NCBI GenBank assembly: GCA_963789955.1
Contig: CAWBMV010000034.1
Coordinates: 704,001-768,000, forward strand
Reading direction: 5' to 3'
DNA length: 64,000 bases
DNA from: an uncultured Candidatus Rokubacteria bacterium
Lineage (GTDB): Bacteria > Methylomirabilota > Methylomirabilia > Rokubacteriales > CSP1-6
Part shown: positions 1-64,000 of the stretch, in pieces
Numbering within the stretch: position 1 is the stretch's first letter
Layout of the letters: each line of letters opens with the position of its first letter
The notes under the pieces: generated by a model
Database searches by the model: none
Told to the model about the DNA's origin: nothing
What the model saw: only the letters and a program-made list of their open reading frames with translations
Program-made: the position numbers and the translations under genes

Positions 1-2
1 GG

Positions 3-520
3 GTCAACATCGAGCCCGCGGCCAAGTTCGTCGCGCTCGCCGAGAAGCGCGCCGATGCGGTCCCCGACTACACGACGGGGCAGCCCTTCTGGGAGAAGGC
101 GGTCGGGGCCGAGAACCTCGTGCGCATGCCCTGGAGCCAGTTCGGCTTCGACACGTATTCGATGGCCATCTTCGCCAGTGACAAGACCATCAACGAGCGC
201 CCGAAGGTCCTGCGCGACTTCGTCGCGGCGTCGTATCAGGGCTGGCACGACGTGATGGAGAACCCGAAGGCCGCGCTCGAGATCTTCAAGAAGCGCGTGC
301 CCGACATCGACCTGGCGCTGATCGAGCCGAACATGATGCTCGGGCTCGATCTGATGAAGACCGACCGCTACGCGAAGAACGGGATCGGCTGGGTCGAGCG
401 CGCCAAGATGTGCCGCACCGTGGAGCTGATCAACACCTACATGCCCGACATGCCCCGCAAGGTCGGCTGCGACGAGGTCTTCACCAACGAGTTCCTGACG
501 AAGATCGAGCCGCCCAAGCG

Positions 521-524
<4 letters not shown>
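3..524 (+). CDS. ABC transporter substrate-binding protein, NMT1/THI5/SsuA-like (5' partial)
   Basis: Frame is open from the window start; C-terminal part (PKVLRDFVAASYQGW..NPKAALEI) is typical of this family; lies directly upstream of a TauB/SsuB-type ATPase. Confidence 0.75.
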
Positions 525-1282
<758 letters not shown>

Positions 1283-1310
1283 GCGCCGTGAGGCTCGGGC
1301 CGGCGCGGCG

Positions 1311-2367
1311 TCAGGCGACTTCGGCGGTGCGGATCTGGCGGAAGCGAGCGGCGAAGAGGGGGTCGAAAAGCGCGGCGGTCGCGACGAGCACCGCGTCCGC
1401 GCCCTCGCGCAGTACGTCTCGGGCGCGTTCCACCGTCGAGATACCGCCTACGGCGAGAATGGCCCGATCCCAGGCCCCGGCCTTCCTCCACGCCAGCATC
1501 TCGGCGACCTGGCGCGCCGCGACCGTGAAGGTCTGGGCGCCCACGACGTCGGCGCGCTCACGGCCGGCGCCCTCGAACGCTGGGCCACCCTTCTCGTCGA
1601 AGACCCGGCGGTTGATGCTGTGAACGAGCACATAGCCGTGAGCCCACGGCGCGAGACGGGTCGCTGTCTCGTGGAGCAGGCGCGGCGTCTTGAATGGTCC
1701 GAGCCTCGCCAGGACGGGCAGGCCGACCGATGTCCGTGTACGGTAGAGGATCCGCGCGGCGAGCGTCACGTTCTCGTAGATCATCTGAGGCTGCTCGGTG
1801 AACGGGTCCGGCGTCGCCAGCTGAACCTCGATCGCGTCGGCTCCGCTTTCGGCCGCCCAGGCGGCGCACTGTGCATAGTCCGCGCTGAGTGCCTCCGCGT
1901 CACCGCCGGGGCGAGGCGTGCCGATCACACTGGCGATCAAGACCTGACCGCGCCCGATGCGCTCCTTGGCCCGGCGAAGATCCTTGCGCCAGACGTCGGG
2001 CTCCATCGAGGGCTCGCCCAGCGAGACGGCGATGGTGGCGCCGCCGTTGTTGGCCGGGCGTGCGACGACTGCAGCCTGCTCGCGGTTATCCACATGACGG
2101 ATGTTGGGCAGAGCGTGGGCGGCCTGGAAGGCCGAACGAACGGTCGCGTACGTCAGGACGTCGAATCCAAGCCGAGCGTAGGCCTCCACCCACTTGGAGT
2201 TGAGCAGGGGCCCCGCGGCGATGCCGAGGCTCGAGTTCAGAGGACGGCCGAATAGCATCCCACCAGGGGCCGGGGGAAGACGACGCACCCTCGGCAGCAC
2301 GGGAGCATGCGAGTAGTTCCACTGATAAGAACGGTCGAGTCGATAGGCGCCTTGGGAAATGGCTCAA
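1311..2367 (-). CDS. Dihydroorotate dehydrogenase-like TIM-barrel protein with degenerate motifs; probable indel just after the start
   Basis: GIAAGPLLNSKW, LGFDVLTY.TVRS, AVGGI and GADAVLVATA resemble the DHODH family; AAGGAG RBS precedes TTG at 2367, while the main frame (AISQGAYRLDRSYQWNY...) is shifted by one base. Confidence 0.65.
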
Positions 2368-2431
2368 TCACTCCTTTTCCCCAGGAAGTACCTGGTAAGC
2401 GCCTAGTTTATCACATAGTTACACCTTTTGC

Positions 2432-3421
2432 TTACCGAAATGCGGGCGCAACCTCGGCTGCGATCAGCTGAAGCTCTCGCATGATGTGCGCGTGCGCCAT
2501 GCCCGGGAAGAAGGTTCGGCAGATCAGATGGGTCATTCCGTACTCTTCGGTGAAGCGACGGATCTGCGCGACGCACTGCTCAGGCCCGCCGATGATGAAC
2601 CGGTCGGCCATCAGCCGGTCCAGGTCGGTCGCGATCGAGGAGTCGATGAACGGGTGACGCCACCCGCCGGCGTACTCCTTCCGATACGCGATCATGATGT
2701 GCTCTTCCGCGAGCTCCCGCGCCTTCCGGTCGGTATCGGCAATGATCAGATCCCGGGTCAGCGGCCATTCGGCCACGGGCTGACTCCGCCCGGCAGCCCG
2801 GCGGTTGTCGAGGAAGCGTTTCTTCCCGGCGAGAAGGCGCTTGAGATCGGCGGTCGGGCCGGGGATCCAGTTGTCGGCGAGTGTCGCGGCCCGCTTGAGC
2901 GTGATGTCGCCCCAGCCGCCGATCCAGACGGGCGGGTGGGGCCTGGTCACGGGCTTGGGCTCGAGTCGTCCCTCGACGGTGTAGTAGGCGCCCTTGAAGC
3001 TGACTCGGTCCTGCGTCCAGAGCCCCTTGATGATCGCCAGCTGCTCCTCGAACCGTGCGCCGCGCTTCTCGAGATCGACGCCGTAGAGCGCGAACTCGTC
3101 GGGCTTGTAGCCGATGGCGATGCCGAGCGTGATCCGCCCCTGGGACATGACGTCGAGCATCGCGACGTCCTCGGCGAGCCGCACGGGGTGATGGAAGGCC
3201 GCCACGATGATGTCGGTGCCGAGCATCATGCGTGAGGTGCGCGTCGCGAAGCCGGCGAGCACCGTCAGCGGCGAAGGCCAGTAATGGTTCGTGACCGAGT
3301 GATGCTCCTCCATCCAGACCGAATCGAAGCCGAGCTCTTCGGCTCGCGTGACTTCTTCGAGCGCTTCCTTGTAGTACTCGCCGCCTTCGATGGGAATGAA
3401 TCCGATCTTGAGTCGCGCCAT
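2432..3421 (-). CDS. LLM-class flavin-dependent oxidoreductase (luciferase-like)
   Basis: AEELGFDSVWMEEHH, HPVRLAEDVAMLDVMSQGR, PHPPVWIGG. Confidence 0.92.
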   Translation of the reverse strand: MARLKIGFIPIEGGEYYKEALEEVTRAEELGFDSVWMEEHHSVTNHYWPSPLTVLAGFATRTSRMMLGTDIIVAAFHHPVRLAEDVAMLDVMSQGRITLGIAIGYKPDEFALYGVDLEKRGARFEEQLAIIKGLWTQDRVSFKGAYYTVEGRLEPKPVTRPHPPVWIGGWGDITLKRAATLADNWIPGPTADLKRLLAGKKRFLDNRRAAGRSQPVAEWPLTRDLIIADTDRKARELAEEHIMIAYRKEYAGGWRHPFIDSSIATDLDRLMADRFIIGGPEQCVAQIRRFTEEYGMTHLICRTFFPGMAHAHIMRELQLIAAEVAPAFR

Positions 3422-3519
3422 GGGGCGAGAGCCTAGCACGGGCCCGGAGTCGAGTCACTTGACAGACCCTCGCGCGGCGATTACACGGATCCCAGGCTGA
3501 TCATCAAGGAGGCGACCGC

Positions 3520-3885
3520 ATGCCCAGCATGAAGGGCTATCACGCGCTGAAGAATCTTCCGGAGGAGAAGGTCACCGACAAGATCTCGCGCCGCGTCCTC
3601 GTGGGCGACCAGGAGATGGTCGTGTGGTGGTCGATGAAGGCCGGCGCGCACGCCGCGGCCCACCAGCACCCGCACGAGCAGATCTTCTGGATGATCTCGG
3701 GGAAGATGGAGTTCCGGCTCGGCACCGACCGGAGGGTGTGCGGGCCGGGTGATCTCGGCCTGATCCCGGGCGGCGTCGAGCACGAGGCGTGGTTCGTCGA
3801 GGACACTGAAGTCATCGACATCTTCGCGCCGCCTCGGGAGGACTTCCTGACGCCGGACGCCCCGTCGTACATGCGAAAGGGCTGA
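3520..3885 (+). CDS. Cupin domain protein
   Basis: HQHPHEQ...GDLGLIPGGVEHEA cupin motifs; AAGGAGG RBS. Confidence 0.9.
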   Translation: MPSMKGYHALKNLPEEKVTDKISRRVLVGDQEMVVWWSMKAGAHAAAHQHPHEQIFWMISGKMEFRLGTDRRVCGPGDLGLIPGGVEHEAWFVEDTEVIDIFAPPREDFLTPDAPSYMRKG

Positions 3886-3889
3886 TCGG

Positions 3890-4147
3890 CTAGCCGCCGT
3901 AGCCCCAGTTCCAGCACGGACGGCGCTCGAGCCAGAACCAGTCGTCGCAGAGCTCTTGGGCGCAGCGATGCTTGCACTGGTCCTCGGTCTGGTCCGCGAC
4001 GCAGCGGAGCTCGCCGGCCGCCTTGCAGTAGCAAGATCCGGTGAACGTCCATCGACTCTGCTGAGCGTTCGCGCTCGTCAGACCGAGCGCCAGAAGCACG
4101 CCGAGCACGAACGGCGCGATGCGGCGCGCCCGGCCGCGGCCCGTCAT
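3890..4147 (-). CDS. Small secreted Cys/Trp-rich hypothetical protein
   Basis: Signal-peptide-like N-terminus (..LLALGLTSANA), 7 Cys in the mature part; fills the gap between flanking genes. Confidence 0.55.
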   Translation of the reverse strand: MTGRGRARRIAPFVLGVLLALGLTSANAQQSRWTFTGSCYCKAAGELRCVADQTEDQCKHRCAQELCDDWFWLERRPCWNWGYGG

Positions 4148-4183
4148 TGCCCCGGCTCCATGGCGCCGCTATAGTCTCACGAC

Positions 4184-5440
4184 ATGCGCCGAGCCTGCCT
4201 CGCGGCCGCCGTCGCGCTCTCCGTACTGCTGATGATTCGCGGGTCTCTCGGCGCGGATCCTTCCGGCATCCGGCGTATCGCCGTCACCGGGCAGGCCGCG
4301 CCGAACGGGGGCGTGTTCGATCGGTTCAGCGTCGAGTCGCTGCCGATCGTCGCGCCGATCAACGGCAAGGGCCAGGTGGCCTTCTTCGCCTCGGTTGTCC
4401 GGGGGCGCGCGAGCGAAGGGTTTTTCCTCTCCACGGGGACGCGAATCAGCAAGCTCGTCGCGGACGGCGACGCGGTTCCCGGCGGCGGCGTCTTCTCAGG
4501 GTTCGGCCGGCACCCGCTTCCGACCTTGAACGATGCCGGTGAGCTGGCGTTCGCTGCGACCATCACCGGCGCCAGGGCCGTCGAAGGCGTCTTCGTCGCT
4601 TCTCCGCGCGGCATCAGGGCGGTCGCGCTCGCGGGAGGCGCCGCTCCCGACATCTCGTCCGGGACCTTCGCGAATCTCGATACTCCATCGATCAACAACC
4701 GAGGTGAGGTCGCGTTTCTGGCGATCGTCCGCCGCGGACGCGAGAGCATCGAGGCGATCTACCTGCAGTCGGGCGGCAAGACTCGGAAGGTCGTCGCTCA
4801 AGGGGACCCGGCGCCGGCGGGAGGCACGTTCGCCGGCTTCGGTCCGCCGTCGCTGAACGGAAGCGGGCTGATCGGCTTCGCCGCCGTCGTGGAAGGACGC
4901 GCCGTCCCCGGTGGCGTCTTCGTGGCGAAGGCCGGCGCGATCAAGATGCTCGTCGGCGCCGGTGAGGACACTCCCGATGGCGGGATCTTCGCCAAGTTCT
5001 CGGAGCGCGTCGCCGTGAACGAAGCGGGCACCATCGCGTTCAACGCAATCCTCAAGGTGCTCCGCTCAGCGGAGCGATCTACATCGTCGATGATCGAGTG
5101 CGCAAGGTCGTGGGGCTCGGCGAAGTGGCGCCCGGCGGCGGCGTCTTTTCGCACTTCGGGCTCTGGCCTTCGCTGAGTGCCTCGGGCGCCGTCGTGTTCG
5201 CCGCGTCGGTCGACGGCGGGCCCGCGCCGGTCGCGGTGTTTCTCGCCGGCCGCGGCGCTACCTCGAAAGTCGCCGCGGTGGGTGACGCGCTTCCCGGAGG
5301 CGGGACGCTCGTGTCCTTCGGTCTCTATCCGTTCGCGGCGGCGAGCAGCTCGGGCGCGATCACGTTCGCGACCGCGCCCGATGCGGTCGGCGCCGGCGCC
5401 GAAGGGGTCTTCGCGATCGATTCCGCGTCTCGGCCGCTAG
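4184..5440 (+). CDS. Secreted NxxGxxAF tandem-repeat (beta-propeller-like) protein; frameshifted near 5060-5100, 3' end uncertain
   Basis: Signal peptide; about 7 repeats such as INGKGQVAF, LNDAGELAF, INNRGEVAF, LNGSGLIGF, VNEAGTIAF spread over ORFs 4184 and 5098. Confidence 0.7.
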
Positions 5441-5448
5441 CGCTCAGC

Positions 5449-6510
5449 TCAGTTCATGTCGTAGGGCGGGTACTCGACGAAGATGTTCGCGGCCGTGATC
5501 AGGCGGTGGGGCGTCACTGTGCGCGGCGCGACGGTCTCGCCGCGAAGCATCCGCATCGCGATCGGCAGGACCTCGTAGCCGTACCGGTCCAGGTAGAACG
5601 CGACCGAGCCGATGACGATGCTGCCGCGGTTGTTCGGATCGATCTCCTTCCGGTCGTTCAAGCCGCCGTGCACCGAGCGATCGACGCCCTGTCCGACGAT
5701 GGCGCCATCGGAGAGCCGCCCGGCCGAATCGACCGCGCTCTTCGCCGCGAGCGCGGAGGCATCGTCCATCGCCGCGATCAGTACCTTGGTCGAGGGATGG
5801 CTCGCGAGGACCTTGGCGACGAGGGGGCCAACCTGGGCCGGGTTGCCCTGGGTGTCGAGCGCGGTGATCTTGAGCGCGGGAAGCTGACGCTTGAGGCCTT
5901 CGGTCGCGCCTTGCGCCCGGTCGGGGATGCGATGCTCCTGATCCCGGAGGTTGCCGATGACGACGCCGATCATCGGCAGGGCGCGCCAGTTCTTGGCGCC
6001 ATAGTCCGAGAGCGCCTCGCCGGCGATGCGCCCGGCGGCGCGATTGTCCAGTCGTGTAGAGCGGCGCGTCGGCCACCGGCGTGTTGATCGCGAGGACCCG
6101 GATCCCGGCGGCTCGCAGGCTCTGCCCGACCTTCACGTTCGTCGCCGCGTCCTCGAAGTACTGGATGTAGAGATCGACCTTTCGCTTGACCGCGTCCTCG
6201 ACGTTCGCGAGCGCCTTCTGCGGGATCTCGATGATTGTCGTAGAACACCAGGTCGATCGGATAGCGGCGTACCGCCAGCGCTGAAGCTCTCGCGAACCTC
6301 TCGTCCGGTGAACCCAGTGCCCTCGAGGGTGGCCCCCGGCTCTTCGGTCAGGTTCGCGAACGCGACGGTATAGCGCCGCTCCTGCGCCACGACGGCGAGC
6401 GGCGGCCCGCCGGCAAGCCACGGCCGCAGCAGGCACGAGGCGAGCGCGATCCACAGAAAGAAGCGCCGGCGCCCCTCTCGAGGCGCCGGCCTTCGTGCTG
6501 CGCGGTGCAC
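5449..6510 (-). CDS. Sugar-type ABC periplasmic binding protein (type I fold); several frameshifts
   Basis: Pieces in ORFs 6133, 5444 and 5449: YTVAFANLTE, ALANVEDAVKRKVDLYI, GIRVLAIN, IAAMDDASALAA, GSVAFYLDRYG. Confidence 0.65.
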
Positions 6511-6521
6511 TGCGGAGCTTT

Positions 6522-7541
6522 CTAGCGGATGCCCTCGATCGCGACGAAGTTACCGGTCAGGCCGACCGCCTTCGGCACGGTCATGTTGAAGAAGAACGTC
6601 GCCCGCTTGGTCCGATCGGCCTCGGCGGCCATCAGGTCGGTCCGTACGTTCTCCATGATGTGGATCCCGGCGTCGGTGAGCAGGATCTGATGGATCATGA
6701 ACGCTTCCTTCGGATCCTCGCCGGGAATCACCTCGACAGCCCAGGTGTCCGAGCCGACCGCGACGATCTTCTGTGACACGAGCCAGTGCGCGGCTTCCTT
6801 GCCGAGGCCGGGCTCGCCCGAGTTGTAGAGCGCGTTCTGCGCGGGATACTGCTCGAAGAGATCGCCCCATCCGGTGTGGATGATGACGATGTCGCCCTCG
6901 CGGAGGGTCACGTTGTACATCTTCAGGCCGGCCTCGAGATCGGCCTTCGTGATCACGGTGCCCTTGTCGAGGCATGGCTTCTTGCAGGTCGCGTTGGTCT
7001 TGAGCTTACCGGCCTGCTGATACACCTTGACCATGTCGACGATCACGCCGCGGGTCGCGAACGACTTCAGGTGCTCGAGACCGAGCTTGGTCATGTTGTT
7101 CTGCGTGATGAACTTCCCCATCGGCGTCTGGTTGTAGTAGCAGTCCTTGCGGCCGATGTGACCCAGGCCGTCGAGGTGCGTCCCCACGTGGCTCTGGCTG
7201 AGCCACGTGTCCTCCATGTAGGTCAGCTGGTTCTCGCCGAGGGCCGCGCCGGGGGCGAGCGTGATCGCGGTCAGGATCGTCTTCGTGAACCGCGTGCCGA
7301 AGAGGGGAATCCCATCGGCGAGCGGGTACGACATGGTGACGACCTTGCCTTCCTGGATCTCCGCGGCGGCGGCCTTGGTGACCGCTGGGGTCACCCGGTT
7401 GGTAGCGCCGGTCTGATCGTTCGGGCCCCACAGCGAGGCCGGGACGATCTTGCTGCAGTCGGACTGGGCCAGCGCGGCCGGTACCGACGCGACCAGGGCG
7501 GCGAGCATCACAGGCACCACGATCAAGGACTTGCGCATCAT
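6522..7541 (-). CDS. Secreted cyclase family protein (kynurenine formamidase-like)
   Basis: HVGTHLDGLGH motif, GDIVIIHTGW, AVGSDTWAVE, GIHIMEN; signal peptide. Confidence 0.88.
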   Translation of the reverse strand: MMRKSLIVVPVMLAALVASVPAALAQSDCSKIVPASLWGPNDQTGATNRVTPAVTKAAAAEIQEGKVVTMSYPLADGIPLFGTRFTKTILTAITLAPGAALGENQLTYMEDTWLSQSHVGTHLDGLGHIGRKDCYYNQTPMGKFITQNNMTKLGLEHLKSFATRGVIVDMVKVYQQAGKLKTNATCKKPCLDKGTVITKADLEAGLKMYNVTLREGDIVIIHTGWGDLFEQYPAQNALYNSGEPGLGKEAAHWLVSQKIVAVGSDTWAVEVIPGEDPKEAFMIHQILLTDAGIHIMENVRTDLMAAEADRTKRATFFFNMTVPKAVGLTGNFVAIEGIR

Positions 7542-7675
7542 GCGACGTACTCCTTTCGACGGTGAAGGGCACGGCACATCCAAGGCCGTAACGCCGGGAT
7601 GTTAGTCCCGATGCCCGGCGAATTTCAAGACGCTTTGCGGCGCGAATGTCGAACCCGGTGCTAAGATCGCGCAGG

Positions 7676-9292
7676 ATGGCCGAAGAGCTCGCCCGCGAGG
7701 AGCAGGCCGCCCTCGCTCCCTGCTTCACCAACCTCACCGGGCCGGTCTTTGCGCTGGTGAACCTGCCCGAGGTCGTCAAAGGCGCTCTGTTCGCCCGTTA
7801 CTCGCGCTCCCCCAAGTCGCTCCGGCGCCTCTTCCTCGACGAGTTCCTCGGCCCGGGCGGCCTGGAGGCGGCGAGCCTCGGCGGCGCGGCCGGCGACGCC
7901 GGCGCCCGGCGGGCCGAGCAGCTCTTCGAGCGCGTCTTCGTCGAGTACGGGGACGACTCCGTCGCCCAGCTCGGCGGCGTGCACCTGGCGTGCGAGGGCT
8001 CGTCGAACATCCTGACCAAGGTCCTCGAGTGGGGCCGGCTCATGGCCTATCTCGAGCAATCGACCCGCTACATCCCCTACGACGACCGACCTGACGGCCG
8101 GTATCGCTACCACGTGCCCGCGGAGCTGAGCGGCGCGCTCCGCGAGCGATACGTCGCGACGCTCGATCGGGCGTTCGATCTCTACCGGACCTGGCTCCCG
8201 AAGCTGCGCGCGTTCTTCGAGGCGAAGTTCCCGCGGGACGCGGCGGAATCCGAGACCGTCTACCGCATGACGATCCGCGCCAAGGCGCTCGACACCTTGC
8301 GCGGGATGCTGCCCGCCGCCACGACATCCAATGTCGGGATCTACGCCACCGGTCAGGCGTACGAGCAGCTCCTGCTCCGGATGCGCGCGCATCCGCTGCG
8401 CGAGGTGCGCGACTGCGCGGACCTGATGCTGGTCGAGCTGCGGAAGGTGATCCCCGCGTTCCTCAAGCGCGTGGACGTGCCCGAGCGCGGCGGCATCTGG
8501 TCGACGTACTTCGAGGAAACGCGCCGGGACACACGCGACGTGGCGCGGCGATTCGTGCCGCCCGAGCCGGCGGGCGGACAGCGCGACGCGGACCTTGGCC
8601 GCGCCGAAGAGGTCATGTTGACCGACTTCGATCCGGACGGCGAGGCGAAGGTCGTCGCGGCGGCGCTCTACGCAGCCTCGAGCCGACCGGACGCGGAGCT
8701 GCTCGAGATCGCGCGCCGCATGACACCGGACGAGCGAAGCGCGGTGCTGGCCGCGTACGTGGGCAAGCGGCTGAACCGCCGCCATCGGCCCGGCCGCGCC
8801 TTCGAGCGGACGTCGTATCGCTTCGACGTGCTGGGTGACTACGGCGCGTTTCGCGACCTGCAGCGGCATCGGCTGCTCACGCTCGAGTGGCAGCGTCTGA
8901 CGCCGCGACATGGGTCCGTCATGCCCGAGGCGATCGCCGACGCGGGCGCGGGAGACGACTGGCGTCGCGTGCTGGCGGAGTCGGCCGAGCTGCACGACGC
9001 GATCGAGGCGGCCGGGCTGCCCGAGGTCGCCTCGTACGCGGTCTCGATGGCCTATCGCGTCCGTTTCTACATGGACATGAACGCGCGCGAGGCGATGCAC
9101 GTGATCGAGCTGCGCACCACGCCGCAGGGCCATCCGTCGTACCGGCGGATCTGCCAGGCGATGCACCGGCTCATCGCCGAGCGCCATCCGGCCATCGCCG
9201 CTACCATGACCTTCGCCGATCATTCCTCGGTCGACCTCGAGCGGCTGGAAGCCGAGCGCGCGGCGGAGCGCCGCCGCAGCGGCTCGGCCTAG
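7676..9292 (+). CDS. thyX: FAD-dependent thymidylate synthase, long two-domain Thy1 form
   Basis: ALFARYSRS, YGDDSVAQLG, EQSTRY, RDLQRHR, HVIELRT.PQGH.SYR motifs. Confidence 0.88.
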   Translation: MAEELAREEQAALAPCFTNLTGPVFALVNLPEVVKGALFARYSRSPKSLRRLFLDEFLGPGGLEAASLGGAAGDAGARRAEQLFERVFVEYGDDSVAQLGGVHLACEGSSNILTKVLEWGRLMAYLEQSTRYIPYDDRPDGRYRYHVPAELSGALRERYVATLDRAFDLYRTWLPKLRAFFEAKFPRDAAESETVYRMTIRAKALDTLRGMLPAATTSNVGIYATGQAYEQLLLRMRAHPLREVRDCADLMLVELRKVIPAFLKRVDVPERGGIWSTYFEETRRDTRDVARRFVPPEPAGGQRDADLGRAEEVMLTDFDPDGEAKVVAAALYAASSRPDAELLEIARRMTPDERSAVLAAYVGKRLNRRHRPGRAFERTSYRFDVLGDYGAFRDLQRHRLLTLEWQRLTPRHGSVMPEAIADAGAGDDWRRVLAESAELHDAIEAAGLPEVASYAVSMAYRVRFYMDMNAREAMHVIELRTTPQGHPSYRRICQAMHRLIAERHPAIAATMTFADHSSVDLERLEAERAAERRRSGSA

Positions 9293-9325
9293 AACCCGAA
9301 GCGCCACCGCGTACCGCCTCGCCGC

Positions 9326-9366
9326 TTGACGGCGGCGGTCCGAGCAAAGATAATTGGTCGCCCAAT
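9326..9366 (+). promoter_or_regulatory. Sigma70-type promoter overlapped by a TetR/BetI-like operator
   Basis: TTGACG (9326) - 17 bp - GATAAT (9349); palindrome ATTGG-tcgc-CCAAT at 9353-9366 just upstream of the TetR gene. Confidence 0.65.
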
Positions 9367-9382
9367 CAAATAAAGGAGCCGC

Positions 9383-9991
9383 ATGAGCCCCAAGCGCGGT
9401 GTGGCGCCGATCCGGCGCGCCGAGATCGTGCGCGCGACCATCCGGTGTCTCGCGCGCGACGGGTACTCGGGGCTCACGATGAAGAGGGTCGCGCGCGAAG
9501 CGAAGGTGAGCCAGGGCATCCTCCATTACTACTACACCGACAAGCGGGCGATTCTGGTGGCCGCGCTCGAGACGGTCACCGCCGATTTGGACCGCCGAGT
9601 CGCGGCCGCGCAGTCGCGGGAAGGGCGGGATGCGCGCGCCCGGCTCCTGGCGCTGGTCGGCGCCTGCTTGCGGCTGGCGGTCGAGGAACGCGCGTTCTGG
9701 ATCGTGTTCGTCGAGTTCTGGGGCGAGATGATGCACGACCGGCGACTGCGCGAGATCAACGCCGCGCTGTACGCGCGCATGCGGCGGCTCATCGGCGCCG
9801 TGGTGGCGCAGGGCATCCGGTCGGGCGCGTTTCGCCGGACCGACGTGCTGCGCGCCGCGGCGGTGATCCTCGGGCTCGTCGACGGCGTCTCGCTCCAGCT
9901 CGCGTTCGACCCGGCCGCGTTCCGCGTCGCCGAGGCGACCCGGTTCTGCGGCGATGCGGTGATGCGCTATCTGGCGCGGGAGGACTCATGA
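9383..9991 (+). CDS. TetR family transcriptional regulator (BetI-like)
   Basis: N-terminal HTH GLTMKRVAREAKVSQGILHYYY; MSPKRGVAPIRRAEIV start resembles BetI. Confidence 0.9.
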   Translation: MSPKRGVAPIRRAEIVRATIRCLARDGYSGLTMKRVAREAKVSQGILHYYYTDKRAILVAALETVTADLDRRVAAAQSREGRDARARLLALVGACLRLAVEERAFWIVFVEFWGEMMHDRRLREINAALYARMRRLIGAVVAQGIRSGAFRRTDVLRAAAVILGLVDGVSLQLAFDPAAFRVAEATRFCGDAVMRYLAREDS

Positions 9992-10570
9992 ACGCGGACG
10001 TGATCGCCCAGGCCAAGGAGAAGGCGCGGGACTATTTCAAGACGAAGGGCACCCTCGTCGCCGCTTCCGCGATCCACGAGCGGATCGGCGACGCCTTCGG
10101 CGCGCTCGAGACGTTCGCTGGAGCCGATCTCCGCCGCCACGGCCGCCCGCGTGGGCATTCCGGGTGAGTGGACGATCCAGGAGATCGTCGACCATCTGGT
10201 CGAGACACACCGGCCGGGGCTCGACGAGCTCTGGTGCTTGCTGGCCGGCCGCCGCCCTCCGGGCGATCCGATTCCGGCGAGCCTCCAGTCGAAGGCGCCG
10301 CTCCAGCGGCCGTGGCCCTGGCTCCTCGCCGAGCTCGCGCGCGTCCACGGCGATATCCTGAGAACGCTCGCGGCGGTGCCGCCGGACTTCGCGACCGACG
10401 CCCGCGCGCCGATCGTGATGGTGGTGAACGTGCCGGACGGGCCGGGCAAGGTCGTGCCGCTGCACTGGGTCGAGGATCTCGACTGGAAGGCGTACGCGAT
10501 CGTCTGGCGGCTCCACGTGATCGATCACCTGAAGCAGGCGAAGAAGGTGCACGCGGCCCTGGAGCGGTGA
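9988..10570 (+). CDS. DinB-like protein; frameshift near 10120
   Basis: GEWTIQEIVDHL and C-terminal H..DHLKQ DinB-type His motifs; ATG overlaps the TetR stop. Confidence 0.65.
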
Positions 10571-10574
10571 GCCG

Positions 10575-11003
10575 ATGGCGCTCGCGGTGACCGAGGCGGA
10601 GCTTCAGCGCATCCTCGACGACGTCGCGTTCACCCGCTCCTACGGCTTCCGGCTGCAGGCGATCGGCGACGGCGAGTGCACCCTGGAGGTCCCGTTCCGG
10701 ACCGAGTTCGAGCGCCCCGGAGGGATCGTGAGCGGCCAGGTGTTCATGGCGGCCGCTGATGTCGCGATGTGGCTCGCGATCATGACTCGCCTCGGCGCGA
10801 CCGACGGCTCGGTGACCGCGGGCATGACGAGCGCGTTCCTGGGCGCGGCCCGCCGCGAGCCGTTTCGCTGCACCGCGCGGATCGTGAAGCTCGGGAGGCG
10901 GCTCGTCTACGGCGTCGCCGAGAGCGTGGGCGCCGGCGGCCGACTGCTCGCCCACCACTCCCTCACGTACGCCCGCGCCTCGCGCGCGGAACACCGCGAG
11001 TAG
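10575..11003 (+). CDS. PaaI family (hotdog fold) thioesterase
   Basis: RPGGIVSG..MAAADVAM, A.IVKLGRRL. Confidence 0.85.
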   Translation: MALAVTEAELQRILDDVAFTRSYGFRLQAIGDGECTLEVPFRTEFERPGGIVSGQVFMAAADVAMWLAIMTRLGATDGSVTAGMTSAFLGAARREPFRCTARIVKLGRRLVYGVAESVGAGGRLLAHHSLTYARASRAEHRE

Positions 11004-11131
11004 CAGATTCGCGAGAAACGCCCAGCTGCGAGGCGGCGCCCGAAGGGCGCGCGCGAGGCGTACTCGCTGTACGTTGAGCGCGCGGACGAGGGCGCCGACG
11101 AAGCAGATGGGTGTTTCTCGCGGATCTGCTA
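11001..11131. mobile_element. MITE/REP-like palindromic element, about 131 bp, between convergent genes
   Basis: 29-bp terminal inverted repeats with 3 mismatches (TAGCAGATTCGCGAGAAACGCCCAGCTGC / GCAGATGGGTGTTTCTCGCGGATCTGCTA); nested inner stems; no transposase. Confidence 0.6.
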
Positions 11132-11893
11132 GCGCCGCTGGTGCATCTGCACCACGTGCCAGCCCGCGCGCTCGTCGTCCGTCGTTTCCGGCGCGCCTCC
11201 GCGCGAGGCGAGCCAGTAGGCGAGATCCCAGATCTCGTCGTCCTCGAGCACCTGGTAGTACGACGGCATCGGCGTCCCGTCGAGCCCGGTGAGCAGGGTG
11301 CGCACGATATCGCGCGCCGTCGGGCCGCTCTTGAGCGGGCGCCGCGTGAGGTCCGACGGCTTGATCGACAGATCCTTGGCCGACGGGCCGTCGCCGCGAG
11401 CGTCCTTGCCGTGGCACTCGGCGCACTCGCCCTTCACGTAGGCCTTCGCGCCGCGGGCCACCGCCTCCGGCGTCGTCGGCGGAGCGGTCGGGATCGCGAC
11501 GATCTTGGGCGACGGCATCGCGTCGAATCGTGGTGACAGGCTCTTGACGAACGCGATCACCGCCTGGACGTCGGCGTCGCTCAGGTGATTCTGCGGCACC
11601 ATGCCGGTGGAGGGGACGCCCTGGACGATCGTGCGGGCGAGATCGCCATCCGTCGGCACCTGACCGGAAGCCGTCGACCGGAACTTGAACCGTCCCTTGG
11701 TGAGATCGCGTGGCGGAGTCTTGAAGTGATTCGCCGCCATGCCCTGACCGTCGCCCGCGGCGCCGTGGCAGACCGCGCAGTTGTCGCGGAAGACGCGCTC
11801 GCCCACCGCGAGGTCGGGCGACTGTCCCGGGGCGCTCGCCGCCAGCCCGAAGACCGCGGCGACCAGGGCGAGCGCCCCGGGACGAACCGACAA
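11129..11893 (-). CDS. Di-heme cytochrome c
   Basis: Two CxxCH motifs (CAVCH, CAECH), each followed by GxGDG, PRDLT/PSDLT and a distal Met (TGMVP, TPMPS); signal peptide. Confidence 0.9.
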   Translation of the reverse strand: MSVRPGALALVAAVFGLAASAPGQSPDLAVGERVFRDNCAVCHGAAGDGQGMAANHFKTPPRDLTKGRFKFRSTASGQVPTDGDLARTIVQGVPSTGMVPQNHLSDADVQAVIAFVKSLSPRFDAMPSPKIVAIPTAPPTTPEAVARGAKAYVKGECAECHGKDARGDGPSAKDLSIKPSDLTRRPLKSGPTARDIVRTLLTGLDGTPMPSYYQVLEDDEIWDLAYWLASRGGAPETTDDERAGWHVVQMHQRR

Positions 11894-11898
11894 AGGAG

Positions 11899-12243
11899 CT
11901 ACTCGAGGACGACGAGCTGACCGACCACGTGCGCCGGGTGCAGCTGGCACTTGATCGGGAAGATGCCGGCCTTGTCGGCAACGAACTTCACGTTCGACGT
12001 CTTCTCGCCGGGCACGACTTCCTTCACGCCGAACGCGGCGATCTCGAACCCGTGCTCGTCGGCATGACGGTTCACGAGCTGGAGCATCACGGTGTCACCC
12101 TTCTTGGCGGTGATCGACGTGGGCTCCCAGATTTTCACGTCCTGCGGCGTCACGACGTTGACGATGCGCAGCGAGATCTCGCCGGCTTGCGCCGCGGCGA
12201 GGCCGAGCACGACGATGACCAGGGCGATCGAGAGCGCTCTCAT
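11899..12243 (-). CDS. Cupredoxin, nitrosocyanin-like
   Basis: Signal peptide; KKGD.V, HGFEIAAFGVKEV, FVADKAGIFPIKCQLHPAH; no axial Met. Confidence 0.8.
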   Translation of the reverse strand: MRALSIALVIVVLGLAAAQAGEISLRIVNVVTPQDVKIWEPTSITAKKGDTVMLQLVNRHADEHGFEIAAFGVKEVVPGEKTSNVKFVADKAGIFPIKCQLHPAHVVGQLVVLE

Positions 12244-13421
12244 CGCTTGAAGTCCTCCTTGGCCGCCTTCAGTTTGGCGGGCGAGGCGAGCAGGTCGAGC
12301 GCCGTGAGGGCCAGCGCCTTGGCTCCCGCCACCATGCCCGCGCGCGCGATCGGCGAACGCGCCCACTCGGCGAACTCGCGCGAGTGTCCCGGCACGCCGT
12401 CAGGGGAGATCCGGATGTATGGATGGATCGTCGGCAGCGCCTGACTCACGTTGCCGCAATCGGTCGAGCCGTAGCCGGCGTCGCCCTCGTCGGGATCGAC
12501 CGGGAAGCCGATCACGCCGAGGTTCTGCTCGAAGAGATCCGCCATCGTCGGGTTCGGCTTGAGCGGATCGTGAATGGTCGCCTCGGCGGTCACCTCGGCC
12601 CGGCAGCCCGTCGCCGCCGCGGCGCCCTCGGCGCACGCTTTGAACCGCCGCAGCAGCTCCATGCAGTAGTCCTTCGTGAGCGCGCGCAGGTAGAAATCGG
12701 CCCGGGTGTACTCCGGGATGATGTTCGGCTGGTCACCGCCCTTGACGATGATGCCGTGCACGCGGGCGTCGGGCCGGAGCTGCTGGCGCATCTGGTCGAG
12801 ACCGACGAAGAGCTGGATGACCGCGTTCAGCGCGTTCACGCCGCGCCAGGGCCACGACGACGCGTGCGTCGCCTTGCCGTGGAACTCGGCCTTGACCTTG
12901 ACGATGCCGAGCGACGGCCGCCATACTTGCGTCCCGCTGCGTCCGTGGATCATCATCGCGGCGTCGACGTCACGGAATACGCCCGCCTCCATCAGCCGCA
13001 CCTTGCCGGCGCCGCCTTCCTCGGCCGGCGTGCCGATCACCTGGATCCGCCCCGCGAACGGCAGGGTGCCGAGCGCCACGGCGAGCGCGGCGCCGGCGCC
13101 GGTACCCGCGGTCGCGATCACGTTGTGGCCGCAGGCGTGGCCGATGGACGGCAGCGCGTCGTACTCGGCCATGATCGCGACGGTCGGGCCCGCGCCGGAG
13201 CCCTCGATCGTGGCCCGAAACGCCGTCGGCAGGCCGCCGACGCCCCGCTCGACCCTGGCGCCGTGCTTCTCGAGGAATTCGGTGAGCCAGGCGTGCGCCT
13301 TCTCCTCGTTGAAGCAGAGCTCCGGGTTGTCGTGAATCCTGTGCGACAGCGCTTCGAGGTCGTCGGCGAGCCGGTCGACCGCGCCCGCGACCTTGTGCTT
13401 CACGTCACCCGGCGCGCTCAC
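12240..13421 (-). CDS. M20 family amidohydrolase (PM20D2/Acy1L2-like), copy 2
   Basis: IHDNPEL, AEYDALP.IGHACGHN, GTPAEEGG, GSTDCGNVS. Confidence 0.9.
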   Translation of the reverse strand: MSAPGDVKHKVAGAVDRLADDLEALSHRIHDNPELCFNEEKAHAWLTEFLEKHGARVERGVGGLPTAFRATIEGSGAGPTVAIMAEYDALPSIGHACGHNVIATAGTGAGAALAVALGTLPFAGRIQVIGTPAEEGGAGKVRLMEAGVFRDVDAAMMIHGRSGTQVWRPSLGIVKVKAEFHGKATHASSWPWRGVNALNAVIQLFVGLDQMRQQLRPDARVHGIIVKGGDQPNIIPEYTRADFYLRALTKDYCMELLRRFKACAEGAAAATGCRAEVTAEATIHDPLKPNPTMADLFEQNLGVIGFPVDPDEGDAGYGSTDCGNVSQALPTIHPYIRISPDGVPGHSREFAEWARSPIARAGMVAGAKALALTALDLLASPAKLKAAKEDFKR

Positions 13422-14590
13422 TTCGTCCTCTTGAACTCGTCCTGAGCGCGCTTGAGCAGACCCGGATCCGCCAGCAGGTCGAGGGTCGTCATGGCCATCG
13501 CCTTCGCCGCGGTGAGGGTACCGGTGCGCGCGAGCGGGGTCACCGCGGCCGCCTCGAAGGCGCGCGAGTGGATGGGCGTGTTGTCCGGCGCGATCTTCAT
13601 CAGCGGCTGGATCGTCGGGATGACCTGGCTCACGTTGCCCACGTCCGAGGATCCGAGCCGATCGACGAGGGGCGGCGCCTCGACGACGCCCAGCGACGTG
13701 ATGTTGGCGCGATAGGCGCCGAGCAGGGTCTCGTTGCGCTTCATCGGCTCGTAGACCGTGTCGTTGTGGGCGATCACCTTGACCGTGCAGCCGGTCGACT
13801 TCGCGGCGCCCTCGGCGCAGGCGATGACCTTCTTCTGCAGCTCCCACATGTAGTCGAGGTTCTTCGAGCGCACGTAGAACATGGCCGAGGCGAACTCCGG
13901 GATGATGTTCGGCGCCGCTCCGCCGTTCGTGATGATGCCGTGAATCCGCGCATCGGGGCGCACCTGCTGCCGGAGCATGCTGACGTTGTTGTACGTCTGG
14001 ATGGCGGCGTCGAGCGCGTTGACCCCTTCCCACGGATCGGCCGAGGCGTGCGCGGCCTTGCCGGTGAACTCGAAGCCGACCCGCACGATTCCGAGCAGAT
14101 CCATGTGGCCGACCCACTGATCGAAGCCGTGGACCATCATGGCCGCGTCCACGTCCTTGAACACGCCGGCCTGGATCAGCTTGACCTTGCCGCCTCCGCC
14201 CTCTTCGGCGGGCGTGCCGACCACGTGGATCCGTCCCTTCGGCAGCTTGTCGCGGACCGCGGCCAGCCCCGCGCCGGCCCCGGCTCCCGCGGTCGCGATC
14301 GCGTTGTGGCCGCACGCGTGGCCGATCGATGGCAGCGCGTCGTACTCGCACATGATCGCGATCGTCGGGCCCTCACCGGTTTCGATCGTCGCGCGAAACG
14401 CGGTCTCGACACCGGCCACGCCGCGCTCGACCTTGAACCCTTGTCCGGCGAGGAAGTCACCGAGCCAGCCGGCCGCCTTGACCTCCTGGTAGCAGAGTTC
14501 CGGATTGTCGTGGATCCGGTGAGAGAGCTTCTCGAGGTCGTCACCGAGGCGGTCGATCGCGGCGGCGATCGCGTCTTTGAGGGCGGTCAT
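13418..14590 (-). CDS. M20 family amidohydrolase (PM20D2/Acy1L2-like), copy 1
   Basis: IHDNPEL, CEYDALP.IGHACGHN, GTPAEEGG, GSSDVGNVS. Confidence 0.92.
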   Translation of the reverse strand: MTALKDAIAAAIDRLGDDLEKLSHRIHDNPELCYQEVKAAGWLGDFLAGQGFKVERGVAGVETAFRATIETGEGPTIAIMCEYDALPSIGHACGHNAIATAGAGAGAGLAAVRDKLPKGRIHVVGTPAEEGGGGKVKLIQAGVFKDVDAAMMVHGFDQWVGHMDLLGIVRVGFEFTGKAAHASADPWEGVNALDAAIQTYNNVSMLRQQVRPDARIHGIITNGGAAPNIIPEFASAMFYVRSKNLDYMWELQKKVIACAEGAAKSTGCTVKVIAHNDTVYEPMKRNETLLGAYRANITSLGVVEAPPLVDRLGSSDVGNVSQVIPTIQPLMKIAPDNTPIHSRAFEAAAVTPLARTGTLTAAKAMAMTTLDLLADPGLLKRAQDEFKRTK

Positions 14591-14694
14591 GTCAACTCTC
14601 CTGGCGAGCGGAATCGGGCCTGCCTGACAGGCGGTCAACTATACCACCGCCGATTCTGTTCGGCGGCCCGCCGGCCCCGCGCGGAAAGCTCGCG

Positions 14695-14991
14695 TCAGTC
14701 CTTCGCGAGTCCGGCGATCGGGACGGGTCGCATGGTCTCCAGCCCGATCCGGCGGCCCGTGACGTGTCGAACCTCACCGGCCACGGTGAACGAGCCGACC
14801 TCATCGCTCATGACGTCGATCCAGCAGACCTTGCCGCGCTTGAGCGCGGTCGTCGGCGCCACGGTCACCCAGAGACCGTTGCGGCTCGCGTCCCCGGCGC
14901 GCCCGAGAAGCGGCTCGTCGTCGACCCACAGACGCACGGGCCACGCGACGGGAATCCGGGGATGGCGTCGGCGCTCGGGCGTGGAGGTCAT
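14695..14991 (-). CDS. PilZ domain protein (c-di-GMP binding)
   Basis: ERRRHPR (RxxxR) and DASRNG (DxSxxG) motifs. Confidence 0.8.
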   Translation of the reverse strand: MTSTPERRRHPRIPVAWPVRLWVDDEPLLGRAGDASRNGLWVTVAPTTALKRGKVCWIDVMSDEVGSFTVAGEVRHVTGRRIGLETMRPVPIAGLAKD

Positions 14992-15162
14992 CGAATGGGT
15001 CGGGGGCGTCGGGTGAACGAGCGACGAGGCACGGTGTCCGTCGCGGGTGTACACGTTCCGTGCCACTGGCGAAGCGCTTGTCGCACAGGGGTTTCGGACG
15101 CGCCCGACGTGGCCGGCACGGCGAATCGTAAACTTCGTCGACGCTGTCATATACTGGGTTGA

Positions 15163-15549
15163 GTGACCAAGCGAGTCCTGATCGTCGACGACGAACCCCC
15201 GGTAGTCGAGGTCCTGAAGGATTTCTTCCGACAGTTCCGCCACGAGCACTCGTACGAGACCGAGTCGGCGAAGGATGGGGCGGAAGCGCTGATCGTTCTT
15301 CTGCGCGGGAGGTTCGATCTGATCCTTCTCGACATGCACATGCCTCGCATGGGCGGCCTGGAGCTCCTCAAGCAGATCCGCGGGCTCGGTGTGACCGTGC
15401 CGATCATCATGATCACTGCCAACGCGGACACGCGGGCCGCGGCCGAGGCGCTGGGCGGCGGCGTGTTCGCCTACATCCCGAAGCCGTTCGACATCCGCCA
15501 CCTCGACCACCTCGTCGCGCTCGCCATCTCGACCGCAACGCCGAAGTGA
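15163..15549 (+). CDS. Single-domain response regulator
   Basis: LIVDDE, LLDMHMPRMGG, IIMITA, KPF. Confidence 0.9.
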   Translation: MTKRVLIVDDEPPVVEVLKDFFRQFRHEHSYETESAKDGAEALIVLLRGRFDLILLDMHMPRMGGLELLKQIRGLGVTVPIIMITANADTRAAAEALGGGVFAYIPKPFDIRHLDHLVALAISTATPK

Positions 15550-15550
15550 A

Positions 15551-16453
15551 GTGACGGGCTCTCCGCGCCGCCGCGAGGCGCCGGGCGAGCGCTACGTGGT
15601 CATCGGCGCCACCGGCCAGCTCGGCTCCGATCTCGTCAGGACCTTCGACCGACCCGGCGAGCTCACGCCCCTCAGCACGCGCGACGTCGACATCCTCGAC
15701 CCTGCCGCCACGCGCTCGACGCTCGAGACGCTACGGCCGACCTGTGTCCTCAATACCGCGGCCTACAATCTGGTCGACCGCGCCGAGGAGGACGGGCGTA
15801 GCGCGTTCGCGCTGAATGCCGAGGCCGTCGGCTCGCTCGCCGACGTCTGCCAGTCGATCGGTGCGCGGCTCGTGCACTTCTCCACCGACTACGTGTTCGA
15901 CGGCGCCAAGCGCACGCCCTATCTCGAGACCGACCCGCCCCGGCCGCTGAGCGTCTACGGCGAGTCGAAGCTCGCGGGCGAGCGGCTGGCGCTCGAGCGT
16001 TGCGAGCGCGCGGTCGTCTTCCGCGTGTGCGGTCTGTTCGGCCTGGCCGGGTTCCTGGGCAAGGGAAAGGGCAACTTCGTCGAGACCATGCTGCGCGTCG
16101 GCCGCGAGGGACGACCGCTGCGCGTGGTCTCGGATCAGGTGCTGTGCCCGAGCTACACGCTCGATCTCGCGCGCAAGGTCTGGGCCGTGCTCCCGAAAGC
16201 GACCCACCCGGTGTACCACCTGACCAACGCCGGACAGACGAGCTGGTACGACTTCGCGCGGCGCAGTCTCGAGCTCGCGGGCGTGGCGGCCGATCTCACG
16301 CCGGTGACCGCGGCCGAGTACGGCGCCAGAGCTCGGCGGCCGGCCTACTCCGTGCTCGCCCACGCCAACCTCGCCGCGCTCGGCGAGGACGATCTGCGAC
16401 CCTGGGATCAGGCGCTGGTCGCCTACGTCGCCGAGCGGTCGTCGTCCCGGTAG
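15551..16453 (+). CDS. rfbD: dTDP-4-dehydrorhamnose reductase
   Basis: GATGQLG, HFSTDYVFDG, PLSVYGESKLAGE, ARRPAYS. Confidence 0.93.
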   Translation: MTGSPRRREAPGERYVVIGATGQLGSDLVRTFDRPGELTPLSTRDVDILDPAATRSTLETLRPTCVLNTAAYNLVDRAEEDGRSAFALNAEAVGSLADVCQSIGARLVHFSTDYVFDGAKRTPYLETDPPRPLSVYGESKLAGERLALERCERAVVFRVCGLFGLAGFLGKGKGNFVETMLRVGREGRPLRVVSDQVLCPSYTLDLARKVWAVLPKATHPVYHLTNAGQTSWYDFARRSLELAGVAADLTPVTAAEYGARARRPAYSVLAHANLAALGEDDLRPWDQALVAYVAERSSSR

Positions 16454-17307
16454 CGCTCCGCCAGCGCGAGCTGGGCCGTCACCCCGATCAGCTCGTTGAA
16501 GTCGCCGAACGGCATGTAGCGGTCGGCCAGCGCGCGGACGTCGTCGCGCGCCTTCGCCTGGGCGAGAAACGCGCGGATCGCCTGGACCGCGACGAGCAAG
16601 GTGTCGACCGGGAGCAGGATGATGGCGAACCCGAGCTCGCGAAGCCTCGCGAATGGCAGGAGCGGCGAGCGCCCGCCGGGCGCGTAGTTGTAGAGGAGCG
16701 GGGTCCGGAAGGCGCGCGCGACTTCCTCGACCTGGGCTTCGGTGCGGGGCGCCTCGATGAAGAGCACGTCCGCGCCGGCCTTCGCCGCCGCCTCGCCGCG
16801 CCGAAGCGCCTCGTCCAGGTCGACGGCGGAGATCGCGTCGGTGCGCGCGATGATCATCATGTTCGGATCGGTTCGCGCCTCGACCGCCGCGCGGATCTTG
16901 CCCACGAACTCGCTCCGCGGAACGATCTGGTGCCCGGACAGGTGGCCGCAGCGCTTCGGGGTGATCTGATCCTCGATGTGGAGCGCCGCCACGCCGGCCG
17001 CCTCGTACATCTGCACGGTGCGCCGGACGTTCAACGCGTTGCCGTAGCCGGTGTCCGCGTCGGCGATCAGCGGGACGTCGAGGATCGCGGCCAGGTTGCG
17101 CGCATGATCGGCCATCTCGCCGAGCCCGGCGAATCCGAGATCGGGGAGACCGAGCCGGGACGCCGCCGTGCCGTAGCCGGTCATGTACACGGCCGGGAAT
17201 CCGGCGTCCTGAACGAGCCGCGCCGAAATCCCGTCGTAGGCGCCCGGGACGACGAGCCCTTGCTTCTTGGACACGAGCTCGCGAAGCGCGGCCCGGCGAT
17301 CCGTCAT
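16423..17307 (-). CDS. Isocitrate lyase/PEP mutase family C-C lyase (methylisocitrate lyase/oxaloacetate decarboxylase-like)
   Basis: GLPDLG, IADADTGYG, IEDQ..PKRCGH, IARTDA. Confidence 0.88.
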   Translation of the reverse strand: MTDRRAALRELVSKKQGLVVPGAYDGISARLVQDAGFPAVYMTGYGTAASRLGLPDLGFAGLGEMADHARNLAAILDVPLIADADTGYGNALNVRRTVQMYEAAGVAALHIEDQITPKRCGHLSGHQIVPRSEFVGKIRAAVEARTDPNMMIIARTDAISAVDLDEALRRGEAAAKAGADVLFIEAPRTEAQVEEVARAFRTPLLYNYAPGGRSPLLPFARLRELGFAIILLPVDTLLVAVQAIRAFLAQAKARDDVRALADRYMPFGDFNELIGVTAQLALAERYRDDDRSAT

Positions 17308-18398
17308 GCGCGTCCTCCTCGCTCGGCGCGAGCGATCCGGCGCTCGAGCGCCGGGTGCGAATAGAGAAAGATCTCCTTGAGTCGGCTCGGGCGGCGCTCG
17401 GCGAGATTCAGTCCGCCGAGCCGCTCCATCGCCCCGATGAACGCGCGCGCGTTGCCGGTGGTGGCCAGCGCGAAGTCGTCGGCCTGTCGCTCGATCCAGC
17501 GTGAGAAGCCGTTCGCGAGCGGGAGCTGGACCAGGCCGAGCGCCATCACCACGAGCGCGAGCCACGGGAGCCCGGCCGGATCGGCCGGCCCGGAGAGGCC
17601 GAGGAGCGCGACGCCGAGGTCGAGCCCGAGCGCGGCGAGCCACATGGTGACGATCGTCAGCACGCTGTTGACCAGAAGCCCGCGGCGCATGTCGCCGTGC
17701 GCGTGGTGTCCCAGCTCGTGGGCGAGGACGGATTCGATCTCTTCGGGCCGAAACTCGGCGAGCAAGGTGTCGAAGAGAATGATCCGCCGCGTGCGGCCGA
17801 GCCCGACGACCGCGGCATTGGCGGTGCGGCTCTTCCTCGACTGGTCGGCGACGAAGACGCCGATCGCCGCCACCCCGGCCTGTCGCGCGAGCGCCAGCAG
17901 CCGATCGCGGAGGCCGCTGTCGGCGAGCGGCGTCAGACGATAGAAGAGCGGAACGATCCAGATCGGCACCAGCGCGGCCATCGCGATCTGCGCCGCGATG
18001 AAGATCGCCGCCGCGACGATCCACCAGAGCGGCGTCAGCGCGAGGAGCGTGTAGACGATCTCGACCGCCGCGAGCCCGAGCGCCCCGCCGATCAGCGCGG
18101 CCTTCAGGTGATCGGCGAGCCAGCCGCCGAGGGGCTGGTGGAGCAGCCCGAAGCGGCGCGGCAACCAGAACCCTCGGATCAGCTTCAGCGGAAGGGTGAG
18201 CACGCCTTGCCCGGCGCCGAGCGCGAGTGCGACCAGCGCGACCTGCCCCCAGCGCGCCGTCGTGACGCGCGCCGCCGCCCGCGCCAGGCTGTGACCTGCG
18301 TCCGTGAAGATCAGCGCGAGCAGGTACGCGATCGAGAGGCCGAGGCCGAGGAGCGACAGGAAGAGCTGGAGGCGATGGTAGCGATCGGCGTCGGCCAT
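17304..18398 (-). CDS. M48 family membrane metallopeptidase (Ste24-like)
   Basis: LAHELGH, ERQADDFA, YSHPALERRI; several TM segments. Confidence 0.9.
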   Translation of the reverse strand: MADADRYHRLQLFLSLLGLGLSIAYLLALIFTDAGHSLARAAARVTTARWGQVALVALALGAGQGVLTLPLKLIRGFWLPRRFGLLHQPLGGWLADHLKAALIGGALGLAAVEIVYTLLALTPLWWIVAAAIFIAAQIAMAALVPIWIVPLFYRLTPLADSGLRDRLLALARQAGVAAIGVFVADQSRKSRTANAAVVGLGRTRRIILFDTLLAEFRPEEIESVLAHELGHHAHGDMRRGLLVNSVLTIVTMWLAALGLDLGVALLGLSGPADPAGLPWLALVVMALGLVQLPLANGFSRWIERQADDFALATTGNARAFIGAMERLGGLNLAERRPSRLKEIFLYSHPALERRIARAERGGRA

Positions 18399-18485
18399 GT
18401 GGCATTGTACACGTCCGGTCCGGCGGGCCTGGAGTCGGCGAAATGCCTGCTACAATGGCCGAAACTCGGGAGCAAGGGAGCCATC

Positions 18486-19394
18486 ATGTTCGAGTCCGTC
18501 GAGGAGGTCCAGAAGCGGTTCAGGGACGCGCGGTACATCGCGAGCCGCCGTGTGTCCACCGTCGTATTCCTGGCCGCGCGGATGGGTCGTCCGGTCCTCA
18601 TCGAGGGCCCGGCCGGAGTCGGCAAGACCGAGCTGGCGAAGACGCTGTCGGAGATCACGTCGCGACCGCTCATCCGTCTGCAATGCTACGAGGGACTCGA
18701 CGAGGGCAAGGCTCTCTACGAGTGGAAGTACGCCAAGCAGCTGCTCTACACGCAGCTCCTGCGCGAGCGTATCGGGGAGCTGATCGCCGACACGCCCTCG
18801 CTCCCGGACGCGGTGGCGAAGATCGCCGGCCAGGAGGACGCGTTCTTCTCGTTCCGGTTCCTCTCGCCGCGTCCGCTGCTCTCGGCGATCCAGGCCGATG
18901 AGCCGGTCGTCCTGCTCGTCGACGAGATCGATAAGGCCGAGCCCGAGTTCGAGGCGTTCTTGCTCGAGGTACTCTCGGACTTCCAGGTGTCGGTGCCCGA
19001 GCTCGGGACCGTGAAAGCCAAGCACATCCCGCTCGTCGTCCTCACCTCGAACAACGCACGCGAGCTCTCGGACGGGCTCAAGCGGCGGTGCCTGCACCTC
19101 TTCATCGACTTTCCGTCGGCGGCCGACGAGCTGCAGATCATCCGTTTGAAAGTTCCGGAGATCCCGGATCAGCTCGCGCGGGCCGTGGTCGCCGCGGTCC
19201 AGAAGATCCGCGCGATGGATCTTCGGAAGCTCCCGTCGGTCTCGGAGTCGCTGGATTGGGCGCGCTCGCTCGTGATCCTGAACGCGCGCGAGCTCGATCC
19301 GGGTATCGTCGAGTCGACTTTGACGATGCTGGTGAAGCACGAGAAGGACCTCGAGCGCGTCAAGGGCTCGCTCGACAAGGTCCTGGCGGAGTAG
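18486..19394 (+). CDS. MoxR family AAA+ ATPase (CoxD-like)
   Basis: EGPAGVGKT, RLQCYEGLD, LLVDEIDK, LSDGLKRRC. Confidence 0.92.
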   Translation: MFESVEEVQKRFRDARYIASRRVSTVVFLAARMGRPVLIEGPAGVGKTELAKTLSEITSRPLIRLQCYEGLDEGKALYEWKYAKQLLYTQLLRERIGELIADTPSLPDAVAKIAGQEDAFFSFRFLSPRPLLSAIQADEPVVLLVDEIDKAEPEFEAFLLEVLSDFQVSVPELGTVKAKHIPLVVLTSNNARELSDGLKRRCLHLFIDFPSAADELQIIRLKVPEIPDQLARAVVAAVQKIRAMDLRKLPSVSESLDWARSLVILNARELDPGIVESTLTMLVKHEKDLERVKGSLDKVLAE

Positions 19395-19398
19395 CGCC

Positions 19399-20808
19399 CT
19401 GGACCAGCGAATCCTCGAGTTCATCGGCGACCTCCGGCGCGCCGAGATCCGGATCTCGCCGTCGGAAGCGCTCGATGCGCTCGCCGCGAGCGCCGAGGTG
19501 GGGCTCGCCGACCGCGAGACGTTCAAGGCGACGCTCGCGGCCACCCTGATCAAGGAATTCCGCGATCACCCGACCTTCGATCGACTGTTCAACCTGTACT
19601 TCCTCGACCTCGAGGCGCTCGGCGAAGGGCTCAAGAAGGCCCTCGGCCCCGAGGATCCGCGCGTGCAGGACATGCTCGACGAGCTCATGGCGGACGAGAA
19701 CATGGAGCTCGACGAGCTGACCGAGCTGCTCATGCGCGGGCAGGGCAGCGAGATGGAAATGGCCATCCGCTCCGGTGGCCAGAACGCCGGGCTCGAGCGG
19801 CTCATGTACTTCTTGCAGGTCGGCTTCTTCTCGCGCCGGATCTCGGACAAGTTCGACTGGTCGGCCATCGAGGGCGATCTCGAGCGGATCATGAAAGCGC
19901 TCGAGGCGAAAGGGCTCGACCCCGGCCAGCTGGCGCGGATCCGGAACTATCTCGAGCTCCGGCTCGAAGCGTTCAAGCGCATGATCCGCCAGCACGTCGA
20001 GCGCGAGCTGGAGCGGCGCGCGTACCGCCAGGGCGAGAAGCTCACGCGTGAGGTCCTCGCCGACAAGCCGCTCTTCGCCCTGACCCCGGACGAGATCGCG
20101 CAGATGAAGAACGTCGTCGCCCGGCTGGCGCGCAAGATCAAGGACGCGCTGGCGATGCGCCAGCGGCAGGAGCATAAGGGGCGCCTCGATTCGCGGCGGA
20201 CCACGCGCAAGAGCCTGCAGTACGGCGGCGTGCCGATGGAGATCTTCCTCAAGCGCCGGCATCGCGAGAAGCCGCGGCTGATCACGATCTGCGACGTGTC
20301 GGACTCGGTCCGCAACGCCTCGCGCTTCATGCTGCAGCTGGTCTGGAGTCTCCAGGAGTGCTTCAGTCGCGTGCGCTCGTATGTGTTCGTCTCCGAGATC
20401 GCGGAGGTCACCCAGGCGTTCAACACCTATCCGGTCGAGCGCGCCATCGAGTGGGCGCTCAAGGGCGCGCCGGTCGACTACCACTGCCGGTCGGACTTCG
20501 GCTTCGCCTTCAACCAGTTCACGAAGACGGAGCTCGAGTCGCTCGACCGCAAGACGACGATCCTCATGCTCGGCGACGCGCGCAACAACTACAACGATCC
20601 GCAGGCGTGGGCGTTGCGACTCATTCGCGAACGCGTGAAGGGCATCATCTGGCTGAATCCGGAAGGGCAGTGGGGCTGGGGCATCGGCGACAGCGTCATG
20701 CCGCTCTACGCGCCGTCGTGTGACTTCGTTCGCGAGTGTCGAACGATCGGCCAGCTCGGTGAGGTCGTCGACAACCTCGTGCACCACTGGTGGCGTCGAG
20801 GCCGCTAG
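19399..20808 (+). CDS. VWA domain protein (CoxE-like); apparent CTG start
   Basis: CDVSDS MIDAS-like motif, LGDARNNY, WLNPE..W..GDS; frame is open back to CTG at 19399 (DQRILEFIGDLRR). Confidence 0.85.
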   Translation: MDQRILEFIGDLRRAEIRISPSEALDALAASAEVGLADRETFKATLAATLIKEFRDHPTFDRLFNLYFLDLEALGEGLKKALGPEDPRVQDMLDELMADENMELDELTELLMRGQGSEMEMAIRSGGQNAGLERLMYFLQVGFFSRRISDKFDWSAIEGDLERIMKALEAKGLDPGQLARIRNYLELRLEAFKRMIRQHVERELERRAYRQGEKLTREVLADKPLFALTPDEIAQMKNVVARLARKIKDALAMRQRQEHKGRLDSRRTTRKSLQYGGVPMEIFLKRRHREKPRLITICDVSDSVRNASRFMLQLVWSLQECFSRVRSYVFVSEIAEVTQAFNTYPVERAIEWALKGAPVDYHCRSDFGFAFNQFTKTELESLDRKTTILMLGDARNNYNDPQAWALRLIRERVKGIIWLNPEGQWGWGIGDSVMPLYAPSCDFVRECRTIGQLGEVVDNLVHHWWRRGR

Positions 20809-20972
20809 CTCGAATCGAGCCAGCCCGAGATCAGTTCGTCGCCACTGGCCGTCTTTTTCCGGTTTTTCCGCTGACGAATTTCGCCAGTTCCTGCCGTTCA
20901 GTCGCGCCGATTTGACTCACGTACGCGGCTAAGTCCGCGTGTATGCCCCGATTCGGACGCGCTTCTCCTCGG

Positions 20973-20988
20973 TGGCATCGTCACTGCA
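20973..20988 (+). promoter_or_regulatory. Possible sigma54 (-24/-12) promoter
   Basis: TGGCATCGTCACTGCA has GG-N10-GC spacing, just upstream of the surface-protein start. Confidence 0.45.
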
Positions 20989-21001
20989 CTACGAGAGCGG
21001 C

Positions 21002-23353
21002 ATGAAGACTAAGTGCCCGCTCCCCAAGAGATTTTCCGGAACGCGACGCGTTTCCGGAATGCTGCTCAGCGTTCTGGCGCTGATGCTGATCGCGGCGACG
21101 GCCGCGGTGGCGGCGCCGTTCGCGTACATCTCGAACTTCGGTTCGGGGACCGTGTCGGTCATCGACGCGGGATCGGCGGCGTCGTGTGCGGGGACCGGGC
21201 AGGTGCCGCCGCCGCCTTGTGTCGTCGCGACGGTGCCGGTCGGGGCATTCCCCGGCGGCGTCGCGGTGAATCCGGCGGGCACGCTTGTCTACGTCGCCAA
21301 CCAGGACGACGGGACGGTGTCGGTGATTCGCACCTCGGACAACACCGTCGTGGGCGGCCCGATACCGGTCGGCGTGCAGCCGTGGGGTGTGGCGGTCAGC
21401 GCTGACAACTCGCTGGTCTACGTCGGCCTCGGGAACGGTGCCGTCGCGGTGATCGAAGCCAACAACGGCAACAACGTGAGCCAGATCCCCAATGTGGGCG
21501 GGTTGCTGAACGGCATTCTCTCGGTCGGCTCGCGCGTGTACGTGAGCGACGCCACGGCCGGCCAGGTCGTGGTGCTCCAGGGCACCAGCGTGATCGCGCG
21601 GGTCGACATCGGCTCGCCGCCCAATTCGCTTCCGATGGGGCTCGTCGCGAATCTCACGGGGACGCGCGTGTACGTGGTCGATCTCTTCCTCGATCCCATG
21701 TCGTTGGACTCGGTGCTGGAAGTCTCGGCGATCGATACCACGTCGAATCCGATCTCGCTCGCGGGAACGATCACGGTCGATCCTTCGACGATGGCCACGC
21801 CGGGCGGCATCGCCTTGAGCCCGGACGGCAGCAAGCTGTACCTCACGAGCGATGCCATCGATCGTCTCCACATCGTCACCTTGTCGAACGGGAACGTCGT
21901 GTCCGTCCGCACGGGTGATTCCCCGGTGGGTGTCGCGACCGATCCCGACGGCCGCATCTACGTCGGCAATGCCGGAGCGGGGACCGTGAGCGTGTTCGAT
22001 CCGACGTTCAATCCAGCCACCGGGCTGCCCGCCCCGAAGGCCGTTAAGGTCGGTGCGACTCCGTTCGTGTTCGGGGCGTTTACCACCGCCGGCCCGCCGC
22101 CCCCGCCCCCGCCGGCGCAGTTCGTCCTGAGCTTGTCGACGGTCGGCTTGGGGACGATCACGGCCAATCCGCTGCCGGTATCGGGGACCTATACCGACGG
22201 CACCGTCGTGACCCTGACGCCTAACCCGTCCACGAACTACCAGTTCACCGGCTGGGCCGGCGCCTGTACGGGGAGCGGCTCCTGCGTCGTGACGATGAAC
22301 GCAGCCAAGAGCGTGACAGCGACGTTCACCCTGAAGCAGTTCGTTCTGTCGATCGGAACGGTTGGCAACGGGACCGTTTCGGCCAGCCCGCTGCCGGTGG
22401 GTGGGACGTATGGCGCCGGCACCGTCGTGACCCTCACGGCCAACCCGGCTACGAACTACCAGTTCAGCGGCTGGTCCGGCGCCTGTTCGGGCAGCAGCTG
22501 CATCCTGACGATGGACGCGACCAAGAGCGTGACCGCGACGTTCACCTTGAAGCAGTTCGCGCTGACCTTGACGACGGTCGGAAACGGGTCGATCACGGCC
22601 ACCCCGGCGCCGGTGGGTGGGACGTACGGCGCTGGCACTGCGGTGGCCCTCACGGCCGTGCCGGGCGCAGGCTCTCAACTCAGCGGCTGGTCCGGCGCCT
22701 GCACGGGGACCGGTGCCTGCAACGTGACGATGGACGCGGCCAAGAGTGTGACCGCGACCTTCACGGCGGTGCCGCCTCCGCCGCCGGCGCAGTTCATACT
22801 CACGTTGACGACGGTCGGTGACGGAGCGATCACGCCCCAGCCCGGGCCTGTGGCGCCGGCAGTCAACGGGGCGAGCACCGCCCTGGCGGCCCCGGTGTCG
22901 GGTAAGTACAACGCCGGGACGGTCGTAACTCTCACGCCCACCCCGGCCGCCGGGTTCAAACTCAGCGGTTGGTCGGGCGCCTGCACGGGCACCAGCGGCT
23001 GCAGTGTGACGATGAACGCGGCCAAGAGTGTGACCGCGACCTTCGTCGCCCTGGCGCCGACGACGTGTGACGACAAGATCGTCGACCTTCAGAAGAAGGT
23101 GGCGGCCTTCAAGCACCCTTGGTGGCACGACCAGCAGCTGAAGGTGGCGCTCAAGATGTACGCGGAGAGCCTCGCCGAGCTCAATCGCGCCAAGGCGAAG
23201 GTGGCGAGCAGTGACAAGCGGTACGTCCACGCCAAGAAGGAGTTCGACAACGGCAAGGCTGCGCTCTGCCTCGGCCATTACTGGCGCGCCGACCACGAGT
23301 TCTGGGAGACGTTCGTGATCGCGCACGAGATCCTCAAGCACAACCGGCGCTAA
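21002..23353 (+). CDS. Secreted protein: YVTN beta-propeller, four InlB-B-like repeats and a C-terminal helical domain
   Basis: Signal peptide; YVANQDDGTVSVI-type repeats; four FxGWSGAC..C..TM.A.KSVTATF repeats; Pro-rich linkers; alternative start at 21059. Confidence 0.85.
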   Translation: MKTKCPLPKRFSGTRRVSGMLLSVLALMLIAATAAVAAPFAYISNFGSGTVSVIDAGSAASCAGTGQVPPPPCVVATVPVGAFPGGVAVNPAGTLVYVANQDDGTVSVIRTSDNTVVGGPIPVGVQPWGVAVSADNSLVYVGLGNGAVAVIEANNGNNVSQIPNVGGLLNGILSVGSRVYVSDATAGQVVVLQGTSVIARVDIGSPPNSLPMGLVANLTGTRVYVVDLFLDPMSLDSVLEVSAIDTTSNPISLAGTITVDPSTMATPGGIALSPDGSKLYLTSDAIDRLHIVTLSNGNVVSVRTGDSPVGVATDPDGRIYVGNAGAGTVSVFDPTFNPATGLPAPKAVKVGATPFVFGAFTTAGPPPPPPPAQFVLSLSTVGLGTITANPLPVSGTYTDGTVVTLTPNPSTNYQFTGWAGACTGSGSCVVTMNAAKSVTATFTLKQFVLSIGTVGNGTVSASPLPVGGTYGAGTVVTLTANPATNYQFSGWSGACSGSSCILTMDATKSVTATFTLKQFALTLTTVGNGSITATPAPVGGTYGAGTAVALTAVPGAGSQLSGWSGACTGTGACNVTMDAAKSVTATFTAVPPPPPAQFILTLTTVGDGAITPQPGPVAPAVNGASTALAAPVSGKYNAGTVVTLTPTPAAGFKLSGWSGACTGTSGCSVTMNAAKSVTATFVALAPTTCDDKIVDLQKKVAAFKHPWWHDQQLKVALKMYAESLAELNRAKAKVASSDKRYVHAKKEFDNGKAALCLGHYWRADHEFWETFVIAHEILKHNRR
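22121..23045 (+). repeat. Four intragenic ~70-aa domain repeats
   Basis: Recurring GGCTGG.CCGGCGCCTG and GCCAAGAG.GTGAC.GCGAC.TTC nucleotide blocks. Confidence 0.8.
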
Positions 23354-23399
23354 CCGCCCCGGTACTCTCTCAGGGGTCGGCGTGTGCTAGCCTTCAGGC

Positions 23400-24131
23400 A
23401 TGGCACACGCCGACCCCGCGCCGTTTCACGACGGCCCCGCCGCCCGGCGGGTCGGAGCGCGATCCATCAGCCTACCGACCCTGATCGCGACTTGCCTCGT
23501 GCTCGCCGCTCTACCCGGTCGTCCCGAGGCCCAGTCCGACTGCCGCCCCATCGAGGACTTCTCGAAGGCCAAGGTCGGTGAGCTGCCGCCCGACTGGAAG
23601 CTCCGAAAGGACTCCGCCAAGGACGTGTATCGGGTCGCGGAGGAGTCGGGCATCAAGTTCCTGCACGCCGCCGCCAAGGGGCTCGGTGTCCAGGCCGCGA
23701 GAGAGTATGAGTGGGACCTCGGCACCTATCCGATGCTCGTGTGGTCCTGGCGGCCGCTCGAGTTTCCGAAAGGCGGGGACGAGCGCGACTCGAAGGCGAA
23801 CGACAGCGCCCTGGCGGTGTACCTGCTCGTGCCCTACTCGCGCATCAGAGGGCCGAAGGCGGTCAAATACATCTGGAGCGAGAAGGCCCCTGCCGGGACG
23901 AAGCTCGAGTCGAACATGGGCCTCACACAGGTCCGGGTGCTCCGGAGCGGCGCGCCGGAGAAAAAGGGTGAGTGGGTCGAGGAGCGGGTGAACGTGCTGG
24001 AAGACTACAAGAAGTACTTCGACGTGAAAGAGACGCCCAAGCCTGCCGGTATCGCGGTGCTGACCGACTCCGACGACACGAATTCCTCGGCACAAGGAGA
24101 CTACGCGAACTTCAGGGTCTGTCGCCAGTAG
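23400..24131 (+). CDS. DUF3047-like secreted protein
   Basis: YPML.WSW, GGDERD...NDSALAVY, KYIWS, GIAVLTDSDDT; first gene of the phoBR unit. Confidence 0.75.
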   Translation: MAHADPAPFHDGPAARRVGARSISLPTLIATCLVLAALPGRPEAQSDCRPIEDFSKAKVGELPPDWKLRKDSAKDVYRVAEESGIKFLHAAAKGLGVQAAREYEWDLGTYPMLVWSWRPLEFPKGGDERDSKANDSALAVYLLVPYSRIRGPKAVKYIWSEKAPAGTKLESNMGLTQVRVLRSGAPEKKGEWVEERVNVLEDYKKYFDVKETPKPAGIAVLTDSDDTNSSAQGDYANFRVCRQ

Positions 24132-24134
24132 GCG

Positions 24135-24827
24135 ATGGCCCGCGAGGTTCTCGTAGTCGAAGACGAGCCGGATATCCGCCGGCTCGTCGTCCTGCACCTC
24201 GAGCGCGAGGGCTTCCGCTGCCGAACCGCCACCACCGGATCCGACGCGCTCCGTGAAGTGAAGGCGGCGGTTCCCGATCTGGTGGTCCTGGATCTCATGC
24301 TCCCCGAGGTCGACGGCCTGGAGGTGTGCCGCCGGCTGCGGCGCGATACGAGCACGGCGGCGATCCCGATCATCATGCTCACCGCCAAGTCCGACGAGGT
24401 CGACCGGATCGTCGGGCTCGAGATCGGGGCCGACGATTACATCGGCAAGCCGTTTTCTCCGAAAGAGCTCGTCGCGCGCGTCCGGGCGGTGCTGCGGCGC
24501 TCGCAGCCGAACCAGGCGACGCCGGTACTCACGGGGGGGCCGATCACGCTCGACGCGGCCCGCCACGCCGTGAGCTTGAACGGCCAGGCCATCGTCCTGA
24601 CGCCGAAGGAGTTCGACCTCCTCCAGGCGCTCCTCGAAGCGGCCGGCCGCGTGCTCTCGCGCGAGTTCCTCCTCAACCGCGTATGGGGTTACGCCCGCGC
24701 CGACGTGATCGAGTCGCGCACCGTCGACGTGCACGTCCGGCGCCTGCGCGCGAAGCTCGGCGATGCCGGGAGCCGGATCGCGACGGTCAAGTCGATCGGC
24801 TATCGCTTCGAGACTGATCCGCCATGA
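24135..24827 (+). CDS. phoB: PhoB/PhoP-like OmpR family response regulator
   Basis: VVEDE, LDLMLP, GADDYI.KPFSP, SRTVDVHVRRLR; adjacent to a PhoR-like kinase. Confidence 0.85.
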   Translation: MAREVLVVEDEPDIRRLVVLHLEREGFRCRTATTGSDALREVKAAVPDLVVLDLMLPEVDGLEVCRRLRRDTSTAAIPIIMLTAKSDEVDRIVGLEIGADDYIGKPFSPKELVARVRAVLRRSQPNQATPVLTGGPITLDAARHAVSLNGQAIVLTPKEFDLLQALLEAAGRVLSREFLLNRVWGYARADVIESRTVDVHVRRLRAKLGDAGSRIATVKSIGYRFETDPP

Positions 24828-26667
24828 TGCAGGCGTTCGTTCACTTCCTCCGCCGCAGCATCGCCCGCAAGCTCACGTTGACGCTCGTCGGCTTCGTCGC
24901 CGTCACCATGGTGGTGGCCGGCCTGTGCCTGAACCGCGCCCTCGAGGCATTCGCGGTGGACACGCTCGAGGCCCGCCTGGCCAGCACCGGGCGGCTCCTG
25001 CACGACGAGGCCCGCACGCTCGTGACGCGGCCCGCCTCGCCCGACGATTTCCATGCCTTCGCGGTGCGCGGCTCGCGGCCGACCGCCTCGCGGATCACCG
25101 TGATCGCCGCCGACGGCCGCGTGCTGGGGGATTCCGAGGTGCCCGTCGACGATCTGCCGCGCGTCGAAAACCACGGCCAGCGGCCGGAAGTGCTGGCGGC
25201 CTTCGCGGGCGGTGTCGGGCGCGACCGGAGGACCAGCGCGACGATCGGCGCGTCGCTCCTGTACGTCGCGCTCCCGATCGTCGACGGCGGGAAGGTGATC
25301 GGCGTGATCCGGGTGGCCCTGCCGGTGTCGGCGGTGACGTCGTCGTACGCGGCGATCCATCGGGTGATGCTCCTCGGAGGCCTGGTCGCGCTCGTCGTCG
25401 CGTTCGGGATCGGTCTCTTCGTGGCCCGGCGCGTGACCGAGCCGGTCGTGCAGATGCAGGCGATCGCCCATCAGATGAGCGAGGGCGATTTCACGGTGCG
25501 GGCGCCGATCCGCTCGCCGGACGAGATCGGCGCGCTCGGACGAGCGCTCAACGGCTTGGCCGCGCGGCTGCGGGAGAAGATCCACGACCTCGGGCACGAG
25601 CAGGCGAAGGCGACGGCGATCCTGGACGGCATGATCGAGGGCGTGATCGCGGTCGACGGGCGCGACGTCATCTTGCTGCTGAACGAGCGGGCGCGGTCGA
25701 TGTTCGGCCTCGACGCGACGCGCGGCGAGGGCAAGCCGTTCCTCGAAGTCATCCGGAACACGGAGCTGCACGAGGCGTTTCGCGAAGGCCGTGCGGCCGG
25801 CGAGGGCAACGTCTCGAATCGCGAGGTCAGGCTCGTGAGCCCGGTCGACCGGCGCGTGCAGGTGAACGCGGTGCCGCTGCGTCTGGGCGGCAACGAGATC
25901 GGCGTCGTCATGGTGCTCCACGACGTCACCGAGCTCCGGCGGCTGGAGCAGGTCCGCACGGAGTTCGTCGCCAACGTCTCGCACGAGCTGCGGACGCCGC
26001 TGACGGCGATCCAGGGCTATCTCGAAACGCTCCTCACCGGCGCGCTCGAAGAGCAGGAGAACGCCCGGCGGTTCCTGGAGATCGTGTTCCGCCACACCGA
26101 GCGGCTGGGCCGGCTGCTCAATGACCTGACCGATCTCTCGAACATCGAGCTGGGCCGCGTGTCGTTGAAGCTCGCGCCGACCCGGCTCGACGAGGCGGTC
26201 GACGCGGTGCTGGCGATCATGAGCGCCAAGGCGAAGAGCGGCAACGTCGCGCTGCGCAGCCAGGTCCCGCGCGAGCTGCCGCCGGTGCTGGCGGACCGCG
26301 ATCGGCTCGTTCAGATCCTGATCAATCTGGTCGACAACGCGATCAAGTACACTCCCGAGACGGCGGTCGCGTGACGGTTCGCGTCGAGGAGCCGGCCCAG
26401 GGCCACATCGAGATCGACGTGGTCGACACCGGCATCGGGATCCCGCCGGCTGACCTGCCGAGGATCACCGAGCGGTTCTATCGGGTCGACAAGGCGCGCT
26501 CGCGCGAGCTCGGTGGCACCGGGCTGGGGCTCGCGATCGTCAAGCATCTCGTGTTCGCGCACAACGGGCTCTTGCGTATCGAGAGCGAGCCGGGCCGCGG
26601 CACGACCGTGCGCGTGTGGCTCTCCTGCGCGGACGGCGCCGAGGCGAGGTCGACGCTCGAGGTGTAG
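24824..26667 (+). CDS. phoR: PhoR-like sensor histidine kinase (HAMP, PAS); frameshift near 26360
   Basis: ENHGQRPEV, EFVANVSHELRTPLT, NLVDNAIKY; continues in ORF 26371 with DTGIGIP, ERFYRVDKARSRELGGTGLGL. Confidence 0.88.
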
Positions 26668-26674
26668 AGCGACC

Positions 26675-27160
26675 TTACGACCGGCCGGGCGCGGTGTCCC
26701 AGCCGAAGAAGTCGCGCGCCCACACGAACGTCCCCACGCCGGCCGCCATCGCCGCGTCGCGATCCTTCGCGGAGTCGCCGACGTGGGTCGAAGCGCTCAA
26801 GGCCACGTCGTGGAGGCGAGCCAGCTCGCGGAACATCCCCGGCTTGGGCTTGCGGCAGTCACAACCGTCGGCGTCCGTGTGCGGACACAGCCGCCATCCG
26901 GTGAACGGTCCTCCGAGCTGCTCGTTGGCCCATGCGAATCGCTTCGTCACCTCGGCCTCGGAAATCTCGCCCGTCGAGATCCGCGCCTGATTCGACACGA
27001 TGAAGCAGACGTCGAAGCGAGGACGCTCGCGGGCGAGCGTCGCCACGACGTTGTCCATGAGCACGGGGTGACCCGCTTCATCCACGACCGTCCGGCTGTG
27101 TCTGGTGAGGGCGAGCGTGCCGCCCCAGTCGATGAACAGCGCACGCTGCGAGCGCGACAT
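26675..27160 (-). CDS. HAD-IIIA family phosphatase (GmhB/HisB-N-like)
   Basis: FIDWGGTL, VSNQ, CPH..CDCRKPKPGM, VGDS.KD. Confidence 0.8.
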   Translation of the reverse strand: MSRSQRALFIDWGGTLALTRHSRTVVDEAGHPVLMDNVVATLARERPRFDVCFIVSNQARISTGEISEAEVTKRFAWANEQLGGPFTGWRLCPHTDADGCDCRKPKPGMFRELARLHDVALSASTHVGDSAKDRDAAMAAGVGTFVWARDFFGWDTAPGRS

Positions 27161-27355
27161 CGCGCGACCGTAGCATGCCGCCGATCGCCGTCGCCACATA
27201 TTTGCCGAAACTTCATGGTATCGACACACGACCTGACCCTAGGCTCACGTCATGCCCGTGTCGCCGTCGCCCGTCCTCGACCGATCGAAGTGGCACGAGC
27301 TCGTCTAGCGACCGCCGAACACTCGTAAATCCCCGCCGCACCGGGCGCGTGGCCC

Positions 27356-27394
27356 GTCACTGAAACTTCACGCGGAGAGTGATAGACCGTTCAC
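27356..27394 (+). promoter_or_regulatory. Pho-box-like direct repeats upstream of the PHP/hydrolase/GH3 operon
   Basis: GTCAC 27356, TTCAC 27367, GTGAT 27379, TTCAC 27390 (11/12/11 bp spacing). Confidence 0.5.
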
Positions 27395-27418
27395 ACTCCG
27401 CCGCCAGACTCGTCTGCA

Positions 27419-28156
27419 ATGAGAACCAGTACGTACGGTCGCGCCGACCTGCACGTGCACACGCTGTGGAGCGACGGCGCCCAGCGTCCCGAGGCGATCG
27501 TGGAAGCCGCCCACGATCGTCAGGTCGACGTGGTGGCCATCACCGACCACGACGAGATCCGCGGGGCGCTGCGCGCGCGCGACTGGGCGCGCGAACATCC
27601 CGAGCTCGGCGTCGACGTCGTCGTCGGTGAAGAGATCAGCACGCTCAACGGCCACCTCCTCGGCCTGTTCCTCGAGGAGTGCGTGCCGCCCGGCCTCAGC
27701 GCGCTCGACACGATCGGCGAGATCCACGCGCAGGGCGGCCTCGCGGTCGCCGCCCACCCGTTTCATCCGCTCCGGGGTGTGAGCCGCGGCCACGTCTCGA
27801 TCGGGCGGATGATTCGCGATCTGCCGCTCGACGCGATCGAGGCGGTGAACAACGCCGGCGTGTTCTCGGCGCCCTACAACGCGTGGGCGGCGCTGCGCAA
27901 CCTGGAGCTCATGCTGCCGGTGACCGCCGGCAGCGACGCCCACGACGTCTGGTACGTCGGCAGCGCGGTCACCCGCTTCGAGGGACACGACTCGGCGGCG
28001 CTGCGCCGGGCCCTTCTGGCCGGCCGCACGCGCGCCCACGTCGACTGGTCGTGGACCGTCGGCAAGCTCCCCTTTCATCTGGCCGTGCAGGTCCGTGCCG
28101 CCTATCGATTTCTCCGGCGCGATCGGCAACGCATCAGCGTGGGAACTCTGCCGTGA
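27419..28156 (+). CDS. PHP domain phosphoesterase
   Basis: DLHVHT..SDG, AITDHD, GEEI, AAHPF, AGSDAH. Confidence 0.9.
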   Translation: MRTSTYGRADLHVHTLWSDGAQRPEAIVEAAHDRQVDVVAITDHDEIRGALRARDWAREHPELGVDVVVGEEISTLNGHLLGLFLEECVPPGLSALDTIGEIHAQGGLAVAAHPFHPLRGVSRGHVSIGRMIRDLPLDAIEAVNNAGVFSAPYNAWAALRNLELMLPVTAGSDAHDVWYVGSAVTRFEGHDSAALRRALLAGRTRAHVDWSWTVGKLPFHLAVQVRAAYRFLRRDRQRISVGTLP

Positions 28157-28184
28157 CGAGGCAGCGCTCTATGAGGAGGCCGAT

Positions 28185-28968
28185 ATGAGTACGCCAACCC
28201 ATACGCGATTTCGCTGGCTGGAGCGTGGCGTGGGCGAGCCCGTGCTGCTGCTGCACGGGCTGCTGGGCGAGATGGACCAGTGGGAGTCCACGCTCGAGAG
28301 CGCTGGGTCCGTTTCGCCGGCCGATCGCGCTCGAGCTGCCGATCTTCGATCCCGACCTGACCGAGGTGTCGGTGCCGGCTCTGGCCAGCTATGTGCGCCG
28401 CTTCATGGAAGCGATCGAGCTGCCGCCCGCGATCGTCTGCGGCAACTCACTCGGCGGCCACGTCGCGCTCGAGCTGGCGCTGTCGTGCCCGGGATGGGTC
28501 GACGGGCTGATTCTCACCGGCTCGTCCGGGCTGTTCGAGCGGACCTTCACGAGCCACGTGCCGCACGTGCCGACCCGCGCCTACGTGCGCGAGCGGATGG
28601 AAGAGATCTTCTACGATCCGAGCCTGGTCACGCCCGAGTGGGTGGAATCGATCCGCCGCATCGTCACCACGCGCCGCACCGCGCTGCGGGTACTTCAGGT
28701 GGCCCGCGCGGCCAAGCGCCACAATGTCGAGGAGCGGCTGAGCCAGATCCGTGTCCCGACCCTGCTCGTGTGGGGCAAGGACGACCGCATCACGCCGAGC
28801 GACGTCGCCGAGCGTTTCCACGCGCGCATCCGGGGCTCGCAGCTCGTGTACCTGCCCAACTGCGGCCACGCGCCGATGCTCGAGCGACCGGAGGCGTTCA
28901 ACGCGGCGGTCGGCGACTGGCTCGTCGAGACCCGTGCCCGCCGCGCGCTCCTCGGAGAACGCTCGTGA
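28185..28968 (+). CDS. Alpha/beta fold hydrolase; frameshift near 28300
   Basis: LLLHGLLG, GNSLGG nucleophile elbow, WGKDD, CGHAP; GAGGAGG RBS. Confidence 0.85.
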
Positions 28969-30527
28969 TCGAACGGGTCGGCGGCGCGGCGCTCCGCGTC
29001 TACCAGGCGCACCGCCGCCGCGCGCTCGAGGGTGTGGCGCGCGACGCCGAGCCGCGTGCAGGAGGCGACCCTGCTCGATCTGGTGAACTCGGCCCGCGGG
29101 ACCGCGTTCGGACGCTCGCATCGCTTCGAGCAAATCCGTTCCGTCGCCGACTATCAGGCGCGGACGCCGCTCGGCGACTATCTGCGCTTTCAGCCGCTCT
29201 GGACGCGGGCCATCAACGGCGAACGCGATCTCACCTGGCCGGGGCGGCCCCGCTACTGGGTGAAGACGTCGGGCACCACCGCGGGCGACAAGACGATTCC
29301 GGTGACCCCCGAGGCGTTCCGCGCTCATCGGAAGGGCGGCTGGGACGCGTTGTTGATCGCCGCCGAGCGCGGCGGCTTCGAGAGTATCGCGGGCGGGCCG
29401 CTGCTGTTTCTCGGCGGGTGCACGAGCCTGAAGCCGATCGGGCAGGGCTGCTGGGTCGGCGATCTCTCGGGCCTCATGGTGCAGGACCTGCCGCCCGGTT
29501 TCCGCTCGCGCTATTCGCCCGGGCGCGACATCGCGTCGATCCCGGACTGGGACCAGCGGATCGACGCCGTCGCCGAGCTGATCCAGCATCAGGACCTCCG
29601 ACTGATCTCCGGGATGCCGTCATGGCTCCTGATCCTCTTCGAGCGCGTCGCGCGCGCCCGGCGCGCGCGGGTCGGCCCGTGGCGAGCCTGGGTGAGTGCT
29701 GGCCGAACCTGAGCGCTCTCATCCACGGCGGCGTCTCGTTCGCACCGTACCGCGTGACCGTCGAGGAGTGGATGGGACGGCCGATCGAGTACGTCGAGGT
29801 GTATCCCGCCTCGGAAGGCTTCGTCGGGCTCCAGACCGAGCGCACGGGCGGGCTGACGCTCATGCTCGACTACGGAATCTTCTACGAGTTCGTGCCGGTC
29901 GAGGATCTGGGCCGCGCGCGGCCGCGGCGGCATACGGTCGCCGACGTCGAGCTCGACCGACCCTATGCGGTCGCGCTGACGACTTCCGCCGGGCTCTGGT
30001 CCTATCTGCTGGGCGACACGGTCCGCTTCACCGCGCGCGATCCGCTCCGTCTCGTGATCACCGGGCGCACGCGCCACTTCGTGAACGCGTTCGGCGAGAA
30101 CGTCATCATCGAGGAAGTGGAGCAGGCCCTGGTGGTCGCCTGCCGCCGGACGGGCGCCGAGCCGGGGGAGTTCACGGTCGCGCCGCGCTATCCGTCGGCC
30201 GGCGAGCCGCGTGGCGGCCACGAGTGGCTGGTCGAGTTCCGCATCCCGCCGCGTGACCGGGACGTCTTCGTGCGCGAGCTGGACGAGGCACTGGCCGCGC
30301 TCAACACCGATTACCGCACCAAGCGGACCGACGACGTCGGCATGATCGCCCCGCGGCTCGTCGAGATGCCGCAGGGCTCGTTCCATCGATGGATGCGTGA
30401 AGCCGGCAAGCTGGGCGACCAGCACAAGGTTCCTCGCGTCCTGAACGATCGCGCCGTCGTCGAGGCGCTGCTGGCCGCGACCGGCGCACGCGAGAGGGAG
30501 CCGCTCGTTCACTCGGTAGGCTCCTAA
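28965..30527 (+). CDS. GH3 family acyl-acid amido synthetase-like protein; two frameshifts
   Basis: KTSGTTAGDKTIP, YPASEGF, GIFYEFVP, YLLGDTV, GDQHKVPR across ORFs 29032 and 28095. Confidence 0.85.
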   Translation: MIERVGGAALRVYQAHRRRALEGVARDAEPRAGGDPARSGELGPRDRVRTLASLRANPFRRRLSGADAARRLSALSAALDAGHQRRTRSHLAGAAPLLGEDVGHHRGRQDDSGDPRGVPRSSEGRLGRVVDRRRARRLREYRGRAAAVSRRVHEPEADRAGLLGRRSLGPHGAGPAARFPLALFARARHRVDPGLGPADRRRRRADPASGPPTDLRDAVMAPDPLRARRARPARAGRPVASLGECWPNLSALIHGGVSFAPYRVTVEEWMGRPIEYVEVYPASEGFVGLQTERTGGLTLMLDYGIFYEFVPVEDLGRARPRRHTVADVELDRPYAVALTTSAGLWSYLLGDTVRFTARDPLRLVITGRTRHFVNAFGENVIIEEVEQALVVACRRTGAEPGEFTVAPRYPSAGEPRGGHEWLVEFRIPPRDRDVFVRELDEALAALNTDYRTKRTDDVGMIAPRLVEMPQGSFHRWMREAGKLGDQHKVPRVLNDRAVVEALLAATGAREREPLVHSVGS

Positions 30528-30606
30528 GGGACGGCGCCGGGGGACGCGCCCTCCCGACGCGTCCTCCGGGCCGATCTCGTCGCTGCCTCGCGCAAGCGGT
30601 TGAATC

Positions 30607-30649
30607 GTCACCCCGTCGTAATCAATCAGTAACGAAGCTCGTCTAGCGT
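30607..30649 (+). promoter_or_regulatory. Pho-box-like repeats and -10 element upstream of phoA
   Basis: GTCAC 30607, GTAAT 30618, GTAAC 30629 (exact 11-bp period); TAGCGT at 30644. Confidence 0.65.
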
Positions 30650-30670
30650 CCGCTCACGGGAGGGCGCGAC

Positions 30671-32429
30671 ATGCTCGTGAAAATCCTTTGGTTGGGCCTG
30701 GCCCTGGCGGCGGCCGCGCTCGGCGCGGCGCCGGCCGGCGCGATCACGATCTACCCGATCGACCGGGCTCAGATCCTCGCCGGGTCGCGCTTCGATCTCA
30801 AGGTCGAGTTCGACGGCGTCGTCAAGGTGTCCGACACGAAAGTGACCATCGACGGCACGGAGCTCTCGGCGGCACTCGGCCGATCGGCCACGTTCGTGGA
30901 GCGCGAGAGCGGAGCGGCGGCGTCCGCTCTGCTCGTGCGCGATGTGTCGCTGACCAGACCCGGGCGGTACGCCATCGCCGTGAGCGACGGGAAGAGCTCG
31001 AAGACGGTGAGCTGGGAGGTGTACGCGACCGGACCCCGCAAGGCGCGTAACGTGATCCTCTTCATCGGCGACGGTATGGCGGGCGCACACCGAACGGCCG
31101 CGCGCATCCTGACGGCCGGCATCACCGAAGGGCGCTACCACGGCGGCCTGGCCATGGACGCGATGTCGAACATGGCGCTGCTGGGCACGGCCGGAGTCGA
31201 CTCGATCATCACCGACTCGGCGAACTCGGCCAGCGCCTACACGACCGGACACAAGTCGAGCGTGAACGCCCTCGGTGTCTATGCCGACCGTACGCCCGAC
31301 ACGCTCGACGATCCGAAGGTGGAGACCCTCACGAGCCTGATCAAGCGCACGCGCAGGATGGCGGTCGGCGTGGTCACGAATACCGAGGTGGAAGACGCCA
31401 CCCCGGCCGCGATGGTCGCCCACACGCGGCGGCGGAGCGACTACGACCCGATCGTCGGAATGTTCCACGAGAGCGGGGTCGACGTGCTGATGGGCGGCGG
31501 CGCCGCGCATTTCCTGCCGAAGTCGTCCCCGGGCTCCCGCCGGAAGGACGAGGTCGACTATATCGCCAAGTTTCGCGCGAGCGGCTACACGATCGCAACG
31601 AACGACCGCGAGATGAAATCGGCGACCGCCGATCCGGCGACACACAAGCTCCTGGGGCTGTTCCATCCCGGCAACATGGACGGCGTGCTCGACCGCAAAT
31701 TCCTCAAGCAGGGGACCGTCACGTCGTTCCCGGAGCAGCCCGATCTGGTCGATATGGTCAGGACGGCGCTCACGGTGCTGGCGCGGAACGACGACGGCTT
31801 CGTCCTGATGGTCGAGTCGGGGCTGATCGACAAGTACTCGCACCCGCTCGACTGGGAGCGCGCGGTCATGGACACGATCATGCTCGACCGCGCGGTCGCG
31901 GTCGCGAAGGAATTCGCCGGCGCGCGCGACGACACGCTCATTCTCGTGACGGCCGATCACACGCACGGGCTCTCGCTCATCGGCACCGTGGACGACACCG
32001 TCAAGAGCCAGGAGATGCGCGACAAGATCGGCGTGTACGAGAAAGCTGGATATCCGAACTATCCGCCGGCGAACGACGACGGCTATCCGACCCGCCTCGA
32101 CGTCTCCCGGCGCCTTGCGATCTTCTTCTCGGTCTTTCCCGATTACTACGAGACGTTCCGTCCCGAAGCTCGACGGGCCGTTCGTCCCGGCGGTGGCCGG
32201 ACCCGACAAATCCTACATCGCCAACGAGAAGTACAAGGACACGCCGGGTGCGGTCCTGCGCGTGGGCAACCTGCCGCACAACGCGCCTCAGGGCGTGCAC
32301 TCGGGCGAAGACGTGGTGCTGACGGCAACGGGGCCGGGCGCCGACCGCGTCCGTGGATTTCTCGACAATACCGAGGTGTTCCGAATCATCGTGGACGCGC
32401 TGGGTCTCGGGGCCGTGCCCGCGCAATGA
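30671..32429 (+). CDS. phoA: Alkaline phosphatase (PhoA family) with an extra N-terminal domain; frameshift near 32165
   Basis: FIGDGM, ITDSANSAS (Ser nucleophile), DATPA, ESGLIDKYSH, TADHTH, HSGEDV. Confidence 0.88.
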
Positions 32430-32872
32430 TTCGCCTGTCGCGCGCCGGCGCCGGGCTCGTGGCGCTGACCCTGCTGGCCTTCGGACTCGCCGAGGGCGGC
32501 GGAGAGCGACTTCGGTTCGCGGATCTCTATCAAGGATCCGGTGTGCTTGGCGTGAAGTTCTCCGATACCGCGTCGCGCCTCGTCGGCAAGCCCGTCGTCA
32601 TGCGAGGGTTTCTGGCACCCCCGCTGAAGGCCGAGGCCACGTTCTTCGTCCTGAGTCAGCGACCCGTCAGCGTGTGCCCGTTCTGTCAATCCGATGCGGA
32701 CTGGCCCCAGGACATCGTAGTCGTCTATCCGGGTTCGGGATCGGTCGCGTACCGCTCGGGGTCGGCACCGGTTGAAGTGAGCGGTGTCCTCGAGCTCGGC
32801 GCGAAGCTCGACTCGGCCACGGGCTTTCTCAGCCAGGTCCGTCTGGTCGACGCGACCGCGCGCCCGAAGTGA
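32426..32872 (+). CDS. DUF3299-like periplasmic protein with a CPFC motif
   Basis: GKPVVMRGFLAPPLKAEATFFVL...CPFCQSDADWP; ATGA overlap with the phoA stop. Confidence 0.65.
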   Translation: MIRLSRAGAGLVALTLLAFGLAEGGGERLRFADLYQGSGVLGVKFSDTASRLVGKPVVMRGFLAPPLKAEATFFVLSQRPVSVCPFCQSDADWPQDIVVVYPGSGSVAYRSGSAPVEVSGVLELGAKLDSATGFLSQVRLVDATARPK

Positions 32873-32878
32873 GCGACG

Positions 32879-33583
32879 ATGGGCGCGGCGCTTCACGCGC
32901 ACGACGTACGTCTCGCATACCCGATGCCCGGCGGAGGGCGTCGGCACGTCCTCGACCTGCCACGGTTCACGCTGGCCGCCGGCGCGCGCGTGGGAATCGC
33001 CGGGCCGTCGGGTTCGGGCAAGACGTCACTCCTGTACGTGTTGACCGGGATCGAGACGGCCGAGGCGGGCGAGATCTCGTGGGCGGGCCTCGACATCGGC
33101 CGCCTCGCCGAGAGCGCGCGCGATCGCTGGCGGCGGGCGACCGTGGGCTTCGTCTTCCAGGATTTTCACCTGCTCCCGGGAATGTCCGCGCTCGACAACG
33201 TCCTCGTCCCGACGACGTTCGCCTATGCGCGCAGGCCGCGGCCGCTTGTCCAGCGTGCGCGCGACCTGCTCGAGCGGGTCGGCCTGGAGCGGAGCGCCGC
33301 GCGTGTGGAGGTGTTGTCGCGCGGCGAGCAGCAGCGCGTCGCGTTCGCGCGGGCGCTCCTGTTCGCGCCTTCGGTTATCGTGGCCGATGAGCCGACGGCG
33401 AGTCTCGACGGGGAGAACGCCGCTCACCTCGGCGAGCTCTTGCTGTCGCTCTGTGCCGAGATCTCGAGCACACTCCTGGTGGTCAGCCACGATCGCCGGC
33501 TGCTCGAGCGGCTGGACACCGTGCATACCCTGGTGGACGGCCGCCTGGTCTCGCCGTCGCCGAAAGCGCTGACCGCCGCGTGA
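32879..33583 (+). CDS. ABC transporter ATP-binding protein (LolD/MacB-like)
   Basis: GPSGSGKT, LSRGEQQRV, VADEPTASLD, VSHD. Confidence 0.9.
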   Translation: MGAALHAHDVRLAYPMPGGGRRHVLDLPRFTLAAGARVGIAGPSGSGKTSLLYVLTGIETAEAGEISWAGLDIGRLAESARDRWRRATVGFVFQDFHLLPGMSALDNVLVPTTFAYARRPRPLVQRARDLLERVGLERSAARVEVLSRGEQQRVAFARALLFAPSVIVADEPTASLDGENAAHLGELLLSLCAEISSTLLVVSHDRRLLERLDTVHTLVDGRLVSPSPKALTAA

Positions 33584-34787
33584 TCAATCCACTGCCGGTC
33601 GTCGTCTCGGAGCTCCGGCGCTCGCGGGCCAGCACCATCGCGGCGATCGGGCTGGTCGCCGTCGCGGCGGCGCTGGGTGTGGCCGTGTCGGCGCAGGAGC
33701 GCGCGCTTCGCCAGGGCTCGGCACGCGCGGCCGATCCGTTCGATCTGCTGATCGGGCGTCGAGGAAGCCCCACCCAGCTCGTGCTGGCCAGCGTGTACCT
33801 GCAGCCCGACGCGCTGGATCTGGTCTCCGGAGATGCGCTCAAGCGTCTACAGGCCGAGCCCGGCGTCGTGCGCGTCGTGCCGCTGGTGTTCGGCGACTCC
33901 TATCGCGGCCGGCCGGTGGTCGGGACGAGCGCCGACTTCGTCACCGACGCCGGCCGGCGGCCTCTCGCCGAGGGGCGCGCGTTCACCATGATGCGAGAGG
34001 TCGTGGTGGGAGCCGACGTGCCCCTTCGTGTCGGCGAGTCGTTCGCGCCGAGTCACGGTCACATCGACGGCGAGGATCTGGTTCACGCAGGCTTCACCTA
34101 CGTCGTCGTCGGCCGCATGCCGTCTCTCGGCAGCCCCTGGGACCGGGCGATCGTGGCCCCCGATCGAGGCGCTGTGGCGCGTCCATGCGCGGCCGACGGG
34201 ACACCGCGACGGGTGTCGACCGGGTCGGGCCGCCGTGGGACGCCGACGATCTGACGGGCGTTTCCGCGATCGTCGTGACCCCGCGCTCGGTGGCCGACGC
34301 CTACCGGCTCCGCGCGAAGTACCGGGACGGCGACACGATGGCCGTCTTCCCGGGCGAGGTGCTCGTCGAGCTGTACGGAATGCTCGGTGACGCGCGGCGA
34401 CTCCTGTCGGTCTTCGCTCTGTTGACTCAGGCGCTCGTCATCGCCGCCGTGCTTCTGGCGGTGGTCGCCATCGAGGCGCAACGCCGTCGACAGCTCGGCA
34501 TCTTGAGAGCGTTAGGCGCCTCGCGCGCCTACGTCTTCTCCGCCATCTGGTTGCACGTGACCCTGCTGGTCGGCGTCGGGGCCGTGCTCGGATTGCTGCT
34601 CGGCTGGCTCGGCGCGTGGGGGATCTCGCGAGCGCTGGCGGCGCAGACCGGCCTCGCGCTGCCGGTCGGGATCGCGCCGCCTGAGCTGACGTTGGTCGGC
34701 GGGTTGATCGTGATCGGTGCCGCCTTCGCGCTTCTCCCGGCCTGGCGTTGCTATCGCCGCCCGGCATCGGCGCTGCTCAGGTCGTAG
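33580..34787 (+). CDS. FtsX/MacB-type ABC permease; frameshift near 34160
   Basis: GSPTQLVLASVY, LVFGDSYRG, RRRQLGILRALGASR, C-terminal TM helices. Confidence 0.82.
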
Positions 34788-34799
34788 AGCCATGCGAAC

Positions 34800-34826
34800 T
34801 TCACCGGGCCGACACACGCGCGCAAC
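34800..34826 (+). promoter_or_regulatory. Pho-box-like repeats upstream of phoD
   Basis: TTCAC 34800, GACAC 34811, GCAAC 34822 (11-bp period). Confidence 0.5.
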
Positions 34827-34871
34827 GAGCCGGACGTGATACTTTTCCGCAGGTCAACAGGAGGAGCGCCC

Positions 34872-36465
34872 ATGAACCGCCGGAAATTCCTCAGACAGTC
34901 CGCTCTCGCCGTCGGTGGCGCTCACGACCTCGTCTCTCATCCGGCGCCCGGTGTGGGCGCAGGGCACGGCGCCGGCGGTCGTGACGTCCGACAAGGCGCG
35001 TCCGGCGATTCCGTACGGCGTTCAGAGCGGTGACGTCCTGAGCGACCGGGCGATCGTGTGGAGCCGGACCGACCGGCCGGCGCGGCTGCTCGTCGAGTGG
35101 GCCACGAGCGACACGTTTCGCGATGCGACGCGGATCGTCGGCCCCGCGGCGCTGGCCGAGAGCGACTTCACGGCGCGCGTCGATCTGACCGGGCTGCCGC
35201 CGGGACAGCAGATCTTCTATCGCGTGCTGTTCGAGGATCTCGCGAGCCCGAAGGTGCTGAGCGCGCCGGTGACCGGCCGATTCCGGACGCCGGCGCCGAC
35301 CCGCCGCACGGTGACCTTCGCGTTCTCGGGCGACGAAGCCGGGCAGGGGTGGGGCATCAACACCGCCTGGGGCGGCATGAAGATGTACGAGGTCATGCGG
35401 CGCGACGAACCCGGACTTCTTCATCCACTCCGGCGACCAGATCTACGCCGACGGGCCGATCAAGGCCGAGGTCGCGCTCGACGACGGCTCGGTCTGGCGC
35501 AACGTGACGACCCCGGCCAAGGCCAAGGTGGCCGAGACGCTCGAGGAGTTCCGCGGCAACTTCGCCTACAACCTGCTCGACGACAACAAGCGCCGCTTCT
35601 GCGCCGAGGTCCCGATGCTCGTCCAGTGGGACGACCACGAGACGCGCAACAACTGGTATCCGGGCCAGACGCTCGGCGACGAGCGGTACCGCGTCCGCAG
35701 CGCGTCGCTCCTGGCCGCGTTCGCCAAGCGCGCCATGTTCGACTACAACCCGTTCCGCTTCGACCCGATCGATCCGGAGCGCATCTACCGGTCGTTCGCC
35801 CACGGTCCGTCGCTCGAGGTCTTCATGCTCGACGAGCGGAGCTATCGCGGGCCGAACTCGCCGAACCGTCAGACCGACGCTCGACGACGGAGGCCGCGTT
35901 CCTCGGCGCCGCGCAGCTGCGCTGGCTCAAGCAGGCGCTGCGCAGCCTCGCGGGCCACCTGGAAGGTGATCGCGAGCGACATGCCGATCAGCATCGTCGT
36001 CCCCGACCTGAACTCCGACGTGCCCAAGGGCACCTTCGAGGCGTGGGCCAACGACGATCACGGCGCGCCGCTCGGGCGCGAGCTCGAGCTCGCGAGCCTG
36101 TTCGGCTTCATCAAGCAGCAGCGCGATCAAGAACGTCGTGTGGGTGACCGCCGACGTCCACTACGCGTCGGCGACCTACTACGACCCGGGACGCGCGCAG
36201 TTCACCGACTTCACTCCGTTCTGGGAGTTCGTGGCCGGGCCGATCAACGCCGGCACCTTCGGCCCCGGCGAGATCGATCGCACGTTCGGCCCGGACATCA
36301 AGTACTCGTCGGCGCCGGATGGCGATGAAGCAGAACCGGCCGCCGACCGACGGGATGCAGTACTTCGGCCTGGCGAAGATCGACGGCGCGACCGAGATGC
36401 TGACCGTCTCCTTCAACGACCTGACCGGCAAGACGCTCTACCAGATCGACGTCAAGCCGGCCTAG
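34872..36465 (+). CDS. phoD: Alkaline phosphatase D family, Tat-exported; multiple frameshifts
   Basis: MNRRKFL Tat motif, GVQSGDV, GQGWGIN, QWDDHE..NNW, LDERSYR, TADVHY. Confidence 0.88.
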
Positions 36466-36483
36466 AGGGCGTCCACCGGACAC

Positions 36484-36867
36484 GTGCTCAGCGGTCGAGG
36501 GAAGTTCCAGAAGCGGCGCGTCGTCGACGGCGGCCTCGAGATTTCCACGTCGGGCTCGACCGACGACGAACGTCTGCGCGAGTGGATCAGCGAGTCCCAC
36601 GCCGTGCTGCCGAGGCTCCGGGCCCTGGTGCGCAACGGCGACGTCGCCCGGAGCCGCTGCGATCTCGTCGTGGAGGATCTGCGTCGCCGCGTCGAGGAGC
36701 TCGAGGAAGAGCTGGCGCGGCGGGTGGACGCCGCAAGGTCAGTCGCGGTCGCCGAGAGCCGTCGCGTCGCGGCTCGCCGCAGAACCTTCGCGCTCCCGTC
36801 ACGAAATCGCAACGCGCCGCGGCTACGGTTGGCGCGGACATGGTGGTCGATCGTTCGCCGGCCGTGA
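36484..36867 (+). CDS. Possible small coiled-coil hypothetical protein
   Basis: Fills the phoD-phnC gap; LRRRVEELEEELARR heptads; boundaries uncertain. Confidence 0.3.
   Translation: MLSGRGKFQKRRVVDGGLEISTSGSTDDERLREWISESHAVLPRLRALVRNGDVARSRCDLVVEDLRRRVEELEEELARRVDAARSVAVAESRRVAARRRTFALPSRNRNAPRLRLARTWWSIVRRP
36787..36829 (+). promoter_or_regulatory. Pho-box-like repeats and -10 element upstream of the phn operon
   Basis: TTCGC 36787, GTCAC 36798, GCAAC 36809; TACGGT at 36824, the same 15-bp offset as at phoA. Confidence 0.55.
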
Positions 36868-37668
36868 CGCTCGATGCCGTCGGCAAGGTCTTCGCGGGTA
36901 AAGCGGCGCCCGCCCTCGACGATCTCTCCGCCGTGATCGAGCCGGGGCAGTTCGTCGCGGTCATCGGCAAGTCCGGCGCCGGCAAGACGACCCTCCTGCG
37001 CTGCCTCTCGCGCGCCACGCTCGTCACGCGCGGCGCGATCCGCTTCGACCAGACCGATCTCGCGCGGCTCCGCGGCGCGGCTCTCCGCGCCCACCGGACG
37101 CGGGTCGGGATGATCTATCAACAGTTCAATCTCGTCCGGCGCCTGCCCGTCGTCGACAACGTGCTGATCGGACGCCTCGGCCGGCTCCGCGGCTGGGCGC
37201 GCTGGGCCGCGCTCGGGCATCACTTCGACCGCCATCAACGGGAGATCGCGTTTCGTTGCCTCGACCATGTCGGGCTCGCTCGACCGCGTCTGGCAGCGGA
37301 CCGACACGCTCTCCGGCGGCGAGCAGCAGCGCGTCGCGATCGCGAAGATCCTGGCGCAGGAGCCGACGGTCGTGCTGGCCGACGAGCCGGTGGCCAGCCT
37401 CGATCTCAGCAACGGCCGGCTGGTCATGCAGACCTTGCGTCGCGTGGCCTCGGCGGTCGGCATCACCGTCATCGCGACCCTCCACCACGTGGAGCTCGCG
37501 CGAAGCTACGCCGATCGGATCCTCGGCCTGAAGGGCGGTCGGCTCGTCTTCGACGGATCGCCCTCCCAGCTCACCGATGCGGCGCTGTTCGAGATCTTCG
37601 GTGAATTCGTGACCGAGCCGGCCGGACGAAGCGAGGGCGAGCGGCTCGGCGAGCTGGCGGCCTCATGA
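36840..37668 (+). CDS. phnC: Phosphonate ABC transporter ATP-binding protein; frameshift near 37275
   Basis: GKSGAGKTT, GMIYQQFNLV, LSGGEQQRV, LADEPVASLD. Confidence 0.9.
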
Positions 37669-38481
37669 GCACGGCCTTCACCTCGATCCACGCCGGGCCG
37701 GCGCCTGCCGGTTCCGGCGAGGCCGTCCGCCGTCGGCCGGACCATGCTCGCGACGATCACGTTGGCCGTCGTGTTCGGACTCGCGGCGCGCGTGGTCGAG
37801 CTGCGGCCGATCGAGCTCTTTCGCGACATCGGCAATATCGGCGTGTTCCTCCGCGGCTATCTCCATCCGTCGTTCGGTAACGTCGGCGAGTACGCGTGGC
37901 AATGCGTGGTCACCCTCTGCATCGCGCTCTGGGGCACCGTGCTGGCGCTCCTGGTCTCGGTGCCGCTCGGCCTGCTCGGCGCGCGCAATCTCAGCCCGCA
38001 CCCGCTGGTCTATTTCGCCGCGCGCCGGCTGATGGACGTGCTCCGCGCGGTGAACGAGTTCGTGTTCGCGCTCATGTTCGTCACCGCGGTCGGCCTCGGC
38101 CCATTCGCCGGCATGCTGGCGCTCGGTATCCACACCGGCGGAGTCCTCGGCAAGCTCCTGTCCGAAACGATCGAGTCGGTCGATCCGGGCCAGGTCGAAG
38201 GCGTCACCGCCGTCGGCGCCGGACGACTTCAAGTCATCGCCTTCGGCGTCGTGCCCCAGGTCCTGCCGAATTTTCTCTCGTACGTGCTGCTCCGGCTCGA
38301 GTCCGACATCCGCTCGGCGTCCGTCATCGGGATGGTCGGCGGCGGCGGCATCGGCTTCTATCTCTGGGACACGATCCGCTCGTTCAAGGACGGCGAGGCG
38401 GCGACGGTGATCCTGCTGATCGTGGCGATGGTGATGTGCATCGACGTCGTCTCCGCTCGCGTGCGGCGGGCGGCGATCTAG
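37665..38481 (+). CDS. phnE: Phosphonate ABC transporter permease; frameshift near the 5' end
   Basis: AVGLGPFAG, GKLLSETIES.DPG, DIRSASVIGMVGGGGIG. Confidence 0.9.
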
Positions 38482-38492
38482 GGAGGTCATTC

Positions 38493-39384
38493 ATGCGCCC
38501 ACTCCGAATCGTGCTCGCGGCGATGCTCACGGTGCTCGCGATGGTCGGCGCCGCGGCGCCACCGATCCGAGCTGGCCCAAGGAGGTCACGTTCGGCCTCT
38601 TGTCCACCGAGAACGCCGCCGAGATCACGCGCCGGTGGGCGCCGATCCTGGCCCAGCTCGAGAAGGACCTGGGAGTGAAGGTCAAGGCGGTGACCGCGAC
38701 GGATTACCGCGGCACCATCGAGGCGCTGAAGTTCAAGAAGGCCGAGCTCGGCCACCTCGGGCCCAAGGCGTACGTCGAAGCCTCGAACAACAACTACGCG
38801 AACGTCGAGCCGATCGCCCAGCTCCAGCTCGCGAACGGCTCGCTCGGCTATCGCTCGTGCCTGATCGTGCACGCCGACTCCGACATCTTCAGCCCCGAGG
38901 ACATGGCCGGCAAGACCTTCGCCTTCAACGACCCGAACTCGACCTCGGGCTATCTGGTGCCGTCGGCGTTCTTCATGATGGAGCTCGGCGTCGATCCCAA
39001 GAAGCACTTCTCGAAGGTCACGTTCTCCGGCTCGCACGAGGCGTCGATCCTGGCGGTGGCCGCGAAGAAGGTCGAGATCGCCTCGACCAATCTGCCGGAT
39101 CTCCAGCAGCTCACGCGGGAGAACAAGGTGCCGCGCGGCGCCCTGCGCGTGATCTGGGTCTCGAAGCTGATCCCGAACGACCCGATCGTCGTCCGCAAGG
39201 ACCTGCCGGCGAGCTTCAAGTCGGCCGATCGCAGGAGTCGCTGACGACGATGCGCGCGCGGAACCCGGAAGCGTTCAAGGACATCGGCGCGTGGCTCGGC
39301 GACTTCGTCGCGGCCGACGACAGCAAGTACCAGGTGATCCGCGACCTGAACGAGACCGCCAAGAAGCTCGCCGCGCAGAAGTAA
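38493..39384 (+). CDS. phnD: Phosphonate ABC transporter substrate-binding protein; frameshifts
   Basis: ATDYRGTIEAL, FNDPNSTSGYLVP, GSHEAS, IPNDP. Confidence 0.9.
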
Positions 39385-39830
39385 TGAGCCCGGCCGAGGC
39401 TCGGCGGCGGTGGATGGCGGTTCTGGCTCAGGCCTCGCCGGATGAGCTCGAGGGTCGCTGGCGCGACGTGGCCGCGCCGCCGCCGCATCGCATGCTGCGA
39501 CCGCCCGAGACCGGCCTCGTGATGGTCCGGGGCCGCGCGGGCGGCACGGGCGCGCGCTTCAACGTGGGCGAGATGACGGTGACCCGCTGCGCCGTCGAGC
39601 TCGAAGGCGGCGCCGTCGGGCGTGGCGTACGTCCGCGGGCGGGATCGGCGCCACGCCGAGCTGGCGGCGGTGCTCGACGCATTACTGCAGGATCCGGCGC
39701 GCCGCGAAGATCTCGAGCACTCGGTCGTCGCGCCGCTCGTCGCGGCCCGACCGCCCGCCGGCGGGCGGCCGCCGAGCGCGTCGCGCCATCGCGTGTCGAG
39801 TTCTTCACCTTGGTCCGCGGAGACGACTGA
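39384..39830 (+). CDS. phnG: C-P lyase subunit PhnG; frameshifts
   Basis: RRRWMAVLA, PETGLVMVRGR.GGTG.RFNVGEMTVTRC, VEFFTLVRGDD. Confidence 0.9.
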   Translation: MSPAEARRRWMAVLAQASPDELEGRWRDVAAPPPHRMLRPPETGLVMVRGRAGGTGARFNVGEMTVTRCAVELEGGAVGRGVRPRAGSAPRRAGGGARRITAGSGAPRRSRALGRRAARRGPTARRRAAAERVAPSRVEFFTLVRGDD

Positions 39831-39832
39831 CG

Positions 39833-40412
39833 ATGCTGCCCGGGCTCGCCGACCCGACGCTCGACAGCCAGCGGGTCTTCCGGAGCGTCCTCGAGGCCAT
39901 CTCGCGGCCCGGTCGGATCGTCGACGTGGCGGCCGCGATCCAGCCGCCCGTCCCGCTTCATCCGGCCACCGCCGCGGTGTGCTTGACCCTGCTCGATTTC
40001 GACACGCCGCTCTGGCTCGACGGCGCGGCCATGCGGCCCGAGGTCGTCGAGTGGCTGAAGTTTCACTGCGGCATGCCGCTCGCGGCCGAGCCAGAGGCGG
40101 CGGGCTTCGCGCTGGTCGCCGATGCCGAGCTCATGCCGCCGCTGAGCTCGTTCAACGCCGGGACCGCCGAGCATCCCGAGCGCTCCGCGACGGTCATCGT
40201 CCAGGTTCGGGCTCTGATCGGCGGCACGGGGCGGCAGCTGACCGGCCCTGGCATCGCGGGTGAGGTTCACCTCGATGTCACCGGCGTCCCCGAGAGCTTC
40301 TGGACGTGGGCGTCGAAGAACCATGCGCAGTTCCCGCGCGGCGTCGACGTCCTCATGAGCGCCGGACAGGTGATCGCCGCGTTGCCGCGCACCACCGCGT
40401 GGGGAGGACTGA
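39833..40412 (+). CDS. phnH: C-P lyase subunit PhnH; stop displaced by an indel
   Basis: SQRVFRSVLEAISRPG, LTLLDFDTPLWL, FHCG, LTGPGI, FPRGVD, ALPRTT. Confidence 0.9.
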
Positions 40413-40415
40413 GCC

Positions 40416-41532
40416 GTGTACGTGGCCGTCAAGGGCGGCGAGCGCGCGATCGCGAACGCGCACCGGCTCCTGGCCGAGGAGCGGCGCGGCGATCCGTCGG
40501 TGCCGGAGCTCAGCCTGATCCAGATCGACCAGCAGCTCGGCCTCGCGGTCGACCGCGTGATGATCGAGGGCTCGCTCTACGATCGCGAGCTCGCCGCGCT
40601 GGCCATCAAGCAGGCGCGCGGCGATCTGATCGAGGCGATCTTCCTGGTGCGCGCCTACCGGACGACCCTGCCGCGCTTCGGCGCGACGCCAGCCGATCGA
40701 CACGGACGCGCATGGCGATCCGCCGGCGCGTCTCGGCGACGTTCAAGGACGTTCCGGGCGGCCAGATTCTCGGCGCCGACCTTCGACTACACGCACCGGC
40801 TGCTCGATTTCGGTCTGGCCGACGCGCAGCGCTCGCCACCGCCGCGCGAGGCCGATTCCGCTGCGGCGATCCGGCCGGCGGACCTTGCCGCCCTCGGCGG
40901 ACGGATGCCGCGCGTCATCGACATTCTCGACCGCGACGGCCTGATCGAGCCCGAAGAGCCCGACACGGACCGCCGCGCCGTCGGCGATCTGACCCGCGAG
41001 CCGCTCGACTTTCCCGGCCGGCCGCGATCGTCGCGGCTGCAGAGCCTGGCGCGCGGCGGACGAGGGTTTCGTGCTGGCGCTCGGCTATTCGACCCAGCGC
41101 GGCTACGGCCGCAACCATCCCTTCGCCGGCGAGATCCGCGTGGGCGAGGTCGAGGTCGAGCTCGTGCCCGAAGAGCTCGGCTTCCCGATCACGATCGGCG
41201 AGATCACGGTCACCGAGTGCCAGATGGTGAACCAGTTCAAGGGCTCCGCGACGGCGCCGCCGCAGTTCACGCGCGGCTACGGGCTCGTGTTCGGCCACGC
41301 CGAGCGCAAGGCGATGACGATGGCGCTCGTGGACCGCGCGCTCCGCTGCCGCGAGCTGGGCGAGAGCCGACCTCGCCGGCGCAGGACGAGGAGTTCGTCC
41401 TCTACCACGGCGACAACGTCGAGGCCTCGGGCTTCGTCCAGCACCTGAAGCTGCCGCATTACGTCGATTTCCAGTCCGAGCTGGTGCTGATCCGCACGCT
41501 CGCGCGCCGAGGCGCGAGGCCCGGCGCGATGA
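40416..41532 (+). CDS. phnI: C-P lyase subunit PhnI; frameshifts
   Basis: MYVAVKGGERAI, YSTQRGYGRNHPFAGEIR, GFVQHLKLPHYVDFQSEL. Confidence 0.92.
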
Positions 41533-42361
41533 ACGGCTACAACTTCGCGTACCTCGACGAGCAGACGAAGCGGATGATCCGCCGGGCCATCCTGAAGGCG
41601 GTGGCGATCCCCGGCTACCAGGTGCCGTTCGGCAGCCGCGAGATGCCGCTGCTCGTACGGGTGGGGCACGGGCGGCGTGCAGGTCACCGCGAGCGTGATC
41701 GGACCCGACGACGTGCTCAAGGTGATCGACCAGGGCGCCGACGACACCACCAACGCCGTCAGCATCCGCCGATTCTTCGAGCGGACGACCGGCGTGCGGA
41801 CGACGACACGCACCGATGCGGCGACCCTGATCCAGACGCGCCACCGGATTCCCGAGACGCCGCTCGCCGAGGGCCAGATCGTCGTCTTCCAGGTGCCGAT
41901 CCCCGAGCCGCTGCGCTGGCTCGAGCCGCGCGAGACCGAGACGCGCAAGATGCACGCGCTCGAGGAGTACGGCGTCATGCACGTGCGGCTCTACGAGGAC
42001 ATCACGCGCCACGGTCACGTCGCGACCGCGCTACGACTATCCGGTGCTCGTCGAACGGCCGCTACATCATGCGGCCCTCGCCGATCCCGAAGTTCGACAA
42101 TCCCAAGCTCGACCGGTGTCCCGGCGCTCCTGCTGTTCGGCGCGGGCCGCGAGAAGCGCATCTACGCGGTGCCGCCGTTCACCTCGGTGCGGAGCCTCGA
42201 TTTCGAGGATCACCCGTTCACGATCGAGCGGTGGGACCAGACCTGCGCGCTCTGCGGCGGCGGCGGACGTCTTCATGGACGAGATCGTGGTCGACGACAA
42301 GGGCGGGCGGATGTTCGTCTGCTCCGACACCGATTTCTGCGAGCGCCGTCGTGGACGCTGA
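41529..42361 (+). CDS. phnJ: C-P lyase radical SAM subunit PhnJ; frameshifts
   Basis: YNFAYLDEQTKRMIRRA, YGWGTGG, IQTRHRIPE, CALC...FVCSDTDFC. Confidence 0.92.
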
Positions 42362-43129
42362 CCGCCCGCTGCTGCGAGCGCGGGCGTCACGCGATACTAC
42401 GGAGCGCGCGTCGGTTGCCGCGACGTCGGTCTCGACCTCTGGCCCGGCGAGGTGCTCGGCGTGGTGGGCGAGTCGGGCTCCGGCAAGACGACGTTGCTCG
42501 GCTGCCTGTCCGGGCGCCTCGAGCCCTCGGCCGGCAGCGTCGAGTTCAGGCAGCGCGACGGCACGGTCGTGGACGTGCTCCGGATGGCGGAGCCGGCGCT
42601 CCGCAAGCTGGCCCGCACCGATTGGGGCATCGTCCATCAGAACCCGCGCGACGGGCTGCGCCTGGGCGTGAGCGCCGGCGCCAACGTCGGCGAGCGCCTC
42701 ATGGCGCTCGGCGCCCGGCACTACGGTCGGATCCGGGATGCAGCGTTCGACTGGCTCGGCCGGGTCGAGATCGACCACGAGCGGATCGACGACTGGCCCG
42801 AGACCTTCTCGAGCGGGATGCAGCAGCGGCTCCAGATCGCCCGGACCCTGGTGACCGAGCCGCGGCTGGTGTTCATGGACGAGCCGACCGGTGGCCTCGA
42901 CGTCTCGGTCCAGGCGCGCCTGCTCGACCTGCTGCGGCGGCTCGTCACCGATCTGGGCTTGTCGGCGGTGATCGTGACCCACGATCTCGCCGTCACCCGG
43001 CTGCTCGCGCACCGGCTGCTGGTGATGCGCGGCGGCGAGGTGGTCGAGTCGGGCCTGACCGACCAGGTGCTCGACGATCCCCAGCATCCCTACACCCAGC
43101 TCCTGGTCTCCTCGGTGCTGCAGCCGTGA
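42351..43129 (+). CDS. phnK: C-P lyase ABC-type ATPase PhnK; frameshift near the 5' end
   Basis: GESGSGKTT, WGIVHQNPRDGL, MDEPTGGLDVSVQARLLD, DDPQHPYTQLLVSS. Confidence 0.92.
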
Positions 43130-43839
43130 GTGCCGACCGGGGCGGAGCGGTGCTCCTCGTCGAGGGGCTCCGCAAGACGTTCACGCTCCACACGCAGGGC
43201 GGGATCCAGCTTGCCGTGCTGCGGGGCGTGGACCTCGCCGTGTACCCGGGCGAGTGCGTCGCGCTGACCGACCCGTCCGGGTCGGGGAAGTCGACCTTGC
43301 TGCGGGCGATCTACGCGAACTACCGGCCGCAGCGAGGCCGCATCCTCGTCTCGCACGGCGGGGGCCTGGTCGATATGGTCGACGCGGGGCCCCGCGACCT
43401 CCTCGCCGTGCGCCGGCAGACGATCGGCTATGTCAGCCAGTTCCTCCGGGTGATCCCGCGCGTCCCGACGCTCGACGTCGTCATCGAGCCCCTCCGGACG
43501 TTCGGCGTGGCGCGCGAGACGGCGCTCGAGCGCGGCCGGGCGCTCCTGGCGCGACTCCGGATTCCCGAGCGGCTGTGGAGCCTGTCGCCGGTGACCTTCT
43601 CCGGCGGCGAGCAGCAGCGCGTGAACCTGGCGCGGGGATTCGTCGCCGACTTTCCGATCCTCCTGCTCGACGAACCGACGGCGTCGCTCGACGTCGCGAG
43701 CCGGGCCATCGTTGTCGAGCTGATCCGCGACGCGCTGGCGCGGCGCGCCGCGATCGTGGGCGCCTTCCACGACGCGGAGGTACGCGAGGCGGTGGCGACG
43801 CGCACGGTGACTCTGCACGGCGCGGGAGCGGCCGCATGA
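43126..43839 (+). CDS. phnL: C-P lyase subunit PhnL
   Basis: KTFTLH.QGG, GYVSQFLRVIPRV, TFSGGEQQRVN, LLDEPTASLD. Confidence 0.92.
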   Translation: MSADRGGAVLLVEGLRKTFTLHTQGGIQLAVLRGVDLAVYPGECVALTDPSGSGKSTLLRAIYANYRPQRGRILVSHGGGLVDMVDAGPRDLLAVRRQTIGYVSQFLRVIPRVPTLDVVIEPLRTFGVARETALERGRALLARLRIPERLWSLSPVTFSGGEQQRVNLARGFVADFPILLLDEPTASLDVASRAIVVELIRDALARRAAIVGAFHDAEVREAVATRTVTLHGAGAAA

Positions 43840-44975
43840 GCGAGGTGGTCCTCGCCAACGCGCGCGTGGTCATGCGCGACGAGATCGTCCACGGCGCCGT
43901 TCATGTCGTCGCTGGACGCATCGCGGACGTGGACCCGACGCGGGCGATCGGGCCGGGGGCGATCGATCTCGAGGGCGACTACGTGATGCCCGGCATCGTC
44001 GAGCTGCACACCGACGTCCTCGAGAAGCACGCGTTTCCGCGTCCGAGCGCCCGCTGGCCGGAGGTCGCGGCGGTCGTCGCGCACGACGGGCAGCTCATCG
44101 CCGCCGGCATCACGACCGTGCTCGACAGCCTCGCGATCGGGTACGTCTACGACGGCGGCCAGCGCGCCCGCAATCCGCTCCCTCTCATTGCTGCGATCGA
44201 GCGGGGGCGGGCGGCCGGACTGCTGAAGGCCGACCACCTGCTGCATCTGCGATGCGAGGTGTCGACCGAGCACGTCGTGACCGACTTCGCGCCGCACGCC
44301 GGCAACCCGCTCGTGCGTCTCGTGTCGCTGATGGACCATTCGCCCGGCCAGCGTCAGTTCACGAACGTCGCGAAGTATCGCGAGTACAACCAGGGCAAAT
44401 ACGGATTGAGCGATGCCGAGATCGATGCGCTGATCGAGAAGCGGATCGCCGACCGGGCGAGGTACGGCGACGCCCATCGCGCCGCGCTCCTGCGACTCGC
44501 CGAGTCGGGTCGCGTGCCGCTCGCCAGCCACGACGACGCGACGACCGCTCACGTCGAGGAGGCGGTCAAGGCCGGCATGGTCATCGCGGAGTTCCCCACG
44601 ACCCTCGAGGCCGCGCGGGCGGCGAGGGCGTATGGACTGGCCGTCATCGCCGGCGCTCCCAACCTCGTGATGGGGCGGTCCCACTCCGGCAATGTCTCGG
44701 TGGGAGACCTCGCCGGGGCGGGTCTCCTCGACATCCTGTCGTCGGACTATGTGCCGGCGAGCGCGCTGCATGGCGCGTTCCTGCTCCATCAGTTGCACGC
44801 GTGGCCCTTGCCCGATGCGATCGCGTGCGTGACCTCGACGCCGGCCGAGGGGGTCGGTCTCGATGATCGCGGAGAGATCGCGCCGGGCCGATGCGCCGAT
44901 CTCCTGCGGGTGCGGGTGGTCGACGACATTCCGCTGGTCGTCGCGGTCTGGCGCGACGGACTCCGGGTTGCCTGA
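43836..44975 (+). CDS. phnM: Alpha-D-ribose 1-methylphosphonate 5-triphosphate diphosphatase
   Basis: PGIVELHTD, HLRCE, MDHSPGQRQF, ASHDD, AEFPTT, LSSDYVP. Confidence 0.93.
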   Translation: MSEVVLANARVVMRDEIVHGAVHVVAGRIADVDPTRAIGPGAIDLEGDYVMPGIVELHTDVLEKHAFPRPSARWPEVAAVVAHDGQLIAAGITTVLDSLAIGYVYDGGQRARNPLPLIAAIERGRAAGLLKADHLLHLRCEVSTEHVVTDFAPHAGNPLVRLVSLMDHSPGQRQFTNVAKYREYNQGKYGLSDAEIDALIEKRIADRARYGDAHRAALLRLAESGRVPLASHDDATTAHVEEAVKAGMVIAEFPTTLEAARAARAYGLAVIAGAPNLVMGRSHSGNVSVGDLAGAGLLDILSSDYVPASALHGAFLLHQLHAWPLPDAIACVTSTPAEGVGLDDRGEIAPGRCADLLRVRVVDDIPLVVAVWRDGLRVA

Positions 44976-44987
44976 GGCCCGCGGACG

Positions 44988-45887
44988 ATGGCCGCCGAGT
45001 TTCTCGACCAGCCGGTGAAGCGAGAGCCGGCGGTCGCCGGGGATCGGCGGGCCGCGGCGGCATCCGAGATCGCGGGGCTCGCCGGAAAGATCGCGCTCGA
45101 CTATTTCGAGCGCGCCGAGGTGTCCTGGAAGGCGGACGACTCGATGGTGACCGAGGCGGACGTGGCGATCCAGTCCTGGCTCGAGGACGAGATCGCCGCG
45201 GCGTTCCCGGACGACGGAATCCTGGGCGAGGAGGGGCTGACGCCCAGGAGGCTCCGGCCGGGCGCCCGCTTCGTCTGGGTCATCGATCCCGTCGACGGCA
45301 CCAACAACTTCGGCCGGGGAATCCCGGGCTTCGCGATCTCGGTCGGCGTCTTGCGCGACGGGCTGCCGTTCGCAGGTGCCGTCTACGATCCGGTCTCCAG
45401 CCAGCTCTTCACGGCATGCGTCGGCCATGGGGCGTGGCTCAACGGGCGCCGCCTCAGGGTCGAACCGGTTGCTCTGAGCTCGCGCTCGCTCTTCTCGATC
45501 CGCTCGCCCTTCTCGGGCGACGTGCCGGGCTACGTCCACGAGTGGCTCACGCGCTATCGGCTGCGCCGATTCGGATCGACCGCGCTTCAGCTATGCTACG
45601 TCGCCGCCGGTGCGCTCGCGTTGGTGCACGACCATCGCGCCTCGCTCTGGGACATTGCCGGCGCCGCCCCCGTTCTTCTCGAGGCGGGCGGCGTCCTCAC
45701 CGCCGAGAACGGCGCGCCACTGTTCCCGGTCGACCCGAACGCGTACGGCGGGGAGCCGATCGCGTTCCTCGCGGGCGATCCGACCGGGCATCAGATGAGC
45801 CTTGCCGACATCCGTCGTGCGCACGGCGGGCCGGAACGAGATCGGGCGGAGTCGCCCAGCGCTCTCGAGAGCGCTTCCGGAAGCTGA
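44988..45887 (+). CDS. Inositol monophosphatase family protein
   Basis: VTEAD, ILGEE, WVIDPVDGTNNF, RRFGS, WDIAGA...EAGG. Confidence 0.92.
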   Translation: MAAEFLDQPVKREPAVAGDRRAAAASEIAGLAGKIALDYFERAEVSWKADDSMVTEADVAIQSWLEDEIAAAFPDDGILGEEGLTPRRLRPGARFVWVIDPVDGTNNFGRGIPGFAISVGVLRDGLPFAGAVYDPVSSQLFTACVGHGAWLNGRRLRVEPVALSSRSLFSIRSPFSGDVPGYVHEWLTRYRLRRFGSTALQLCYVAAGALALVHDHRASLWDIAGAAPVLLEAGGVLTAENGAPLFPVDPNAYGGEPIAFLAGDPTGHQMSLADIRRAHGGPERDRAESPSALESASGS

Positions 45888-45924
45888 CACGGCTTCTCCG
45901 TTCCCGATGGCCGGGCCGGGGAAT

Positions 45925-45951
45925 TTCACGCTTCCGTCATCATTTCGTAAC
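45925..45951 (+). promoter_or_regulatory. Pho-box-like repeats upstream of the degenerate PhnC-like gene
   Basis: TTCAC 45925, GTCAT 45936, GTAAC 45947 (11-bp period). Confidence 0.6.
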
Positions 45952-45965
45952 GATCCGCGTAGACC

Positions 45966-46703
45966 ATGCCGGCCATGATCGAGTTGCTCGGAGTCGGCGC
46001 GCCTCGAGAGGACGGCGGCTGGAGGCTCCATCGCGTCTGCGCGAGCTTCCAGCGGGGCGAGGTGACTCTCGTCGTCTCGCGTCTGCCCGAGGAGCGGGAT
46101 GCGCTGCTGGACGCGGTCGCCGCCCGTATCGTTCCCGACGAGGGGCGCGTCTGGGTTTCTCACGTGCCGGTGTCGCGCGACACGGTCCGCCGCATCCGTG
46201 GAATGGTCGTGGAAGCCGACGTGCACGCCCGGCCGGTCGAGCATCGCTCGCTGCTCTGGAACGTGCTCGTCGCCGGCAAGTCCGGACATCGCGCGCTCCC
46301 CGGGCTCTTGCGCCTGCCGCGCAAGTCGGAGCGCCTCGCCGCGAGGCGCGCGCTCGAGCGCGTCGGGCTGGCAGGTCGTGAGGTCGAGACCGCATCCGGC
46401 CTCGGCGCGGTCGATCGGGCGCGGCTCGCGCTCGCGAGCGCGCTGGTGACGACGCCGGAGGTGCTGGTGGCGCGCGAGATCGATCGCGGGCTCGACGGCG
46501 CCGAGGCGGCGACCGTGCGCGCCCTGCTACGATCGCTCGCTCATCGCGAGCGGCTCGCGGTGCTGGCCAGCGCCGCCACGCCGGCCGCCGCGTCGGACTT
46601 CGCGGATCGTCTCGTCGCGATCGCCGACGGTCTGCTCGTCTTCGACGGCGCGCCGGCCGACTTCGGCGGTCAGCGCGTCGCCTGGCGCTTCGGCACCGCG
46701 TAG
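45966..46703 (+). CDS. PhnC-like ABC ATPase fold protein with degenerate catalytic motifs
   Basis: PhnC-like scaffold (NVLVAG, ARRALERVGL, FADRLVAIADGLLVFDGAP); Walker A replaced by SRLPEERDA and Walker B by LVAREID. Confidence 0.7.
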   Translation: MPAMIELLGVGAPREDGGWRLHRVCASFQRGEVTLVVSRLPEERDALLDAVAARIVPDEGRVWVSHVPVSRDTVRRIRGMVVEADVHARPVEHRSLLWNVLVAGKSGHRALPGLLRLPRKSERLAARRALERVGLAGREVETASGLGAVDRARLALASALVTTPEVLVAREIDRGLDGAEAATVRALLRSLAHRERLAVLASAATPAAASDFADRLVAIADGLLVFDGAPADFGGQRVAWRFGTA

Positions 46704-46733
46704 TCCCGCCCGGCACCTCCGAGCACTTTTTAC

Positions 46734-46913
46734 TTGTCCACACTGTCCACAGGGCAACCCCCCGTCTGTCCCCAGCAACACACTATTTGCGGTCCTGTAA
46801 TACCCAAGCAACAATATATTGGGTACGCTGGGCCGGTGCTCACGCGTACGACCGGTTCCCTTCGGGTTGGTGGTTGTTTTGCAGTGTGGATGGCTGTGGA
46901 CAACTGTGGATGA
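46734..46913. promoter_or_regulatory. Cluster of five DnaA-box-like 9-mers around NrdR-box-like sites
   Basis: TTGTCCACA 46734, CTGTCCACA 46743; reverse boxes TGTGGATGG 46885, TGTGGACAA 46895, TGTGGATGA 46905; palindrome CAATATATTG 46812-46821. Confidence 0.6.
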
Positions 46914-46936
46914 TTCTCCGAGAGGAGGCGAACGGT

Positions 46937-47737
46937 TTGAAGCGGATCGATACCCACTCGCACCCGAAGATGTCCAAGCACTTCAAGTTCGACCCGAGGT
47001 CGGTGGAGCGCATGGTGCGCATGGCCGGACGGGTCGGGCTCGACGGTCTCGCGCTCACCGAGCATTTCCACGGGACGGATTTCTGGGCGGTCCACGAGCA
47101 TCTCGAGCGCACGTATCCGGTCGAGGGCGGCGTCTTCTGGGCCGGGAACGGCTCGCGCTGATTCCGGGAGCCGAGATCAACATCCGCGAGGGCGCGCACG
47201 TCATCGTCCTCGGTGAGGTCGCCGAGCTGCGCCGGCTCGATCGCGCGTTTCCCGAGTGGCTGTCGCACCGCTACGAGCCGACCCTGCGCGAGTTCCTCGA
47301 CGTCAGCGAATACTTCGACGTCGCGCGAATCGGCGCGCACATGTTCCGTCCGAAGAAAGAGCTCGGAAAATTCCGCATCGACGATCTGCGGCGACTGCAC
47401 GCGCTCGAGGTGAACGGCAAGGATTTCGGGACGGAGGTCATGTTGCTCGTGCAAGCGCGCGCGCTCGGCTTGCCGATCGTCGCGGGAAGCGACGCGCATC
47501 ACTGGCTCCAGCTCGGCGTTCGCCACACGCTCGATGCACGTCGACGAGATCAGAATCGCGAGCGTGTTGAAGACGATCAGAGAGGGCTTGACGGGCTTTG
47601 CAACATCCCCCTATACTCCGCTCCGCGTCAGGGGCGCTAAGTCCCTGAAAAACATTACGAAACTGTTACGAAAATGTTACGGCAGAGTGATCGCGAGCGG
47701 AACCCCGCGGCCTGCAGTCTCGACCGCCAGCAGCTGA
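46937..47737 (+). CDS. PHP domain phosphoesterase (second); two frameshifts
   Basis: GAGGAGG RBS plus TTG; RIDTHSH, LALTEHFH, PGAEI, GAHMFRP, AGSDAHH. Confidence 0.82.
47654..47691. promoter_or_regulatory. Pho-box-like repeats upstream of the GAK operon, inside the 3' end of the PHP gene
   Basis: ATTAC 47654, GTTAC 47665, GTTAC 47676, GTGAT 47687; CTGTTACGAAAATGTTAC is close to the E. coli Pho box. Confidence 0.6.
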
Positions 47738-47898
47738 TTGCCCCGTAACTGATGCCCCGGGAAGCGGCCGGCCGGGGCGAGATCGTAGCCGAAGCCGCTC
47801 GCAGACCGTCAGTCGAGAACCGCCAACTACGAAGGCCGTCGCACCCGTACCGCCGCCGGAGACCACGACGCTCGGCGCGGCCGGCCCAGAGGGAGCAG

Positions 47899-48171
47899 GT
47901 GAGCGCCGCGATTCCGGCGAAGTTCCACGCTCGAGCGCGCCGGGACGCCGCGGCGTTCTATCTGACGCAGCTGGCCAAAGGAGTCCTCGCGGGCGAGCTG
48001 GCGATCGCCGTCGGAGATCAGCAGATCCAGCTCGCGACGTCCGAGTTCGTGATTCTGAAGATCGAGGCCAAGCAGCGGAAGCGCGCGAACCACGTCAGCG
48101 TCAAGCTTCGATGGCCGAGGCGTCCACTGATCCGGGTCGCTGCGGCAAGGGGAGATCGTGATGGGAGATAG
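47899..48171 (+). CDS. Amphi-Trp domain protein 1
   Basis: AAFYLTQLAKGVLAGEL...LKIEAK..VSVKLRW; alternating amphipathic strands ending in Trp; similar to the next two ORFs. Confidence 0.65.
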   Translation: MSAAIPAKFHARARRDAAAFYLTQLAKGVLAGELAIAVGDQQIQLATSEFVILKIEAKQRKRANHVSVKLRWPRRPLIRVAAARGDRDGR

Positions 48172-48418
48172 CCGGGAGTTCGAGTTCGAAGGTGCCGCAA
48201 CGCCCTCGGAGGCCGCCGACGCGCTGAACCGTATCGCGGACGGGATCCGGGCACGCTCGCTGTCGCTCTCGATGGGCGAGGAAGAGATCACCGTCTATCC
48301 GGACGGCGACCTCGCGATGGAGATCGAGGCGAGCGAGAAGAAGGGAAAGGCGAAGATCGAGATCGCCATCGCCTGGAAGCGCGCCAAGCCAGATGACGAC
48401 GATGAGGACGAGGACTAG
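48161..48418 (+). CDS. Amphi-Trp domain protein 2 with an acidic tail
   Basis: EAADALNRIADGI...MEIEASEKKGKAKIEIAIAWK, tail DDDDEDED. Confidence 0.8.
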   Translation: MGDSREFEFEGAATPSEAADALNRIADGIRARSLSLSMGEEEITVYPDGDLAMEIEASEKKGKAKIEIAIAWKRAKPDDDDEDED

Positions 48419-48435
48419 GCCGAAAGGGGCTCACG

Positions 48436-48717
48436 ATGGCAAAGAACAGCGTTCAGTTCGCCCGGATCGCGTCGCCCGAGGAGATCGCGGAGTATCTCAC
48501 GTCGCTGGCCGTCGGGCTCAAGCGGGGTGAGATCAGCCTCGAGTCCGGCGAGCGCTCGCTCCATCTGTCGCCCGCGAGCGACGTCAAGCTCGAGCTGAAG
48601 GTGGGACAGAAGGAGCGCAAGGGCCGCATCGAGCTCGAGATCGGCTGGAAGCGCTCGACGGCGGCGAAGACGTCCGAGCTGCGCGTGGCGGTCGGGCAGC
48701 GCCCGGCGCGCGCGTAG
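48436..48717 (+). CDS. Amphi-Trp domain protein 3
   Basis: EIAEYLTSLAVGLKRGEISL...LELKV..KERKGRIELEIGWK. Confidence 0.82.
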   Translation: MAKNSVQFARIASPEEIAEYLTSLAVGLKRGEISLESGERSLHLSPASDVKLELKVGQKERKGRIELEIGWKRSTAAKTSELRVAVGQRPARA

Positions 48718-48766
48718 CCGTTTCCCGCTCCGCTCCGCGACCCGATCCCGGATCAGACATCGATCC

Positions 48767-50365
48767 GTGACTAGCGTCCTGCGCGAAGACCTGGGCCAGG
48801 ACCTCGCCATGATGGCGCGGCTCGTCCAGTCGCAGCTCATCCGCGGCATGACGGCCTTCTTCCAGCGCGACGCGCGGCTCGCCGAGCAGGTGACCCAGAA
48901 GGACGACCAGGTCGACAACCTGCTCGGCCTCATCGAGGTGAAGTGCTTCGAGCGCATCGCCGGCGAGGAGCCCAACGGCGTGCGCTCGCGCCAGCTCCGC
49001 GGCGTCTTCCGGGTCGCGCTGAACCTCGAGAAGCTCGGCGACTACGCCGTCAACATCGCCGAGCAGGCGGTGCACGTCTCGCGCCTCAAGGCCCGTCCGA
49101 TCCCGTTCGACCTGGCCGGGCCGGCGCGCGTCGCGCTGGCCGCGCTCGACGAGGTCATCACCGCCTTCACCGACGCCAGCGCCGAGAAGGCCAAGCACGC
49201 CTGCCGCTGCGAGGTCGAGCTCGACCGGCAGTACCGCGATGCGCTGCAGGAAGCGTTTCGCCGCCTCGCGCAGCCGCACCCGGACCCGGCGTTCGTGATC
49301 ACGAACCTCTTCGTCGCGAAATTCCTCGAGCGGATCGGCGACTCGATCCTGAACATCGGCGAGACGACGCTCTTCATCCTGACCGGCGAGCGGCTCAAGC
49401 TGCATCAGTACCTGCACCTCGAGCAGGTGGCCGGTGCGCTCGCCCCGCACGGGGAGGGCGCGCTCGACTTCCGCCAGATCTGGGGCGGCATCAGCGGGGC
49501 GCGGGTCGGCCGGCTCGCGGTCGGCCAGAGCGAGCCGCTGATCTGGAAGGAGGGCGACGAGCGGAAGATCGACGAAGAGATCCGCGAGATGGACGCGTGG
49601 AACCGGATCGTCCCCGGGCTCGTGCCCGACGTCAAGGCGCGCCATCGCGAGGAGGGCCGGCTCTCGTTCCTGGGCCAGTTCCTGCGCGGGAGCCTGCTGC
49701 GCGACATCTACATCACCCGGACCTGGGACGACAAGGTCCGCGCCACTCGCCGGCTCCTCGAGACCGTCCGCGACATCTGGTCGACCACGCTCGTGAAGGA
49801 GCCGCCGCGAATCGACTACGCCCGGCAGATCCGCGAGCGGCTGCCCGAGCTCTTCGCGCTCCACCCGAAGCTCGAGACCTTGCGCGGCGGCGAGAGCCGC
49901 GTGTTCGGGATCGCCCACGGCTCGCTGGCCGATCTGCTCGAGCGCGCCGCCGAGCTCGAGGCCTCGCTGGCGCCGCCGGTCTCGGTCCGGCTCCACGGCG
50001 ACTTCAACGCCAACAACGTGGTCTACGACGCCGAGTCGGACCGCGTGCACTTCATCGACGTGCACCGGAGCGGTCACGGCGACTACCTGCAAGACATCGG
50101 CGTGCTGCTGGTCTCGAACGTGCGCAATCCGATCGAGGACGGGCGCGTCGCCGGCGACCTGGCGCGGCTCAACGACCGCATTCGCGAGTTCGCGCTCGAG
50201 TTCGCCCGCCGGATCGGCGACGACCACTTCGAGACGCGGCTGACGCTCTCGCAGGCGCGCTCGTTCATCACCTCGGGTCGCGTCGTGGCCGACTTCGAGT
50301 TCGCGCGGTCGATCTTCCTGCAGGGCGTGCGTCTGCTCGAGCGCGCGACCGCGCTCGCCGCGTGA
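48767..50365 (+). CDS. PhoU domain / aminoglycoside-phosphotransferase-like kinase fusion (GAK-associated)
   Basis: N-terminal PhoU repeats (NLEKLGDYAVNI, FLERIGDSILNIGE); C-terminal LHGDFNANNV and FIDVHRS. Confidence 0.85.
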   Translation: MTSVLREDLGQDLAMMARLVQSQLIRGMTAFFQRDARLAEQVTQKDDQVDNLLGLIEVKCFERIAGEEPNGVRSRQLRGVFRVALNLEKLGDYAVNIAEQAVHVSRLKARPIPFDLAGPARVALAALDEVITAFTDASAEKAKHACRCEVELDRQYRDALQEAFRRLAQPHPDPAFVITNLFVAKFLERIGDSILNIGETTLFILTGERLKLHQYLHLEQVAGALAPHGEGALDFRQIWGGISGARVGRLAVGQSEPLIWKEGDERKIDEEIREMDAWNRIVPGLVPDVKARHREEGRLSFLGQFLRGSLLRDIYITRTWDDKVRATRRLLETVRDIWSTTLVKEPPRIDYARQIRERLPELFALHPKLETLRGGESRVFGIAHGSLADLLERAAELEASLAPPVSVRLHGDFNANNVVYDAESDRVHFIDVHRSGHGDYLQDIGVLLVSNVRNPIEDGRVAGDLARLNDRIREFALEFARRIGDDHFETRLTLSQARSFITSGRVVADFEFARSIFLQGVRLLERATALAA

Positions 50366-51252
50366 AGATCGCCGTCGTCGGCCAGCCGGGCGCGTGGTCC
50401 ACCGAGCGTCTGGCGGACGCGCTGCGCGCCTGCGGGACGGAAGCCACGGTCGTCGATCTCGCCGCCTGCAGCCTGCGACTTCCAGATCGACGGCTCTTCC
50501 ATCGCGGCGAGCCGCTCGAGGGGCTCGACGGCGCCGTCGTCAAGAAGCTCGGCGACACCGCCGACGGCTGGAGCGTCCAGGAGCGCATCGGCATGTTGCG
50601 TCACCTGGAGGCCGCGGGTGTTCCGGTGCTGAGCGCCCCGGATTGCCTCCACGTCGCGGTGAACCGCTATCGCATGACCGCGGAGCTCGTCCGGGCCGGG
50701 CTGCCGGTGCCGCCGACGACGATCACGGAAGACGTCGACGAAGCGGCGGCCGCCGTCGCGCGCTTCGGCACCGCCGTGATCAAGCCGTTGTTCACCTCGA
50801 AGGGCCGCGGCATGCGCCGGCTCGAGCCGACGCGCGAGCTCCGCCGCGAGCTCGAGTCGCATCGCGACGGCGGGCTCGGGCCGTTCTATCTCCAGCGCTT
50901 CGTGAAGCATCCCGGACGCGACCTCGGCGTGGCCGTGCTCGACGGACAGTGCATCGGCGCCTACTGGCGGGTCGCCGCCGGCGATCAGTGGATGACGACG
51001 ATCCTCTCCGGCGGCCACTACGAGAAGGCGGACATCACGCCCGAGACGGCGGCGATGGCCGTGGCCGCCGCGCGGCACTTCGGCCTGGTCTTCACGGGCG
51101 TCGACCTGATCGAAGATCCGGACGGACGCTTCACCGTGCTCGAGGTCAGCGCGTTCGGCGGATTTCGTGGACTCTTGAAGGGCTGCGGAGTCGACGCGGC
51201 GCCGATGCTCGCCGACGTCGTGCTACGCCGCTTCCGCGAGGCGCGAGGTTGA
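50362..51252 (+). CDS. RimK-like ATP-grasp enzyme of the GAK system
   Basis: KIAVVG.PGAWSTE.LADA, IKPLFTSKGRGM, GRDLGV, FTGVDL, EVSAFGGFRGL. Confidence 0.88.
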   Translation: MKIAVVGQPGAWSTERLADALRACGTEATVVDLAACSLRLPDRRLFHRGEPLEGLDGAVVKKLGDTADGWSVQERIGMLRHLEAAGVPVLSAPDCLHVAVNRYRMTAELVRAGLPVPPTTITEDVDEAAAAVARFGTAVIKPLFTSKGRGMRRLEPTRELRRELESHRDGGLGPFYLQRFVKHPGRDLGVAVLDGQCIGAYWRVAAGDQWMTTILSGGHYEKADITPETAAMAVAAARHFGLVFTGVDLIEDPDGRFTVLEVSAFGGFRGLLKGCGVDAAPMLADVVLRRFREARG

Positions 51253-52299
51253 GCCCCGAATCTCTCATCGAGGCGATCGAGACACCGCACAGCCTCTCGC
51301 TCTGCTTCGCGGAGGTGCCGATCCAGGTCAAGACCAACGATCCCGAGGTCCGGGCTCGGCTCGCGTCGTACTTCCGTCCCTATGTGGTCAGCGGCCGTCC
51401 GCCTCTGGCGGAAGTCAGTCTGATCCAGGGGTCTCTGCCGATCCCCGGCGAGTTCGCGGACCTGGCGCGGGAAGGAGGCCGGCGGCCGAAGGAGGCGACG
51501 CAGGAGGTCGCCGGCGGGCGCCTGATCCTCAAGCGGGCGACAGGAGTTCTGATCGGGCTCTGGCCCGGCGGCGCCTTCGCGGCCGGCGACATCCGCGCGA
51601 ATCTGAACCAGGGCATCAACCTCGTCAACAACTGTTACGCCAAGATCGTGCTCCGCCGAGGACACGCGCTGCTCCACGCCTCCGCCGTGTCGCGCGACGG
51701 GCGCACCGCGGTGCTGGCCGGTCCGCCCGGGGCGGGGAAGTCCACCTCCGCGCTCCATCTCGTCGAGGCCGGTTTCCGCTGTCTCTCGAACGATCGGGTC
51801 CTCGCCAAGCCGATGGCGGACATGGTGGAAGCGCTCGGCTATCCCAAGCAGCCCCGCGTCAACCCGGGCACGCTCCTCGGCCATCCGCGGTTATCGGCGC
51901 TGCTCGAGCCGGCCGACTGCGCCGCGCTCGCCGCGCTGCCCGCGGGTGAGCTGTGGGAGCTCGAGCGGAAATCGGACGTGGACCTCGACAGCGTCTACGG
52001 CCCCGGCACCGTCGACCTGCGCGGTCGCATGGAAGCCCTGGTGCTCTTGAAGTGGCGGCGGGACGGGCGAGGGCTCGACGTCCGCCGGCTCTCGGCCGAC
52101 GACGCGCTCGAGGCCCTGCCGCTCGTCTACAAGAACCTCGGCGCCTTCGACCTCGACCGCGCTCCCCGGTGCCGCGATGACCGACGCCGAGCGCGAAGCG
52201 TTCCGCGAGCTATTCGGTCGGGTCGCAGTGGTCGAGGTCACCGGCGGGGTCGATTTCGGCGGGCTCGTCGGCGTCGTCGACAAGCTCCTGTCCGTCTGA
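51249..52299 (+). CDS. HprK-related kinase B of the GAK system; frameshift near 52165
   Basis: LLHASAV, Walker A GPPGAGKST, LSNDR, PKQPRVNPGT. Confidence 0.85.
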
Positions 52300-52322
52300 G
52301 ACCTCTCGACTCCGCCGGGCAC

Positions 52323-52362
52323 CTGTCACCCAAGATTTACCCGTCCGTCATCGTCCCGTAAC
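52323..52362 (+). promoter_or_regulatory. Pho-box-like repeats upstream of the second phoB
   Basis: (CT)GTCAC 52325, TTTAC 52336, GTCAT 52347, GTAAC 52358 (11-bp period, four units). Confidence 0.7.
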
Positions 52363-52387
52363 CCCCTCGAGCCGACACTCCTGAGCG

Positions 52388-53176
52388 ATGGGCACCCCAC
52401 AGGAGGCCAACATCAACATGATGACCACGGATCGGCGCCGGGTTCTGCCGGGGCCCGCTCAGCCGGGCCGCCAGCGCCTCGGACGGGTGCTCCTCGTCGA
52501 GGACGAGCAGGACGTCGCCGAGCTGATCCGCTACAACCTCACGAAGGAAGGCTACGACGTATTCCTGACCGCGAACGGAAATGACGCGCTCCGTCTGGCC
52601 CGTGAGCATCGTCCCGATGTGCTCCTGCTCGACATCATGGTCCCCCAGCTGAACGGCTGGGAGGTGTGCCGCCGGCTCAAGAAGGACCCCGACCTCGCGC
52701 AGATTCCCGTGATTATGGTCAGCGGCCGCGTCGAGGAAGGTGACAAGGTCCTCGGCTTCGAGGTCGGCGCCGACGACTACGTGACCAAGCCCTTCTCGCC
52801 CCGCGAGCTGATCGCCCGGATCCGTGCCGTGCTCCGTCGGGGCCGTCCGGCGGACGCGAAGGAAAAGAAGGCCAGCCTCAAGGTCGGCGATCTGGAGATC
52901 GACCGCTACCGCTTCGAGGTTCGGATGAAGGGACGCCAGGTCGAGCTCACCCCCAAGGAGTTCGAGCTCCTGGCCACCCTGGTCGGGACGCCCGGTCGCG
53001 TGTTCGGGCGCGAGGAGCTTCTCGACATGGTCTGGGGCCGCGACGGCTTCGTCGAGCCCCGGACGGTGGACGTGCACGTGGCGCGTCTGCGCGGGAAGTT
53101 CTCCGCCGCGAAGCTCGAAGAGCCCGGAATCGAGACCGTCAGAGGTGTCGGCTACCGCTTCAAGGACAAGCCGTAA
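52388..53176 (+). CDS. phoB: Second PhoB-like response regulator
   Basis: LVEDE, LLDIMVP, GADDYVTKPFSPREL, PRTVDVHVARLR, IETVRGVGYRF; directly upstream of pstS. Confidence 0.85.
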   Translation: MGTPQEANINMMTTDRRRVLPGPAQPGRQRLGRVLLVEDEQDVAELIRYNLTKEGYDVFLTANGNDALRLAREHRPDVLLLDIMVPQLNGWEVCRRLKKDPDLAQIPVIMVSGRVEEGDKVLGFEVGADDYVTKPFSPRELIARIRAVLRRGRPADAKEKKASLKVGDLEIDRYRFEVRMKGRQVELTPKEFELLATLVGTPGRVFGREELLDMVWGRDGFVEPRTVDVHVARLRGKFSAAKLEEPGIETVRGVGYRFKDKP

Positions 53177-53181
53177 TTCTC

Positions 53182-53219
53182 GTAGCAGATTCGTAACACC
53201 ACCGAAACCTTCACGCAAC
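53182..53219 (+). promoter_or_regulatory. Pho-box-like repeats upstream of pstS
   Basis: GTAGC 53182, GTAAC 53193, GAAAC 53204, GCAAC 53215 (11-bp period). Confidence 0.6.
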
Positions 53220-53259
53220 ACCGGACTGTAACCATAGACACCGACTGAGGAGGAGAGAG

Positions 53260-54305
53260 ATGAAGACTGCGTGGATCACGGCCCTGACATTGCTCGTGAC
53301 GAGCGCGTTCGCGCAGCCGGCCGCGGCCCAGACCTTGATCAACGGCGCCGGCGCGACGTTCCCGTATCCGATCTATTCGAAGTGGTTCGACGAGTACACG
53401 AAGGTCGATCCGGAGGTGCGGTTCAACTACCAGTCGATCGGCAGCGGCGGCGGCATCAAGCAGGTGACCGCGCGCACGGTCGACTTCGGCGCGTCCGACG
53501 GGCCCATGAACGACGAGCAGCTGAAGGCGGCTGCGTCCGAGCTGCTGCACATCCCGACCGTCATCGGTGCGGTCGTCGCGACCTATAACCTGCCGGGCTC
53601 CCCGAAGCTCAAGCTCACCGGCGACGTGCTCGCGGACATCTTCCTCGGGAAGATCACGAAGTGGAACGATGCGAAGATCGCCGCGCTCAACGCCGGCGTG
53701 TCCTTGCCGGACAGCCGATCGTCGTCGTGCATCGCTCGGACGGAAGCGGCACCACCTACATCTGGGTGGACTACCTCTCGAAGATCAGCTCCGAGTGGGA
53801 GAAGAAGGTCGGCCGCGGCACGTCGGTGAACTGGCCGGTCGGGCTCGGCGGCAAGGGCAACGAAGGCGTCTCGGGCCAGGTGAAGAACCAGCCGGGCGCG
53901 ATCGGCTACGTCGAGCTCGCCTACGCGGTGAAGAACAATCTCCCGGTCGCCTCGGTGAAGAACGCGGCCGACAAGTTCGTCGCACCCTCGATCGCGTCCA
54001 CGACGGCGGCCGCGGCCGGCGCGGCCAAGAGCATGCCGGACGATTTCCGTGTCTCGCTCACGAACCCGCCCGGTGACGAGGCGTACCCGATCGCCAGCTT
54101 CACGTGGCTGCTGGTCTACAAGGACCAGCCGAACGAGCTGAAGGGACGGGCGATCGTCAAGTTCCTGTGGTGGATGAGCCACGACGGACAGAAGTACGCC
54201 GACGACCTGCTGTACGCTCCGCTGCCGACGCCGGTGGTGAAGCAGATCGAGGCCAAGATCAAGCAGATCACCTACCAGGGCAAACCTCTGCTGGCGGGCC
54301 GCTAG
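53260..54305 (+). CDS. pstS: Phosphate ABC transporter substrate-binding protein; frameshift near 53712
   Basis: [43 protein letters not shown]. Confidence 0.95.
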
Positions 54306-54311
54306 CGCCAG

Positions 54312-55282
54312 ATGGCGGTCGTCGCGGCGGTTCAGCGGGTCGAAGCGCGGGCGGCGCCGAGGAACTTCGGCGACCAGATCCTGCGCTTCGTCATGCGGGG
54401 CGCCGCGCTGACGCTCGTTCTGCTCGTCGTCGCCATGATCGTGTCGATGCTCTATGCGGCGTGGCCCGCGATGCGAGCGTTCGGCTGGCGGTTCCTGGCG
54501 TCCTCGACGTGGGATCCGGTGGCCGAGCAGTTCGGCGCGCTGCCGTTCATGTACGGCACCCTGGTCTCGTCGCTTGCTCGCGCTGCTCATCGCCGTGCCG
54601 CTCGGCGATCGGCGCGGCCATCTTTCTCGCCGAGCTCGCGCCGGCGTGGATGCGCTCGCCGATCGCCTTCCTGGTCGAGCTGCTGGCGGCGATCCCGAGC
54701 GTGGTCTACGGGCTCTGGGGCATCTTCGTCCTGGCGCCCTTCCTGCGCGGTCTGGGTGCAACCTGCCCTCGGCAAGACGTTGGGGTTCCTACCGCTCTTC
54801 CAGGGCCCGCCGCACGGCGTCGGCATGCTGGCCGCGGGTATCATCCTGGCGATCATGATCGTGCCGTACATCACGTCGGTGAGCGCGTGAGGTGCTGCTG
54901 GCCGTGCCGAACACCCAGCGCGAGGCGGCGCTCGCGCTCGGCGCGACGCGCTGGGAGACGATCGCGCATCGCGGTCCTGCCTACGGCCGTTCCGGGCTCG
55001 TCGGCGCGATCCTGCTCGGTCTCGGGCGCGCGCTCGGCGAGACGATGGCGGTGACGATGGTCATCGGCAATCGCCCCGAGGTCGCGTTGTCGCTGTTCGC
55101 GCCGGGCTACACGATGGCCAGCGTCATCGCCAACGAGTTCGCCGAGGCGACGTCCGACCTCTATCTGGCGGCGCTGATCGAGATCGGCCTGCTGCTCTTC
55201 GCCGTCACCGTTGTCGTCAACGCGCTGGCGCGGCTGCTGGTATGGTCGCGTCGGCGGCCCGGTGAAGGTGGTGCGCGAGTGA
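54312..55282 (+). CDS. pstC: Phosphate ABC transporter permease; frameshifts
   Basis: WDPV...[47 protein letters not shown]. Confidence 0.92.
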
Positions 55283-56122
55283 CACCTCGGTCGCGTCGCG
55301 TCGTGAACGTCGTGATGTCGTGGCTGGCCGCCGCGGCCGCGGGCGTCGTCGTGCTCCCGCTGCTCCTGATCTTCGCGTTCCTGCTCTGGCAGGGCGCGTC
55401 GGCGGTGAACGTCGATTTCTTCACGCATCTGCCCAAGCCGGTGGGCGAGGTGGGCGGCGGCATGGCGAACGCGATCGTCGGCACCCTGATACTCCTCGCC
55501 CTGGCCGCGATCCTCGGTCTGCCGATCGGCATCCTCGGCGGTCTCTACCTCGCCGAGTCTCGCGACCGGCGGTTACCGTGGGTGGCGCGGTTTCTGGCCG
55601 ACGTGCTCAACGGCGTGCCGTCGATCGTGGTCGGTATCTTCGCCTACACGATCATCGTGCTGCCGATGCAGCGCTTCTCGGCGCTCGCCGGCGGCGTTCG
55701 CGCTGGCGGTGATCATGCTCCCGATCGTGGTGCGCACCAGCGAGGAGCTCGTGCGGCTGGTGCCGGCCTCGCTGCGCGAAGCCGGCCTGGCGCTCGGCAT
55801 CCCAGAGTGGAAGGTGCTGTTGCGCGTCGTCCTGCGGACCGCACGCGCGGGCATCATCACCGGCGTCATGGTGGCGGTCGCGCGCGTCGCCGGGGAGACG
55901 GCGCCGCTGCTGTTCACGGCCTTCGGCAACCGCTTCTGGCATCAAGGGCTCGATCAGCCGATCGCGTCGCTGCCGCTTCAGATCTTCACGTACGCGATCG
56001 CGCCGTACGACGACTGGCACCGCCAGGCCTGGGCGGGAGCACTCGTGCTCATCGGCCTGGTATTCGTGGTGAGCTTCGCGGCCCGCGTCGCTACGCGCGG
56101 CCGCTTCACGGGGGTAAGATAA
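55279..56122 (+). CDS. pstA: Phosphate ABC transporter permease; frameshift near 55700
   Basis: [41 protein letters not shown]. Confidence 0.92.
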
Positions 56123-56125
56123 CGT

Positions 56126-56885
56126 ATGGCCGACGGGATCGTCGTCCGCGACCTCGAACGCGTGGTTCGGCAACGCGCACGTCCTGCACGGGATCGGCGT
56201 GACGTTCGCGCCGAAGGCCGTCACCGCGGTCATCGGTCCTTCCGGCTGCGGCAAGTCGACGTTCATCCGCTGCCTCAACCGCATGCACGAGGTCGTCCCC
56301 GGCGCGCGGGTGACCGGCAGCGTGCGGGTCGACGGCATGGACGTCTACGCGCCCGGCATCGATCCCGTGCAGGTCCGGCGCAAGATCGGCATGGTGTTCC
56401 AGAAGCCGAACCCGTTCCCGACCATGTCGATTTTCGACAACGTGGTGGCCGGTCTGCGGCTCGGCGGTGTCCGCGAGCGCTCGGTCCTGGACGAGGCCGC
56501 GGAACGGGCGCTCCGGCAGGCCGCGCTCTGGGACGAAGTGAAGGATCAGCTCGGCAAGTCGGGCGTGAGCCTCTCGGGCGGGCAGCAGCAGCGCGTGTGC
56601 ATCGCGCGTGCGCTGGCCGTCGAGCCCGAGGTGCTGCTGATGGACGAGCCGTGCTCGGCGCTCGATCCGATCGCGACCGCCAAGATCGAGGAGCTGATTC
56701 TCGAGCTACGGAGCACGCTCACGATCGTCATCGTCACCCACAATATGCAGCAGGCGGCGCGGGTGTCCGAGTCGACGGGCTTCTTCCTCCTCGGCGAGCT
56801 CGTCGAATTCGGCGTGACGCGACAGCTGTTCACGAATCCGCACGACAAACGGACCGAGGACTACATCACCGGCCGGTTCGGCTGA
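56126..56885 (+). CDS. pstB: Phosphate ABC transporter ATP-binding protein; frameshift near the 5' end
   Basis: [42 protein letters not shown]. Confidence 0.95.
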
Positions 56886-56899
56886 GAGCGGAGAACACT

Positions 56900-57556
56900 A
56901 TGCAGCGCCATTTTCACGAAGAGCTGGATGCCCTCAAGCAGACTCTGCTGGCCATGGGCGGCCTGGTCGAGGATCAGATCCGCCGCGTGATGCGCGCGCT
57001 CCTGGAGCGGGACAGCGATCTGGCCCAGGAGGTCATCGACCGTGACCGGCAGGTGAACGCCTACGACGTCGAGATCGACGAGAAGTGCGTGGAGCTGCTG
57101 GCGCTCCACCAGCCGGCCGCCGGCGACCTGCGATTCATCACGACCGCGATGAAGATCGTGACCGATCTGGAGCGCATCGGTGATCAGGCGGTCAACATCG
57201 CCCAGCGGACGATCGAGCTGAATCCGGAGCCCCAGCTCAAGCCGTACGTGGATCTGCCGCGAATGGCGGAGAAGGCCCAGCGGATGGTGAAGGAGAGCCT
57301 CGACGCGTTCGTCAGCCGTGACACGGAGCTCGCGCGCCGGGTCTGTGGCGAGGACGCCGACGTCGACGCGCTCAAGGAGCAGATCTTCCGGGAGCTCCTG
57401 ACCTATATGATGGAAGATCCGAAGACGATCCCCCGCGCCATCCGGCTCATCCTGGTCTCGCGCTTCCTCGAGCGCGTGGCCGACCACGCGACCAACATCG
57501 CCGAGATGGTGGTCTACCTGGTCGAGAGCAAGATGGTTCGCCACATGCTCGCGTAA
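56900..57556 (+). CDS. phoU: Phosphate signalling protein PhoU
   Basis: MQRHFHEEL, QPAAGDLRFI, DLERIGDQA, LERVADHATNIAE. Confidence 0.95.
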   Translation: MQRHFHEELDALKQTLLAMGGLVEDQIRRVMRALLERDSDLAQEVIDRDRQVNAYDVEIDEKCVELLALHQPAAGDLRFITTAMKIVTDLERIGDQAVNIAQRTIELNPEPQLKPYVDLPRMAEKAQRMVKESLDAFVSRDTELARRVCGEDADVDALKEQIFRELLTYMMEDPKTIPRAIRLILVSRFLERVADHATNIAEMVVYLVESKMVRHMLA

Positions 57557-57570
57557 CGCCGCCGCGACGC

Positions 57571-58002
57571 TCAGTCGCGCAGGACCAGAGTCGGAACCGG
57601 CGCCTCCTGGATCACGCGATCCACCACTCCCGGGCGCAGCGCGGCCGCCAGACGGTTCCGACGGCTGGTCGCGAGCGCCACCAGATCGGCGTTGAAGGCC
57701 TCGGCCTCGAGCCGGATCTCGTCCGCCGGCTCGCCGAACCGCACGACGCGTTCGACCGGGATGCCCTCGAGCTCGGCTTCCACGTGGGCGAGCTCGTCCA
57801 GACCGAGCGCCGTCAGTCGCGCCATCTCCTGATCCACGTACGCCACCGTACGACCCTCGGGGGTGACCACATGCTCCGGAACCGGGAACACTTTCAGCAG
57901 GCGGACCGTCGAGCCGGCGCCGCGCGCGAGCGCCGCGACAGTCGGAACGATCGTCGTGCTTTCCTCACTACCGTCGATAGGTGTCAAGATTCTCTTGGCC
58001 AT
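57571..58002 (-). CDS. Universal stress protein
   Basis: KRILTPIDGS, GEPADEI, ADLVAL, VIQEAPVPTLVL. Confidence 0.85.
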   Translation of the reverse strand: MAKRILTPIDGSEESTTIVPTVAALARGAGSTVRLLKVFPVPEHVVTPEGRTVAYVDQEMARLTALGLDELAHVEAELEGIPVERVVRFGEPADEIRLEAEAFNADLVALATSRRNRLAAALRPGVVDRVIQEAPVPTLVLRD

Positions 58003-58291
58003 CGTCTTCGTCCTCCCATTCCGCTTCATCATCACAGTGATTAGGAGGCCGGAGCCCGGGTCAGCGATTCTCCCGACGGGCACGCGGCAGAATCTTTTCA
58101 TCCCCGGAGGACATCTGAACATCTGCGGCGGTGTGTACCGGCGGCGGTCGTCGCGAGCGAATCCGGAAACCTCGGCACGCCCGGCCGGCCTGTTCAGTTT
58201 CTGAGCGTCGGATGGCTGTCATCCCACCATCCCTGACGCTGGCGAACCCTGCGCCGGCCTTGATTTACGGACATTTGGGCGACACCTGGCC

Positions 58292-58729
58292 GTGGTGCAT
58301 CGTTTGCACGACCATGAGGTCGTGCGCATTCTCAGGAAACGGCGTGAGACCCCGGAGGAGGCTCGGCAACGGCGGCTCTGCCGCCTGATGCTCGGGCTGC
58401 CGCCCGAGACCGTGTACCACCACGTGCGCGAAGGCGTGATCACGGTCGCCGGGCTCGGTCTCGTCCTCGTCGTGATGATCGCGTGGCGGATGGGCCAGCT
58501 CGCGACGCTCGCGCCGATTCTCTTCAGCGGGGCGCTGCTCGCGATGCTCACCCCTACAGTTCTCATGGTCCGGCGCCGTTATCGTCACGTCCTCGCCGCG
58601 GTGCTCGTGCTCGCGATGCTGCTCGGGCTGCTCGCGGCGGCGGTCCATCGCTACGGCTATCCGGCGACGCTCGCGCTCGTCGTCGGTCCGACTCCATCGG
58701 CAGTCGCCGACGCCGTCTCCCCGCGCTGA
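58292..58729 (+). CDS. Hypothetical membrane protein
   Basis: Three hydrophobic segments; fills the intergenic space; start uncertain. Confidence 0.5.
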   Translation: MVHRLHDHEVVRILRKRRETPEEARQRRLCRLMLGLPPETVYHHVREGVITVAGLGLVLVVMIAWRMGQLATLAPILFSGALLAMLTPTVLMVRRRYRHVLAAVLVLAMLLGLLAAAVHRYGYPATLALVVGPTPSAVADAVSPR

Positions 58730-58785
58730 GCCGGCAGTCCGATCGGGCTCGTCGACGGTCCGCACGCCTGTGTTAGCCTCTGGGC

Positions 58786-59839
58786 ATGTCGCCGGCCGAC
58801 CCGGATCTCGACGCTGACGCGATCGAAAGCCTCTTCGCCCGCGGCGTCACCGACGGCCTCCCGGTCGTGCCGCCGACCCGACGCCTGGTCGAGCGAGCGA
58901 TCGCGGCGTCGGGGCGCGCCGCCGACGAGCTGATCGCGCTCGTCCCGCCCAATTACGGCCGCGCGACCGTCGAGAAGATCGCGATCAACGCGGTCATGGC
59001 CGGATGCCGCCCGGAGTACCTGCCGGTCGTGCTCGCTGCGATCGACGCGATCTGTGACGAAGCGTTCGACCTGCACGGCGTGTCGGCGACGACGAACGCG
59101 CCGTCGCCGCTCGTGATCGTCAACGGCCCGATCCGCGCGGAGCTCGAGATCAACTCCGGGGCGGGCGTGTTCGGCCCGGGCTGGCGGGCCAATGCGACGA
59201 TCGGCCGGGCGGTGAGGCTGGTGTGTGTGAACCTCGGCGGGGCGAAGCCGGGCGACGTCAGCATGTCGACGCTCGCCCATCCCGGGCGCTACGCGTATTG
59301 CATCGGCGAGCACGAAGAAGAGAGTCCGTGGGAGTCGTTGGCGGTCGAGCACGGGTTCGCGTCCGACGAGAGCACCGTCGCGCTCCTCGCTGCCGACGCG
59401 CCGCTCGGTGTCTACGCGCAGCGCAGCCGTACTCCCGATGACCTCATGCCGACGATTGCCGCGAGCATGGCCGTGATCTCCCATCACCGGATGACGCACT
59501 GGGGGGACACCTTGCTGCGTGCTCTCGCCGGAACACGCGAAGATCCTCGGCGACGCCGGCTGGAAGAAGGCCGACGTTCGCCGCTGGCTCCACGAGCGAC
59601 TGCAGTGGCCGGTGCGCGAGCTCATTCCCGGGCGCGACGGAGGCGAGGGCCTGCCCGCGCACGTGCTCGGGAAGTATCGCGATCCGGATCGCGAGACCAC
59701 GCGGATCCCGAAGTTTCGCGCGCCCGAGCACATCAAGGTCATGGTCGCCGGGGGCACCGCCGGACGGTTTTCCGCGATCGTGCCGGGCTGGACGTTCTCG
59801 AAGGGCTCGAATCTCGTCTTCAGGAGGATCGACCGATGA
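58786..59839 (+). CDS. Conserved ~350-aa protein of the type found next to UGSC (seleno)proteins; frameshift near 59515
   Basis: TDGLPVVPPT, KIAINAVMAGC.PEY, RANATIGRA, E.EEESPW, VAGG.AG. Confidence 0.75.
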
Positions 59840-60354
59840 CCGAGTATCTCGATCCGACCGATTCGGTCGCCGTGCCCCGCAAGACGGCGTCACGTCCCGT
59901 GAGCCTCGACGGCAAGGTCATCACCTTGCTCGACATCTCGAAGGCGCAGGGCAATCACCTGCTGGACCGGCTCGAAGAGCTGCTGCGCGAGCGCACGGGG
60001 GCGAAGGCTATCGTCCGGAAGAAGAAGCCGACCTTCGCGCGCCCCGCGCCCGACGCGCTCCGCAAGGAGATCGTCGGCGCCACCGACGTCCTCGTCGAGG
60101 GACTCGCCGACTGAGGGTCGTGTACAACGTGCAGTGTGCACGACGGCGTGTTCTTCGAAGACAACGGTGTCCCGGTGGCGACGGTGATCTCGTCCGAGTT
60201 CGTCCGAGCCGCGCGCGCGCAGGCGGATGCGCTCGGCGCCGCCGACTATCGGACGGTCGTGGTGGCGCACCCGATTCAGCCGCTCACCCGCGAAGAGGTG
60301 AGGGCGCTCGCCGACCGCGCGTTCGACGAGATCGTCAGGAGAATCACGGCGTGA
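59836..60354 (+). CDS. UGSC-family selenoprotein (172 aa, Sec at codon 93)
   Basis: In-frame TGA at 60112-60114 gives LAD-U-GSCTTCSVHDG; the frame continues into ORF 60136..60354; hairpin directly 3' of the TGA. Confidence 0.85.
60117..60144 (+). promoter_or_regulatory. Putative bacterial SECIS hairpin
   Basis: GUCGUGUAC pairs with GUGCACGAC (9 bp, one G-U), then a bulged A, a 2-bp upper stem and apical loop GUGCA. Confidence 0.7.
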
Positions 60355-60405
60355 CGGCGCCGCGAATCCCGGCCGCGGTGGGGGCCGCGGCCGAGGACTG
60401 ACGCG

Positions 60406-61191
60406 ATGCTCGTCGGCGCGTTCGCGTGCGCCCACACGCCCCAGCTGCTGGCCCGGCCCGGGACCGAGGACCGCGACCTCGTCCTGCGCGTCCATGCGGC
60501 CTTCGCGCGGGTCAAGCGCCGGCTCGAAGCGCTCCGCGCCGACGCCATCGCGATCGTGGCCGGCGACCACGTCGAAGCGTTCTTTCTCGACGCCGTGCCG
60601 GCGCTCGCCGTCTACGTCGGCCGCGAGTGCGCGGGAACGTTCGGACACTATCGCTACCGGTTCCCGATCCACGAGCCGCTGGCGCGGGCCGTCGTCGAGC
60701 AGGGCGTCGAGCGCGGCTTCGACCTCTTCTATACGCAGCACGCGCCGCTCGACTACGCGTTCTACGTCCCGTTGCACTTCACGATGCCCGAGCCGGCGGT
60801 GCCGATCGTCCCGCTCCACGTGAACGTCTATCTCCCGCCTCAACCCACGCCGCGTCGCTGCTACGAGTGGGGCCGGGCGCTCGGCGAGATACTCCGATCG
60901 CGGCCGGAGCGAGTCGCCCTGATGGCGTCGGGCGGCATGTCCCACTTTCCGGGCACCGATCGCTACGCCTCGCCGGAGTTCGAGTACGACCGCCGGCTGC
61001 TCGAGTCGCTGAAAGCGGGACACGGTCGGGAGCTGGCGGCGATCACCGGCGAAGAGCTCGACAAGATGGGCAACATCGAGCTCAGGACCTGGGCGACCTT
61101 GCTCGGCGCCGTCGGCGACGCCAGGGCGGACGTCTACTGCTACGAGCCCTCGTGGCATCACGGCAACGCGGTCGTCGAGTGGCCGGTGTGA
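60406..61191 (+). CDS. LigB-family (class III) extradiol dioxygenase subunit
   Basis: AHTP, GDHVEAFF, SGGMSHFPG, GNIELRTW. Confidence 0.82.
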   Translation: MLVGAFACAHTPQLLARPGTEDRDLVLRVHAAFARVKRRLEALRADAIAIVAGDHVEAFFLDAVPALAVYVGRECAGTFGHYRYRFPIHEPLARAVVEQGVERGFDLFYTQHAPLDYAFYVPLHFTMPEPAVPIVPLHVNVYLPPQPTPRRCYEWGRALGEILRSRPERVALMASGGMSHFPGTDRYASPEFEYDRRLLESLKAGHGRELAAITGEELDKMGNIELRTWATLLGAVGDARADVYCYEPSWHHGNAVVEWPV

Positions 61192-61466
61192 ACGATCAGC
61201 CTCACTACCGATTCCCGCCGGCCTCGGCCTATCGGCTCAACCGCTGCCTCTTCGCGCTCAAGTCCGACGACGCGTTTCGTGCGCGGTTTCTGAAGGACGC
61301 GCCCGCCGCGATGGGCGAGCTTGAGCTCGATGCCGAGGACGCCGCGGCGGTTCTTCGGGGCGATCGCGACGCGCTCCTGGCCCGCGGGGCGCACCCGTAT
61401 CTCGTCTTCATGGCGGACCTGCGACTCCGCATGGAGCGCGAGCCCGTCTCGTTCGAGTTTTTCTAG
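61188..61466 (+). CDS. LigA-like small subunit
   Basis: YRLNRCLF.L...FRARFLKD...L..GD..ALL.RGAHPYL; GTGA overlap with the LigB-like stop. Confidence 0.72.
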   Translation: MNDQPHYRFPPASAYRLNRCLFALKSDDAFRARFLKDAPAAMGELELDAEDAAAVLRGDRDALLARGAHPYLVFMADLRLRMEREPVSFEFF

Positions 61467-61572
61467 TCTCGACCCGGCTCCCGATCTTCTCCGAGGAGGA
61501 TGCGATGGCGCCGCTGGGAGTTCCTGCTCACCGTCGCGCCGCTGCGCTTGCAGCACACGACGGGCTCGCCGG

Positions 61573-62103
61573 TCAACCCGATCGCGTTGTTCTGATCGGT
61601 CGGTTCGGCGCGGCCCGCGTCACGCCGATCCGCGACTTGATGCGGGCGCGGACGGCCAGCTCTGCTTTCGCCGTGCGCTGGACTCGGCGGAGCGCGGCTT
61701 GTTTGAGCTCGCCCGACGGAACCTCGCCGAACACTCGGATGGTGACGGGCGATCCCCTCCAGAGCGGCACTCGCACGGTCGCCGTGAGTGGCAGCTCGAA
61801 CAATTCGGGGTCGCCGCCGAGCGCGTCGGAGATGACGCCCTTGACCGCGACGACCTCGCCGTCGCGCTTGAGCCGCAAGTCGAGGATCTTGGCGATCAGG
61901 CCGATGAGGAGCAAGAGGCCGGCGGCCACGATCAGAAGGACCGTGACGCGGCCCTCGAGTCGGCCGAAGTGACCCCAATCCGCCGAGCCCCCCGCGGTCT
62001 GCGCCCACGGCGCGCCGCGCCAACACGAGCACGAGCGCTATCAGGGTAATGGCTGAAGCCGAAGCAGATCGAGCCGGAGGACCGGGTCTTCCGTTCTTCC
62101 ACG
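61573..62103 (-). CDS. Hypothetical membrane-anchored protein, possibly with a BON-like domain; 5' part frameshifted and uncertain
   Basis: TM segment LLIVAAGLLLLIGLIA followed by ISDALGGDPEL...IRVFGEVPS. Confidence 0.4.
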
Positions 62104-62229
62104 TGGTCCAGGGGAGGCAAGGTCGGTGCCAGGCCGGAAATGCCGAAATCAGCGCAGGATGCGGAGCGCCACACCTGTCGCGTCGTTGACGCCGACGTAA
62201 AACTTACATGCTTTCGTGAATTTACTTCG

Positions 62230-63240
62230 CTAGCTCGACAGAAACTTCAGGAGCACTTTCTGGCCGAGCAGCCGGATCGAGCGGAGGACTTTTTCCTGGT
62301 CCATGCCCGGCCACTGGACGCGGAAGATCATGGTCGTGACGCCGAGCCGCTCTCGACAGCGGGCGATCTCTTCGACCACGCGCGCCGGGTCGCCGATGAT
62401 GAACCGGTCGCGCGCGAGCTCGCCAAAGCTCGCGTCGAATCTTTCGCCGGGCGGCAGCGCCTTGTCCTGCTCCCAGCGGCGGTACGCGCCGTACTTCGGT
62501 CCGATGAGCGCCGCCGCTTCCGCGAAGGCGGTCGCGGTGTCGGGCGCCACATAGCATTCCTTGATCAGCGGCGTCTCGATGGCCGGCGGACGTCCGAGCT
62601 CGTGTCGCGTTCGGCGAAAGAGCTCGAGCTGGCGCTCGAGCGTCGCCATGGTGGCGTGCGGATTCATCAGCCACGCGTCGCCCAGCCGCGCGGCGCGCCG
62701 AACGCCGCCGTCGCTGTTGGCGGCCAGCCACACCGGCGGCCGGGGGCTCTGCAGCGGGCGCATCGAGATCCGCGTCGATTGCAGCTTGAAGTGTTTCCCG
62801 TCGTAGTTGACCGGCTCGCCGCTCCACAGCCGCTCGACCACCTCGAGCCCCTCGACCAGGCGGCTGACCCGATCTTTGGGATCCTGTCCGAGCGCGCGAT
62901 TCTCGACGTCGCGGTAGCCGAGGCCGACGCCGAAGACCAGACGACCGTCGGAGATGACGTCGAGGGTCGCCAGCTGCTCGGCGATCTCGACGGGATGATG
63001 CAGGGGCAGCAGGAGGACGCCGGTGCCGAGGATCATGCCGCGCGCGTCGGCGGCGAGGCGCGCGAGCGTCGGGATCGGCTGGAAGTAGGTGAACGGATCG
63101 GAGAGATAGTGCTGGCTCGCCCAGATCGAGCTGAAGCCCACGGCGCGCGCGAGCCGCACCTGCTCGACGTGCTCGCGGAAGCGAACGGCCTGCGGCTCCT
63201 CCGGCAGATGCTGAACGGAGAGCCCCAGGCCGAATTTCAC
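62230..63240 (-). CDS. LLM-class flavin-dependent oxidoreductase
   Basis: GFSSIWASQHY, HPVEIAEQLATLDVISDGR, PRPPVWLAAN. Confidence 0.9.
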   Translation of the reverse strand: MKFGLGLSVQHLPEEPQAVRFREHVEQVRLARAVGFSSIWASQHYLSDPFTYFQPIPTLARLAADARGMILGTGVLLLPLHHPVEIAEQLATLDVISDGRLVFGVGLGYRDVENRALGQDPKDRVSRLVEGLEVVERLWSGEPVNYDGKHFKLQSTRISMRPLQSPRPPVWLAANSDGGVRRAARLGDAWLMNPHATMATLERQLELFRRTRHELGRPPAIETPLIKECYVAPDTATAFAEAAALIGPKYGAYRRWEQDKALPPGERFDASFGELARDRFIIGDPARVVEEIARCRERLGVTTMIFRVQWPGMDQEKVLRSIRLLGQKVLLKFLSS

Positions 63241-63743
63241 TCCGGCAGTCTCCAGACGCGGCCGACCGGAGGCTCGTCGGTCAGGGTGAACTGGGGCAAC
63301 GCCATGTGCTCGGCGAGATCCTGGAACACCACGCGCACGCGGCGGCCGATCTGGACGTTCGCCTCGGCCTCGGCCGTGAAGTCCGGCTTGACCAGATTCG
63401 CGATGACCCGCAGCGCCTCGTCCGGAGTCGGCTGACCGCGCTGCTCGTCGAGCTCGACCAGGACCACCGCGTAGGGGGTCATCTCCTTGAAGCCGGGCTG
63501 GATCGCGTGGGCGACGATCTCGTACGAATAGATCGTCCCGCGTCCAGATACCTCGTGCCACGTCCACCCGAGCTCCATGCACCAGGGGCAGGCGTGCGTC
63601 GGCGGGTAGCGCATGAGCCCGCACGCCTTGCACTTGCGCACGACGAGCCGATGGGCGCGCGCGTGCTCGTAGAATTCCTTCCACTCGCTGTCGTTGTCGG
63701 GAACGATCAGCGCCATGCCGCGGTATTGCACCGGCTGAGGCAT
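63237..63743 (-). CDS. Zn-ribbon/OB-fold (DUF35, ChsH2-like) protein
   Basis: CKACG..RYPP...CPWC, VSGRGTIYSY, PYAVVLVELDE, LPQF. Confidence 0.9.
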   Translation of the reverse strand: MPQPVQYRGMALIVPDNDSEWKEFYEHARAHRLVVRKCKACGLMRYPPTHACPWCMELGWTWHEVSGRGTIYSYEIVAHAIQPGFKEMTPYAVVLVELDEQRGQPTPDEALRVIANLVKPDFTAEAEANVQIGRRVRVVFQDLAEHMALPQFTLTDEPPVGRVWRLPE

Positions 63744-63771
63744 CAGAAGCTCCTTGTCTGGGCTCGTACGG

Positions 63772-64000
63772 CTAGTGACGCATGATCAGGGCGCTGCCGG
63801 TCGCGGGCATGGCCCAGCCGAGGTTCATCGTGATCTCGGCGTCCTTGACCTGACGGCAATGGCCCGGCGAGTAGTCGTAGGTGTGCACGCCCTCGGCGGC
63901 GCGCGGGCAGTAGTCGTCGACGGTGCCGCGCAGCTGGCGCACGTTCTCGATCACCATCGACATGCCGTGGGTGTAGCCCTCGCAGAGGTGGCTGCCCGAG
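63772..64000 (-). CDS. SCP2-type thiolase-like protein, C-terminal part (5' partial)
   Basis: SGSHLCEGYTHGM...ENVRQLRG...RQVKDA...SALIM; paired with the DUF35 gene. Confidence 0.75.
   Translation of the reverse strand, partial: SGSHLCEGYTHGMSMVIENVRQLRGTVDDYCPRAAEGVHTYDYSPGHCRQVKDAEITMNLGWAMPATGSALIMRH

Follow-up and report, generated by a model that had tools for sequence, protein, structure and literature searches.

A GAK-type operon of seven genes in a phosphate-starvation island of an uncultured Rokubacteria bacterium, with a possible role in the stepwise phosphorylation of a small molecule

The window analysed here, a stretch of 64,000 nucleotides from an uncultured Candidatus Rokubacteria bacterium (contig CAWBMV010000034.1), carries a GAK-type gene unit with phnCDE and phnG-M directly upstream and a phoB-pstSCAB-phoU operon downstream. 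The six tightly linked genes described in the initial annotation are confirmed as real coding genes, and a seventh belongs to the unit, namely the PHP-domain metalloenzyme gene directly upstream (46937..47737; PF02811/PF13263 on a relative's copy). It is followed by three amphi-Trp genes (47899..48171, 48161..48418 and 48436..48717), a gene for a PhoU domain fused to a kinase of the APH/choline-kinase fold (48767..50365, 532 aa), a GAK-type ATP-grasp gene (50362..51252, 296 aa) and the HprK-related kinase B gene (51249..52299), all on the forward strand; adjacent genes of these last six overlap or are separated by 17-49 nt. Low-depth contigs from RNA runs of relatives span portions of the operon and are uninformative for transcript starts, for strand and for expression level; in one RNA run, two contigs stop at 47653.

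The assignment to GAK, proposed from the sequence together with a check by profile models, is supported by most of these models. The three amphi-Trp proteins score 37.8, 63.7 and 58.1 bits on TIGR04354 (cut-off 31), so that the claimed triplication stands, and kinase B reaches 228.5 bits on TIGR04355 (cut-off 200) over 298 of about 349 aa, the chain being cut by a frameshift. The ATP-grasp enzyme did not pass, since TIGR04356, its best model by a wide margin, gives 278.2 bits against a cut-off of 300, which none of 41 related genomes passes, and the locus is therefore filed as a GAK-type variant. The CofD-like (TIGR04357) and XXXCH (TIGR04358) genes were not found by tblastn over the 87%-complete assembly, where the only CofD/YvcK-type matches are at 26%, in agreement with the reported absence of the CofD-like gene. 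Among 80 other GAK loci the former occurs in 42 and the latter in 15, and hence both are optional for GAK. What is shared with the GAK system (TIGR04354-TIGR04358) is amphi-Trp, ATP-grasp and kinase B in the usual order, and the PhoU-APH fusion is likewise present in 74 of the 80 gene maps, with ATP-grasp in 77 and HprK-B in 78; most of these loci, from many phyla, keep the core order PhoU-APH, ATP-grasp, HprK-B. The present locus differs in its place within a deep-branching clade (7 rows, support 100 in a quick tree), in the lack of CofD-like and XXXCH genes, in its three amphi-Trp copies and own PHP type, in an internal promoter accompanied by a PhoB array in inverted orientation, and in a box of the NrdR type.

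GAK is found in at least 597 confirmed matches among species genomes, including harmless cultured hosts such as Marinobacterium lutimaris DSM 22012, Thalassospira lucentensis DSM 14000 and Desulfovibrio caledoniensis. Where loci are split, amphi-Trp lies elsewhere in the genome (5/5), and three of four genomes whose locus has no PhoU-APH gene carry a full-length copy elsewhere. Full-text literature searches returned no paper with the term "GAK system", one passing mention of amphi-Trp and no GAK function in print, in line with the initial annotation. No GAK gene is identifiable by label in the searched portion of the supplement to the Desulfovibrio alaskensis G20 fitness data (PMC5193443), in which Dde_3772-3774 and a phoU row are other genes. 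DVU1475, a PhoB target labelled "PhoU family", was likewise rejected as a fusion with partners, the spacing inferred from coordinates being too short.

The three amphi-Trp genes are the only ones in the whole genome, and such triplication is seen in 12 of 14 loci of this family and in 4 of the 80 other loci. The first protein (90 aa, pI 11.6) probably starts at GTG 47899 and not at ATG 47752, because the part upstream is not conserved; the second (85 aa, pI 4.2) has an acidic tail and the third (93 aa) has a pI of 9.9. Across the family W71 is the only invariant residue and G31 is nearly so, with no conserved Ser/Thr/His column; column 10 is Ser in 56 of 111 proteins, mainly in one subclass and in none of the window's three copies, and a C-terminal Asp/Glu is found in 23/111. 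Complex modelling of the third protein, with a score of 0.77 against 0.01 for the best control, predicts an intertwined dimer. The best structural match of the fold has a Z of 2.7, Foldseek gave no match under E 0.9, and sequence searches matched only designed proteins; a half-CYTH barrel found no support in these fold searches, which does not establish a new fold.

In the PhoU-APH fusion both domains are clear (PF01895, E 5e-33; PF01636, E 3e-9). The catalytic set of APH/choline kinases (Lys, Glu, HxDxxxxN and the metal Asp) is complete in 73/73 copies, the invariant residues being K261, E271, H410-G-D412-x-N-x-x-N417, D431 and six Arg, and the Arg-rich pocket would appear to be unlike that of aminoglycoside kinases. 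As in PhoU itself there are two repeats with acidic motifs (E88 in 62/73, D153 in 67/73, E188 in 69/73, D192 in 67/73 and E199 in 71/73), here joined with the kinase in one chain; a separate phoU gene lies in the window at 56903-57556.

The closest solved relatives of the ATP-grasp enzyme are the alpha-L-glutamate ligases RimK and LysX (E 1e-25), and its second-best model is the related methanopterin glutamate ligase MptN (189.8 bits). In all 70 copies the ATP/Mg residues K141, D248 and E261 are kept, whereas the positions of RimK R189 and N262 hold G189 and S263 (R189 to Gly, ExN to ExS), and it is these two RimK residues that hold the acceptor glutamate according to PMC10092738 and PMC10375531. 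The linker Lys is changed to Arg and there are extra invariant Lys61, Lys62 and Lys147, which together with R102 and R203 make up the invariant basic residues. An ITPK1-like kinase was also considered; ITPK1 appears in the profile search at only E 1.8.

Kinase B is probably interrupted by an assembly error near 52162-52166, judging from full-length homologs of 349 aa and from one homolog (P0001) that is 95% identical and unbroken. The model of a family member (P0262) has a PEPCK-like two-domain fold, the whole chain aligning to PEP carboxykinase (1ii2; Z 16.2, rmsd 4.5, 302 aligned residues) at 11% identity. Its C-domain matches HPr kinase (Z 14.7, 132 aligned), and His143 (114/115), Walker A K164 (115/115)-S165 and Asp182 (115/115) are retained, whereas the Asp-Asp of HPr kinase and PEPCK is replaced by Asn-Asp and the score on the HPr kinase/phosphorylase model TIGR00679 is 18.8 against 240 bits, under the equivalog cut-off. 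Near-invariant basic residues lie in the N-domain (K81, R91, K95) and in the C-domain (K200, R203, K241). A two-domain kinase of the PEPCK type could nevertheless have a peptide as its substrate, as the lasso-peptide kinases do.

The PHP gene is broken in the window by frameshifts near 47145-47148 and at 47533, which are likely assembly errors, the extra bases being missing in contigs of public runs (4/4 runs for that at 47533). Its metal-ligand motifs are kept in 117-120 of 120 homologs. It occurs in 14 of 251 genomes, each of which is one of the 15 that carry the GAK kinase; its presence follows GAK and not phn. Its sole PDB match is PsfC (7RTY, E 2e-11), a non-hydrolytic diiron enzyme of a fosfomycin pathway. 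It is a metal-dependent gene of phosphoesterase fold, exchanged for other types between lineages. The accessory genes of the 80 other loci have mostly phosphohydrolase folds, with calcineurin-like enzymes (29), histidine phosphatases (30), a divergent PHP (27; Atlas TM 0.55 to PHP clusters), SixA-Nudix (22) and Nudix (19), the last nearest to Ap4A and diphosphoinositol-polyphosphate hydrolases; calcineurin-like and divergent PHP genes never occur together (0/80), and the family of the window has the third type. The PHP enzyme likely removes phosphate from the product of the pathway; the non-hydrolytic activity of PsfC, its one solved relative, speaks against this.

Ahead of the PHP gene lies P1 (46773..46829), a forward PhoB-type array of four half-sites with an 11-nt period and a -10-like TACGCT at 46824-46829, which ranks 13 among the 22 distinct genome sites over 14 bits. 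The array is conserved in 12 aligned leaders and its spacing to the -10 equals that seen at five further Pho promoters in the window, and P1 is thus predicted to be a PhoB-activated promoter of the PHP gene. Its last half-site and spacer are overlapped by an NrdR-type palindromic box (46809..46824), which ranks second of 6,772,643 positions, after the genome's own ribonucleotide-reductase promoter and 1.1 bits above rank 3, under a matrix built from only 5 boxes in relatives' ribonucleotide-reductase promoters. The box is the top site of the locus in 12/12 relatives with the PHP leader, and an nrdR gene is present in the genome. As in the NrdR boxes described in PMC9110341, it is a C..G palindrome of 10 nt that overlaps a polymerase site. 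According to that paper an NrdR operator has a further box at a distance of about three helical turns; here the expected partner, some 31 nt away, scores 1.2 bits, and that of the genome's own reductase promoter 0.1 with the same 5-box matrix. P1 is flanked by five GTGGA(C/T)-type words (46734..46912), which we take to be DnaA-box-like; this is the sole 230-nt stretch of the genome with five and its sole cluster of at least three in 400 nt, and relatives carry these words ahead of their ribonucleotide reductase gene. An origin of replication was rejected for this cluster, as there is no GC-skew switch and dnaA lies on another contig. Outside this family the NrdR-type box is not enriched at GAK gene starts (1/124 vs 3/317 controls), nor are DnaA-like sites.

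A second promoter, P2, lies in the coding end of the PHP gene (47588..47617, forward strand), a near-consensus sigma-70 sequence TTGACG-18-TATACT and the sole promoter match in 44500-53500 (shuffle mean 0.4). Its sequence is kept by rare codons, with Leu TTG in 12/13 and Thr ACT in 13/13 loci against usages of 3.7% and 4.5%. Some 27 to 59 nt downstream of the start predicted for P2 (near 47624), on the reverse strand, is an inverted triple PhoB-type array (47650..47687; 29.7 bits) that ranks first of 13,543,994 genome positions. This is the strong Pho box of the initial annotation, and its strength is real, but it is not an upstream Pho box, as it lies within a gene and behind a promoter and is inverted relative to the other Pho promoters of the organism. 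The PHP frame passes through it in 12/12 readable relatives, which is masked in the window by the extra base at 47533, and it holds a TTA codon in 13/13 loci against a usage of 0.2%. The reverse strand is the better reading in 10 of 12 relatives and the forward strand in two; with a nearly palindromic half-site the forward reading still gives 18.1 bits. Forward Pho sites have a -10 at 10-11 nt past the last half-site in 6/6 cases (by eye, with a loose nAnnnT test), whereas none is found at that distance on the array's own strand, and an antisense promoter driven by it was therefore rejected. The half-site and its 11-nt repeat match (c/t)GT(n)AC, the PhoB consensus tested in Desulfovibrio (PMC3333781, Table S7, and PMC6456213). 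The strongest array here differs from those D. vulgaris boxes, since it is inverted and sits inside a gene, behind a sigma-70 promoter. This layout of P2 and inverted array was seen only in this family.

The phosphate connection extends to the neighbourhood and to other phyla. The window encodes two PhoB-type regulators, at 52388 and at 24135. Downstream, the phoB-pstSCAB-phoU operon has its own forward PhoB-type array and -10 (52323..52385; genome rank 3, with homologs in the matrix training set), a boundary element outside GAK, and phoB is downstream in 12 of the 14 family loci. Genes for ppx, ppk or pyrophosphatase lie just upstream of the PHP gene in 5/14. In other phyla, 14 of 65 loci have PhoB-type triple repeats ahead of their first GAK gene, compared with 11 of 289 control gene starts. 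The sites are mostly in forward orientation, which points to whole-operon induction there; reverse-strand sites are enriched as well (10/65). These repeats and the largely kept PhoU acidic motifs support the proposed link of GAK to phosphate. Against it, no more than 15 of 80 loci have phosphate genes within a distance of 10 kb, and in three of these the genes are OmpR-type regulators whose identity as PhoB is putative.

Taken together, our preferred reading, held tentatively and at somewhat below even confidence, is that the seven genes form a pathway of stepwise small-molecule phosphorylation. The three ATP-using enzymes would add phosphate in successive steps to a small molecule that is soluble and anionic, the PHP enzyme would take phosphate off again, and the amphi-Trp proteins would be non-catalytic dimers and not substrates. 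Through the PhoU domain, the first kinase may respond to how much phosphate is available. P1 would be switched on by PhoB in starvation, gated by NrdR, and supply the PHP enzyme; P2 would drive the amphi-Trp and kinase genes as a housekeeping promoter, and PhoB bound to the inverted array behind it would damp them. If PhoB induces P1 and damps P2, the compound would be made with phosphate available and spent when it is short, in this lineage. Net repression by PhoB is uncertain, because transcription from P1 could run on through the array; regulator sites that lie behind a promoter may also help to activate it, and a literature search on PhoB repression from downstream sites found no paper.

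The initial annotation had offered either P-storage/signalling or a modification of amphi-Trp proteins by the kinase and ligase, and it is the former half that fits better. The kinase motifs are intact, the substrate pockets are basic, and the ATP-grasp enzyme has lost its peptide-ligase residues. For a protein-modification switch, in which amphi-Trp proteins would be modified by the kinases and the ATP-grasp ligase and restored by the phosphoesterase, speak the constant company of amphi-Trp genes and enzymes, the column-10 Ser of about half the proteins, the kinship with RimK/LysX and the association of HprK, SixA and YvcK relatives with phosphoproteins of the HPr type. Yet W71 alone is invariant, the window copies have no Ser in column 10, a C-terminal Asp/Glu is infrequent, and the Arg and Asn with which a ligase would bind a peptide C-terminus are gone from every copy, which makes this switch unlikely and counts against amphi-Trp as a substrate. 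Biosynthesis or salvage of a nucleotide-derived compound or cofactor, wholly induced in phosphate starvation and only fine-tuned by the internal array, is a minority view that we would still keep in mind: it would account for the CofD/YvcK-like and Nudix genes of many loci, the MptN score, the NrdR-type box with the DnaA-like words at P1 and the forward PhoB-type sites of other phyla, but the CofD-like gene is absent from this genome and from 38/80 loci, an MptN-type ligation would require the lost Arg/Asn, and the NrdR-type box is confined in its enrichment to this family. That PHP serves C-P lyase or phosphonate chemistry, with GAK handling a phosphonate or reduced-phosphorus intermediate, is very improbable; the upstream phn genes (near GAK in 4/14 relatives) and the match to PsfC suggest it, whereas PHP accompanies GAK instead of phn, another contig (C5) has a phn-pst-ppx-ppk island without GAK or PHP, and no phn family recurs among the 80 other loci.

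A still bolder extension of the small-molecule pathway can be speculated, which we consider distinctly unlikely as a whole. GAK would then be a widespread bacterial phosphate bank or signal. Three kinases of unrelated fold, one of them an ATP-grasp enzyme that has become a kinase, would build a small molecule with several phosphate groups, the fused PhoU domain would sense it, and exchangeable phosphoesterases would break it down, which would make GAK the prokaryotic equivalent of phosphate control by inositol pyrophosphates. In this lineage a single PhoB switch would turn production into consumption, with NrdR and DnaA coupling the release to the demand for DNA precursors. Eukaryotic phosphate sensing by inositol pyrophosphates uses the ATP-grasp kinases PPIP5K and ITPK1, DIPP Nudix enzymes and SPX. 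GAK has the same types of parts (ATP-grasp, histidine phosphatase, DIPP-like Nudix and a helical phosphate-sensor domain), an analogy only, ITPK1 itself appearing at E 1.8.

GAK is named in databases and widespread, yet without published function in the literature searched, and the present locus sharpens the questions of the direction of PhoB control, of whether the ATP-grasp enzyme is a ligase and of whether the product is a metabolite. If true, the proposed scheme would place a promoter and the genome's top-ranked PhoB array in the end of a coding sequence and, through joint control by PhoB and an NrdR-type site, would connect the phosphate status of the cell with its supply of deoxynucleotides in a lineage of abundant uncultured soil bacteria.

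The locus at 46937-52299 is a real, deep-branching variant of the named but uncharacterised GAK system, and it lies in a phosphate island comprising a phoB/phoR-like pair (24135-26374), alkaline phosphatase (phoA, 30671), PhoD (34915) and, in order toward the locus, phnCDE with phnG-M, an inositol-monophosphatase-family gene and a phnC-like gene, with phoB-pstSCAB-phoU following it. The names borne by close homologs indicate Rokubacteria/Methylomirabilota. In the openly available full texts searched, the term "GAK system" is absent and "amphi-Trp" occurs in one paper. All six genes listed in the initial annotation proved real by profile matches, including the triplicated amphi-Trp, whose three proteins, the genome's sole examples, exceed the TIGR04354 cut-off. 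The PhoU-APH fusion has a length of 532 aa, and both of its domains are present in full-length homologs. The ATP-grasp protein scores 278.2 bits on TIGR04356, below the cut-off of 300, which is likewise unreached in all 41 related genomes searched. The HprK-related kinase B exceeds the TIGR04355 cut-off despite one frameshift near 52162-52166; frameshifts are numerous in this assembly, and the frame is unbroken in a homolog at 95% identity. The CofD-like gene had been described as absent from the window, and neither it nor the GAK XXXCH gene was found in the whole assembly.

Several further features of the island were observed. It holds two PhoB-like regulators (24135-26374 and 52388-53176), of which only the latter has a PhoB-type site upstream and only the former an adjoining kinase. 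Between phoR and phoA (26675-30527) lie a HAD phosphatase, a second PHP gene, an alpha/beta hydrolase and a GH3-family gene, the last two again found beside GAK in the related loci L026, L028, L029 and L033. The phnC-like gene (45923-46703) is degenerate, of the ABC ATPase type, and has no permease alongside; a strong forward PhoB-type site (rank 4) of its own precedes it. It starts only a few bases past the -10 element in a leaderless-like manner, and is kept ahead of PHP in several relatives. On another contig of the same genome (G000:C5:1-20261) the island occurs again without GAK, as a further copy or a haplotype, with the phoA end, phoD, phn, pst, ppx and ppk and the same PhoB-type site as at 45923; mixed strains within the bin (5% contamination) may account for it.

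In 12 of the 14 family loci the amphi-Trp genes come after a gene for a PHP-domain protein (46937-47737 in the window); of the other two loci, one is broken and one is on a contig that begins within the first amphi-Trp gene. A survey of 251 genomes from the phylum, many of them incomplete and kin not independent, gave kinase B in 15 and this PHP in 14, every one among those 15. In public runs, relatives' contigs lack the breaks that the window's PHP frame shows near 47145-47148 and at 47533, and PsfC is the sole PDB match of a relative's PHP. For other phyla, 80 loci were compared, the best 80 of at least 597 confirmed matches; their genes were called with a basic script for ORFs and clustering, and counts are possibly off by a few. 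There, the gene ahead of an amphi-Trp gene usually has another metallophosphoesterase fold: 27 loci have a divergent PHP in this place and 29-30 a calcineurin-like gene together with a histidine phosphatase, and the divergent PHP and the calcineurin-like gene never share one of the 80 loci. Further optional genes are SixA-Nudix (22), Nudix (19), CofD-like (42) and XXXCH (15), and the accessory Nudix shows similarity to hydrolases of Ap4A and diphosphoinositol polyphosphates (E 1e-8 to 1e-5). At L083:5188-5799, a GAK XXXCH protein starts with an amphi-Trp-like strand-helix-strand segment ahead of its XXXCH domain (by eye); a 260-aa frame of genome G255 gives a weak TIGR04354 match.

Scored with a PhoB matrix trained on 84 half-sites from the phoB and pstS promoters of relatives, the array at 47650-47682 on the minus strand ranks first of 13,543,994 genomic positions (29.7 bits), followed among forward sites by those of phoA (2), phoB (3), the phnC-like gene (4), pstS (5), PHP (13) and phnC (20); ranks 3 and 5 are circular, the remaining ones are not. 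Given this top rank, and since the half-site of the window's arrays equals the PhoB consensus tested in Desulfovibrio (PMC3333781; PMC6456213), the Pho box assigned to the six-gene system is a real element, but it is intragenic, inverted and placed behind a predicted promoter. The PHP frame continues through the array in 12/12 readable relatives, and TTGACG-18-TATACT at 47588-47617 (P2), the sole sigma-70 match in 9 kb, lies about 27-59 nt upstream of it. Rare codons (usage 0.2-4.5% in 12 window genes) are fixed at the P2 and array positions across 13 loci (TTG 12/13, ACT 13/13, TTA 13/13, ATT 11/13), and this fixation shows selection on the DNA of the predicted promoter and array within the end of PHP. 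By eye, an nAnnnT hexamer follows the last half-site by 10-11 nt in all six forward PhoB-type sites and is absent at that distance from the inverted array, which in 12 relatives scores best on the reverse strand in 10 and on the forward strand in 2. Repressor sites generally lie downstream of the promoter, as stated in PMC6456213, and the predicted array behind P2 suggests the geometry of a repressor or roadblock.

The predicted promoter before PHP (P1) comprises four PhoB-type half-sites and TACGCT at 46824, overlapped by a palindrome at 46809-46824. An NrdR-type matrix was built from five boxes that are conserved in the ribonucleotide-reductase promoters of relatives (of 11 regions inspected, 8 belonged to true orthologs, and 5 boxes were chosen by pattern). 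With it, this palindrome comes second of 6,772,643 positions, surpassed only by the reductase promoter of the genome itself, and is the best site in 12/12 relatives' loci holding the PHP leader. The genome has an nrdR gene. NrdR boxes are described as palindromes over the polymerase site, usually paired three turns apart (PMC9110341); the second box at P1 is weak. Five GTGGA(C/T) words flank P1 (46734-46912), the only such five-word cluster in the genome, and the same words occur upstream of the reductase gene; this DnaA-box-like cluster with its NrdR-type box mirrors the promoter of a class II-like ribonucleotide reductase gene (G000:C17:134865). A tandem NrdR-like pair (G000:C6:252725-252766) also lies directly downstream of nrdR, ahead of a 624-aa radical-SAM/B12-binding-like frame (labelled by eye). 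At GAK genes of other phyla the NrdR-type box and DnaA-like words are not enriched (1/124 vs 3/317 controls); the alphaproteobacterial locus L065 has a strong NrdR-type box (20.4 bits) 62 nt before its first gene, a histidine phosphatase.

The association with phosphate, already suspected from the window, extends to other phyla: with a matrix smoothed by hand, 14 of the 65 scorable loci (15 of the 80 were not scorable) have triple PhoB-type repeats of at least 12 bits ahead of their first GAK gene, vs 11/289 control starts (Fisher p 1e-5, kin not independent), and 7/65 vs 5/289 do at 15 bits. Most of these repeats run forward, upstream of either the phosphoesterase gene or XXXCH; enrichment extends to the reverse strand (10/65). 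In 15/80 loci a gene of the pst, pit, ppk, phoH or phoB-like kind is present within 10 kb. Since such repeats and phosphate genes recur there, the phosphate link is general; an inverted array behind an internal promoter was observed in the window's family alone. In the split loci L040 and L062, grasp and kinase B adjoin the genes of phosphate acetyltransferase and acetate kinase, PhoB-type sites lie ahead of grasp, and amphi-Trp and PhoU-APH stand together elsewhere.

All 73 copies of the PhoU-APH fusion keep K261, E271, H410, D412, N417, D431 and six Arg in the APH domain; in the PhoU part, the acidic motifs are largely retained in the same alignment. For a Desulfovibrio alaskensis phoU mutant (fitness 8 and 3.4), the supplement 3 table gives Dde_2385 and the text Dde_2835 (PMC5193443). 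The model of P0262, a member of the kinase B family (pLDDT 95), aligns with PEP carboxykinase over 302 residues (Z 16.2, rmsd 4.5) and with HprK over 132 (Z 14.7); each of the two domains has basic residues that are nearly invariant. The ATP-grasp has RimK and LysX as its nearest solved relatives. In RimK the acceptor glutamate is contacted by R189 and N262 (PMC10092738; PMC10375531), and an Arg equivalent to R189 marks the peptide-ligase clade (PMC4431377). Both residues are lost in 70/70 GAK copies (R189 to Gly, N262 to Ser), which makes glutamate ligation by the ATP-grasp unlikely; the enzyme may instead be a kinase or ligate another anion. K61, K62, R102, K147 and R203 are invariant in the 70 copies, and K147 could stand in for the lost Arg.

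The amphi-Trp proteins had been proposed as substrates of modification, a role that the alignment (111 copies of 137 found) speaks against: W71 is the sole invariant residue, the best Ser/Thr column reaches 61/111, and the C-terminus is Asp/Glu in 23/111. A basic hairpin is retained (Lys/Arg in 83, 75 and 90 of 111). Fold searches with the monomer model gave no match; four copies of protein 3 were predicted to fold as pairs (score 0.77, best control 0.01), with at least 87% of contacts shared between runs and pLDDT at least 74, a score mark attained by 20/30 solved pairs and 1/23 single chains in a calibration unlike the four-copy job. One amphi-Trp protein appears in a table of the most abundant proteins of Dissulfuribacter thermophilus (PMC13490349). 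A scaffold or carrier fits better than a substrate, and amphi-Trp modification as the function of GAK is unlikely.

From the observed gene content, motifs and site positions we infer activities, substrate and direction of regulation, in a proposal that falls a little short of an even chance. Three ATP-using enzymes with basic pockets would build a soluble phosphorylated compound, from which a swappable phosphoesterase would release phosphate; the PhoU domain would make the first kinase responsive to phosphate, and dimers of amphi-Trp would have an organising or binding role. A nucleotide- or cofactor-related route with the operon induced as a whole, a reading favoured by the NrdR-type box in the window's family and disfavoured by the lack of its enrichment in other phyla, is rather unlikely, and phosphonate handling, for which the neighbouring phn genes speak, is very improbable. 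In the favoured phosphorylated-compound scheme, PhoB of the window's family would turn P1, and with it PHP, on and P2, with the core genes, down, a regulatory design of this GAK operon that is unusual and testable.
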